From NCBI GenBank assembly GCA_043228905.1, contig JBHGNT010000001.1:1674001-1738000 (forward strand): DNA of 64,000 bases. Direction: 5' to 3'. Of this stretch, positions 1-64,000 are shown one piece after another. Within the stretch, counting starts at the first letter, position 1, and each line of letters starts with the position of its first letter. The position numbers and the translations under genes are program-made. The notes below the pieces were generated by a model. The model ran no database searches. It worked only from the letters and a program-made list of their open reading frames with translations, and was not told the DNA's origin. This DNA is from Azolla caroliniana (Eukaryota > Plantae > Polypodiophyta).

Positions 1-24
1 GCATCAACATCTGGATCATCGGAG

Positions 25-2801
25 ATGAGTCTAAGGAGGTTCGACGGTTCGAACTTCAACTTCTGGAAGGAACAAATGCAAGACTATCTCATAGTCAAGG
101 GTCAGATAGACCCGATTGAGAATGAAAATCCTCCAAAAGCATACAAGGCAAACGAGTGGCTAAAGCTGGACAGAATCGTCCACGCCACGATTCGGATGCA
201 CTTGTTGGAGTCAATGTACTTCACAGTGCAATCATGCACGACATCGTTTGAACTTTGAAAAACACTGTTGGAAACTTATGAAAAGAAGGTTGCCGCAATG
301 AAGATGTATCTCATCCGGCACCTCTACAACTTGCGGATGAAAGAATTTGATTCGGTTCGGGCACACCTCAACGAGTACAAAAGCACAAGCTCCCAAATCT
401 CGTCTCGAGAACGGCAATCGATGATGAACTCAGAGCAATGATACTCATGAGTAGTCTCCCCTCTTCATGGGAAACTTTCGTTACAACCGTATGCAATGCT
501 TCAACAGCTGCAATTAAGTACTCCAAAGTCACGAGCGCAATCCTGACTGAATCAACTCGGAGAAAGTCTTTCGCCAAAGACTCGGCAGATAAAGCTTACG
601 TAGTACAAGGTTCGACCGACCGATCGAACAATCGGGGAAGAAGTTCTTCCCGATCGCCGAACAATCAGCGAAGCTGGAGCAAGTCCCGGGACAACCAAAT
701 CTGCAACTACTGCAAGAAATCGGGACACATCAAAGCCGACTACCGAGCACTCAAAGCAAAAACCGACAAAGCTCAGAGAGCGGATCAGAAGAGTAACCAA
801 CATGAGGAGGTCAACTATGTCGGCTCTTCAGCCGAAATTTTGACAATCAACCCGAACATATTGTCCATAGAGAACCTAGTTGAATCAGAAGTTCTGCTTA
901 CGACCGAGGAATCAAGCACATGGCTCTTGGACTCGGGCGCATCGTATCATGTGACACCTCACCAATCTCAGTTTTGGCAATACTCGGACCAGCACTCTGA
1001 CTCAATTCGAATCGGAAACTTGCAGCACTGTGTTATAATTGGAATCGGCACCATGGACCTCAATCTTCCGGGAGGCTCTACACTCGTACTACACAATGTT
1101 CGACCCGTTCCTGAGCTTTCAAGACCCTTGATCTCAGTCGAACAACTTGACGAAGTCGGCATCCGTGCCGGATTCTCATAAGGAGGGTGGACATTCCACA
1201 AAGGGAACCTCCTGCTTGCTCGAGGACCAAAGGTACATTCCTTGTATCCTTATATGTCACACTCAAAGAGGGTGACTTATTTTTGGTTGATATCCCCATG
1301 TCATCCTTATGGCACGGACAACTTGGACACCTCATCAAGGCCGACATAACGCACCTATCCTGAGCCGGTTACATCCCCAAACTCTCCTTCTCGGATCACC
1401 AATTCTGCAAGCATTGCCAGTACGGCAAACAAGTAGCCACATCACACCCGACATTAGCACCAAGAGAATCGAGTACCCTCGATTTGGTCCACTCAGACGT
1501 CTGTGGCCCGATGCTACATCAGTCTCTCGGCGGTGCTTCGCACTTCGTCAGTTTTATTGACGACTTGACTCGGAAGGTGTGGGCTTACCCCATCAGAACT
1601 AAAGATCAAGTGTTCTCGATCTTCTCTGAATGGCTTGCAATGGTCGAAAATCAGACCGGTCGGAAACTAAAATGTCTCCGAACCGACAATGGAGGAGAAT
1701 TCAAGTCTGAAGAATTCGTCAAATTCTGCCGAGAACGCAGCATCCAACGTGAATATACGGCACCCTATAGTCCGAAGCAGAACAGAATTGCTGAACGCAT
1801 GAATTAGACGATTCAAGAACACGTAGTATTCATGCTCCAACACTCCGGACTGTAAAATGGCTTTTGGGCGGAGGCTCTACTTACGACAGTACACATAATA
1901 AATAGGTCGCCAAGTAGACCTCTAGGACTTCAAATACCTCAGGAAATATGGATCGGCAGCACGCCGAATTATGACAAACTGAGGATCTTCGATTGCGAGG
2001 CGTATGCTCTCATACCGAAAGACGACCGCCGGAAACTCGAACCAAGGTCAAGGAAATGATTTTTTCTTGGATATGAACCCAACGGCGAGGTCAGATACCG
2101 ACTCTGGGACCCCGAGCACAGACAAATCGTCCGAAGTTCGGACGTCGTGTTCAACGTGTCGGCTATGAATAAAACGGCCGAAAGGCCTATTGAAGTCTGA
2201 AGGGTAATATTTTCCGAAGTGCCAACCCTTCATGACGGCCCAGCCCACAACACGAGATCGGTTTCACGGGTAACCGACAACTCTCGCACCGAATCCACCG
2301 ATTCAGCACAACCGAATGGCTCGGCTCCCGACCATCCGACATTGACACCCGATGCGACTAGTCCAGTCATACCTTGTAGATCCGAGAGACTGTCGCAACC
2401 TCCGGAGAGGTACTCTCTCTGAATTTTCTTTACCGACGTCAGCGAACCGACATCTTACGAAGAAGCATCGGCATCTACCGATTCAACCACATAGCATCTG
2501 GCAATGGAGTCGGAAATGCACTCCATTCGGGCAAACAAGACTTGGGACTTGGTCGAATTACCGAAGAATCGACGTGCTCTTCCATGTAAGTGGGTCTATC
2601 TACTTAAAGAGACGTCCAACTTGACCACCCCAAAGTACAAGGCCAGATTAGTTGCAAAGGGATTTCGACAAGAATATGGCGTCGACTTCGATGAAATCTT
2701 TTCACCAGTGGTGAAAATGATGACCCTTCATTTCATGCTCGGCATCGTGGCCACTGACAACTTGGAGCTGATTCAGCTAGATGTAAAAACAACATTCCTC
2801 C
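25..2801 (+). pseudogene. Host Copia gag-protease-integrase-RT (N-terminal part), disrupted
   Basis: ORF fragments 25-258, 438-1181, 1484-1807 and 2504-2801 carry Copia motifs; in-frame stops where Trp/Gln/Arg codons are expected. Confidence 0.93.
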
Positions 2802-3582
2802 TGTCGGAATTCCGTGCTCAGCCACAACCGAGGAACAGGATCGATTCACAGAAAACGGGAAATACAACAATGCACGAAAAACAATAGAGAGAAGGGTACA
2901 CTGGATGTTTTACGTGGAAAACCCTAAATGGGAAAAACCACGGGAGTGCAAGACTCCAACTATCACTATACGCGGGAATGTACAATGGCGAGCTGCAAGG
3001 CGACGACCTTGAGCTCGCTGTCCTCGCCACAGGCGGCGGTATTACACAGAGGCGTCGACCTCTTCCTTCCTCTTTCTCTCTCACTCTCTCTCGGCTGCTC
3101 TCACTTCGCTCCCTCTTAGTGGAAAACAGAAAAATGAGCAACAACATAAACTGTTTGCCCTAAGTCATATTTATACACATATGACTTTCGGGCTATTTAC
3201 AAATATAGCCTCAAGGGCTCTTGGCAAACATATTCACAAATATGTCCCCACATCCGGATCTCCCTCCGGGTACATTCGTCATCCGGCTCCGTAACCGGGG
3301 TCTTCAGCATCCGGCTCCGTAGCCGGGGTATTCATCATCTGGCTCCGTAGCCGGGGTATTCATCATCCGGCTCCGTAGCCGGGGTCTTCATCATCCGGCA
3401 CCGTAGCCGGGGTCTTCATCATCCGGCTCCGTAGCCGGGGTCTTCATCATCCGGCACCGTAGCCGGGGTCTTCATCATCCGGCACCGTAGCCGGGGTCTT
3501 CATCATCCGGCTCCGTAACCGCAATCGGGCTTGCCGTCATTCATCTCCGGACATCCCATCCGGAGGGACCGAAATCCCAACA
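2802..3582 (-). repeat. 3' LTR of the nested Copia
   Basis: Direct repeat of 7698-8478; preceded on the minus strand by the PPT. Confidence 0.98.
3280..3521. repeat. 28-bp tandem repeat (~8.6 copies) in U3 of the 3' LTR
   Basis: Unit CATCCGGC(T/A)CCGTAGCCGGGGT(C/A)TTCAT, period 28. Confidence 0.97.
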
Positions 3583-3592
3583 AACTCCCCCT

Positions 3593-6500
3593 TCACTTCG
3601 GCATGGGATGTCTCTCCAATCCGACCCTCTTCCGGCACGCTTCCAGCTTGTCGGGTGTGAGCACTTTGGTCAGCATATCTGACCCGTTCTCTTCCGTGTG
3701 GATCTTCGTCAGCATGAACTCCTGGTCTTCTATCCTTTCCCGGATCCAGTGATATCTTCGCTGGATGTGCTTCGTCCGGGAGTGATAGGCCGCGTTCTTC
3801 GCAAGGTGGATGGCACTCTGACTGTCGCAGTAGAGTCGGTACTCCTCTTGTCGGATACCGAGCTCTCTAATGAAGTCCTTCATCCATATTATTTCCTTGC
3901 CGGCTTCAACAGCCGCCATGTACTCCGCCTCCGTGGTTGACAACGCAACCGTCTTCTGCAGCCTCGACTGCCACGAAACAGCTCCCCCTGCATACGTCAT
4001 CACATACCCTGATGTGGACCGGCTGGTATCTTCATCAGCCGACATATCCGAATCGGTAAAGCCGTCGAGTTCGGGCTTACCGGAGCCGAATCGGAGGCAC
4101 ACGTTTGCCGTGCCCTTTAGGTATCGGAGTATCCACTTGACCGCGTTCCAGTGCTCTTTGCCGGGATTGCTCATGTACCGGCTCACCACTCCAACTGCAT
4201 ATCCTATGTCCGGTCTTGTACACACCATTGCGTACATCAAGCTTCCGACGGCAGAGGCATATGGTACTTTCATCATGTCCTCCTTCTCAGCCTTTGTCTT
4301 GGGGCTTTGCTTGCTGGACAACTTGCAGTTTGCCGGGAGGGTTGACCCGACCGGTCTTGCTTCCGACATGTTGAACCGGTGAAGCACCTTTGTCACGTAC
4401 TTCTCCTGTGACAGCCACAACTGCTTCTTCTTCCGGTCCCGGATGATGTGCATCCCTAGTATTTGCCTCGCCGGACCCAGGTCCTTCATTGAGAAGGTTC
4501 GGTGAAGCGCTTTCTTCAGCATCCGTATCTTGACCTGGTCCCGTCCGACGATCAACATGTCGTCCACGTACAGGAGGAGTATTAGAGAGTCTCCTCCTTC
4601 GAACTTCTTCACAAACACGCAGTGATCGGACTGCGTTTTGTGGTACCCTTCGTCGGTCATGAAGGAGTCGAACTTCCGGTACCATTGCCGGGGAGCCTGC
4701 TTCAGTCCGTAAAGGCTCTTCTTCAACCGGCATACCAGGTGCTCCTTCCCTTCCTTCTCGAATCCTTCCGGTTGCTGCATGTAGATCTCTTCTTCGAGGT
4801 CACCGTGAAGGAATGTCGTCTTCACGTCCATCTGTTCTACCTCGAGGTCCATGCTTGCCGCTATGCTCAGCACCGTCCGGATGGAGGTCATCTTCACTAC
4901 CGGGGCAAATATCTCGTCGAAGTCGACGCCCTTCTTTTGCTGAAACCCCTTCACCACGATCCTGGCTTTGTATCTCGGGGGGTTTCCGGCATCTCCCGGT
5001 TTCAGCTTGAACACCCACTTGTTTCGAAGTGCCCGCTTTCCTTTCGGCAACTCCACAAGTTCATATGTGTGGTTCTCATGCAGGGAATCCATCTCGTCCT
5101 GCATGGCACTCAACCACCTGCGGCTCTGGGTGTCATGCTTTGCTTCTTCAAAGCTCTCCGGCTCCCCCTCGTCGGTTAGCAGCACGTGCTCTGGTTCCGG
5201 AAATCTCCGGGGGGCCCTTCTCTCTCTTAGAGGATATCTCCGTTCCGGAGCTTCGGTAACCGGTTCTTCCGATTCTTCTTCATCCGAATCCATTTCGGGA
5301 TCGGGGCCGGTTCCGGTATCGTTTTCATCTTCTTCGGTCGGTTCTGTTTCTTCACCGTCTTCGGCCGGATCCTCGAGTGCTAACCGGTCCCTTGCCGGTC
5401 GGGACTGCTCCTCGTAGAGTTGATCCTCACCGGTCGACTTGGAGCTCTTCACCTTCTTCTCCGACTCCCAGTCGGCGAGTGTCTTGTCCTCCATGAAGAT
5501 GATGTCTCGACTCCTGAATATCTTCTTGTCGACCGGGTCCCATACTCGGTAGCCGAACTCGTCATCGCCGTAACCGAGGAATATGCATGGCCGGGTCTTT
5601 GGATCTAGCTTTCCTCTCCGGTCCTTTGCCACATGCACGTATGCGAGACACCCGAACACCTTCAGATGCCGGTAGGACACTTCCTTACCGGTCCACACTC
5701 TCTGCGGCGTGTCTCCGTCCAAAGGTACTGAGGGTGATCTATTTATCACGTATGTCGCCGTCGACATCGCCTCAGCCCAAAACCCCTTGGGCAATTTCGC
5801 ATGCGCTAGCATACTCCGGACCCTCTCCATTATGGTCCGGTTCATCCTCTCGGCCAGCCCGTTCAGTTCCGGCGTCTTCGGCACAGTAAACTCGAGCCGG
5901 ATTCCCTTCGAGCGACAGTACTCCGCGAACTGCCCCCGGTATTCTCCTCCGTTATCCGCTCGTATCGCTTTCAGCTTCTTGCCGGATTCTCTTTCCACTC
6001 TCGCGTGGAGTTCTTTGAAGACGGACAACACTTGGTCCTTTGTCTTCATCGGTGCCGTCCACAGTCTTCGGCTATGATCATCTATGAATGTTACGAAGTA
6101 CTGGGCTCCGCCATGTGACTTCGTTTCTACCTGACACACATCGGTGTGCACCAACTCCAATGGTGCGCTACGTCTCGTCGGTGGCCTTGAGTGGAAGGAG
6201 GTTCGGTTCTGCTTACCGGCCAGGCAATCGGTGCACTTTTCCAGGTGCACATGCTTCACTGGGATAAGGTTGTCTTCTGCAAGCCTCTTCATCCCCTTCT
6301 CACTCATGTGGCACAGTCTTTTGTGCCACAGCTCACCGGCAGTGTCGGCTGCCACATTCAGCTCTTCCGGACATAGCCGGGAGTTCATCAGGTACAGTGT
6401 GTTGACCTTCCGGGCCCGAGCCACTATCAGGCTCCCCTTGCTGAACTTCATGACACCGTTCCGGATGCTACCCGTGTAGCCTTCATCATCTAGCCTCCCG

Positions 6501-7666
6501 GCCGAGATCAGGTTCAATCGGACCTCCGGAACGTGTCGCACATCCTTCAGCAGCATCTTGCATCCGGTTGATGTCATCAGCCACACGTCTCCTATGCCGG
6601 CAATCCGGCATGTGCCTTCATTTCCCATCCGGACACAGCCATGCTCACCGGCTGTGTAGGATGAGAAGTATTTCTTCTCCGGGGTCAGGTGGAACGACGC
6701 TCCGGAATCGACCACCCAGGTCATCTCTACACCGGCAAGGTTCAGCTCCCTCTCTTCGGTAATGAGCATTATCTCTTCTTCACTTGCCGCGAGTGCCGTC
6801 GTTCCTTTCCGGTCCTGCCCTCGCCGATCCGGACCTCTCCGGTCCGTGGCTCCCCGGTATGCACCGTTTCTCTCCGGTGACTTCTTCGAATCGGTGTCGT
6901 CGGCTCCGTTGTCTTTTCGGTAATGCCGACAATTCTTCCGGAAGTGCCCCGGCTTCCCACAGTGGAAGCATGTGGGTCTTCCTCTTGATTGCGACCGGGT
7001 CCCCGACTTCTCCCGTCTTTGCGGACTCCGGTTCCATTGTCTTCCCCGTTCCGATTCGGTAAGCAGCGCCTTCGAGTCGGAGGCCGGTTCTTTATCTCTC
7101 CGACGCGCTTCTTCGTTCAAAATGCTTGTCTTTACCGTTTGTAGAGACAAGTTATCTTCGGTGCAGGAGGTGCTGAGAGTCACCACCAAGTTCTCCCAGC
7201 TGTCCGGCAATGTACACATCAGGATGATGGCTTGCATTGCATCCTCCAACGGGAACTTGATCGCCGCAAGCTGGTTCACGAATCCCATGAACGTGCTTAC
7301 GTGTTCCACCATACTCTCGCCGTCCCGGTACTTGAGGTTCACTATCTTTCTCATCAGGGAGGTCCGGTTCAACGCATTCTTCCTCTCGTAGAGGCCCGAC
7401 AGCTTCCTCCACATCTCATATGCGTTGGTGTCGTTCGCCACGTGTTGTAGGACGCTCACGTCGACGTATTGCCGAATGGTTGCAACGGCTTTCCGGTTCA
7501 GAAGCCTCCACTCCGTCTCAAGTACCCCCTTGGGTATTTCCGACCTGTCGATCGGTTCATACAGGTCCCGAACAATGAGCAGATCCTCCATCTTTATCTT
7601 CCAGTCGGCATAGTTCTGCGCATTCAGCACCATCATCCCCGGCTGCCCGCTGCTGCCGCCTTCCAT
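3593..7666 (-). CDS. Copia Gag-Pol polyprotein, ~1357 aa from MEGGSSG
   Basis: Gag, CFHCGKPGHFRKNC zinc knuckle, protease WVVDSGAS, WHKRLCH, integrase (HTDVC, RADNGGEY, NGLAERMNR), RT (QMDVKTTFL, YVDDML), RNase H (FTDSD, TEAEY, CDSQSA, NGSDMLTK); no stops; first ATG after the PBS is at 7666. Confidence 0.97.
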   Translation of the reverse strand: MEGGSSGQPGMMVLNAQNYADWKIKMEDLLIVRDLYEPIDRSEIPKGVLETEWRLLNRKAVATIRQYVDVSVLQHVANDTNAYEMWRKLSGLYERKNALNRTSLMRKIVNLKYRDGESMVEHVSTFMGFVNQLAAIKFPLEDAMQAIILMCTLPDSWENLVVTLSTSCTEDNLSLQTVKTSILNEEARRRDKEPASDSKALLTESERGRQWNRSPQRREKSGTRSQSRGRPTCFHCGKPGHFRKNCRHYRKDNGADDTDSKKSPERNGAYRGATDRRGPDRRGQDRKGTTALAASEEEIMLITEERELNLAGVEMTWVVDSGASFHLTPEKKYFSSYTAGEHGCVRMGNEGTCRIAGIGDVWLMTSTGCKMLLKDVRHVPEVRLNLISAGRLDDEGYTGSIRNGVMKFSKGSLIVARARKVNTLYLMNSRLCPEELNVAADTAGELWHKRLCHMSEKGMKRLAEDNLIPVKHVHLEKCTDCLAGKQNRTSFHSRPPTRRSAPLELVHTDVCQVETKSHGGAQYFVTFIDDHSRRLWTAPMKTKDQVLSVFKELHARVERESGKKLKAIRADNGGEYRGQFAEYCRSKGIRLEFTVPKTPELNGLAERMNRTIMERVRSMLAHAKLPKGFWAEAMSTATYVINRSPSVPLDGDTPQRVWTGKEVSYRHLKVFGCLAYVHVAKDRRGKLDPKTRPCIFLGYGDDEFGYRVWDPVDKKIFRSRDIIFMEDKTLADWESEKKVKSSKSTGEDQLYEEQSRPARDRLALEDPAEDGEETEPTEEDENDTGTGPDPEMDSDEEESEEPVTEAPERRYPLRERRAPRRFPEPEHVLLTDEGEPESFEEAKHDTQSRRWLSAMQDEMDSLHENHTYELVELPKGKRALRNKWVFKLKPGDAGNPPRYKARIVVKGFQQKKGVDFDEIFAPVVKMTSIRTVLSIAASMDLEVEQMDVKTTFLHGDLEEEIYMQQPEGFEKEGKEHLVCRLKKSLYGLKQAPRQWYRKFDSFMTDEGYHKTQSDHCVFVKKFEGGDSLILLLYVDDMLIVGRDQVKIRMLKKALHRTFSMKDLGPARQILGMHIIRDRKKKQLWLSQEKYVTKVLHRFNMSEARPVGSTLPANCKLSSKQSPKTKAEKEDMMKVPYASAVGSLMYAMVCTRPDIGYAVGVVSRYMSNPGKEHWNAVKWILRYLKGTANVCLRFGSGKPELDGFTDSDMSADEDTSRSTSGYVMTYAGGAVSWQSRLQKTVALSTTEAEYMAAVEAGKEIIWMKDFIRELGIRQEEYRLYCDSQSAIHLAKNAAYHSRTKHIQRRYHWIRERIEDQEFMLTKIHTEENGSDMLTKVLTPDKLEACRKRVGLERHPMPK

Positions 7667-7697
7667 TTTCTGTGTTACCGTCGCTCTGATACCACTT

Positions 7698-8478
7698 TGT
7701 CGGAATTCCGTGCTCAGCCACAACCGAGGAACAGGATCGATTCACAGAAAACGGGAAATACAACAATGCACGAAAAACAATAGAGAGAAGGGTACACTGG
7801 ATGTTTTACGTGGAAAACCCTAAATGGGAAAAACCACGGGAGTGCAAGACTCCAACTATCACTATACGCGGGAATGTACAATGGCGAGCTGCAAGGCGAC
7901 GACCTTGAGCTCGCTGTCCTCGCCACAGGCGGCGGTATTACACAGAGGCGTCGACCTCTTCCTTCCTCTTTCTCTCTCACTCTCTCTCGGCTGCTCTCAC
8001 TTCGCTCCCTCTTAGTGGAAAACAGAAAAATGAGCAACAACATAAACTGTTTGCCCTAAGTCATATTTATACACATATGACTTTCGGGCTATTTACAAAT
8101 ATAGCCTCAAGGGCTCTTGGCAAACATATTCACAAATATGTCCCCGCATCCGGATCTCCCTCCGGGTACATTCGTCATCCGGCTCCGTAACCGGGGTCTT
8201 CAGCATCCGGCTCCGTAGCCGGGGTATTCATCATCCGGCTCCGTAGCCGGGGTATTCATCATCCGGCTCCGTAGCCGGGGTCTTCATCATCCGGCTCCGT
8301 AGCCGGGGTCTTCATCATCCGGCTCCGTAGCCGGGGTCTTCATCATCCGGCTCCGTAGCCGGGGTCTTCATCATCCGGCACCGTAGCCGGGGTCTTCATC
8401 ATCCGGCTCCGTAACCGCAACCGGGCTTGCCGTCATTCATCTCCGGACATCCCATCCGGAGGGACCGAAATCCCAACA
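7698..8478 (-). repeat. 5' LTR of the nested Copia
   Basis: Direct repeat of 2802-3582 with 5 mismatches seen by eye; adjacent to the PBS; TATAAATA on the minus strand at 8064-8071. Confidence 0.98.
8176..8417. repeat. 28-bp tandem repeat (~8.6 copies) in U3 of the 5' LTR
   Basis: Same unit and copy number as 3280-3521. Confidence 0.97.
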
Positions 8479-9665
8479 CCTCCAAGGTGACCTACAGGAG
8501 GAAATCTATATGGAGCAGCCGAAAGGCTTTATGGCATCCGGCCAGGAACATCTAGTCTGCCGAGTCAAGAAGAGTCTACGGCCTGAAACAGGCACCCCCA
8601 CAGTGGTACAAGAAGTTCGACGACTTCATCCAATCGGTCAGCTTCTCAAAGAGCGATGAGGACCACTGTCTCTTCACCAAAACAGCTCAAGACGGGTCTC
8701 CCGTCATCCTTATCATTTACGTGGACGACATGCTACTCTCCGGTCGGCATGCCGGAGAGCTCACCGAACTCGTTCAGGAATTGCGGTTGAAGTTTGCCAT
8801 GAAGGACCTCGGTCCGGCACGACACATACTTGGTATGAAGATTAGTCGGTATCGCGATACACGACAACTTTTCTTGTCTCAAACCGACTACACGGACGTG
8901 TCTTAGAACGCTTCAACATGCAATCGGCCAAGTCTGCTTTGACCCCGCTCCCCATCAACCTTCGGCTATCTCAGCGAGACTGTCCGACATCCGGAGGGGG
9001 AAGATATGAAGTCAGTACCATATGCACCAGTAGCCAGCTCCCTCATGCACGCGATGGTCGCGATACGGCCTGATATTTCTCACGTCGTAGGTGTCGTCAG
9101 CAGATTCATGCACAACCTCGGTCGATCGCACTAGAACGCAATCAAGCATGTGTTCAGATATCTAGTTGGCACAAAAGACCACGGCATTCTTTTTGGCCCG
9201 AACTCAACCTCAGGCATAGTCGGTTACACCAACTCGGACTTCGTCGGCTGTGTGGACAGTCGGAAATCAACAACCGGATATTGTTTCAAATTCGGCAATG
9301 GAGCAATCTCATGGAAGTCAAAACTTCAGGAGTGCACAACCACCTCAACGACCGAAGCGGAATATGTAGCTGCATCCAACGCGGCAAAAGAAGCTCTATG
9401 GCTCGGTCGGCTGGTGCACACGTTTCGACAGGTCGACTCCGACTCGGCTCCAGTTGTCTACAACGACAATCAGGGTGTTGTTGCTTTGTCAAAAAATCCG
9501 GTTCACCACAACGCCTATAAGCATATCGACGTTCGATATCACTTCGTTCGGAACTGCGTCATTTCAGGGAAAATCGGTCTCGAGAAGATATCCACGACCG
9601 ATAATGTCGCAGATGGAATGACCAAGTGTCTTTCGGCGGATCGTTTCCGGTACCTTCGGCACTAG
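8479..9665 (+). pseudogene. Host Copia RT-RNase H (C-terminal part), disrupted
   Basis: Reading resumes after the TSD as QGDLQEEIYMEQPKGF; YVDDML at ~8718-8735; ORF 9150-9665 has SRKSTTGY, ISWKSK, STTEAEY, KHIDVRYHFVR. Confidence 0.93.
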
Positions 9666-9895
9666 ATGGGCGTAACGAAAAATCGATCCGGTTAAAGTCG
9701 GACACACAACACAGGATGGTTTCGAACCACCGACATCGGTTCTCTAAGGATCGGGTTTAACTCTTCCGACCCGACCAATTCGGTCTTCTGTCTTCGGATC
9801 TTGCTGACTCTGACAAAACCGATATGTCCGATAAACCTTGTATATATACCTGTAATTCCTTAAGATAACCCATGTATAAGCCCATTACGGGGGAG

Positions 9896-10186
9896 TGTCG
9901 AATACGAGTGTATAATGGTCGTATTCACATTGTGCCTTTGGACAGCCCATGTTCGGGCTATTTCTGTAAATAGCATAAAGGGCAGTTGCCCTAGGATAGT
10001 CACTATATAAAGTGACTTTGTAACCTTTAGTGAAGGTTGGTTGTCATTTGTAATTGTTGCTATTGGAATATAACGTTTCCTTTGTGCCTCTCTCTTCCTC
10101 TGTGTCTATCTTGCTCATGCATACACAGGTTCTTCTTCAATTCGAATGTTGCTTGTACTTCCGCATTGATGGCCTTGTCCCCAACA
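9896..10186 (+). repeat. 3' LTR of the host Copia (~291 bp)
   Basis: Follows the PPT directly, starts TGTCG, ends CCCCAACA, contains TATATAAA at ~10004; the partner LTR is outside the window so the end is inferred. Confidence 0.8.
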
Positions 10187-10476
10187 CTAACAACTGTACA
10201 CCAATGAATTATTAGATTACCCAAACAAATCATAATATTTGGGTTTTGACCAATAAAATTATAAGGGTCACGTTATGTATTTAAGAAAGTTAAGCAAAAT
10301 GCGGTTGAGTTAGTCAAGAAGATATGGTTGATGCTCCTGCATACTCTAAGAGGTCAATACGAGGCAATAACTGGTAAGCCCAATGTTGTGTTTTGTGAGC
10401 AACAACATTTTCGAGATATTTGGAAAAAGGCAGAGGCCTTCACCTCTTTTAGGGAAATAATAAAGTGGAGATACGC

Positions 10477-11213
10477 TGTCGTGAAGAATTTCAGCCAGAG
10501 GCGGAAACCGGGAAACATTGGCTACATCGGCGGGGTGCAGCGTGTGTACGCACCCATGTACATTTAGTGTGGATATCGAGGGCGCCTTTATGGCGCCGAA
10601 GAGTAGTCAAGTCGGGACAGACGATCCCATGTAAGTCGGGATTTATCCCACATTGTAATGCATCCCTCTCCTTGTTTTATAAAAGGAAGGGAACGCCCTT
10701 TGTGAAAGGGTTGCCCATTTTGCATTAGAGGGTATACCGTTAGGTTTAGAGTTAGTTTCTTCTTCTTCCCCTTCGTGTTCGCTTAGGGTTTGCTTCAGCT
10801 CATCTCCTACGCAAGACCCCGCTCGACGCGACGAGCCCGTGAGCTCCCCGACCGGCGGCTTGGCAGCTGACAACTATTGTAACCTACCTTGGTCCGGCTC
10901 GAAGCCATATATATGCGTTTGCGTTTGTCTGTGTATATTCGCGTCTATGTTGGTGTCGGGTGTTTCCCCCTTCCTGTGTTTTCTGTACATAAGGGCGTGA
11001 TTCAGGTCGGGCTCTATGTGTGTGTGTGTGTGTGTGCGTGTGTGTGCGTGAGTTGGTGTTAAGCTCTCTCTCTCTCTCTCCCTTTGGTTGCTTCCGGTGT
11101 GTTTCCGGGATGCCCCAGAAACAGTGAAGCACGACCTCCTACGCTCCATCACTCCCTAGTCCAAGACCCCCGTGGTCCCGCCTTTCTCCACGCACAAGCG
11201 TAACAACGCGACA
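10477..11213 (+). repeat. 5' LTR (737 bp) of the gag-only element
   Basis: Direct repeat of 14439-15256; TATAAAA at ~10678; contains short AT, TG and CT microsatellites. Confidence 0.95.
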
Positions 11214-11217
11214 TCTT

Positions 11218-11235
11218 TGGTGAACCCGACGTGAA
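11218..11235 (+). promoter_or_regulatory. Primer-binding site complementary to the 3' end of tRNA-Trp
   Basis: TGGTGAACCCGACGTGAA is the reverse complement of the plant cytosolic tRNA-Trp 3' end as recalled (...TTCACGTCGGGTTCACCA), 4 nt after the LTR. Confidence 0.88.
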
Positions 11236-11250
11236 AGGAGGCAAGGGAGG

Positions 11251-12459
11251 ATGGAGTCGGAAGACGACGACCTTGCGGAGATGGTGGCCGAAGTGGTGTT
11301 GGAGTCGGCACGAGTGGTGATGAGGCGAGAAGCAACGCAACAAGCGGTTGAGCGAGTGGTCGAAAGAGTCGGCCGTTTCAACGGGGACAAAGTCCCATCT
11401 TACTTGGAAGCCTACAACGCGGAAATGGAGGAGTGTGGCGTAGACGAGGCGTTGAGGCTGGAGTTCTTCTGTCGGGTCGTAGCTGTCCGGATGCATGCGG
11501 AAGTAAAGGAGCTCCGTGAGGCTCATGGTTCGTGGGAGGTCTTCGAAGAGGCGCTCCTGAAGGCATACGGAGGACGACGGAAGAGCCGGGGACGGCACGA
11601 CTTCGACCAGTGGGTAGCATCGGCAAAGACCCACCGGGGCGCTGCCAAGGCGTTTCGAGAGTTCGAGCGGCGGCTTGCTCGGCTCCCGGAACGGGAACAA
11701 GGTTTGGTGGGGGCGGACAAGGTCCTATTGTTCGTCAGGTCGATCGACCGAGCGGAACCGGAGGCCATCGGGATTGAGCTCGAAGACGATGATGGAGCGA
11801 ATGGGCTTATGGAGGACTAGTCGAAGGTCGAAAGGGTGTGCCAACGGCTGGACAACGAGCGAGCCGAGAAGGCTAAGAGGAAGGTACGCGACGGCGTGCC
11901 ATCACAGCGGGAAGAGGCCGAACGGCAAAAAGAGTCGGCGAGGGTCGGCGTTGGGGCCAGGATTGCGGAGGTGTACGCAACTCTCGAGGCGATGCTCGAG
12001 GAAGAGGAAAGACGGGGGCCGCAAGCCGAGACTGAGAAGACGGACTTGCCCCACGTGACGGCGGAAGATCGATACGTCGGTACCACGGGAGAGGGTGTGG
12101 AACGAAACGCCCTCTCGACTTGCGGAGAAAGAACGGCCAAGGACGAGGCCGAGATACAGATCGCGGAACCGGAACATTGGGACCAGCGGTTTCGGGCGTG
12201 TCAGCCCGAGATCCCGGTCATTGAAGAAGCAAGACCAGACGGGGCATGCGCGATCGATAAGAAGACGACCGCCGACCACGAAGAGTCGGTGGCTACGGAC
12301 AAGGGCGTAAGACGAACGAGCGATTCTTTGTGTCTTCCCACACTTGCTCTTGGGACGATGGCAGTCGGGCCCGAGTGCCCACGTGAGTCCCAAGCGGAGG
12401 AAGGCGGCGGCGATAGGCCAAGAATCACTGGCGAGACGATATGGGGAAGGAGCGGATGA
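11251..12459 (+). pseudogene. Gag-like ORF with one internal stop (TAG 11818-11820)
   Basis: ORFs 11251-11820 and 11836-12459 share a frame; RFNGDKVPSYLEAY...SWEVFEEALLKAYG resembles retrotransposon capsid/Gag; starts 15 nt after the PBS. Confidence 0.72.
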
Positions 12460-14438
12460 AAGACCACGGACCCGATTCCGGAGAACTCGGCATTCGGGCC
12501 CGTATGCCCATGTAAGACCGAGGAGATCGATGGCGGTACCGAGGACTCATGGCACGATGCCAGCAAAGACGGATGGGAAACGGCCTGCGAGGAGGCCGAG
12601 GACAGAAGCGGCACGAGGAAATCGGCATTTCGATACGGGTGGAGCGTGATCCGGTCGTGGATTTTTCGATCGGGGCCGGATTCGACATGAAAGTGTCGAA
12701 ACGGAAGAGGGTGCGGGACAAGCCGCCCTCTTTTACATGGGGAGAAAGACCGATCGGGCGAAGGTGAGAGATGGAAAGAGAATGAAAGCCAGTCCAAGGA
12801 GTTCCTTACACTGATCCAGCTGTCGGCCCGAGTGCCGGCGTGAGTCCTATACGAGAGAGCGGTGGCGACAGGAGAACGGGACTCGGCATGCCGAAAAGGA
12901 CGACCCGGGACAGGGTCGGGAAGACAAATCGGAGGCCTACGGATGATCCTTCACACCGGTTCTAGAGACTTCGGCAGTCGGCGACGCGGTCGACGTAAGA
13001 CCAAGATACTGACGGTGGCGGCGAGGTGATGAAGGCAAGGGCGGAAGGAAGTCTGGTCCTACGGGATCCCCATACTTAACCAGAGACTCCGGCCGTTCGG
13101 CCAACGTGGCAACGTAAGACCGGGGGAGAAGGAAGGTGGCGGCGAGAAACGGGACCCGACTACGCGAAAGACACGAGGAGAGTCCGTGAGGGACTCAAAC
13201 AAAAGACACCCGAATTATGGCAGGCATAGAAACGGAGTCCGGTCCTATGGGACCCTCACACCGATCCGGAGACCTCGGCTGATCGGCCAACGCGGCAACG
13301 TAAGACCGATGGAGAAGGACGGTGGCGGCAAGGAACGGGACCCGACAACACGAGGTTTCGGAAGGAGCCGGTAGGGGCAAACACGGGGAGGTGTGTCAGG
13401 CCGGAAAGGTACACCTGGGACAGAACAAGGGTCTCGCAAGTGGCCATCGCGGGCCGGATTGAAGCGTGACTATGGGACGGTGTACGGCGCGGGCGGGGCC
13501 GAACAAAGGAAGCGGAAGGCGGCACAAGGGAGGTGCCGAGAACGAGGTGACAAGTGCCTAGTGGACTGCACAGGGTCAGAGTCAGGGGATGGCAAGAGAG
13601 GCCGGAGGAGGATCCTCCACACTCGCTTCGTAGATCTCGGGAGCTCCGTCGAAGTTGCGAAGACTGACACGGCAAGCCCGGGGTGACAAGTTAGTGGGGG
13701 CGAGGGGAGGACGGCAAATGGGAGACTCAGAACCTGTTGCAGCAGCACGAAGACGGGAAGGGCCAAGCGGGCTACTACGAGTGTTCCTCGGATGCAAAGG
13801 ACACCGGTATGCGGGTGAGCGGCGATGCACGATTTGGTCGGAAAGGGGGCCGACAAGGAGTGCAACACAGGCAGTGCCAATCAACGGATGAGGGTATGTG
13901 GCACACGGAGGTGCCAGAGCAGAAAGGCGAGCGCGGAGATAGGTTGCGCGGTTCGGAAGTAGCGCGGAGAAGGCCGGAAAGGGGATCCTCCACACCGTTC
14001 TGGAGACCATGGCGGTTCGAGCCGACGCAGTGATGTAAGACCATGGAGAAGGAAGGTGGCGGCGAGAGGACGAGGGCAACACGAAACGACAAGGGACGAC
14101 AATCAGGGCGACACGAATGATCAATGGAGGCCAAGCGGGCCACTACAGGCATGCCTCAAGCGGAGGAAATCGGGCATACAACGGGAGCGGGGCGTTCATA
14201 CGGCCTAACAAGGGCCAACGGAAGGACGCGTACTACAGAGATCGTGGCAGAGGACCCATCGACGGGTCGAACGAGCCTACGGGGAGGTAAGCGCGAAGGA
14301 AGAATCGAAGCCGACGGATCAAACCAGCAGCGAGCCGAGATGCGGATCACGGGAGACCAGTTTCTCACCGGCCGAAATCTCTCACCCTTCAACTAGATTT
14401 GGCACGTACCGGTGGACATGCGGTTAGGTGGGGGCGGA

Positions 14439-15018
14439 TGTCGTGAAGAATTTCGGCCAGAGGTGGAAACCGGGAAACATTGGCTACATCGGCGGGGTGC
14501 AGCGTGTGTACGCACCCATGTACATTTAGTGTGGATATCGAGGGCGCCTTTATGGCGCCGAAGAGTAGTCAAGTCGGGACAGACGATCCCATGTAAGTCG
14601 GGATTTATCCCACATTGTAACGCATCCCTCTCCTTGTTTTATAAAAGGAAGGGAACGCCCTTTGTGAAAGGGTTGCCCATTTTGCATTAGAGGGTATACC
14701 GTTAGGTTTAGAGTTAGTTTCTTCTTCTTCCCCTTCGTGTTCGCTTAGGGTGTTTGCTTCAGCTCATCTCCTGCGCAAGACCCCGCTCGACGCGACGAGC
14801 CCGTGAGCTCCCCGACCGGCGGCTTGGCAGCTGACGACTACTGTAACCTACCTTGGTCCAGCTCGAAGCCGGAAATGTATTCTTCTTTTATATATATATA
14901 TATATGCGTTTGCGTCTGTCTGTGTATATTCGCGTCGATGTTGGTGTCGGGTGTTTCCCCCTTCCTGCGTTTTCTGTACATAAGGGCGTGATTCGGGTCG
15001 GGTTGTGTGTGTGCGCGC

Positions 15019-15065
<47 letters not shown>

Positions 15066-15074
15066 AGTCGGTGT

Positions 15075-15126
<52 letters not shown>

Positions 15127-15256
15127 TCGGTTGCTTCCGGTGTGTTTCCAGGATGCCCCAGAAACAGTGAAGCACGACCTCCTACGCTCCATCACTCCCT
15201 AGTCCAAGACCCTCGTGGTCTCGCCTTTCTCCACGCACGCGTGTAACAACGCGACA
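14439..15256 (+). repeat. 3' LTR (818 bp) of the gag-only element
   Basis: Direct repeat of 10477-11213 with longer (TA)8, (GT)20 and (CT)22 tracts. Confidence 0.95.
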
Positions 15257-17542
15257 ACGCTCAACCAAGATTGCTTTTTCCACCCCTTGTTTTGGAAGGA
15301 CCCTGCATGAGGGCTTTTGCTACTCGACATGTTAGTTGATGTGGGTATATTAAGGGTTATATTTGACTGTAGGACTTCTTTGCAGTCTTTGGGCAGCTTT
15401 CCATTAAAAATTAAATAAATACAAAGGTGAATCTTTATTTAAAAAATAAATAAAAGTAAAGTAAAATAAAAATTCAAGGGTCACCTCAAGTGACTAATGT
15501 TTGCTCATATCTCTTGAGTCTTTCCTCTACCTATTCTTTATTTATAAAACTAGCTCATCACATTAACTTTCACATTCTCATCTTATGTTGAAGTAGAGGT
15601 GTTCAAGGCTAGTATTTAGAGTGCAAAAGAAGTGATTGAAGAGGGAGTTCTAGTTAATAAAAAGCATGGAATGTTTGAAAGAGTTTGATAAGGCAATCTC
15701 AATCAAACCACACAATTTATAGTTAATATAGAGTGCTTTAGAGGTATTAAAATGGTTTTGATATAACTCAATATTGAAGTACTTATTTTTCCTCGCATTT
15801 ATTTTGTAGCTCGAGTAGCAAAGGTTTTCACATCAAGAAGCTTTCACATTGTCTTATACACTTAACATTCAATCACACATATCACAATGTTGAGGAAATC
15901 CTCAATACTCTCAAGCAATCAAACATGAGTAATGTTTATCAATAGAGAAACACCTTTGAGGAATTGCTTGTATTTGCAAACAAATGAACTCAATCTAGCT
16001 CATTTTTAGGGAAGATGGAGATCATGTAATATGGATGTATATTGTTCCTGTCATTTTGGGAAACAATGTCTGCTAACTTTGTTTGTGGACTCTGTTGCTA
16101 CAAATGTTGGTGGTATAGGTTACATTGCATGCTTAGTTGCAAGTTGGGAGGAATAGACCATAAAAATCTAGGAGATATGGTGCACACAAATCAAATCAGC
16201 TATGATGAGAGCACAATGGAGTCGGTTGGTATACTCCTTTATCTAACACAACTTTTGTATTTCTTATGATTTTATAATACCATGGCGTATCTCTTTAGAG
16301 GGGGGGGGGGAACATGTCTATTTATATTAGTGGTTAAGTGTGTGTAAAATTAGGTTTAACCAACATAGTATCAATGTAATTCTCTTTAAATTAGTCTATA
16401 ATTCAATCATATAATATATGTTTAAAGGCCCTTGACAAGTCCTATAAAGTTAGTTTGATCATGAATTTTATTTTGAACAAAGTCGATATGCATTGGAGGT
16501 GCATGTGGAGTATCGACTCTTCAAGGAGAACCCACACATATATATATTGATTCCATGTTGGCTAAAACTAAAGTTACTGTAAAGGTTTGGCATAAAACTT
16601 TACAACCCATTGATTCTATAAGCGCTATGTAATCTAAAATTCCTAAACTTGTTTTATACTAGAAACTTTGAATTTTAACTATCTCACTGCATCTCGATAT
16701 TGGTGTGTTTATGGTGAAAAAAGTGGTTTGAGGGAATCGTAAAACTATGCAATTTCCACTACATATAGAATACTTTAAAAGTGTTTAACGACACAATATT
16801 AGAACAACACAAATTCCGTTTAATATAGAATGCTTTAATGACATTTTCATATATCTTGTCTCAAGAATATTGTCTTCTTGCATTTATGGCACAATATTTG
16901 TTGCTTTCTAGTTTGAGCTTTGAAGCTGGAGCATGAACAATCATGATATTCTCTTACACACAAACTTAGAAGCATGCTCATGAGTCCTAACAATATTGGC
17001 AAAAATATTCAATATCTTCCAAAAAAGCAAAATTGATAGACAATAACATGGTTGTGAAGATCAAGTTGTACTTGTAACTTGCCAAAAGAAAAAGGAATTT
17101 AGGTCGACTTAGCTCACAAGCAAATTTCATGATTGAACTAAAGGTATAAGTTCTCTCGGGGCCTCAAAAATAAACAAAATATTATGTGAAAGATCAAAAT
17201 GTGATTGGATAGACTGAAGTAGGACTACACGGATAGGATATGTAGCATAAACAAATTGATTTTAAAGGTCTTGAATAAAACATTAGCAAACCTAGATTCT
17301 AGCTTTACATGTTTTTTGTTGAAATAAAAAGCTTTGGCCATTTAGGCAAAATTTTAGAATTCTCGCTCTATATCTACATAAACAACATAGCACTGGCGGC
17401 AATCTATATAAACAGTGTAACACTTATAGGATAAAGGAGTGTAACTTCATGATCAGAACTTAGGAGAATATTTTGATGCTCTCTAGTCCTCTGTTACGTA
17501 TCAGGGTCACTAGTTGTGCTAAGGAGTCTAAACTTTGAAGCC

Positions 17543-18073
17543 ATGGAAGAGATTGGCATTGACAACCCACGAGAGTTTGTTGTGAGGACTGATGGTATGG
17601 CATTGCAGAAGGAGGAGGGGTCAGTGGTGGGCGAGTTGGTGGGGAAGCATATCATCTACACATACGAGAATGGGTGGGAGTATGAGGTGTACTACAAGAA
17701 CAAGAGCACCATCGACTATAGGGTGCTCCGTGGGATGGTGGCTGGCCGCTACGTCAAAGGACAGCGCGTTCACATTCGGCGCTTATCGGGGGCATCATGT
17801 CCAATGTTCATGGTTAGCTGGACGGAGCCCACGGGAACTTGTGTCGTCCAAGTGGTGGACTTGCATAGGCGGTCCATGGACACTACGGCTTTCTTCCCAC
17901 ATTGGGTGGCCAAAGAACCCTCGAAAACAACATGTTTCCAAAACCACCACCTCCCCATCATCATTACATATCGTGATATTGGGCCAACCTACCCCATCTG
18001 CGTGGTCAATGAGACTGGGTTCATACACACCCTCCTAGATAGTGGCCCCAACAATGAGCTCCTCATTTCTTAA
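17543..18073 (+). CDS. padC: Phenolic acid decarboxylase (bacterial PadC-like), intronless, 176 aa
   Basis: GKHIIYTYENGWEYEVYYKN..TIDYR...GMVAGR...VSWTEPTGT...FFPHWV...CFQNHH...TYP matches the Bacillus PadC motif series; catalytic YxY, Arg and Glu present; TATA-like CTATATAAA at ~17404. Confidence 0.95.
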   Translation: MEEIGIDNPREFVVRTDGMALQKEEGSVVGELVGKHIIYTYENGWEYEVYYKNKSTIDYRVLRGMVAGRYVKGQRVHIRRLSGASCPMFMVSWTEPTGTCVVQVVDLHRRSMDTTAFFPHWVAKEPSKTTCFQNHHLPIIITYRDIGPTYPICVVNETGFIHTLLDSGPNNELLIS

Positions 18074-18255
18074 TGCTACAAGTAAAAAGCATCACCAATC
18101 CATAAACCTAAAAGCAAAATTTGTCCCAATATGTGCTTATAATCTCTCTATCTTTGTGGCACATGTGTTGTGTTGATTGATATGTATGTTGAATATGAAA
18201 AGTATCTACAATGTCTACTAATAATTGGTGAGCTTGTATTATGAATTTATTTACT

Positions 18256-19313
18256 TTCTTTCCAACTATTTTGTATTTTGTCGTTGATATGCCTTTTTTA
18301 AAACTAATGGAAGGATATGTTGTTTAGAAAAAAAAAATTATTTACTTTCATTGGTTGCTCGCATAATTGTACTTCCATTAATAAACTTGGATAGCTTGAA
18401 TTGGTATCACATAGACAACAAGGAATGATCTAGTTTTCTTCTATGACATTCATGGTCACATACATCTATAAAAAAATTATAACATGTTTCTAGTAAGCAT
18501 CAACAATTTTGGACATGAAAGTTAATGAGAAAATCAAGAGCTCAGTCAATGCATGATGATGCAAAAGCATATATGGTGAAGTTTTGTGTGCAAAATAGTT
18601 GCTTGATTGGTGATGCTCAACTTTGGATTAATATTTATGTTGTTGGTTCAAACCTAGAAAGTTTAAATCTCAAAAGTGATGTTTTCAAAGCATAAACTTG
18701 AATGTCTGAAACCCTTGAAGGCCAACTTTGTTAGGGGTTGGTATTCATAACTTAATGTTATGGTTTTCAAAGCATAAACGTGAATGTATGAAACCATTGA
18801 AGGCCAACTTTGCCCAAAGGCAATCATTCATGATGTTGTAATGTAGAAGCTAGATCTTATCTTCGAGTCGACATGAAATTTGGGAAGATAGTTTGTTGAT
18901 TGCCTACCCGGTTCTTGTGCCATCACTAGACAAGGGCAAGCTTTAGAAGATGGCAATTGATCTGATGAATCGTCAAACTCTTTAGAAAAAGATGATTAAT
19001 CTAATTTCAATGGATCATCCAAATCTAGAGAAAATGATGATTGTCCAAATTTAAATGAATCGTCAAGATATTTTAGAAACAAACAATAGTCAAATTTCGA
19101 TGAATTGTCAAAATCGTTAGAATTTTTATTTATTTATTAGAAGTCGACAATTATTGAATAAGTCCCAATCACTTCAAAATCAACATGCACTCAAAATACA
19201 AGGATTGCTTAAAAAATAATGACCCTTTTTTTTTATTTTCAAAAGAACACATCCTTCCATTAGTTTTAAAAAGCATGTCAGCTACAAAAATACCAAATAT
19301 ATGGAACGGAAAC
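18256..19313. mobile_element. Putative non-autonomous DNA transposon (foldback/MITE-like) with degenerate ~80-bp terminal inverted repeats
   Basis: TTTTAAAACTAATGGAAGGAT (~18296-18317) is the reverse complement of ATCCTTCCATTAGTTTTAAAA (~19251-19271), and similarity extends on both sides; internal direct repeats at 18687-18812 and 18960-19120; TSD not resolved and ends approximate. Confidence 0.6.
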
Positions 19314-19382
19314 GACTATCCTTACCAAGCCCGTCTTATGTAAGACAATGGCTAGTCATGAATCCTTTGTTTGATGGATTTG

Positions 19383-20040
19383 ATTGAGCACTTCCTCAAA
19401 ATTTCCATTCTCAGCATATCCTATAATCAGTGCATTCCAAGAGACATGTTCTTGGATTGAAAGCTTGTTAAATACTACTTGTGCCTCGGTAAGTTACCCA
19501 CATTTAGCATACATATCTACCAATGTATTGCCAATGAAATAATCTCTTTCAACTGCTTTTTGTACAATTTCATTGCATGCTAACGTAGCTCTAATGCTAC
19601 CACATGCTTTCGAGTAGCAAACAAGTGTGACAATATTTGGAGGGATGCCCAGTCTTTGCATTTGCTCAAAGAGGGAGAGATATCCATGTTCCACATATCC
19701 TGCAGTCAATATATATCCATGAAATTGCATCTTTCATAGGAAGTTCATCGAAATTTTCCTATGCTGTTGAGAGAAAACCACGTTTGGCATACATATCATT
19801 GACTTGGTATTGGCAATGAAGGTCTCATTATGTAACCCTTTCTTCACAATATCGTCATATATTACACTACCTCGATTGATGTCTCTGGTATCACCACAAT
19901 TTTTCAAGTGAGAAACAAGTACAAATGTATTTAGCGAGATATTATGTGTTTGCATCTCCTTCATGAGGTTTAGAGCTTCGTCGCCATGCTCATGTTTTGC
20001 ATAACCAGTGATTCATGCAGTCCATAGGATGACATCTCTT
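19383..20040 (-). pseudogene. PLS-class PPR pseudogene fragment
   Basis: Fragments TFVLVSHLKNCG, AGYVEHG, PPNIVTLVCYSKACG, IGNTLVDMYAKCG and VSWNALIIGYAENG separated by frameshifts and stops. Confidence 0.85.
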
Positions 20041-20887
20041 GACTCTCATGTTGTCACATGGGGGTATTATAGGTATACGGTATATGCATGTATTCACTGG
20101 TATTAGCTACACATGGGGGGTAATATAGGGGCATGTGTCATATAAAACTTAGGAGTACTCCAATTAAGACAATGACTTATGGTCCTACTCAAATGAGTTA
20201 CAAGAGGGGGTTAATCTAGGGGAATGTGTCATAGCCAACTTATAGCTCCAACTTCAAAGGGTCGAGTATTGTTGATTAAAGTTCTTTAGACATAATATCT
20301 AAAACTAGGGATGTGGGGTCCAAGAAGGGCGGAGCCACCAAGGGAGGACAACAGCCGACCCATTGCTAGACACAATACTAAAGGTTCCAAGACAAGGTCA
20401 TTAGGAGTAGGAAAACACACAAATGGGCACTTTAGTGGCAATCATGCAAGTAATAGAATCTCACCAATCTCGACAAAGTGCAAATTGTTCGGACAATGCT
20501 CCCACAAATGCATGTGTATCTAGAAAACTTAAGGATCTTTAGTTGGACCATAACACACTAGTCTATGGTAAACCTAAGATCGTCTTCCGACTAATGGAAT
20601 TACTCTAGCCTTCACTAGTCAATAATCACTTAGGTATGTATAATAACTAGGGACGATATGCTTCTTGATATTGGGGGCGATGTGGCATGCCACAAAACGT
20701 GTATGTAGAATGCTTTTCGGTAAATTTAAATTTTGGACGGGAAAAGGTCACGTGTGTGCGGCCATGGGACTCATACCAGTAACCAAACCAATGAGTGCAA
20801 AAGAACAAACATTTAGCCTGTTGTTGGGATCTCGACGATGACATGTTAGTTAGTCTTAAGAAGAAGCAGACGAAGAAGAACTAGAAT

Positions 20888-23233
20888 ATGGCTGTTAATG
20901 TAGCTCACAGATATGGACATAGGTCACAGATATGGCTTAACAGATGGCCTTACCCTAACCCTGTCAACGAGGGAGAAGATGTAAGAATCACGCTGCAGAG
21001 AAAACAACATTTGGATTCTGGTAGCTTCCACGTGATCGCTAAAAAAGAAGAGGAAGAGGCACAGCATCCTGATGATCGAGCTTGTATTACCTCTCTTGTC
21101 GATAGAAAAACTACATCCCAAGCTCTATCCAAGTCCTGCAGAAAGGAGGTAAGTGTATGCATCGAAGATGCCATTTCAAGGTTTGATCGTGAAGAAATAA
21201 GTAAGCCTTCTTGTTCTGTTTCTGATTTCATTCATCTATTGCAACAATGTAGAAGAAGCAAAAGTTCTGACTATGCACACCGTGTATATATAACTGCTCA
21301 GAAGGGGGGTTTTCTATCCCATAGAGATGTGGGGAACTATATTGTGCCTATGTTGATAGAATGTGGAAATGTAGTCGATGCGAAAAATGTGTTCGTGAAC
21401 ATGCCTTACAGAAATGTACATTCTTGGACCTCATTGATATCATCTTATATTGAATTAGGCCAACATGAGTATGCTTTCAATTTGTACCACAAGATGCAAG
21501 ACAGCGATAACGTTTACCCTAATAGTTACACGCTCGTGGCTTTATTAAAGGCATGTTATGGAGTAGAAGATGTGGTGCTGACACATATTGAGGTCACTGA
21601 AAAAGGATTTGAAAAAGATCTCTTTGTTGGCACCTCGTTGATTGATGTATATGCAAAATTTGGTTCTTTGCCAGATGCTCACGCCATGTTTCTTAAACTT
21701 CCAGCTCGAAATATTGTCTCTTGGACGGCTTTGATATCGGGGTATGCTGAACATGGACCCAATTTAGAAGCATTGAAATGCTTTGAAGACATGATATCAC
21801 ATGGGATTTCTCCAAATGCTGTGACATATATATGTGTCTTGAAAGCTTGTGGAAACTCTAGATCTCTCTGCCATGGCCGAAATATGCAAATGGAAATTGT
21901 CCAGAAAGGCCTGGAAGGAGACTATGTTATTGGAAGCACCTTAGTGGACATGTACGTGAAATGTGGATCGATGGTAGAGGCTCGCAGAACTTTCGATAAG
22001 CTTATGGTTCGAGATATTGTGTCATGGAATGGATTGATTTCGGGTTATGTGGAGCATGGTCCTGATCAAGAAGCATTGAAATGCCTTGAACAAATGCAAT
22101 CAGAAGGAACATTGCTAGATGATGTTACATTTGTTTATACCTTGAAAGCTTGTGGGAATATGGGTGCCATAGATAATGGCTGGAACCTCCATTTTGATGT
22201 TATATGTAAGGGTCTAGAAAATGACTCCTTTATTGGAAGCACTCTAGTCGATATGTATGCCAAATGTGGCCTCGTTTCAGATGCTAAAAAAGTCTTTGAA
22301 AATATCTCAGTTCGTGATATTGTATCATGGAATGCAATCATAAAAGGATGTGGCATGAACCATGATGGAAAGAATGCTATCCGTTATTTCGAAGACATGC
22401 AAGAAAGAGATGTAAAGCCAGATGGTGTTACATTTACATGTGTTTTAACTGCATGTAGTCATGCAAGCTTAGCCCTTAAAGGACGTGATATGTTTGATGC
22501 AATGACAAATGTATATCATATTGTTCCAACAATGGATCATTACAATTGTATGGTGGATATACTCTCACGAACAGGGAAAATTTATGAGGCAATTAGGTTC
22601 ATCAAATCTATGCCATGTTCACCTTCGAGTGATATGTGGACAGCATTGTTGAATGCCTGCAAAAGCTATGCTGAGATAGAATTAGGATTTAAATGCTTTC
22701 AAGAGCTCCTAAGAATGGATTCAGAATGGGCGGTTCCTTATGTCCTCATGACTAATATCTATACAAATGCCGGGAAGTTCGAGGATGCGCGTAGAATCGA
22801 GGAGATGAGGAAACGAGCAGGGGCTAAAAAGAAACCAGCATGTGCTTTAATAGAAGTAAATAAAGAAGTTCATGAGTTTGTTGTGGGCGAGAACCAAAAT
22901 AAAGACATATCAGCAATGCTCGAGAATCTCAACTCTCGTTTAGAGAAGGAAGGATGTATTCCTAATCTAGACTTGGTTTTAGGTCTACTTTCAGATGATG
23001 CTAAAGAATCTGCATTGTGTGATCATGCTGAAAAACTGGCAATTGCGTTTGGGCTCCTAAACACACCATCTGGTCATACTTTACGAGTCACGAAGAATAT
23101 GAGGATGTGTACTGATTGCCATAGTAGAGCAAAGGCCATATCAAAGATGGAGAGGCGGGAGATAATTGTGAGGGAGATATATCAAGTGCATCGTTTCAAG
23201 GACGGTTTTTGTTCGTGTGGGGATAAATGTTGA
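20888..23233 (+). CDS. PLS-class PPR protein with E1-E2 and a DYW:KP (KPAxA) deaminase-like domain; candidate organellar U-to-C RNA editing factor
   Basis: 781-aa intronless ORF; P-L-S triplets; KKKPACALIEV, CDHAEKLAIAFGL, KNMRMCTDCH, HRFKDGFCSCGDKC. Confidence 0.95.
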   Translation: MAVNVAHRYGHRSQIWLNRWPYPNPVNEGEDVRITLQRKQHLDSGSFHVIAKKEEEEAQHPDDRACITSLVDRKTTSQALSKSCRKEVSVCIEDAISRFDREEISKPSCSVSDFIHLLQQCRRSKSSDYAHRVYITAQKGGFLSHRDVGNYIVPMLIECGNVVDAKNVFVNMPYRNVHSWTSLISSYIELGQHEYAFNLYHKMQDSDNVYPNSYTLVALLKACYGVEDVVLTHIEVTEKGFEKDLFVGTSLIDVYAKFGSLPDAHAMFLKLPARNIVSWTALISGYAEHGPNLEALKCFEDMISHGISPNAVTYICVLKACGNSRSLCHGRNMQMEIVQKGLEGDYVIGSTLVDMYVKCGSMVEARRTFDKLMVRDIVSWNGLISGYVEHGPDQEALKCLEQMQSEGTLLDDVTFVYTLKACGNMGAIDNGWNLHFDVICKGLENDSFIGSTLVDMYAKCGLVSDAKKVFENISVRDIVSWNAIIKGCGMNHDGKNAIRYFEDMQERDVKPDGVTFTCVLTACSHASLALKGRDMFDAMTNVYHIVPTMDHYNCMVDILSRTGKIYEAIRFIKSMPCSPSSDMWTALLNACKSYAEIELGFKCFQELLRMDSEWAVPYVLMTNIYTNAGKFEDARRIEEMRKRAGAKKKPACALIEVNKEVHEFVVGENQNKDISAMLENLNSRLEKEGCIPNLDLVLGLLSDDAKESALCDHAEKLAIAFGLLNTPSGHTLRVTKNMRMCTDCHSRAKAISKMERREIIVREIYQVHRFKDGFCSCGDKC

Positions 23234-25018
23234 GATAACTCTCCAACACAACCTTAAGCTTGGGCTCAAAATATGTCATCTTGACTTGTAGATTATGCTC
23301 TCAAAGCCAGTTGAGATGAAAAAACTTGTGCTCAAAAGTTTTATTGTATGGACACATTACAGTTGATGTATAAAGTCGAAGGCAACATAAAAAAGCCATT
23401 CAAATTAAAAAACAAGTCTGCCAATGGTTGTTGGCACTACCAGTTTTGTCATTCCTTGGCCAACATCTAAGATGGCTTGACCAAGTATTAATTATCAATC
23501 TTCAAAGAAAGGATAATTAGAAAAAAATAAAGGTATGTATTTATACGTTCTTCAAATTGTGAAGGCCTACCTCATGTTACCAAACGAAAAAGAGGATACC
23601 ATTTATTGCTAGGGTGGAATTTAATGGATGGTTATTGGGAAATATTAGAGTCTGAACAATGATGCTGACACAAACAGAAATTAATTCTACAATCTTTTTA
23701 CGAAAAAGAAAAAAACGATAATTTGTGCACATGTTTTTGAATCACAGAAGAAACATAAGAGGTGTGTTTTGCATTAGGTTGAACTGTATATATGGTCACA
23801 TAAAAGAGAAAACAATGAATTGAAAGGAGTAAAATGGAAAGGGAATCAATTGACAGTAAAAATGAGAAAACAAATGATGTAAAATACAGCATTTGGCCAC
23901 AAGGCTTAAATAACCAAAACATTATTTCATTGATCTGAACTGGTAAACATTGTGTGAATTCTATCCATCTTATGAGCAGTGTGATTGCAGCCATTCCTTT
24001 ATTAAAGTTTCATGTGTAGCAAAAAAGGTAATGATTTTCTGTAGTGCTTTTCATAAGTGACACCAACCCTTCACAAATTTGTGAACTTCTTTCATAAACC
24101 TTAGAACAATTCCTGAGAAATCTTTCTTAGAGTTTATGTGATCCATGGCAGTTATTCAAGACATCCTCTATGGATTTGGGATTAGTATGAAATGCAAATC
24201 CTTGCATGTGATCTATCTACATAGTAGCCCTTTATGATATGCTTTCCTCAATGCCTTTTCTTTAAATACCATTAATACGATAGAGATGATCCTTGTACAA
24301 CGCATCATACATTATACCACAACAGCAAGAGTCAATAACAATGCCATTTGGTTAGACAACATTGGAGGCCAACTCCATTGCCGGTCAACAAGGCACATAT
24401 ATATGTATGCAGTAAGTCCAAAAACATTTAGATTCAATTGTATTGTTGCATTGCCAAATTCCATTCTCAATGTTTTTGGCAAACATTGCATAGTTGAGGC
24501 ATCCTAACATTGTTATACTTAATACATCTAACTATTAAATCCATTATTCTCAAGCTTGTTTGCAGTATGCAACACATCCGGAAACTAGTATATTGGCTAC
24601 ATATATCATATCAATTGTTATATTCAATACATCTACCAATGTATCATAAATCCAGTCCAATTCAAGTTTTGTAAAAGTGAGAGGAATTTGGTTCCCATGA
24701 ATGCCACCTTTTATACGCTGAACCCCAAATAATGTCATACCTAGCTCCTAGTATAGTGTAGATCCAAACATTTTAAGGGGGGTCACAAATGTTGAATGAC
24801 ATGTATCCCGTATATTACACTTTAATTAGATTGGACATATCATATATATCTCACATATCAACATTGTACTACACATTAGTTAGTCTAGATTAGACTACAC
24901 ATGTATTAATCTAGATATGAATTCTGGTATCACTGTAGTGCTTTTCACATACAATCACATATAATTGTGCGTTTTCATAAAAAATAAAAATGTATCAGAA
25001 CAGGAAACTCACTGAGGA

Positions 25019-27904
25019 ATGTTTCATGGTTACTGTGAACGAAAGGTGTTGTTCAGTCTCAAACACAAAGCTTTAAGGTTCCATATCCCTTTTGTTTCTT
25101 TTGTTTCATCTCTTCTACCCCCAGGAGAAGATAATATAATAAGCTCGATAAATAAAACCATCTCTGTCCTATCATCGATAGAAAACCACATTCATCGCTT
25201 ACAAATTTGCAAAGAGAAAAAAGACCCATCACATGTTAGGCATGTGTATTCACTTGTATGCAATGATGGGCTAGATTCACAGCATGCAATTGGTGGCGAC
25301 CTAGTGTTGGCCTTCGTGTTGTCAGGTAACGTGGTGGATGCCCACCGTCTTTACAAAAAACTGTGTATTCAAAATGTCCGCCTTTGTACATCCCTTATGT
25401 GGGGTTATCTGTGGTTTGGTGAAAAACGTATGGTTTTTTGCCTTTACGAGGAAATGATGCATCAAGAAGGTATCATGACCCCCAACACATATACTTTTGT
25501 AGCCCTTCTGAGTGCTTGCAACGACCTTCAAGATGCAGAAAATGGTAGAATGATTCATGGTCACATTGTACAAATGGGTTATGATGGACATCCTTTTGTT
25601 GGTAGTATGTTGCTTGACATGTATGCAAACCTGGGTTTACTTTGTGAAGGATTGCAAGTTTTCTACAGGATGTCAATCCGAGATGTTGTAGCATGGAGTA
25701 CCCTTATTGCCGGATATGCCAAAGAGGGTCTTCTAAGTGATGTGATGATCTTTTTTAACCGTATGCAATTGGAAAATATCTCACCTAATGTGGTCACTTT
25801 CCTTGCCACTTTGAAAGCATGCAATAATGCGAGGAATATAGACAAAAGCCGAGAATTCCATAATGAGATTGTACAACGGGGTTTTGAAACCGAGATTGCA
25901 ATCGGTAATAATCTGGTAGATATGTATTCCAAAAATGGCTCAATTGATGAAGCAAAAAAGGTTTTCAATTCATTAATAGTTAAAAATGATGTGGCATGGA
26001 GTGCATTGATTGGAGGATATGCTGAAGCTGGTTTAGATCTTGAATCCATGAGTTGTTTTTATGAGATGCATAACGAAGGCATTTGTATCAATATGCATGG
26101 GTTTTCTTGCACATTAAAGGCTTGTGGAAACCTCGAGGCAAGAAATAAGGGCCAAGAAATACATATGTCAATCACAAAAGTAGGATTTGATGAAGAACTG
26201 TATGTAGGAAATGCTCTAGTTGACATGTATGCGAAATGTGGTTGGATTTTTGAGGCAGAAAGAGTCTTTGATAAACTTGCATATCGTGATGTAGTATCGT
26301 GGAATGCTCTAATGACCGGATATTCAGAATATGGACTTCTAGGGAACCTATTAGACTGCTTTCAGAAAATGAAAGCAGAACAGGTTACTGGAGATCCGAT
26401 CACATTTGCCTGCACTCTAAAATGTTGCGGTAACATGGGATCTCTACAAAATGCTAGAGAGATTCATGTAGAAGTTATGTATAAAGCGTTTGATGGAGTT
26501 ATGCTAGTTATTGGTGCATTAGTTGATGTGTATGCAAAGTGCGGCTCACTAGCTGATGCACAAAAAATATTTGACAGTTTACCAACTCAAAGCATAGTAT
26601 TGTGGAATAGTCTAATAGCTGGATATGCCAATCAAGGCCATGTAACGGTAGTGCTTGAAAGCTTATGCCAAATGCAAGCACAACGTGTCATGCCAAACCA
26701 CTCCACATATGTATATGTGGTAAAAGCTTGTAGCAACATAGGATCCGTAGATCGAGGGCGAGCAATACACATTCAAATTGAGCTGCTTGGATTGCAGAAA
26801 GATGATCATCTTTGCGTCATGCTAGTGGAGATGTATGCAAAATCAGGTCTTCTTGAGGAAGCATTAGAAGTATTTAACAATATTGAAAATAGAAAAGATG
26901 TGTTATCTTGGAATGTTCTTATTGACGGATATGCTGAACATGGACCAAATCAATCTGTTATTGATTGTGTGAAACACATGCAACAAGACGGTGTTGTTCC
27001 AGATATGTTCACATTTTCTTGCATTATCAAAGCATGCAGTAACCTGGGTTTAGTGGATATGGGCAAAGACTTCTATATAGAAATCATATGTAAGGGGTTT
27101 GAAACTGATATTGTCATAGGAACCACATTGATGGATATGTATAGGAAATATGACTTGCTAGCTGAAACTGAAGAAGTCTTCAAAAAATTGCCAAAAGACA
27201 ATGTCATAACATGGAATACTGCCATTTTAGGCTATGCGGAATGTGGATATGGGGAAATGGCTTGGTATAGTTTTGAAGATATGGGGAAGAATTGTGTCTC
27301 AGGTGATGCAACCTCTTATGTAGGTATTCTCAAAGCGTGTATTATTATGGCAGCTGTAGAGAAGGGAAAACTAATACATGAGGATATTGTAGTGAAGGGA
27401 CTGGAAGGGAATATTTTTGTTGGAAGTGCTTTGATTGCCATGTATTCAAAATGTGGGAAGCTTCCTGAAGGTCGGGCGGTTTTTGAGAAGTTTCCCTCCC
27501 GAAATGTTGTAATGTGGAATTCAATGGTGAAAGGCTATTGTTTGAACCATCAGTGTGAAATGGCCATGAAACTTTTCCAAGCCATGCAAGATCAGGGTGT
27601 CCAACCTGATGCTACCACATTCACATGTTTAATCACGGCTTGTGGTCGAATGAGCCTTGTGGACAAGGGCCGGGTTTTTTTCAATCATATGGGAGAAATC
27701 TATGGCATTAATCCAAATGTAGATCACTTTAGTTGCATGGTTGATCTTTTGGGTCGATCAGGAAATTTATCTGAGGCAGAAAAATTACTGCAAACTATGC
27801 CATGTTATCCAGCTAGGGATGCTCAGCGAGCTTTGCTTACAGCTTGCAAAACATTCAAATCATCCAAAATGGGAGAAAGATGCCATGAGCAACTTGTATA
27901 TTAA
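25019..27904 (+). CDS. PLS-class PPR protein (961 aa) ending in E1, no DYW domain
   Basis: Many P-L-S triplets (e.g. VGNALVDMYAKCG, DVVSWNALMTGY), P2-L2-S2 (DHFSCMVDLLGRSG), stops after RALLTACK; plausible N-terminal organelle transit peptide. Confidence 0.93.
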   Translation: MFHGYCERKVLFSLKHKALRFHIPFVSFVSSLLPPGEDNIISSINKTISVLSSIENHIHRLQICKEKKDPSHVRHVYSLVCNDGLDSQHAIGGDLVLAFVLSGNVVDAHRLYKKLCIQNVRLCTSLMWGYLWFGEKRMVFCLYEEMMHQEGIMTPNTYTFVALLSACNDLQDAENGRMIHGHIVQMGYDGHPFVGSMLLDMYANLGLLCEGLQVFYRMSIRDVVAWSTLIAGYAKEGLLSDVMIFFNRMQLENISPNVVTFLATLKACNNARNIDKSREFHNEIVQRGFETEIAIGNNLVDMYSKNGSIDEAKKVFNSLIVKNDVAWSALIGGYAEAGLDLESMSCFYEMHNEGICINMHGFSCTLKACGNLEARNKGQEIHMSITKVGFDEELYVGNALVDMYAKCGWIFEAERVFDKLAYRDVVSWNALMTGYSEYGLLGNLLDCFQKMKAEQVTGDPITFACTLKCCGNMGSLQNAREIHVEVMYKAFDGVMLVIGALVDVYAKCGSLADAQKIFDSLPTQSIVLWNSLIAGYANQGHVTVVLESLCQMQAQRVMPNHSTYVYVVKACSNIGSVDRGRAIHIQIELLGLQKDDHLCVMLVEMYAKSGLLEEALEVFNNIENRKDVLSWNVLIDGYAEHGPNQSVIDCVKHMQQDGVVPDMFTFSCIIKACSNLGLVDMGKDFYIEIICKGFETDIVIGTTLMDMYRKYDLLAETEEVFKKLPKDNVITWNTAILGYAECGYGEMAWYSFEDMGKNCVSGDATSYVGILKACIIMAAVEKGKLIHEDIVVKGLEGNIFVGSALIAMYSKCGKLPEGRAVFEKFPSRNVVMWNSMVKGYCLNHQCEMAMKLFQAMQDQGVQPDATTFTCLITACGRMSLVDKGRVFFNHMGEIYGINPNVDHFSCMVDLLGRSGNLSEAEKLLQTMPCYPARDAQRALLTACKTFKSSKMGERCHEQLVY

Positions 27905-28268
27905 AAAGCATCTTTTGCTCATATGAGGACGAAATATTGTGAAACATGAGATATAAATTGTACTATATTCTTCCTTAAGAATTGGTTTAACTGGTCACAA
28001 TAAAGCTTGTGTTTGCTTTGCCCCCTAAATTAAGCCGTGGGTCCAAAGCTGTCTTGTTTTATGTTTGGATTATGATGGGCATTGCATTTTGTCCTTACTA
28101 ATAAGATCAAGATATTGAGGACTGTGAATGTACCAATTTACCATCATTAATATAGTGCAGTCAAGTGCAACAGGCAAAGTTAAGAAGTGGATGGTGATAG
28201 AAATATTTAAATCAAATTACAAAATGTGAGAAACATGAATTAAATCACATGGAACTCATTTGGTGATG

Positions 28269-28349
28269 CATGTATCTACTTCAGGAACAAATCTAACATT
28301 ATTTGGATACCTGGACTCAATGTTCAATTTGTTCCTGAAGTAGAACATG
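28269..28349. other. Near-perfect hairpin (~31-bp stem, 18-nt loop)
   Basis: CATGTATCTACTTCAGGAACAAATCTAACATT pairs with AATGTTCAATTTGTTCCTGAAGTAGAACATG. Confidence 0.8.
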
Positions 28350-29637
28350 ATTAGATGATGCATTACAACCTCTGGGTTACCTCAGAATCAGAGAGGATGT
28401 TAAGCTTCACCTAGTGCCTTGTTACTAAATTTAGTGACTCAAGGGAGCACTAATAGGGCTATTTATACACCTGATTGGAACATTAACTTATAACATCGCA
28501 TGGTTACAATGAAATCCTTCGGTTGTTGAAAGGAAAAGGACATTAACTGAACAAGTTCTCAGAAATAAGTAAGGTTAGACGTCAGAAATAACAACATTGA
28601 TGACTCTTATGGAATAGTTATGACATTTCTATACATTTTTTCATATTGATGGTTATTGAGGATGCCCTTTAAAGAAACTTCCAGATAAGTTGAGCTCTGG
28701 ACTACAATTTCTTGAGCTATAGTCTCAGAGTCTCAAGGAAACATGTTTTATGGTCATAAGACACATTCATGAAAGAACAGAGAATCGCCAAAGTAAGATT
28801 ACCACCCTACTCTGTAATGCTTTACACAAATATCACATTAATAGACTACAATGAAAATTTTCACACTTTAAAGCTGGCATTCTCAAAATAAAGACTTCAC
28901 TTTAGGTTCTGACAGTGTTGCAAATTGTGCGATGTTATATTGCAGCCACCATGCTCATCCATTCCCAAGGAATCCCATTTCATGGCCTCAAAAATGCCAT
29001 AAGTAGGCAAAGGGGTTACAAGTTACCAATTTTTCATTTATCACATTTTGTTTCCATATGAAGCCAATCAAATTAGGATTGAAACAGCATTATTAAATAT
29101 GTATTTTTCGTAAACCAATATAAAGAGTGGAAATCTGAGAATTGTTTTGTCCAAGTGAAATCAAGTTATCTACGTCAGAAACTTTGCAAATGACAGCATT
29201 GCTAGCTAGTCTTCAATGGAAGTTCAGTATAGACATGTATGGTTGATGTTTCACTCATTCTTCACTGCATGAGCTCAATGGATGCTACAAAATAGCTTTC
29301 TCTCACAGCATTTGCCACACTCAACATTAACATATGGTCAACCTATATGCAAAAGAGTGCCTTTTGTCAACCCATTTCAGATCTGCAGTCAAAGAGAAAG
29401 CTTTGGTTTTACGGCCTTGCCAATACCTTCTATGTTGCCGTCTTTTTTCCTTCTTTTTTCAGATATGTATATAAAAGTCAAATTCTGCAACCATATGCAA
29501 AAAATCAACATACATTCAAATCTAGAAATTGAGGGCCATAGGAATGAAGACTCACCTATGTTTTGATACTTCATTGAATCCATCCTTATGAGCAGAATGA
29601 AAAAAATAGCGAGCATTTCCTTCACAAGTTTTTACTT

Positions 29638-32600
29638 TTACAAACCCACAGCAACCTCTAAATCTGTTGCTTCTTTCAGTTTTTCTAGGCCTGAAATGCC
29701 AGAGAGAATATTTTTACATTAGACTGCAGATTAGATAGGAAGAATCTAGTGAATTAAATGGCACTTAAAAAAAGCTGTATATGTGACCCATGTCTTGATG
29801 GCAAAAAGGTGAATGGGCATGTGTATGTATCATATGTTTCTAATTACACTTTCAATTCACCTCAGAACTGGTAAATTTTCTATGGAAATGATTAGTCATT
29901 ATAACCATTCACATAATGATATCTATGAATGCAATTAGGGCATATATAGGCCTATCAGTTCATGGACAATTCTTGGATTTCAATTTTATGGAGAGCATCT
30001 TTGGAATCCTCCTCTTAGTTAATATTTTATGTATGATTCATTAATCAAATCAGTGGTATGATTGTAGCACTTTTTTTGCAAGAAAACCTTAATGTGCAAT
30101 TAAAGAAATTTCATTTAGAGGTGGTGATATGCAGGCATCGGAGGTGGATCAGGACACAGCTCTCACAAACGTACACTTATCAAGAAAGAGAAGTAGCTGA
30201 TTATACTTCACATGTCATGCATGAACCAAACGCCCCTGGATACCGGGCTTCAAGGTCACTCGTTATCATTCAGTAGATATTAAGAAGATAAGGGAACTTG
30301 AGTTACCCTGCCTAGAAGCTATGGTCAGAATACTGTTTACATCGAGACCAGGGGTTAAACAAATGACCTCTATATCTATCTTCAAACAAGAGAACATCTA
30401 CATGCATTTTATAGGCACTGTCTTATTTCTCTTTCAGCATTCAAGAGACTGTTTGGTTCAACCTTGTCTTTTATTCTTACACAGGCAAATACAAAGACGG
30501 TACTAAACAGAATATCCTACAGGCTAAACGAAAGACAGTATTAAACATAAATACAAAAAAAACACAATCTGACCTTCAAGATACAAAGGATATAGTTCTT
30601 CTATTGTTGAAGCAGGAAATTTGAACCTCTTACACTTACTATTCTCCACTTTCAATAACATTTCCTTGAAATGTCTGACCTATTAAAAACAAAACAAAAC
30701 AAAAACAAAATAAAACAAAATTCTATTTCTTGAAGACACGGTAACTGTGTGTTTCTAGCACTACCTCCTCTTTGCGAAGCAATGTATACGAAGATCCTGA
30801 TTTTCCAGCACGAGCAGTTCGGCCAACACGATGAACATATGTCTTTGCATAAACTGGCACATCATAATTAATGACATTCATGATGCCTTCTACGTCCATG
30901 CCACGAGTCATAGCATCAGATGCCACAAGCACCGGGACATCTCCTCTCCTAAAAGCTTCCAAGGCCTTACTGTATTGAAGTAAAAATCAGGTTTAACATA
31001 TACAAAACAGAGTACATAGAAACAACAATAGATTTAGAATAGCTTCCACATACATCTTTTCTTTTCTATATAAACAGTGCTGGAAATGAATTGAAAATAA
31101 AGGCAATGAGAATCGGCATTTGCATTAATTCTATCATATTCCTTATCAATGTGACTGAAACAAAGCATTATATCCACAACCTTCAAAGGGGAAACAAAAA
31201 TACAAGATATATAGCTGCCGAAACACCAAAGGAAACTCTACAAGCTGAGCTCTAGGAACGAGTAAAATGAAGTAAAAAAAGTCCTCAACACAAGGTTTTT
31301 ATTACCTTTCAAAATTATAAATATGAGATATTTATATGAGGGACTGAGGCTAACGGATGCTTTGCACGAATGACTCTTTACAAACTTGACTTTCGCATCC
31401 AGCAAACCAATTGGAATGTAGAAGATAATCCAAGAGTTCTTTTATCATTGGACAGAAAAAAATGAAAGATGCATGCATTGATGTCTACTGAAGCAAAAAT
31501 AAGATGAGATGAAAGGAGTTTTCACAAATGTTCAAAAATGATTTCTAATCATAGCAAGATAGTTAGATAAATACTGGACAGAGAAATAAACATATTGGAA
31601 AATCCATGATCCCAATTAGTAAGACCAATAAATATTCATAGTATTTGTCTAGATTCTGTCCAAGTAGTTCAAAGAATGGATAGTTCAAATATAATTGGTT
31701 GTGAATGCATTGGAATATTCCATAATATAATATATTCTATAATGTGAAATATATACAAAAATAGGGTATACCTTCTATCATGTTGATGTTGCAAACTGGA
31801 ATATTCAACAACCTTCAAAGAGAGACTCTCAAAACAGTTTAAAAGCAAAAACAAGCGGTGGGTTGAAACAATGGATGCAGTGAAGACAATGGTCTTCTCA
31901 TTCTTCAAAAGTTGTAGAAGTGCTATCAGCTGCAATGGCTTTATATTAGAATCAGTCACCTACAAGAAAACATGTAAAAATTCCATCAACACTATCTACT
32001 ACAGAGTTTGTATTCATCTAAGATAGTAGGTTTCTTTCTAAATTCTTGCTGATGCATTTGCTAATGCAAAAGGAAATTACGTCCTTGGTAGTGAAATCCA
32101 AGTCAAACTAAATACTGGATAGCATTATATATCTAAAGATGTCCACTTCATTTGATTGATCTCAACTTGGCCTATTTGATCTTCAAGATGATTTATTCAA
32201 GAAGAAGAACCGGCACAAGGAAAATAATACATGAACAGTATTGAGTGTTAAAACTAATTTTGAAAGAGATAGAGGATATGTTAAAGGTTTTTAAAAAGCC
32301 ATAATGGACTATGAGACATAACAAAGATGAATAGTAATACCAATTTATATGACTGCAACTGTGATGGTAATTGATAGCGTTTATCTTCAGCAGAACCAGA
32401 TATAAACATCGGATAACACAACTTGATTTGTGATATTTTGGCTGGATCCCTGGTTAACGTTGCTGATAAAACCATCTTCATGGCACGATGATGATTAGCC
32501 CCGTTGAAACCCCTTTCGATTCCCCTATAGGTATGGAATATGTTCATCAATGAAAGTCTGCATTCATAATTTTGATCACTGTACCATATCATATCCTATG

Positions 32601-35600
32601 TTAAGACTTGATCAGAACCTTACTTCAAGAACATATCTCTGAATTGACCTTTCGCATTTATTCTATCTAAAGTATTTGGTAGCCAATCTTGATATGCCTG
32701 CCTTAAAAGCCTGTCAGTTTCATCAATTACCTAACCAGTCAAAGGCCAGAAATTGTTAAAATAATGCAAAGTAGTACATAAGCTTTCTTCTTCAAACAAC
32801 ACTCATCAATATTTGATTTCTACGAGAATGATTGTCATATCATTGCACGCATTTGTCAAGGTTAAGATATATATGATGAAGGTCATCACAATCATGCAAC
32901 CAACAAAGATTCTGGTTGTTGAGATGCATCATTCAGCACACCATATAAGTAGATACAGTAGAGCAAAGAAATGGAAATGCAGAAGGTGACCAAGAACGTC
33001 AGTCTGACTCTTGAGTAGCACTACTTTTAGTGAGAATTCAATGTCCCAATAACTGAATAATTTCTCCACAAATATTCGTCAACAGAGGCAGGCCTAGCTA
33101 GGGGTGCAAATAAAGAGGAAAAGTAGTATTCATTCGTTATTATTAACTGAAATTAAATAATACAAAGTTAAGTATGGCCTCTGGACCACCATCAAAGTGG
33201 TCAAAAATTCAGTCAATGGGAATGGGAATGATGATCGATGATCACATTCTCATATATTTAGAAGGCAGAAGTTGTTTATCAACATTGAATTGCATCATTT
33301 TCATAACTAGCTTCACAATGCAATACATATGATATTACCCCATACACTTGATCTGAGTATTATTTATACTTAGGAGTGACTAGAAGAAAATGCTATGCTA
33401 TGCACTTCCATTTTAAGCAATAAATGTGATAACATACCATTCAACCATTCACTACATAATCCAGAAGAGCAAAAGAAGGATAGTAATGCTTACAAGATAT
33501 CTCAAATGTTCAAATGTGAATCCTTCTGTGCTTGAGATATGATCCATTAAACGTCCTGGTGTTGCAACAAGAATATCCACACAACTCTCAGGAAAATCCA
33601 GCAATTCAGCTTCTGCCTGGCTGAAACTGTCTACACACTTTTTCGGTGCCTTAACAAGCTCAGCAGCTTCATTAGCCATTTGTGTTTGTCCAATGGCTAA
33701 ACCAGCATATAAACCTACCGCTGATGCAATACTATCTAACACTCCCTTAACCTTTGAACACAAACAACAATTTAAACTAAATTAATAATTTGGAACTTAA
33801 AAATAACGACTTCGCAGAAAATCAAAATAAAATGAAAAATAGAAGAAACATAAAAAGGGAAGAGAGACAAAGGTTAGGAGTGAAATTAATTTTTCAACAA
33901 AACTAAATAGAAACTATGTGACCTTACCACAAACTTCAAACGACTGATCAGAGGTTCTTACACAGCAAAAGGTAACATTCCATATGATAGCAAGAAAAAT
34001 GACGCCCATCAGAGGACGCCAAGGCATTGGGAACCAAGTGTCAGGGGCATCAACAATCTCCACTTTATCAGTATGGAGATTAGGGAAATATGACTCCCAG
34101 CAAAGCATTGACCCCTCCTACTAAAGCTTCTTCAATATGGAAATATCAGTTATGCGACTAACAAGACCTTCAGCTGCACTATTGCTACCAGGATCCTTAT
34201 ATCTCAGTTTACATATATCAAGGTTCCCAAAATTGTCAATCTAAATTCATTATATGAAGTTCATCATGAATAAGCAGTAAAAACTATACGGGTTCCATGT
34301 TAGATTGATGAAAGCAAATATACATGGAAATAAAATTGTGCCACCATATCAATTAACTAATAAATCTTATGATGTATAGACCAAATGTAAACAACAGATG
34401 AGAACTTTTGTACATAAATGAGATAAGATTCGACTAGATGCACTCCCCTTTAGGGTACTTGAGGACATGTTGCTAACAAAAGTAAGGCAAGAAATGGATC
34501 CTAGACAGTCTAGAGTCTAAGTAGAAAGAGAGATATATAAACTATAAAGAGGCCAAAATGGCCTATGAAACTGAACGAGAGATTATATCTTAAAATGTTG
34601 TCTGATTGTTGAGAATAGTAAACCAAAACAAGTATCTAGATCAGCAAAACTGTCTAAGATACCAAATATTCCAGTTAACCAAACACTTAATGTTATGCAC
34701 TTAGATGGATAGAAAGTTTTGCCTTTGAAATATCTCAAACATGGGTTAATTCATGATGGAGCGATTTCTAAAGTGAGGCAAGCACCACAGTCCAGGTAAC
34801 AAAGGTAATGAGGTCATGGTCTAGATGGATGTGCCCTAGGTGCACAACAATTTGCTATATTTATGTAGTAAGATAATTCCTCTATATAAAGATGGGATAT
34901 GGTGCATAGATTCCCCACTAACTCTAGCAACCTATTAGGTGCATGCCTTTGTCTTGACATTGATTAATATACTGCATAGATTCCCCATTGTGTATCTACA
35001 GCATGAGCTGTGCACGAGCTACAAGGTTTTAGGGCTTAATGCCAAGGCAAAAATAGACAAAACAAGTCAGAACATAAATAATATTATATTTAAATTTTGA
35101 CAAAAAACTGAATCATGTCCACATCCATGCGCACATACACACTCAAGCAATGCAAATTTGCATGAATTTCAAAATTATAGTAGTTGCAATAACGTTCCAT
35201 GAGATGACAAAAACATATGATATATTGCATTCTTTCATAAAGAGACAAGGCAATTAATGTCAGTATGTAGCATCCAATTTGCTTGTATGTAATGGAAATA
35301 TAAACCTGAATTGCCAGATCACGTGTCGGTAGAACAATAAGGGCTCGTAGCCTTTTTACAACACGAGAAGATAGCATCTGGACAACTGGTAAACAATATG
35401 CCAATGTTTTTCCACTCCCTGTAGGTGAGCATATGCATAAGTCTCTCTCCCCTCCACCTGGTCCAATGATTTGCTTCCATACAGCCACTTGAACAGGAAA
35501 GAGACTTTTGACCCCAGTTTTATGGAGTGCTGAAATCAGTCTGCAAGGCACGAAAGTGAATCATCAATCATATACAAGACTCCAGTGTTTGGGATATTTT

Positions 35601-37271
35601 CTTTGGTAATCTGTCAAAGTTTCTGTATCATGCATGATTGCATGAAAGAATAGGAAATTATATGATTGTACCATGATTTTGGCCAATGAGAGCACCTTCT
35701 CTAGACAGTTAGAATGTGGTGAAAAATCTAGAATATATGGTGTTCCAAAAGTCCACAAGAGAATTATCCTTGATGATATCACTGGATTTGCCACTCTAAC
35801 ATGTAAGCAGCTCAGTTCTCATTATAATTTTTCACGACAATATACATAAAGGTATTTTAGTACAGAATATAAAATGATTTCGACCTCCCCAGAACTAAAA
35901 ATTATAAAAAATTAAGAACAGAGCCCATCTGAAAGAACAAGAAGATACAACAACTATTTTATAAACATATTCTAGCTAGGACAAATAGGTGGTTCTTAAG
36001 AAATTCCATTTCTGAAGAACATGGACACTTATTATAATTCCGCAACTCTAGAAACTTTGTACTTTGAAAGAGAATCACAACGTTGGAGAATAACTTGATG
36101 ACTTCCAGTTGTGTAGGAGTCTTACAAGTTTTAAGCAGGTGTAACTCGAAGCTCAACAGCATCCCTTACACCTCAATTTCGTAGGTGATACTATGTGAGC
36201 CATATAGTGGCCTTTCTAAAGGCATTTGTATTCAAGAATAGCAAAGATTTCACTTCACTTGAAAACAAATGTTGCAAAATAAGCATATGCACTCTTCCAG
36301 TGTAAATATTGTATAAAGTTTGTTAAGATGATGCTCTGAGTTTATCACTACTTGTGCTTCACTGTATCATATGCATTCTTTATGAAAACTAGCAACTTGC
36401 ATTGGTTTTGGTTTCCACTGGCAGTATAGCATACAAGTATTACTGAGAAAACTATATATATCAATCTAGCTACTTTTGGGTACTCATTTCATCTGGAGGT
36501 TTCCCACAGGCAATGTAAGTTACTACTAGACAAACTAAGCATAGCTATCTATCTACTCATGGATTTCCACTTTATCTTCAAGTTTTCCATTACCACTATT
36601 CATAATAACTAAACATATGTATTTATGCACTTGGTCTTTTCACCTCATATTAACTTTGTCACAATATATATAAGTTTTTATGATAAACAACTATAATATA
36701 TATATATACACCTTCCCACAAGTAATTTCAATTACTCCTACAGTCTGACATATATGCATGCACACACATGCACTTGTGGGTAGCTCACGGAAGAAGAAAA
36801 AATACACTATCCGCCAAATTCTAAGATTAATAAACAAACAAAAGAAAAATAAAATCAGGGAAAGTTTGAAAAATGACCACATACATATATATGGCACATA
36901 TAATACCTGGGGTCCAATCCAGGGACACGTTCAAGAGGTAGAGTAGGGAAGGAGTGGACGTCGATGGGGTTTCGCATCCATGGAAGAGAAGGTAATGATG
37001 GTACCCGTGTGGAAACATCAACATCCCCTTGCTTTGCACGCCTATGACCAGGAGGAAGAGGAACAGTTATGGTCTCTCGTTCAGCTGAAGGAAGAGAAAG
37101 AGGAGGTGGAGGAGAGTCAGATAAAGTTTCTTCTTCCTCATCCTCCTCTTCTTCTTCGTTTTCTTCTTCTTCTACTCCTACTTGGGTTGGCTTCTCTTCC
37201 TCTCTCTCCTCCTCTTCTTCTTCTCGAGCTCGTTTTGCCATCGCTTCACTCTCCGTCTCCGTCTTTGTCAA
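29638..37271 (-). CDS. RH1: DEAD-box RNA helicase RH1/DDX51/Dbp6 family; 9 exons: 37271-36907, 35540-35306, 33751-33494, 32730-32624, 32524-32341, 31959-31772, 30969-30765, 30679-30574, 29690-29638
   Basis: Acidic N-terminus, LPWMRNP, LFPVQ, SPTGSGKT, PTRDLA, TPGRLMDH, DETD, LSATLT, DAMTRGMD, HRVGRTARAG; all introns GT-AG with compatible phases. Confidence 0.93.
33914..34200 (-). mobile_element. Possible degenerate LINE-like fragment in a helicase intron
   Basis: Short Trp-rich reading (CWESYFP...PWRPLMGVIFLAIIW) reminiscent of non-LTR ORF2 C-termini; weak. Confidence 0.3.
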
Positions 37272-37416
37272 AACAGAGTATCTACATACAAAACGTCCTT
37301 CACTAAATTCTCTAGGAGTTCTGAAATCTACAAAAATACCCCTCCGTTTTCACAAATATCTGATAATACCCTTCGTACAAATATGTGGGGTATATATGGA
37401 CACACACTTTGTGTGT

Positions 37417-37436
37417 GTGGGCCCAACGCACGTGAG
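37417..37436. promoter_or_regulatory. Site II (TGGGCC) and G-box (CACGTG) about 150 bp upstream of the helicase ATG
   Basis: GTGGGCCCAACGCACGTGAG; site II motifs are common in promoters of ribosome-biogenesis genes. Confidence 0.45.
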
Positions 37437-38462
37437 GTTAATGAGAGTGAGATATAGGTGCACAACCGATTGTGTTTGATGTGCACAAGACCTAGTGTCT
37501 CCCTCCGCATAGATATATGTGAAGTAAGCATGCCACGATGCTTGATCCATGCTACTTGTACACTTCATTTGAGTCCTCGTTAATCCTTTGCACAATGTCA
37601 GTGTGGACAAGCTATCTCCTTTTCTAATGACTCACTAAATGCACACACCCTCATATTGCCTCCAAGATTGGTAAGACTTAGGAGGCAAGTTCTTGTCATG
37701 CGTGTGTCCTAATTCTATCTAAAGATAGAAGTTGTTTTGTATCAGAAGCATTAACATATATGAAGGGCGAGGATAGGCAAGTTATGTCCCAAGGGACAAT
37801 GCGATCAAAGAGCACATCATCACCTAGTGAACAAAAATATCACGACATCCTCATGCACTCCCATTCTCTTTCGAGATAGTTTCATCCCCTTTCTCGAACC
37901 ACAAAATGCGTTAATCAAATATATTTCTATTTAAGATACATCAAGGGACCTTTGTGGAGATAATTTACAAACTTATACACGGGACCTTGGTCCCATCTTC
38001 CTGTATGTATTGACATTGTGGACGAGGTATTATATAACCTACACCGTGTAATAGGTCTAGGATTTGATAGCACTCAAAGTTGGGATGATGTAGATGTTCA
38101 CGATGACCTCCCTCAAATATGCAGCACAATGTACTTACTATAAAGGATTCATGGTATGCAGGAGCCACCATGAAACCATTATTGTTTTTCAATTGCAAAT
38201 GTAATGCCGTTTCATCATAGTGTTCACATCTTCGATAAGTGGTGGTAAAGGGCAATCTTACCGGATTTTTGAAGGGCACTCAATGGTGGAATTAATTAAT
38301 GTGAGCGAGATTTACCCCTCTGTTCTTATGGAATTCCCACAAATGCTCTTACACATTTGAAAATTCCCTCGAAGACACCCCTTCTGTTTAACTATTACTT
38401 CCAAAATCCCTGCAAATTCGAGACATGGTAATGCTGATTTCGTCATGCCTTCACTCAGTTAG

Positions 38463-41033
38463 ATGATTGAGCTCCCATGCGTGGAATCCATATTGCAGGG
38501 ATGTAAAGAAACCAGAGATGCTTTCAAAGCCAAGAAAATGTATTATCTCTTATGCACAAGTGGTTTGGAAACACAGCCAACTGTTGGTAATTACATTGTT
38601 CCTATGTTTTCTCAAAATGGATGTTTATTCGAGGCAACACAAGCTTTTCGGAAGATGGGTCTTCATCAACAGAATGTGTATTCATGGACATCACTCATGT
38701 GTGGACATATTCAGTTTGAACAAATTCAACATGTCTTTCCAATATATGAAAAAATGAAAGAGTATGGTGTTCATCCTTGTAGTCATACATTTGTGGCTCT
38801 ATTAAAAACTTGTACTATATTGAAAGACGTGAAAAAAGGAAAACGTGTTCACATTGAAAGTTCACAGAATGGGTTCCGGAATGATGTTTTCGTGAACACT
38901 GCTTTGATCCATATGTACTTTAATTTCTTTTCACCTTCTGAGGCTCAACAGGTTTTCAATGATATGATTATTCACGATGTGGTGTCATGGAATGCGTTGA
39001 TTACAGGATACGTTGAACTTGGTCACAATGAAGATGCTTTGTTATGCTTTGATCAAATGAAGTTGAGAGGAAATTGTTCTCCAAATGTGGTTACTTATGT
39101 TTGTATATTGAAAGCTTGTATTAGCCTAAAAGCCACTGTGAAAGGAAGAGAAATACATATTGAGATAGTACAAAAGTTTCTAGACAGCGAGCTTTTGATC
39201 GGAAATACATTGATTGATATGTATTGCAAATCTGGCTCGCTATTAGAAGCTTGGGCGACTTTTGATGCTTTGTTAACACGAGATGTGGTGTCTTGGAACA
39301 CGTTACTTGGAGGGTTAGTTGCGGATAGCGAATCTTGTGAAGAAGCATTTAAATGTTTCAATTGGATGCAGCTGGAAGGAATCTTTCCGGATCCTCTTAC
39401 ATTTGTTTGCATCTTGAGAGCATGTGCTAACTTGTGCGATGCTGCAAAAGGATCCAAGTTTCACATGCAAATCATGCAGATGAAACTGAAAAAGGATATT
39501 TTTGTCAGGAATACTTTGGTAGATATGTATGCTAAGTGTGGCTTAGTTTTAGATGCACAAAAATCCTTCAATGAATTGCCTTCTCATGATGTGGTCTCTT
39601 GGAATGCCCTTATTTCAGGGTATGCTGAACATGGGCCTTTTGAGGAAGCATTAAAATGTTTTGATCACATGGAGCTATGTGATGTTATTCATGATGCCAC
39701 TACCTTTGTCTCCACTTTGAAAGCATGCGCTAACTTAGGAAACATTGACAAGGGTCACGAAATACACCAGAAAATCAAACAAAAGGGATTTGAGAGAAAT
39801 CTCTTTGTAGGCAGTACATTGGTTGATATGTATGCGAAGTGTGCCTCACTTGTTGAAGCTGAGAAGGCCTTCAAAGAGTTGATATTTCACGATGTCATGT
39901 CATGGAATGCGTTGGTTGCTGGCTATGCAGAACAAGGGATCTCCCACAGTTTGATAATACAATGCTTGGGTGAGATGCTAGCAGAAGGAACCAATCCTAA
40001 TGGAGTCACTTATGCATGCATTTTGAAATCATGTGCAACTCAACGTGATATCATCAAGGGTAGAGATTTACACAAAGAGGTCTCACAAAAAGGATTAGCA
40101 GAGGATCCTTTTGTTGGTAGTGCCCTGGTAGATATGTATACCAGATGCGGCTTACTCATCGAGGCTCGAAATGTCTTCGACAAACTTCCTGATCAAGATG
40201 TTGCCTCATGGAATGCTCTTATTGCGGGATGTGTGGAATGTGGATTTGATCAAGAAGCATTAGTTTTGTATAGGAAGATGCAAATAGTCAGTCTCTCTCC
40301 TGATGATGTTACTTTCGTTTGCACCTTGAGAGCATGTGCAAATGTAGGGGTTTTAGATAAGGGATATGCCATACACGCGGACATCACATATAAAGGAATT
40401 AAGCATGGCTTATATGTGGGTAACACAATACTCGATATGTATGCTAAGTGTGGGGCTCTTTCAGAGGCATGGGTGACTTTTATCAAGCTACCTAATCATG
40501 ATGTTATCTCGTGGAATACAATAATAAAGGGATATGGCTTGAATCATGATGGTAACATGGCTATGGAAATCTTTGAAGACATGAGAAAGCAAGGGGTGAA
40601 GCCAGATGCAATTACGTTCACTTGTCTCCTTACGGCATGTAGTCGAGCAAGCTTAGTAGCTGATGGCAGAGAGCTTTTCAAAGTGATGGGTGATCAGTAT
40701 GGCATTGAACCATCTATTAATCATTATAATTGTATGGTGGATTTACTTGCTCGATCTGGCCGTTTAAATGAAGCCGAGAAGTTTTTCCAAACCATACCTT
40801 GTCCTCCTTCCATGGCCTTGTGGACAGCTTTGTTAAGTGCTTGCAAGACCTTCGTGAAAGCAGAATTGGGTTCAAAATGCTTCTATGAACTTCTTCAGAA
40901 AGATCCAGATTGTGCTACTTCTTATAGCATTATGGCAAACATATGTGCAAGTGGTGACACACTTCATATGGTAAAGGAGCCAGAACCAAAGCTGCAGTCA
41001 AATAAGCTAAATGATGAATATGATTTCCAATAA
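38463..41033 (+). CDS. PLS-class PPR protein (856 aa) with E1 and partial E2, no DYW domain; true N-terminus may lie upstream
   Basis: P-L-S triplets; DVISWNTIIKGYGLNHDG; HYNCMVDLLARSG; WTALLSACK; ATSYSIMANI followed by an unrelated tail. Confidence 0.92.
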   Translation: MIELPCVESILQGCKETRDAFKAKKMYYLLCTSGLETQPTVGNYIVPMFSQNGCLFEATQAFRKMGLHQQNVYSWTSLMCGHIQFEQIQHVFPIYEKMKEYGVHPCSHTFVALLKTCTILKDVKKGKRVHIESSQNGFRNDVFVNTALIHMYFNFFSPSEAQQVFNDMIIHDVVSWNALITGYVELGHNEDALLCFDQMKLRGNCSPNVVTYVCILKACISLKATVKGREIHIEIVQKFLDSELLIGNTLIDMYCKSGSLLEAWATFDALLTRDVVSWNTLLGGLVADSESCEEAFKCFNWMQLEGIFPDPLTFVCILRACANLCDAAKGSKFHMQIMQMKLKKDIFVRNTLVDMYAKCGLVLDAQKSFNELPSHDVVSWNALISGYAEHGPFEEALKCFDHMELCDVIHDATTFVSTLKACANLGNIDKGHEIHQKIKQKGFERNLFVGSTLVDMYAKCASLVEAEKAFKELIFHDVMSWNALVAGYAEQGISHSLIIQCLGEMLAEGTNPNGVTYACILKSCATQRDIIKGRDLHKEVSQKGLAEDPFVGSALVDMYTRCGLLIEARNVFDKLPDQDVASWNALIAGCVECGFDQEALVLYRKMQIVSLSPDDVTFVCTLRACANVGVLDKGYAIHADITYKGIKHGLYVGNTILDMYAKCGALSEAWVTFIKLPNHDVISWNTIIKGYGLNHDGNMAMEIFEDMRKQGVKPDAITFTCLLTACSRASLVADGRELFKVMGDQYGIEPSINHYNCMVDLLARSGRLNEAEKFFQTIPCPPSMALWTALLSACKTFVKAELGSKCFYELLQKDPDCATSYSIMANICASGDTLHMVKEPEPKLQSNKLNDEYDFQ

Positions 41034-41705
41034 TATTACTGTAAGGAGCAGTATCACAGCTATTGTTGGAGGGAATATACAGATCACATCAATGTAAATG
41101 ACCACCCAAAGATTTCGACAAGATCGACACAATAAAATGTTGGTTTCTTTCTGATATGAAAGTAACCACAGGTATGATAGAATGTAATGGGTCAAAATGA
41201 AGTATGCCGTGTATAGTGTAACACCCCTTCTGTAATAGTGAAATCCAATGAATAGGTGGATTTGACCAACTGAATTCACATTATGGTGGATCAGAAGTTT
41301 CGAGATTGTGATGGTCATTGACTATTTGCATGATTGTGGTAAATTGAGCTATCAATTGATGTGGAAATCATAGAAAAGGAAATAGACCCACAAGATGGTG
41401 GAAGCAGACAAAGATTTTGCCCCTTTCTGTTGGTTTCAGACTTGTTGAAAGGGTGTGTGTCATCTCAAACACATGCCTCGTAAGAACCTTGAACCTTCAA
41501 TGCATCAATGTAAATAGTATATGATGGTGTTGGAAGCAACGAGATATATCGCCATGACATTGACAATAGCTCAAAAGGTGACACATGTCCAAATGGAGTG
41601 GTGACCCACATGAGGAAGATGTCATTTGGCTCATATTTCTTTTGACAAGGAAGTTTACCCCTCATCAAAGGTTTGAGACAGATGGTTTTATTGTCTATTT
41701 TCATC

Positions 41706-41882
41706 TATGACTTAAACAAACCACATCCAATTTGCACTACATCACACTATGCCTAATTTCAAAAACCAGAAGAGGGGTTGCTCCCACCTCATAGATATGA
41801 CTTCAACAAACCACATCTAATTTGCACTACATCCACACTATGCCTAATTTCAAAAACCAAAAGATGGGTTGTTCTCACCTCA
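41706..41882. repeat. ~91-bp tandem duplication
   Basis: Two copies of TATGACTT.AACAAACCACATC.AATTTGCACTACATC...CACCTCA. Confidence 0.85.
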
Positions 41883-42567
41883 AAGATGAGGTTTGTTTTG
41901 CATTGAGAAAATTTTATATGAAAGTGCCCACATGACTTTAGGATCGTAGAAGTCTTGCATTGCCGTAGTGGGTAGGTAGTCGGTTTATGGATAGGCATCG
42001 ATATAAGCTATAAACATATAGTTGATTGAATCACACTTTCTTCTTTCACATGTTCTCTATTGCTCCTTGTTTGGGGATGTGGCATTTGCGGTGATGCCCT
42101 ATGGGTTCTTAGCCCTTGTAATTAGTCCTTAAACTACCAAGATCAAAACTAATGACCATGATTAGCAACAAATTTTCTCCTCTAATCTATTTGTCCAAGG
42201 ATTGTGTGAATGTTATACCTTCCTATCATCATGATCAAAACTCACTCAAAAATCATTAAAATTTTCTTTTTTTGCAATTGCTTCACATTTTATAATTGAA
42301 ACAAAGTCAGATTGTAAAAGGATAGACATGCAAAAATACATTTTCCCGACTTCAAAAAGTATTGAAACATCGAAGACAAAACATTACATCCTAAAGCACA
42401 ATATAAAAGCATCTCCTTTATTGTCATACCAAAAAATAAAGTTCAACTTCGACTCCTCTTGTGTTCCACTATACAAATGTGTATGAGTTCTATTTATAAT
42501 AAATTAAAACCTTTGCCAATCAATGGATAATGTTAAGGAATTCCCAAATGAATGATTCAATTGTCAA

Positions 42568-44768
42568 TTAACTAGCTTCAATAAATTGCCTAATTACAGG
42601 ATGATTGGAATTCCCAAGTTCACTTGGCTTTGAAATCTCCACCACCTCACCATTCACTAAGACACACACAATGGAAGCAATTTTTTGTATTTGTTTGATG
42701 CTATGGGAAACGATGATAACTGTCAACCCATTTTTGCTTAGGTTTGTCACCGCATCTTCTATATTAGATGTAGATAGTGGGTCCAAGGCACTTGTGGGTT
42801 CATCTAGTAGCAAGACCTATACATCAAAAAAACATAAGAAATATATTAGTGAAAAACAGAGACGATCTACATGGCACACATGTACAACTCGAAAAGGGTT
42901 AGTTGATAAACTTGTACCATATGCTTTACAGTACATAATTGTCACTTATGATATTCTTGGACCCTTTACATTATCATAAAAATGCTCTGCATATTTTGCT
43001 CTTGGTCTAGTTTGTTGCTGCAACTTGCATTATGCATAAAGATGAAGTAGCATTTTTATTTTCCCTCCCAAGGAAACAATTTAGCATCCATTTATTTCAT
43101 TTCAAATAAGTAATCCAACCTAATCAAGGAATGCGCAAAACAACCTTAATAGTTTACTAATTTAACATGCCCTCTTAATGCCCCATGTTTAAAACATTAA
43201 AAGTTGCAAGAAACGACAAATCCTTGACAACACAAGATACAAGAGAACAGCCAAAATAATATGTGACAGGAAAGATAAGTTCCGATAAAATACGCATTCT
43301 AATTAACATAGTTTAGTTATACCCTCATCATGATTAATCAAAACCATTCTTGACTTCGTCATCTAACTCACATGTAGGAAAAAAGTTTTGATTTCAGTCA
43401 TGGTTTTTGAGAGAGGGATAAAGATAGAGAGATAGACACACACACATTTGTAGACACATTCATTTCGTACCTCCGGATTGTTTGCAAGTGTTCGGGCCAG
43501 TGCAACTCTTTGAGCTTGTCCAACTGAGAGAGTACCAACTGCTTTGGAGGCAAATGAAGGTTCCAAATCCGCTATTCGAAGAAGCTCCTCCACTCTCGAG
43601 TCTTCGAGTTTAATGCCAACAAGACTAGGTCCGTACCGCACATTATCAGCAACCGTCCCTAATCACACAATCCCCATAATTCAGTACACTCATTTCTATC
43701 CAAATTTTGCTAAAATGTTCAAAAACATATGGTACAAAAGGAATGGAAAGCAGATACTGTATCAGGTTCCTCGAAGTTCATTTTAGGATTAGAAGGGGGA
43801 AGAAAGGTAGATAGGGGTAGATATATCTCCTTGCAACCAGGCCTATGGTCCTACCCAGCTAAGGGCTGGGAAAGAAAGGAGGGGGGACCATCGTTAAGCA
43901 ATTAAGGAGTACCATGGCTAATAGGGGCCACTCCATTCCCTCTTCTGATAGATCAATGTCTGGCATACACCTCCAGGATGGGGGGGACAACATGGGATCC
44001 ATTATGATCACATCCTAATATTATTAAGGTATTGTAATGGTCAACGGAGATGGCAAATAAAGACAATACAGATCTATTCAGTGTCCCCGCATGATCCTCA
44101 TATCCGTTTTTGAGCATGCCAAGATTTGTACAAGTGCAAAGATAGATACATTAGAATTTTTCATTACTATTATGGCTGGTGGCGGCGCGCTCCCCTCGGA
44201 GTTCAGATGACAGAGTAAAAGAAGAAGGTTGCTAAGGAACGGAACGGAACGGAACGGTACGGAGAGCATAAGATTAGGGTTAGGGTTAGGGTTAGGGTTA
44301 CCATCGAAAAGGGCAGGGAGTTGGAAGAGCATGCCGACTCTGCGGCGGAGGGAAAGGACGTCGAGGGTGGTGATGTCGACACCGTCGAGGAAGACGGAGG
44401 ATGGGGGAGGCTCTGAGAGGCGGTTGAGAGCACGGAGGAGCGTAGATTTGCGTAGATTTGCCGCTCCCACTGGGCCCCATGATCCCCACCACAGAGCCAG
44501 CCGAAACGTCCAGCGACACATCTCTCAGAATCACTGCACCCGTATCCTCCACCGTCCGGCACAGATTCTGAATTCTCACCTTCACTGTCTCAGCACTAGC
44601 AGCCACCCCTCTTCCATTTCCATCGTAATTATCTATCCCATGTCCCCCTCTCACTCTCAGCCTTACTTCCCTTCTCTCTGAATCTTCTGCATCATCATCA
44701 TCATCATCTTCTTCTTCTTCTTTACCATATCTGTCATCGATCTTCTTCAATAGAAGCTCTTTGCTCAT
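42568..44768 (-). pseudogene. STAR1: ABCI17/STAR1 (NAP3) bacterial-type ABC ATPase; exons 44768-44302, 43658-43471, 42816-42568; frameshifted by a 10-bp duplication at 44441-44460
   Basis: GIMGPSGSGKST|LLRALNRL, VGMLFQLPALFDG, TVADNVRYGP, LSVGQAQRVALARTLAN, VLLLDEPTSALDP, VSHSIKQI; CGTAGATTTG is present twice. Confidence 0.88.
44274..44300 (+). repeat. (TTAGGG)4 telomere-like repeat at the STAR1 intron-1 donor, next to a (GGAAC)4 repeat at ~44236-44257
   Basis: TTAGGGTTAGGGTTAGGGTTAGGGTTA read directly. Confidence 0.9.
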
Positions 44769-45965
44769 CCTTCCTTCCTTTCTTCCTTCCCTCTCTCTCT
44801 CTCTCTTTCAGAGTATCCCTCTCTTGTCTCTCTGTTTTGGGTTTGTTGGAGCAAGAAGATTGACTTTCCACCTTCAAATTGCCTTCTCAAGAATGGATTC
44901 GATTTTGTAGTATGTATCCCCTCTTCTGTTTCCTTTATTTAATCATATCGCCATACATTGAACCTACAAACAAATAAATGAAAAAAATATACGGATGTAT
45001 GCATGTACATGCCCACCATAACATTTCATTAGTCAATGATAATACATTATTCTGCATTATGATCGTTTTGTTCGCGCTTACTCCCCTTCGCTTCGCCTGC
45101 CCTCGGCGTTTGTTCGGCGTATGGGGTTTGGTACTTGGACCCACTCTGACTTTCAAAGGTATGGGCCGCTTTGCTCACGCGACACACTCCCTAGCACAAA
45201 TTGGAACTATGGCGTTGTCTCTATGTTTGGGTCAATCTCAAACTGATACATGCATTAGTATGCTTTCTAGCTACATGATGGGGCCACACTATGTGGATAG
45301 TCACTACACGAGGCCACATTAGGCAAAGGGCGACAGTGGAGGCCCCGATTAACACAATCGTGGCACTGATCAACCATGGATCCAACTTTAAAAAAGAAAA
45401 AGCCTCAAATACCCCAACTGTTGAGTTGACATGTTGATGTGAAATCTTTACCTGAGTGACCCTTTAGACTATCTCTATCTAATAAACCCATCATTTATGT
45501 TGTGTGAACTTTGGTTCACAACTAGCAAAAGCATAAGCTCATGTCGCTTATTTCTTCTATATTTATAGAAAGCTTTCTTGTTTAGAGACATATTCATTTG
45601 TGAAAGATGTACGGGGAAAGTGACTTAACAATTAGAAAAAAGATAATAAAGGATCTTTCCTGTCATCTTTCTCTTGCATTTATTGAAGAAATTAATATGC
45701 TTTGACTCTTGAAAATTTGATGTCATTGAGGTCATGAAAGGATTTTGTGCAAAAATATCCATTTGAGGTTGTATAAGAAAATTAGAAGGCTTTCCTCTCA
45801 ACATAAGGCTCTTTTTTTTTGTAACACTTTTATTACTAGTGGGAAACCTCAAAGTGCGGTGAAAGCCCACAAAGAATAAAGAGAAGTATACAAGTGTTGA
45901 TTACACAGTAAAGAGCTTAGAAGTACTAAGTGAAAATAGCCATTGTTGGATAGGGCGCACAAAAT

Positions 45966-46162
45966 CTGTCCAAATAGCAAAAGTGCTTCCCAAACCTCCG
46001 GCCAAGAAATATGTGAGAAAGAGATGACACACTAATTGTACAAATGTCTTAGTGAATGAGCACACACACATCATACTTCTGTCCAAATAGCCAAAAGTGC
46101 TTCCCAAACCTTCAACAAGGGAATCTATGAGAAAGAGATGCAGTTAGTCTTTGTACAAATGT
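45966..46162. repeat. Diverged ~115-bp tandem duplication
   Basis: CTGTCCAAATAGC.AAAAGTGCTTCCCAAACC...GAGAAAGAGATG...TTGTACAAATGT twice. Confidence 0.75.
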
Positions 46163-47203
46163 TGTACAAAAGGCTTTTCTTAAAAGGGGGGGTGTTTATA
46201 TATGCATAGACACATAATACTTCTCTTTATTCGAAACTTCATCCTAAGCAAACTTTTATTTTCCAATATGATTTAGAACTTGAAACAATTCTCCAAGCAA
46301 TATACTTCTAACTCGGAAAAAACAAGGACCTACTTCAATTTATCATTCCCTTGCATTTCTTAAGAACAGTGATGTCAAATCTTATCAAGCATCTTGCTAT
46401 AATCGAGCAAATCCTTTGTGCTCAAGTTTTAAGCATCATAAACAATTGAAACCCTTATCAAAGCTTTACGCATCAAAGTTATTAACTTAGAAGATTTTCA
46501 TTTCCAAGTCAAAAGGTTTTTCATTTCTAAGCATCTGGAATTGGTAAACTCCTTTCTGTGATTTCGTTCCCCCCACTTTTGCAAGCTATGATTTGTTTCT
46601 ATCATTCCACTTCATTTCAAAGTGGAACACAAACAAACCCCCCATTGCGATTATGTTATTGTTAAATGTCAAACCACATGCCACTCGCCACAAATATCAT
46701 CATCCATGACCAGTATACCACATATGGCTACAAAATTGCAACTACGGACTTCACAATAGTGTTCCAATTGCATAGGTGCACATCAATACAATCTCACTTG
46801 GATTCCCAATTTCTTGTCCCAACATGCATGTAATTAGAAACACCCATTCAATTAAGTTCACTTGAACACGTGCATGTACATCAATACATAAATTGAATAT
46901 ACATTTGTTAAGGATTAGGAATAAACCAATGTACATCTATATCTGTGTGTTCAATTACATTGAATGGCTCCATTACATTTCCACGTTGAGAGATTATGTC
47001 TGAGGCTGAAATTCATTAATGTAATTTTGAGACCAGCATCAAACCAAACAAAATAAATCAATTGTTACCAGCTTTAGAAATGAGGTCAGTGATACATTTT
47101 CTTCTGCTTGTTTTCTTTCTTCCCTTGTTTTGATTCATCGTTTTTCCCATCCTTTTATCCTCAGTTTAGTTTCACATTCCATCAGGTGGATCACAATCAA
47201 TAC

Positions 47204-50130
47204 CTCTGGTTCAAACAGTCCATTAGAAGACCAGTGACAGCCATGGCCTTAGCAGCAGCACCAAGTGAACCCTCGTACCTACAATATTACATAATTTAAT
47301 ACAAGAATCCTTTTATTCATCAGAAAAACACTCATGACTGGTAAAAAAATTCAAAACATATTCAAACACGCAAAACACACATTTTAAAATGATTGCATAC
47401 ACATACAGTGTTATCAAGATGAAGGATGGAAGACACGCAATGATTGCCCCTTCGCCCTCATGTACTGTTGAGTTCATGCGCCTTGCATTAAAATAAGGCT
47501 CATTTACTGTGGTAACAAGATCTGTTTGTACATGCATATACAAAGAAAAATCAGATAAAGAGTGTTGGTCAACATATCAAAGATATACATTTGCAAGTTA
47601 CATATAACACGTTTCTAGGAAAATAAAATTGATCTTTCGTTTGAGAGCAAGTTTGCTATATCTTACATTTTCCATCACCTAACCAGAAATAGTCATTCTG
47701 TAAAGTTTTCCCCTTCACTCCATCCACAATAAAGCGGAAATCTGGTGGACACAGGGAGAAGCCTTCCTGAAAAACTCTGGAATGAATTCCACAAACATCA
47801 ACTGCATGCAAAGATTATCTCTTTCTTTTTTGTGGGGAAACACTACAAATTAAAGAAAAAAAATAAGTTCATAAGTTCTACCCTTTTAGCTTCTAGCATA
47901 CTCCACGGATACTTGCCCCACTTACATTCTTGACTCTTTCATCAAATTTAGCATCCTCATAGAAATATATGAGCCTCTATTAAATGCAGGAAAACATGAC
48001 AACACACTGCCTGAACTAAAAGACATACTCAATTTTGTGTTCTCTATAAAGACTTATGGACATGCAGAGCATATCCTTGGCATTGAGGATCACGCGGGAC
48101 AGACAAAAAGAGCTGTTGTTTCTATCTCATTGATATACATAATTGTAGCAACACTTTGGATCCTTCCACTTGCAGATCATTGATATACCTCCAGACATCA
48201 CATATGCAGGACTAATGAGTAGATTCATGTCTCAACTTGGACAAACCCTAAGGGCTGCAGTCAAGTTCATAATCAGGTATCTTCACAGCATTAAGGAAAA
48301 ATACCTAATGCCATAGCGAAGGGGATCTAAATCTCCATGGCTACTATAATCCTGACATGGCCAGCAATGTGGATACTCGGAAGTCAACTAATGGATATAT
48401 ATTCAGTCTTGTAGGAAGAGAGAGTTTATGGAGCTCCTAGGTTAAATGATGACACGTTTTCTATCACAAAAGCTGAGAAGATTTCGACTATAGAGGGTTC
48501 CAAGGAAACCATCTGTTAGCTCACCTATGTATCAATCTTAGACTTCCACAGTAAGCTCCAGTCTTACACTGTGATAATCAAAGTGCAATATATCAGTTTG
48601 CGACAAAAAAAGATTGTCCTCAATATCATCATGTCTCCCAATCATTCTCTCATCCTTGTTCTGCCATAACTCAAGTCCCACAATGAGATTGTGGATTGGC
48701 AGGCACTCCTGTCTATCCACCAGGTGCATTGCCAATCCTGTCAAGACTCCATCTCAGACAATTGGCACTCACCATGCAATATTGAGTTGCCTGATTACAA
48801 TGGTAAGATAATAATAAAATCATGCCATAAGAAAAAGAAAACAAACACCCCCTGTGACATACTTATATGACTCAACAAAGATTTTGATATAAGAAAGCCC
48901 TCTATACCCCATTCATTTAAGGCCTAGTTTCTAACCCCAGTTTTGCCAATTTTTTATGAATTCAACATGCCAATATTGTAATCAATTTGTAAATAAATAC
49001 TGCATTATCATACAATATCCTTCAAATGTAAAGCATGCGCAAAATAAAATGGATATTATAAAATGTGATATGTTAAACTCACACCATTGAGAATAATATT
49101 TAATATTAAACTTATCTATTTGCTTAAAAAAATAGATACCTTACATGAGAGGGAACATTCGTGAAGGGCGATCGGGTAAGTAGTGCAGTAGTGCAGCGCC
49201 TGATAGCTCATTACCTGGTAAAACAATTTAAGACATGCCAAGAAACGAAATTGAAAAAAAAATGTGAACAATTTGAAACAAGATGCCACTGTCATAGATA
49301 ACATGTGTACATAATAAAGGACAAGGTAATTGTCCCCTAGGTTTCCAGTGATTTGTCCATTTAAAACTCTACCATAAAATTTCCCAAACTCCCAAAATAC
49401 TTCCCATACTTTCCAAAATTCACAAAACCAACCCTCCGTTTTCCAGATTCTCGAAATTACTCTATTGCGCTGCCACGTTCATCTCCTTCTTCATACTCTC
49501 TCTATAGAAACTATCTGAGAGAAGAATTTTGAGAATTTTCAACATTGAGGAGTGTTGTGGGAGAAGTATTTCATGAAATATCTTGGGGTACATTTGGTAA
49601 ATTTCCTTAATAAAAATAAAAATAATTGAGAGAAAGCTGGTATTTTGGGAGAAAACTAAGAATCAACATAGAAGTAAAAACACTAAGAGAGGAAGGGGTA
49701 TTACTGCTATCCTCGCAGGCAGTTTCAGAAACACGAGAGGACTATTTTAGGGATTTCTGAGAAAATTTTGGGGGCTATTTTCTCCTAAATTAGACCTCTC
49801 TCTATCCCCCATAGAGTACCGCAAAATGTATGTAGGCCGAAAGGAAAATTGATTTGGTAGAACCATAACGAGTTGCCTTTGGTCTTACAGCAGATCAGAG
49901 GTTTAACCTTGCCATAAGATCCTCGTTATTTCAGTAAGAGGAATAAGCAAGGTCCGTAATATATACATATACACAACGTTTTACGGACAAAAGAAGAGAT
50001 TGAAAGAGAGGTTCGTTTTACCGATGGAGGAAGAGGACCAGTCGTCCCAAGTCCTCTGAAGCCAGGAGGGGGGCTTCTCTGGGCGGCTGCTACTCTCGTC
50101 AGACCAACTCTTCGTCTTCACGATAGTCAT
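47204..50130 (-). CDS. Putative spliced small-protein gene; candidate exons 50130-50022, ~49214/49199-49140 and 47278-47204; product ~54-60 aa, unknown function
   Basis: GC-rich exon-like islands bounded by AG/GT, downstream of a (GA)n 5'-UTR-like tract; exon 1 reads MTIVKTKSWSDESSSRPEKPPSWLQRTWDDWSSSSI; family not recognised. Confidence 0.4.
48060..48640 (+). mobile_element. Highly degenerate Copia RT/RNase H remnant in an intron
   Basis: Residual peptides HILG, RDRQKELLFLS, PDITYA, SRFMSQ, DTRKSTNGYIF, SITKAE and CDNQSAI across frames. Confidence 0.75.
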
Positions 50131-50142
50131 CTCTGCTGCTGA

Positions 50143-50145
<3 letters not shown>

Positions 50146-50203
<58 letters not shown>
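50146..50203. repeat. (CT/GA)n microsatellite, ~28 units
   Basis: Read directly. Confidence 0.95.
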
Positions 50204-50206
<3 letters not shown>

Positions 50207-50390
50207 CCGTCTCTGCAGCTCAGTAAATGGCCGATGTCTCACACCTCTATTATTATGATTATTATTATTAGTTAATTAACAGAACGCCTTCATCTGTTTT
50301 CTTCCCGAACTACACATATGTATGTACCCAAAACACATACATACATTTTAATTTTTTACATATATGTACATATAAATTTATAATACATAC

Positions 50391-50435
<45 letters not shown>

Positions 50436-51526
50436 CGATGCAATTGATGGCCCTTGCATACCAAATAGCCCACATAGAAACTAGACAGCTGAACCATTTG
50501 GATCACAGGGTGTCCACTCGATTCTACTTCAATTCACTAATGGCACAAATGCATTAACCTTGTATGTCTACGATGTGGATTGCGCAAGGTCCAACATTTA
50601 GATTTCTACTTTCTTCCAAACCAACAAGTTTAGGCAAATGTATGATTCAAGTTGAGGTTGTCCCTGTCAATTGTTTGTCAAAGGATTGTGCATATCAAGG
50701 GGTGTAAAGAGGATGCATCATTTATTTACTTGCCAACATTCCAAATGCGTTCTCAACAAGAATTGGTGAAGACGGTCTATATTTAGGGATTCAAACATGC
50801 CCATACAATAGTTGCGACCCCAATGCAAGTTGTTTACGATTGTGCAATGATCATGCATGAAGACCCATCTGATCCAAACTAGGTTTTCAAAGGCGTAGAA
50901 GTGTAAAAAGAGCTTCACAAGGATTGTGTTCAAATCAATGCACACTATTAATTAATAATGTTCACGTAATGGATCAAATAACAAACCATTAGGAAGCAAA
51001 ACATAGCAATGAAGAAGATGATGATAACAATAACATGCAAAGAGGTGAATCTATTCACCAATTTTTAGAGCAAAGAGCCCATATCACGGTGATATTGTAA
51101 ACTCAACTCTCATTTGTGTACGAAGGACATGCAAGAATGGGATTGTTATCGCCATTTCATAACAATGATCAAACTACGCATCATCAAGCCATATGGAACC
51201 TTTTGTGTTGTAAAAGTCGTAATTGTGGAAACAAAGGTTTTTGGAGTATTTGAAACAATTATGGTCATGCTACCTTCCCCATCGCCAATTGCAACATGAT
51301 GTCCTTAATTGTCACAAGCTAATGGACATCAGCCATGAAAATAAAATCACCACAATGCTTAATATTCCTACCCCAACGCTAATCACTCAAAACTGGTCGT
51401 ATCTACATTTTCTTCGCATCATTCGTGTTCTGTACCATGCCAACCCACCGGCTCCGGAACTAGGGATTAGCCAATCTTCTTGTAAAATAAGACTTAAGAA
51501 GATTTCAAAGGCAGTAAAAAAAACTT

Positions 51527-51556
51527 AGAAGGTCCTGGAAGGTTCCAGAAGGTTCT
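51527..51556 (+). promoter_or_regulatory. Heat-shock element (six alternating nGAAn/nTTCn pentamers)
   Basis: aGAAg gTCCt gGAAg gTTCc aGAAg gTTCt, ending ~77 bp upstream of the HSP70 ATG. Confidence 0.9.
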
Positions 51557-51632
51557 AAAAACAAACACAAACTAAGATCATAATTCTGCATTCTTCTCTT
51601 TCTCTCTGTTTGCCTCTGCCTCTGTTTCCTGC

Positions 51633-56576
<4,944 letters not shown>

Positions 56577-58149
56577 AAAGTTGATGGCATTGATATGTGT
56601 TGCTTGCCACCTGCCACCTTGACTGAAAAACTGGATAACTACTTAAATTGGAGGGATGGATAGGCAAAATACATTAGTAATGACTTGTATGTACATATTG
56701 TAGTTAGATTACTTCTTTTTTGTATATGTGGGGGGGTGGCTCTTTTACTCTTTCCATCATGCACTATTACACTTGGCTAATGAAAATATCAATTTGAAAC
56801 CCAACTTAATGAGGAAAATATCAGCTTTGGTCTATGTTATGTTTCTTGAGTTGTTTCAAGAATGAGGATTCAGAGATTCTCCAGCCATATGAAAGATCGC
56901 AACTGGACTTTGTTGTTGTGGCTCAAGTCATGTTGCTTGAGGAGTTGGTTTCGAGAAAGGATTGCCAATCCTCTTTAGTTATTATATGCACATAATGTTA
57001 ATATAATACATTGTTTTAGCTTCATTATTGTAGATCCAAGTGGCCATAATTCGAATTTTGACCTATGTTGAACCTTAAATAATTGACCTACATGTTAATA
57101 GTTGTAGAACATTGTCTACTAAAAACTTTGGCTAGGATAGCATGGAATTGTTTACATTCTAAGAAAAGAGTATGCCTCTCATCATTCTAAGATTACAAAA
57201 GCTATTAAGAAGAAATGGAGTTGCTTTGAAGAAGTTCTAAGAAAAAATCATATTTGCATCCAAGGCTCACTATAAATTAGAATATATTTTACTAGAAGGG
57301 AAAAAGGAAATTGAATTGAATTGAGCCAATGGTTGTTAGGATTCAAGCCCATGTGGTAATTTACCATCTATAGCTTAAATTATATCATTAAAATGATCAT
57401 TTGTACATAAAACAACGGAGCATCCTTGCCATTAAGTGTCAAATTATTGATGGTGTTCTAGTACAAGTAATTCAAAAATTATTGATAATGTGTTAAGTAC
57501 AATTAATTCCAGCGTAGTTACGACTACAATAAATAAATACAGTAAACAGACCAACAGAATCTAACCTGCTCACAAGCTACTCGTTTCTACCGACAACCAC
57601 CAATAAGTTGGTTATCATTAACTTAGTTTCAGGATGTGACTGCAAAGAACACCTCAATTGACAAATACTACTAGTTCCTTTCAGGCCATGTGCACAATTT
57701 ATTTACACACCAGTACATTGTGTTTCAACAAATTCATTCAGATTCATACTAGTCATGTATGCATAATTGAGTTCTACTTCCATGGTATGGTCTTTTTCAT
57801 TAGTTGTTTAGAGAAATTCGTGCTTCTTTCAATAAAAGGATGCCTTCCCAATGTTCTCCCTATATTTCACAAGGTTATCTAGTGGATTATAAAGGTTGTC
57901 AAAATTTGAACCCTAGTTAGTCTACAGGTTAATATATATAGATTACCGCTATCAGTACCAATAAGAGACAGAGACAGAGTTGCTACATTTTCTGCAAATG
58001 AGAGTAAATTAATAAGTACCTCAGAATTTGCATCTACCTGATTACAATCCAAAAAATACAACGCTCTGTTGGCACTTCCAAAAATAATCATCGAAGCAAT
58101 TTAGAGGCTACAATGATGAAAGCTAATTCCATCGAAATTTTCATACATT

Positions 58150-61100
58150 TCAACCAACCCAGAGACTGGAAAAAGCTTCTTCAAAAGCTCTTCGACGACC
58201 CAGTTCAGGAGTCCAACCACCTGCTTTTGCACCCTTTTCTTGCCTTTGTTTCCTTGTGTCTTCATCTTCATACAAGTCACGATCATGGCTAGATGCAACC
58301 ACCGTTGGCTTCGGTTGCACAAATACACTGCCAGGTGCTACTGCTGGTGCATAAATTCCACTCGTCTGTTGTACAGAAGCAGCTTGCACCTAAATTATTA
58401 ATAATTCATTCAAATCAAAACATATATAGCTCCTCTTTACTATAGTTTATTATGATCCTAAACTTGCATATATGTGACTACTAGTCTACTTCCACAAAAA
58501 TCAAAATTGAATAATATATTATTGTGATTCCAAATTCTCAATGCCTCTCTAATGTTCTGGAACTGAGATTTCCTTAATCTCAACATCAAGAAACGCTTAA
58601 AAGGACAACTACACAAAGTCTCTAGAAGGCAGAGAAGAGAAACACCCTTGTCAACTAGAAGGTTCATGCGAAAACATCATTACAAGTGGACATAATAACA
58701 TCAATGCTAAAACATGATTAAGTTCGTCCCCTTATAATTGTATCACAAACTTATCATCGTGAGCTTTAAATTTTTTCTTTGGATTTACACATCCCGGAAC
58801 ATATTCAAATTATGGGAATTCAAGAAGTTATGATTGAAGAGCTCCAAGCATGAGGGGAGACTTTTTATTCAATTAGGAAAGCCTTGAAGATCTTAAGATA
58901 AAGTGATTGTAATGTGCAAAAGCAAGAAAAATATTCAACACCACCAAGGAGATACAATTCAAAGAGAGATTAGATGCAGATGAGAGCCTTACAAGATGAA
59001 AATGTAACGCAGAACATCCAAACCCAAGAAGGCCAAATGAATACATCTAACCCACAAAGTATAAGTTCAAAATTCCAAATATCAGTTTACCTGTTCTGCC
59101 ATCGTGTTGGTAGTTGCAGAAGGTTGTAGGGGTTGCTTTCTAAGAGCAGCTGATCGTTCTTCTGCCTGCAATTAAAACTCTATTCTCTCTCCCCTCTTTT
59201 CTTATTATTGAGAGAGATCAAAGCCAGAATTCCTATAGGGAGAGGGAAAGACGCATACACATTATCGTACAAATGCTTAGGAATAACATGCATAGGGCCT
59301 CAGTTCTTCCTATACGAGACCTTCTCTACCCCATGGTATAATTCAGGCTGAGATGTGAACAGCCACAACAGTGACCGAGGCACAATTCCAATTAATGATC
59401 AGTATCCAACAGATTTGGGAGCATACCAGGTAGAACACGGTATGCTCAATGAAATAATGTTTCCAATCACAAGGCATAAAGATAAATGTACTACCCCCAT
59501 TCCAATATAGCTTTGATTGTCCACACTTGGACATGCCAAAGTGGAAGAGTATAGAGTGAGCTGATATCATTAAATTGATAAAGACTGTGTGATAAGCCAC
59601 TTGGGATCTCTCCATATCAGTTAAGGGATTGAAATATCTTGGATTGGATCATGTGATTTTTTTGATTTTTTTCTTCTCAAAGATGAGACATTTACAGATA
59701 TAATCTCTCGTTCAGTCTTGTATGCCATTTGGCCTCTTAGCAGACATTTATATATGCTTTGCCTCATGGGCCAGTTTTGGCTTTTGATAGCTGGCCTCTC
59801 AGGACCCATCTCTCCATGAGAGGAACTGCACAGACTCCCTAGGGGGTATGCAGGCATTAAAAGGACTATAGAGGATGTGTTCCAAGACTCAGCCCCAACA
59901 GCGAAGTATGAAGTTGTCACTATGAGCTCATATACTTGGTTCCAGGAGCTCCATACTAGTATACTATTATGCATAGCAACCAGAAGGGTCAATAAAATAT
60001 GTATGAGCTATATTACTATGCAAAGCAACCACAAGGATTAACAAAAACCCACTTGCAAGTTTTATACTAAAGAGAAGGGCCTAACAAGTAATATTATACA
60101 TGTTTGCATTGGAAACTATCATATAAAGGTATTAAAACGAGTTGCAAATGTCAGAAGAGAGGATTAGGTTTAAAAAAACTTGGCTGACGAATAAATCACC
60201 AAATTTTGCACCATATTAATCCAAGTACAAGAAGCTTATAACGATAATTTAGAATACAAATTCCTGTCTCCTCTTAACCTCTTACGCCACATTCATGCAT
60301 ACATTATCAATTCAGCATTCAAACACAAATGCATAAAACAATAACCTTCCGAGCATTGTTTGCAATTATCTGATCTGCATGCTCTTCTTGATACAACTTG
60401 ATCTTTGCTTCAATTGCCTGAACATCCACTCCTTCAATCAATTTGAAGACTGCATTAAACATCAAGTACTGAGAAATTGGAGTCCATAGGTTCAAACATT
60501 GCACAGGGAATAATGAAACATGAAAAATTCATGGAAAATTTAGGTGGAAACTTGTTCAAAATAGCTAACCCCAGTGTTTGAATTCTACGTGACCCCTATA
60601 GAATCCTACTTCATTGGAATCAATATAAAATGCTGCAGAAATTGTTGGTCCCTCACAATAAAGTAATTTTGCTCAAGCAACTTGATATTATTCACAGATT
60701 AAAACTCATAAGTTTCCTGGGATTTTTAAGAGTGATTCCTCAAAACCTAACCCATAAATTCTGAAAGAGTGTCCACTTCTCTTGCATTGGCACATGGCTA
60801 TCAGCTTCAGAAACCTTTGGTAAGGCATGACATATTCAAAATTTTACAGACCTAATTAATACCGACATCATTCACAGATATTTTACATATTTAACATGCA
60901 CAGCTTCACTGTAGAGAGGATGAGTGTAACATTAGAATGAGCATAATGTTTTCCCATCTTAGCAGAATTTTCACAGCTGTTTTAACATATTAATCATGCA
61001 TAGCTTCACTGTAGAGAGGATGAGCACAATATTTTCCCATCTTCACAAAAGATTGCTTACTCATATCCTCAACCTCTTCCAGGTAGTCATTGTAATCTCG

Positions 61101-61297
61101 AAGACTGGGAAAATCTTCCTCTCGCTTGTTGTATCTACAAGACTTGCACAAATATATAAGGACAATGAAATAAACCAAAATATGTCAAGAATTGACCAGA
61201 TTCCATTTGTTTCATTCTATAACTATAAATATGGACAGAATGAAAATCTAGCTCACATGTTCAACATTCTTCTCCGGATTGCAAGGTCCTTATTCAT
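58150..61297 (-). CDS. MAT1: CDK-activating kinase assembly factor MAT1; exons 61297-61257, 61134-61061, 60449-60346, 59165-59091, 58389-58150; further 5' exons possible (e.g. 63400-63361)
   Basis: [75 protein letters not shown]...[23 protein letters not shown] matches plant MAT1; phases compatible. Confidence 0.92.
60896..61043. repeat. Short intronic tandem duplication
   Basis: CATGCA.AGCTTCACTGTAGAGAGGATGAG...TTTTCCCATCTT twice. Confidence 0.75.
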
Positions 61298-61559
61298 TCT
61301 ATCAAGCAACCTGAGAAATATGCCATTAAATCATAGAAATACATTAGGTCATTTTTTTCAGGCCTAAAATTGAATTTAATCATCATTTACTTTTTTATTT
61401 CTCCAAGGAACCAGAATATTAGACCTACTTCAAGATAAGAACATATAGTAGCTTATATGACAAGAAAACATATGTCAAAAGTTAATATAAAAATGAATCA
61501 CAGCCACAGCATCCACATTGATTGGAATTCAATGTTTGGTTCTTTATACTAATTCCTTT

Positions 61560-62850
61560 GATTCTGTTCCGGCCAGCTAGATGATCCAAACCTTGACAAA
61601 CCATTGTCAGTATTTTCTATCTCTCAAGAGCAGATTTGGATTATTCCAATCCATTTGATTATACTATCAATGCAAAAGTATGTCTTTCAGCATTGTCAAC
61701 CCAAATGTATGCCCTGGTTTCTTAAATATAAGCTCCAAAATTTCACTGCAGCATAAATGACATTTCCATGGAAAGTTTCCTTCAATAATTCAGTACATTG
61801 ATTCGAATTCTTTAAATCCTTTTCAGCTCTTTGGAATATTAAAGCCTCCCAATAACACAGGCACCTTGAAATATTTGCAAGTTATCTGCAACAAACTGAA
61901 TTAATCCAACATTAGCTATCCAGCAGACTCCACAGTCCAGCTTCAATTATTTGAGAACACTTCAACTGTAACACACTCCTTATACAGTATCACCATAAGT
62001 GCTTGTATCATTTCATCAGAGAAATATCAGAGCTGATTTCTTATTGAAGAAGAAGTAGAATGGCCATGATCATTTCACCAAGGATCTCCTGAGAATATGC
62101 CATTACGACAGTTCCCTGACAATTTTTAAGTCTTCTTCTCTTTTCCAAACTCCATCGGTTACAATGATTCTCTAAGAGCTAAATGCATAAGATCTTACAT
62201 ATACTGCCAAGTCACATCTCTTCTCCATGAGAAATGAATTTAGCTCTTTGAAAAACAATGGTGCTCTTCTAATCTCTGTGGTGATTCCCATCAAGCTCTT
62301 TTGGGAGTACTCTGACACAATTTCAAGGTCTTAATTCTAGTTCTTGACAAGACAAACACCATTGGCATCATAAATTCCTTATTTTTGCTCCATCTGTAAT
62401 TTGTTCTACAGCCAACTAACCCTCCAGTTCCAGACATTTCTTGATACTGAATTGCGCTGAAATAGAGTATCTGTCCTGCCTCAAAAACCTCATAATGTGC
62501 TGAATCAATGCCAGCAGTGAATCCTTTTGCACTAGTATGCACAGACTCGGCATTTCATCAACCCCAAGCCTTTTATTCATCCCTTTTAATGGTGAAATCA
62601 TCTCTTGAGGATGACTTGAGACAGAGAATTAGATGTTAATATAGACGAAAACAAAGATAGATCTTGGTATACTGTCAAAGTGTATTTTCAGAACAACTTT
62701 CCTAATAAATACCCCTTATCAGCTAATATAAGCTACTTTAAAAAGCTTAATGGCATTTCTCCACACTGAGGACCTCTTCCAAGTTCTAATGACACCATCT
62801 TTTACAATATTTATATACCCTCTTCCACCACCTCATTGCAGCATGTGGAT
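61560..62850 (-). mobile_element. Possible very degenerate LINE/RT remnant
   Basis: Coding-like composition with weak RT-like peptides (e.g. GVFIRKVVLKIHFD); many stops. Confidence 0.3.
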
Positions 62851-64000
62851 TACTATTTTCAGAGTGACACTGAGAGTAGATGACCGTCTATAAACTATGT
62901 GCATGTGTATCTCATTCCTACATCAACATGCCAACCTCTAAATTCCGTCTATGAACTACGGATAAACTAGAGACAGGCTCACAGATATGCAAACCATATA
63001 CCAAAGCTGCAATCATGTCAAGGTAAGCAAACAATTCATGGTTTCACATGCAAATACTCCCAGAGAAGGAAACAACAATGGAAAATGTGTTCAAAATTTT
63101 CATCCTAAGTTTCACCTGCTCATATTATGATTCATGATGGTTGCATCTTAGGGTTTGCTATATAGAAACATGGCACCGCAATATGATGACATTAGTTTAG
63201 AATCTTCTTCGTACTTGAAAAACAATTATGCCAATAACAAAAAACTTTTAGATTATCGATAGAATGGGTAAGGATAGATAAAAGACATTTACTGTAGGAA
63301 AAAAAGATGTTGTTTCGTATGCCAATGACAGCAACAAGAAAGAGAAAGGCATATTTTCACCTGCGAATGAAGAGTTGATGAGGCAGAAACTCTTTGTCAT
63401 CTGAAATCAATGATGGAAACCCACGCAGTGCAACTATTGTGTTGAGAGTAGAAAAAACGAACCTCCACCAGAATTGAGATCTTTTACATACTCTAAGTTC
63501 CTCAAGCTCCAAATTGATTCTTTTTTATAGAAAAAGATTAATATTCCTACATCACAGAAATGTTAACTCGTATTGTTAAGAAAATCAAAACTGAAACAAC
63601 TTAAACCACGTTAAATTCCAATCTATAATGCACACCTTTGTTCGTTCACATGTTGCAGGCATGCAATAATCATGTTGATTTTAATTCAATTGTCCATGTT
63701 TGCAGAAATAGTTCCTTTTTTTACGTACAATGAAATGCCATGCGTCTTAATAAAAGTGGACTTTAAAATTAAAATCTAAGCCACAATTCAAATTTTAGTT
63801 TTGACCACGTATTGCAATGATGCAAGAATTATGTTAGTTAAATATGTTTAAATAATGGAAAGATTAAACCAGGATTTACGTAGATCAAATATAGCAATAA
63901 TGCAGAAAATATTTGCATCAAACATTGCAATAACGCAAAATTTAGGTCGGCCAGATATTGAAAATTTCATGCGTGTATGTTACTTGATAATACAGACATC

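Follow-up and report, generated by a model that had tools for sequence, protein, structure and literature searches.

The known systems closest to the gene analysed here, from the fern Azolla caroliniana, include the canonical C-to-U PPR-DYW editors of the DYW:PG class, represented by the synthetic consPPR-DYW (9kfx), OTP86 (7o4e/7o4f) and DYW1 (7w86). Its product shares with them the fold predicted for the domain, both zinc sites, the catalytic Glu and the active-site Lys (K915 in OTP86), as well as the spacing rule by which editing falls 4 nt past the base read by the S2 motif, but the PG box, the SHP motif, the Ser of HSE and the DYW tail of these editors are replaced or missing in the Azolla protein, and the expected reaction would be reversed. 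Domains of the alternative DYW:KP class occur solely in hornworts, lycophytes and ferns and differ from DYW:PG domains in the N-terminal box, the surroundings of HxE and the last triplet, with most also lacking xHP (PMC9478123). Synthetic KP domains perform U-to-C editing, for which HAE, CxxC and Lys88 are required (PMC9478123, PMC11845758), the role of the lysine having been described for synthetic KP proteins in two studies (PMC11845758, PMC11713852). The fern-based design KP6 additionally performs C-to-U editing, with single substitutions sufficient to reverse the direction in which it works (PMC9478123, PMC11845758). All activity data for the class come from consensus designs, with no native DYW:KP protein assayed and no native reverse-editing enzyme yet paired with its site; in bacteria the synthetic KP proteins stall as RNA-protein crosslinks, whereas edited RNA from Ceratopteris is not crosslinked (PMC11332814). 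To the extent that they are described in PMC9478123, the hornwort DRH- and GRP-type KPAxA proteins share the KPAxA box and HAE (Gerke et al. 2020) and form separate, hornwort-specific subclades with conserved tails, apart from which the fern and lycophyte KP domains cluster.

The Azolla protein compares most directly with the designer proteins KP6 (a fern consensus) and KP7, which share with it a 133-aa domain, the KP box, the absence of xHP, HAE, CxxC, Lys88 and a non-DYW tail (Ichinose et al. 2022, PMC9478123; 2025, PMC11845758), and in which the domain is likewise preceded by a P2-L2-S2-E1-E2 module. It differs from KP6 in its native PPR tract, at five of the six positions that tune editing direction (64, 113, 116, 119 and 133, with Leu6 present in both), in a TKNM rather than TKNL sequence beside Lys88, and in ending with DKC instead of an aromatic-ending tail such as DMF. 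The gene is an ordinary, well-preserved native member of a known and large family, of which ferns carry many genes, and it represents no new kind of system or principle.

Gene organization and transcript-like contigs

Within the window, by which we mean the whole 64,000-nt stretch of DNA analysed, an open reading frame at 20888..23233 on the (+) strand, on which all features described below also lie, runs from an ATG start to a C-terminus reading CSCGDKC and encodes 781 aa. An in-frame stop is located 6 nt 5' of the ATG and no second in-frame Met was found in the first 120 codons, which together fix the start of the frame, barring an upstream intron. Alignment with PPR-DYW proteins extends over the full length of the protein, without gaps suggestive of an intron, and the frame appears as a complete intronless coding sequence of 781 codons plus stop. 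Pfam searches with the translated frame returned PPR families (1e-52 to 1e-59), E_motif (3.3e-13, aa 594-656) and DYW_deaminase (5.9e-31). Judged from its sequence, this is an intact, nuclear, intronless gene from a leptosporangiate fern that encodes a PPR protein with the KP form of the RNA-editing deaminase, and the set of features assembled in the frame cannot be chance.

Four parts can be delimited along the protein. The N-terminal region (aa 1-109, 20888..21214) contains no PPR motifs, has no Pfam match and is poorly conserved among orthologues; its first 27 residues feature no acidic residue and several Arg/His, a composition that is only a hint, and we presume that the region comprises an organelle-targeting presequence followed by a variable linker. 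It is succeeded by a PLS-class PPR tract (aa 110-580, 21215..22627), delimited by motif parsing, Pfam PPR matches and alignment to 9kfx and to PLS9-PPR (5iww), and by the E1 and E2 helix-turn-helix motifs (aa 581-648, 22628..22831), placed by the Pfam E_motif match, a structural model and superposition on 9kfx. The DYW:KP deaminase-like domain, identified by Pfam, its KP features, profile comparison and the model, occupies the C-terminal 133 aa (aa 649-781, 22832..23230).

In a DNA run bearing the same species label (X1), the whole 4.8-kb stretch is recovered in one contig with 4 differences. Two further runs from closely related species (X17 and X14), which are guessed to be RNA, yielded contigs covering about 20851-22285 together with 22343-23433, and 21026-23763. 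These contigs themselves terminate within about 30 nt of those limits, none of them falls in the flanks at 20122-20765 or past 23825, and the approximate extent of transcript-like coverage is 20824..23763. No joint specific to the gene was found in the contigs, those listed being cross-matches between PPR repeats that are seen in the DNA run too. The X17 and X14 contigs, from runs of related species that are only guessed to be RNA, are in line with an unspliced transcript of some 2.6-2.9 kb. The orthologue P0001, described below, is carried on a 3.3-kb contig with an mRNA-like layout.

Two more long (+) frames in the window, at 25019-27904 and 38463-41033, encode PPR proteins of the PLS type that lack a DYW domain, the former ending in E1 and the latter in E2. 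Both are 35-43% identical to the DYW:KP protein; given this level of identity and the lack of any downstream DYW remnant, we rejected the idea that they are recent tandem copies, and we found no functional link between these neighbouring frames and the DYW:KP gene.

Class of the deaminase-like domain

With residues numbered from the K of the KP box, the 133-aa domain places HAE at 65-67, the active-site lysine at 88, CTDC at 93-96 and the tail D131-K132-C133 at its end. Among solved structures, the protein is best matched by 9kfx, a synthetic editor of the DYW:PG class (E 1.5e-184), and residue-by-residue alignment of the two locates the differences precisely. The sequence KKEPGCSWIEV of 9kfx becomes KKKPACALIEV, so that a KPACA box (22832..22846) takes the position of the PG box, as it also does against the other aligned DYW domains. 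A 3-residue gap falls at the position of SHP, and the same gap is seen against all PG domains aligned. HSE is replaced by HAE (23024..23032), with zinc-binding His65, Ala66 in place of the Ser of DYW:PG domains and catalytic Glu67. CxDCH and HxFKDGxCSCGD are retained, the former as CTDC (23108..23119), with Cys93 and Cys96 as ligands of the catalytic zinc, and the latter as the second zinc site and tail, H120-x-F...C127-S-C129-G-D131-K-C133 (23189..23230). Lys88 itself (23093..23095) lies in a nearly invariant alignment column and its role is known from synthetic proteins (PMC11845758, PMC11713852); in OTP86 the corresponding residue, K915, forms a pair with the catalytic Glu (PMC7611903). In alignment A1, the His of HxE and the next Lys are invariant and the Glu and Lys88 columns nearly so; the H, both C and the D of the second site are invariant as well. 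Every zinc ligand, the catalytic Glu67, Lys88 and Arg91 are intact in the Azolla domain.

The domain thus differs from canonical PPR-DYW:PG proteins in all four of their hallmark traits (PG box, SHP, HSE and DYW tail), and combines the features described for PPR-DYW:KP proteins: a PLS array ending in P2-L2-S2-E1-E2, both zinc sites, KPAxA, a length of 132-133 aa without xHP, HAE and Lys88. The first-pass annotation, made from the sequence alone, had listed the replaced PG box, the missing SHP, HAE, CTDC, the second zinc site and the DKC end, and the alignment to 9kfx and residue counts recover each of them. It had also placed the missing SHP in the gating domain; in OTP86 this domain extends from H837 to G891, just ahead of the zinc-binding His (PMC7611903), and the gap therefore falls in its N-terminal part, in agreement with that placement. 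At the PPR-DYW interface, five residues of 9kfx, R595, F596, H598, Y609 and W610, correspond to Q, V, R, K and C in the Azolla protein; as these five are likewise changed in other KP domains, the substitutions look like a feature of the KP class.

To place the domain independently of single residues, DYW domains were excised from 120 matches and aligned. An xPAxA-like box, the 3-residue deletion, HAE and a length of 131-133 aa are shared by 18 of the 120, and all species-named members of this group are ferns; the remaining domains have PG, SHP, HSE and DYW. We then built our own profiles, as distinct from published HMMs, from 14 KP domains, with the four closest relatives left out, and from 81 PG domains. 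The full domain scores 213.5 bits against the KP profile and 162.7 bits against the PG profile (+50.8), and once the box, the indel region, the middle residue of HxE and the tail had been masked as diagnostic columns, the scores are 189.8 and 157.2 bits (+32.6). In leave-one-out tests, KP domains of known label span +22.5 to +55.2, a range that takes in both differences, and PG domains have the opposite sign (-24.5 to -53). A maximum-likelihood tree of the masked alignment places the Azolla domain in a monophyletic fern clade whose 19 tips are all KP domains (support 0.84); its group within that clade also contains P0001, Adiantum P0002 and Ceratopteris P0003 (support 0.988). E1-E2-DYW as modelled with AlphaFold (mean pLDDT 88.6) features four helices in E1-E2 and superimposes on the corresponding part of 9kfx with a TM score of 0.88 and an rmsd of 2.4 A, the DYW domains of OTP86 (7o4e/7o4f) and DYW1 (7w86) being the next matches to the fold. 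By published sequence criteria (PMC9478123, PMC11845758), the KP-versus-PG profiles built here and the tree, the assignment of the deaminase domain to the DYW:KP class holds; the class had been proposed in the first-pass annotation with profile comparison as the check, and margins of +51 and +33 bits in favour of KP bear it out.

The terminal tripeptide, highlighted in the title of that annotation, is not informative. Tails found among the aligned KP domains include DMF, DLF, DRF, DSF, DIF, DLY, DRH and DFS, the three closest orthologues end in DNE, DNG and DI, and of the tail only the Asp is invariant in alignment A1. With such variation among the closest orthologues and KP domains generally, we rejected a special role for DKC or its final Cys.

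Recognition code, predicted target and orthologues

The PPR tract comprises 13 PLS-type motifs followed by E1, E2 and DYW; a degenerate L motif (aa 110-145) comes first, and the order is then S-P-L-S-P-L-S-P-L-S-P2-L2-S2, with motif lengths of 31/35-36/32-36 aa. Residues in 5th and final position are NN (S), TN (P), VD (L), TN (S), TN (P) and ID (L) in motifs 1-6, and SD (S), ND (P), VD (L), SD (S), ND (P2), TT (L2) and NS (S2) in motifs 7-13, a parse identical to the list previously read by eye. Under the established PPR code, position 5 specifies a pyrimidine when it is Asn and a purine when it is Ser/Thr, and the last position specifies U/G when it is Asp and C/A when it is Asn. Pairs found here have assigned readings, with T(S)N for A, NS for C and ND for U (PMC12733224), and in the solved editor S2 reads the base lying 4 nt before the edited one (PMC13324415). 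Read in this manner, the tract predicts a target of roughly 5'-Y-A-n-A-A-n-G-U-n-G-U-n-C-3' at positions -16 to -4, a motif that specifies only about 10 bases; among some 1,000-2,000 sites, about 0.01-0.02 perfect matches would be expected by chance. Both the code reading and the placement of the edited base 4 nt beyond the S2 base had been anticipated in the first-pass annotation and agree with our parse and with the literature (PMC13324415; PMC12733224). In the literature, we found no assigned targets for fern KP proteins.

Over the C-terminal 222 aa, the best matches to the Azolla protein are P0001, a protein from a Logan transcript (75%), and GOP47_0029549 of Adiantum capillus-veneris (P0002, 73%), with KP509_21G054700 of Ceratopteris richardii (P0003, a truncated gene model) also at 73%. 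The exact protein itself was not found in the protein and contig collections searched. More fern proteins come next in the list, and the lycophyte, gymnosperm and angiosperm matches are PG-type and at most 48% identical. The three orthologues, all of them annotated only as hypothetical proteins, have the same motif order, the same specificity residues, and the DYW features TKNM and V/I-R-E-x-Y-Q-V-H, which are specific to the orthogroup. They are 61-68% identical overall to the Azolla protein, from which they differ in its longer N-terminal region and in their tails (DNG in P0002, DI in P0003 and DNE in P0001, compared with DKC).

Conservation of the code stands out from this background. Residues identical to those of Azolla are found at 17 of 18 code positions in both P0001 and Adiantum P0002, and at all nine that are covered by the truncated Ceratopteris model, against 61-63% identity in the rest of the PPR tract; the sole change, T to S in one S motif, keeps the specificity for A. 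At 62% background identity, the nominal probability of at least 17 matches in 18 is about 0.002, a figure that makes the conservation look somewhat more significant than it is, since code positions use few residues. In the next, paralogue-level relative (P0004), 10 of 18 code residues are kept. Because the code is kept while the proteins are only about 62% identical, the orthogroup likely retains one shared RNA target, and thus one editing site, across at least three other ferns.

Proposed function and editing direction

We propose that the gene encodes, with fair probability, a site-specific organellar PPR-DYW:KP RNA-editing factor that catalyses the U-to-C reaction at one site shared among ferns. 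By precedent of its family, the protein would first be imported into the chloroplast or mitochondrion, where each motif of the PPR tract would bind a single RNA base by means of its 5th and last residues and E1/E2 would hold positions -3 to -1. The DYW:KP domain would then act on the pyrimidine located 4 nt downstream from the S2-read base, and by analogy with synthetic KP2, KP3 and KP6, U-to-C conversion would proceed through attack of Lys88 on uridine C4 beside the Zn/Glu67 centre.

We infer the U-to-C direction of this reaction only from consensus-designed KP proteins, and the positions at which KP6 is tuned give mixed indications. The Azolla protein has L6, D64, V113, I116, V119 and C133: the non-Asp residue at 116 and Val119 are U-to-C-leaning states, Val113 is a C-to-U-leaning one, and D64 and C133 fall outside the published variants, so that the sequence does not decide the editing direction. 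A protein that edits C to U, or in both directions, despite its KP-type domain would be compatible with the behaviour of the fern-consensus KP6, which carries out both reactions in human cells and is confined to C-to-U by three substitutions (PMC9478123, PMC11845758), with the occurrence of Val113 in the C-to-U-leaning KP6 variant as well as in DYW:PG domains, and with a catalytic centre identical to that of cytidine deaminases. We nevertheless consider this unlikely: Lys88, whose loss switches KP proteins to efficient C-to-U editing (PMC11845758), is retained, positions 116 and 119 resemble the U-to-C-leaning variant, and across land plants the KP class as a whole is distributed in parallel with U-to-C editing (PMC9478123).

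The direction aside, the protein could act mainly in trans, as a donor of the DYW:KP domain to PLS proteins that lack one, the two neighbouring PPR genes among them. Trans action has been proposed for Salviniales ferns, in which PLS proteins far outnumber DYW or DYW:KP domains (PMC12548569), and the presence of two DYW-less PLS-type frames in the same window would be in keeping with it. Such a role appears improbable, however, for a protein with a full-length tract of 13 motifs and a conserved, specific code, unlike the short donors of the DYW1/DYW2 type; the neighbours are moreover only 35-43% identical to it, with nothing to tie them to it functionally, and proximity between PPR genes is common in so large a family. 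That the gene is instead an inactive or decaying copy, binding RNA without editing it, is very doubtful, as the substituted 9kfx interface residues and unconserved C-terminal tail that could suggest it are outweighed by an uninterrupted frame of 781 codons, the preserved zinc ligands, Glu67, Lys88 and Arg91, orthologues in several ferns with the code maintained, a confident domain model and the existence of transcript-like contigs, the interface changes being common to other KP domains and so looking like a feature of the class rather than of decay.

For the site-specific organellar editor that we favour, the short, intronless and intact gene, with a clean code kept across ferns, offers a practical candidate for assay of a native protein and for co-evolution tests against fern editomes, and the conserved code makes assignment of its target feasible once organelle data are at hand. 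More speculatively, and with a low probability in our estimate, the orthogroup may constitute a compact native enzyme able to carry U-to-C editing to completion and to let go of its RNA, in contrast to the stalling synthetic KP proteins; its own characteristic residues near the active centre and the PPR-DYW interface (Met90, Val113, Ile116, Val119 and the non-aromatic tail) might partly underlie such completion. Were this the case, and with one target conserved across ferns, reverse editing would gain, ready to hand, its first native enzyme paired with a target.

Deaminase docking in the KP class

In the solved synthetic PPR-DYW:PG editor 9kfx, which serves as a structural reference for the putative U-to-C RNA-editing factor (the DYW:KP protein), the PPR-DYW interface is formed by R595, F596, H598, Y609 and W610. 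These residues are replaced by Q, V, R, K and C, respectively, in the DYW:KP protein, where the interface region spans residues 115-133 of the DYW domain, counted from the K of the KP box (window 23174-23230, within the DYW:KP ORF). As the same positions are also changed in other fern KP domains, docking of the deaminase onto the PPR tract in the KP class may therefore differ from that of the PG editor.

Neighboring PPR genes

Two further PLS-type PPR ORFs on the + strand are devoid of a DYW domain: one of 961 aa (25019-27904), ending C-terminally inside E1, and one of 856 aa (38463-41033), ending in an E2-like motif. A search downstream of both ORFs for a DYW remnant found none. They share 35-43% identity with the DYW:KP protein and 37-39% with each other.

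Repeats and other coding regions

The first 15,000 nt of the window (1-15000) are retroelement territory, a GC-rich block (GC 0.51-0.60 versus 0.34-0.40 in the rest of the window) containing a copia-type gag/Pol beta-barrel ORF (438-1181) and a 1376-aa ORF on the - strand (3593-7723). A high-copy repeat (19806-20037) reaches a summed contig depth of ~1400 in the same-species DNA run, versus 44 for its single-copy flanks, and is also found in the RNA-like runs from closely related species. A short way upstream of the DYW:KP gene lies a 185-aa ORF that strongly matches phenolic acid decarboxylase (17516-18073, +; PF05870, 8.4e-52). Finally, a 196-aa ORF at 51633-52223 (+) matches the N-terminal 117 positions of HSP70 (7.5e-43), and is thus a single exon from such a gene or else just a gene fragment.
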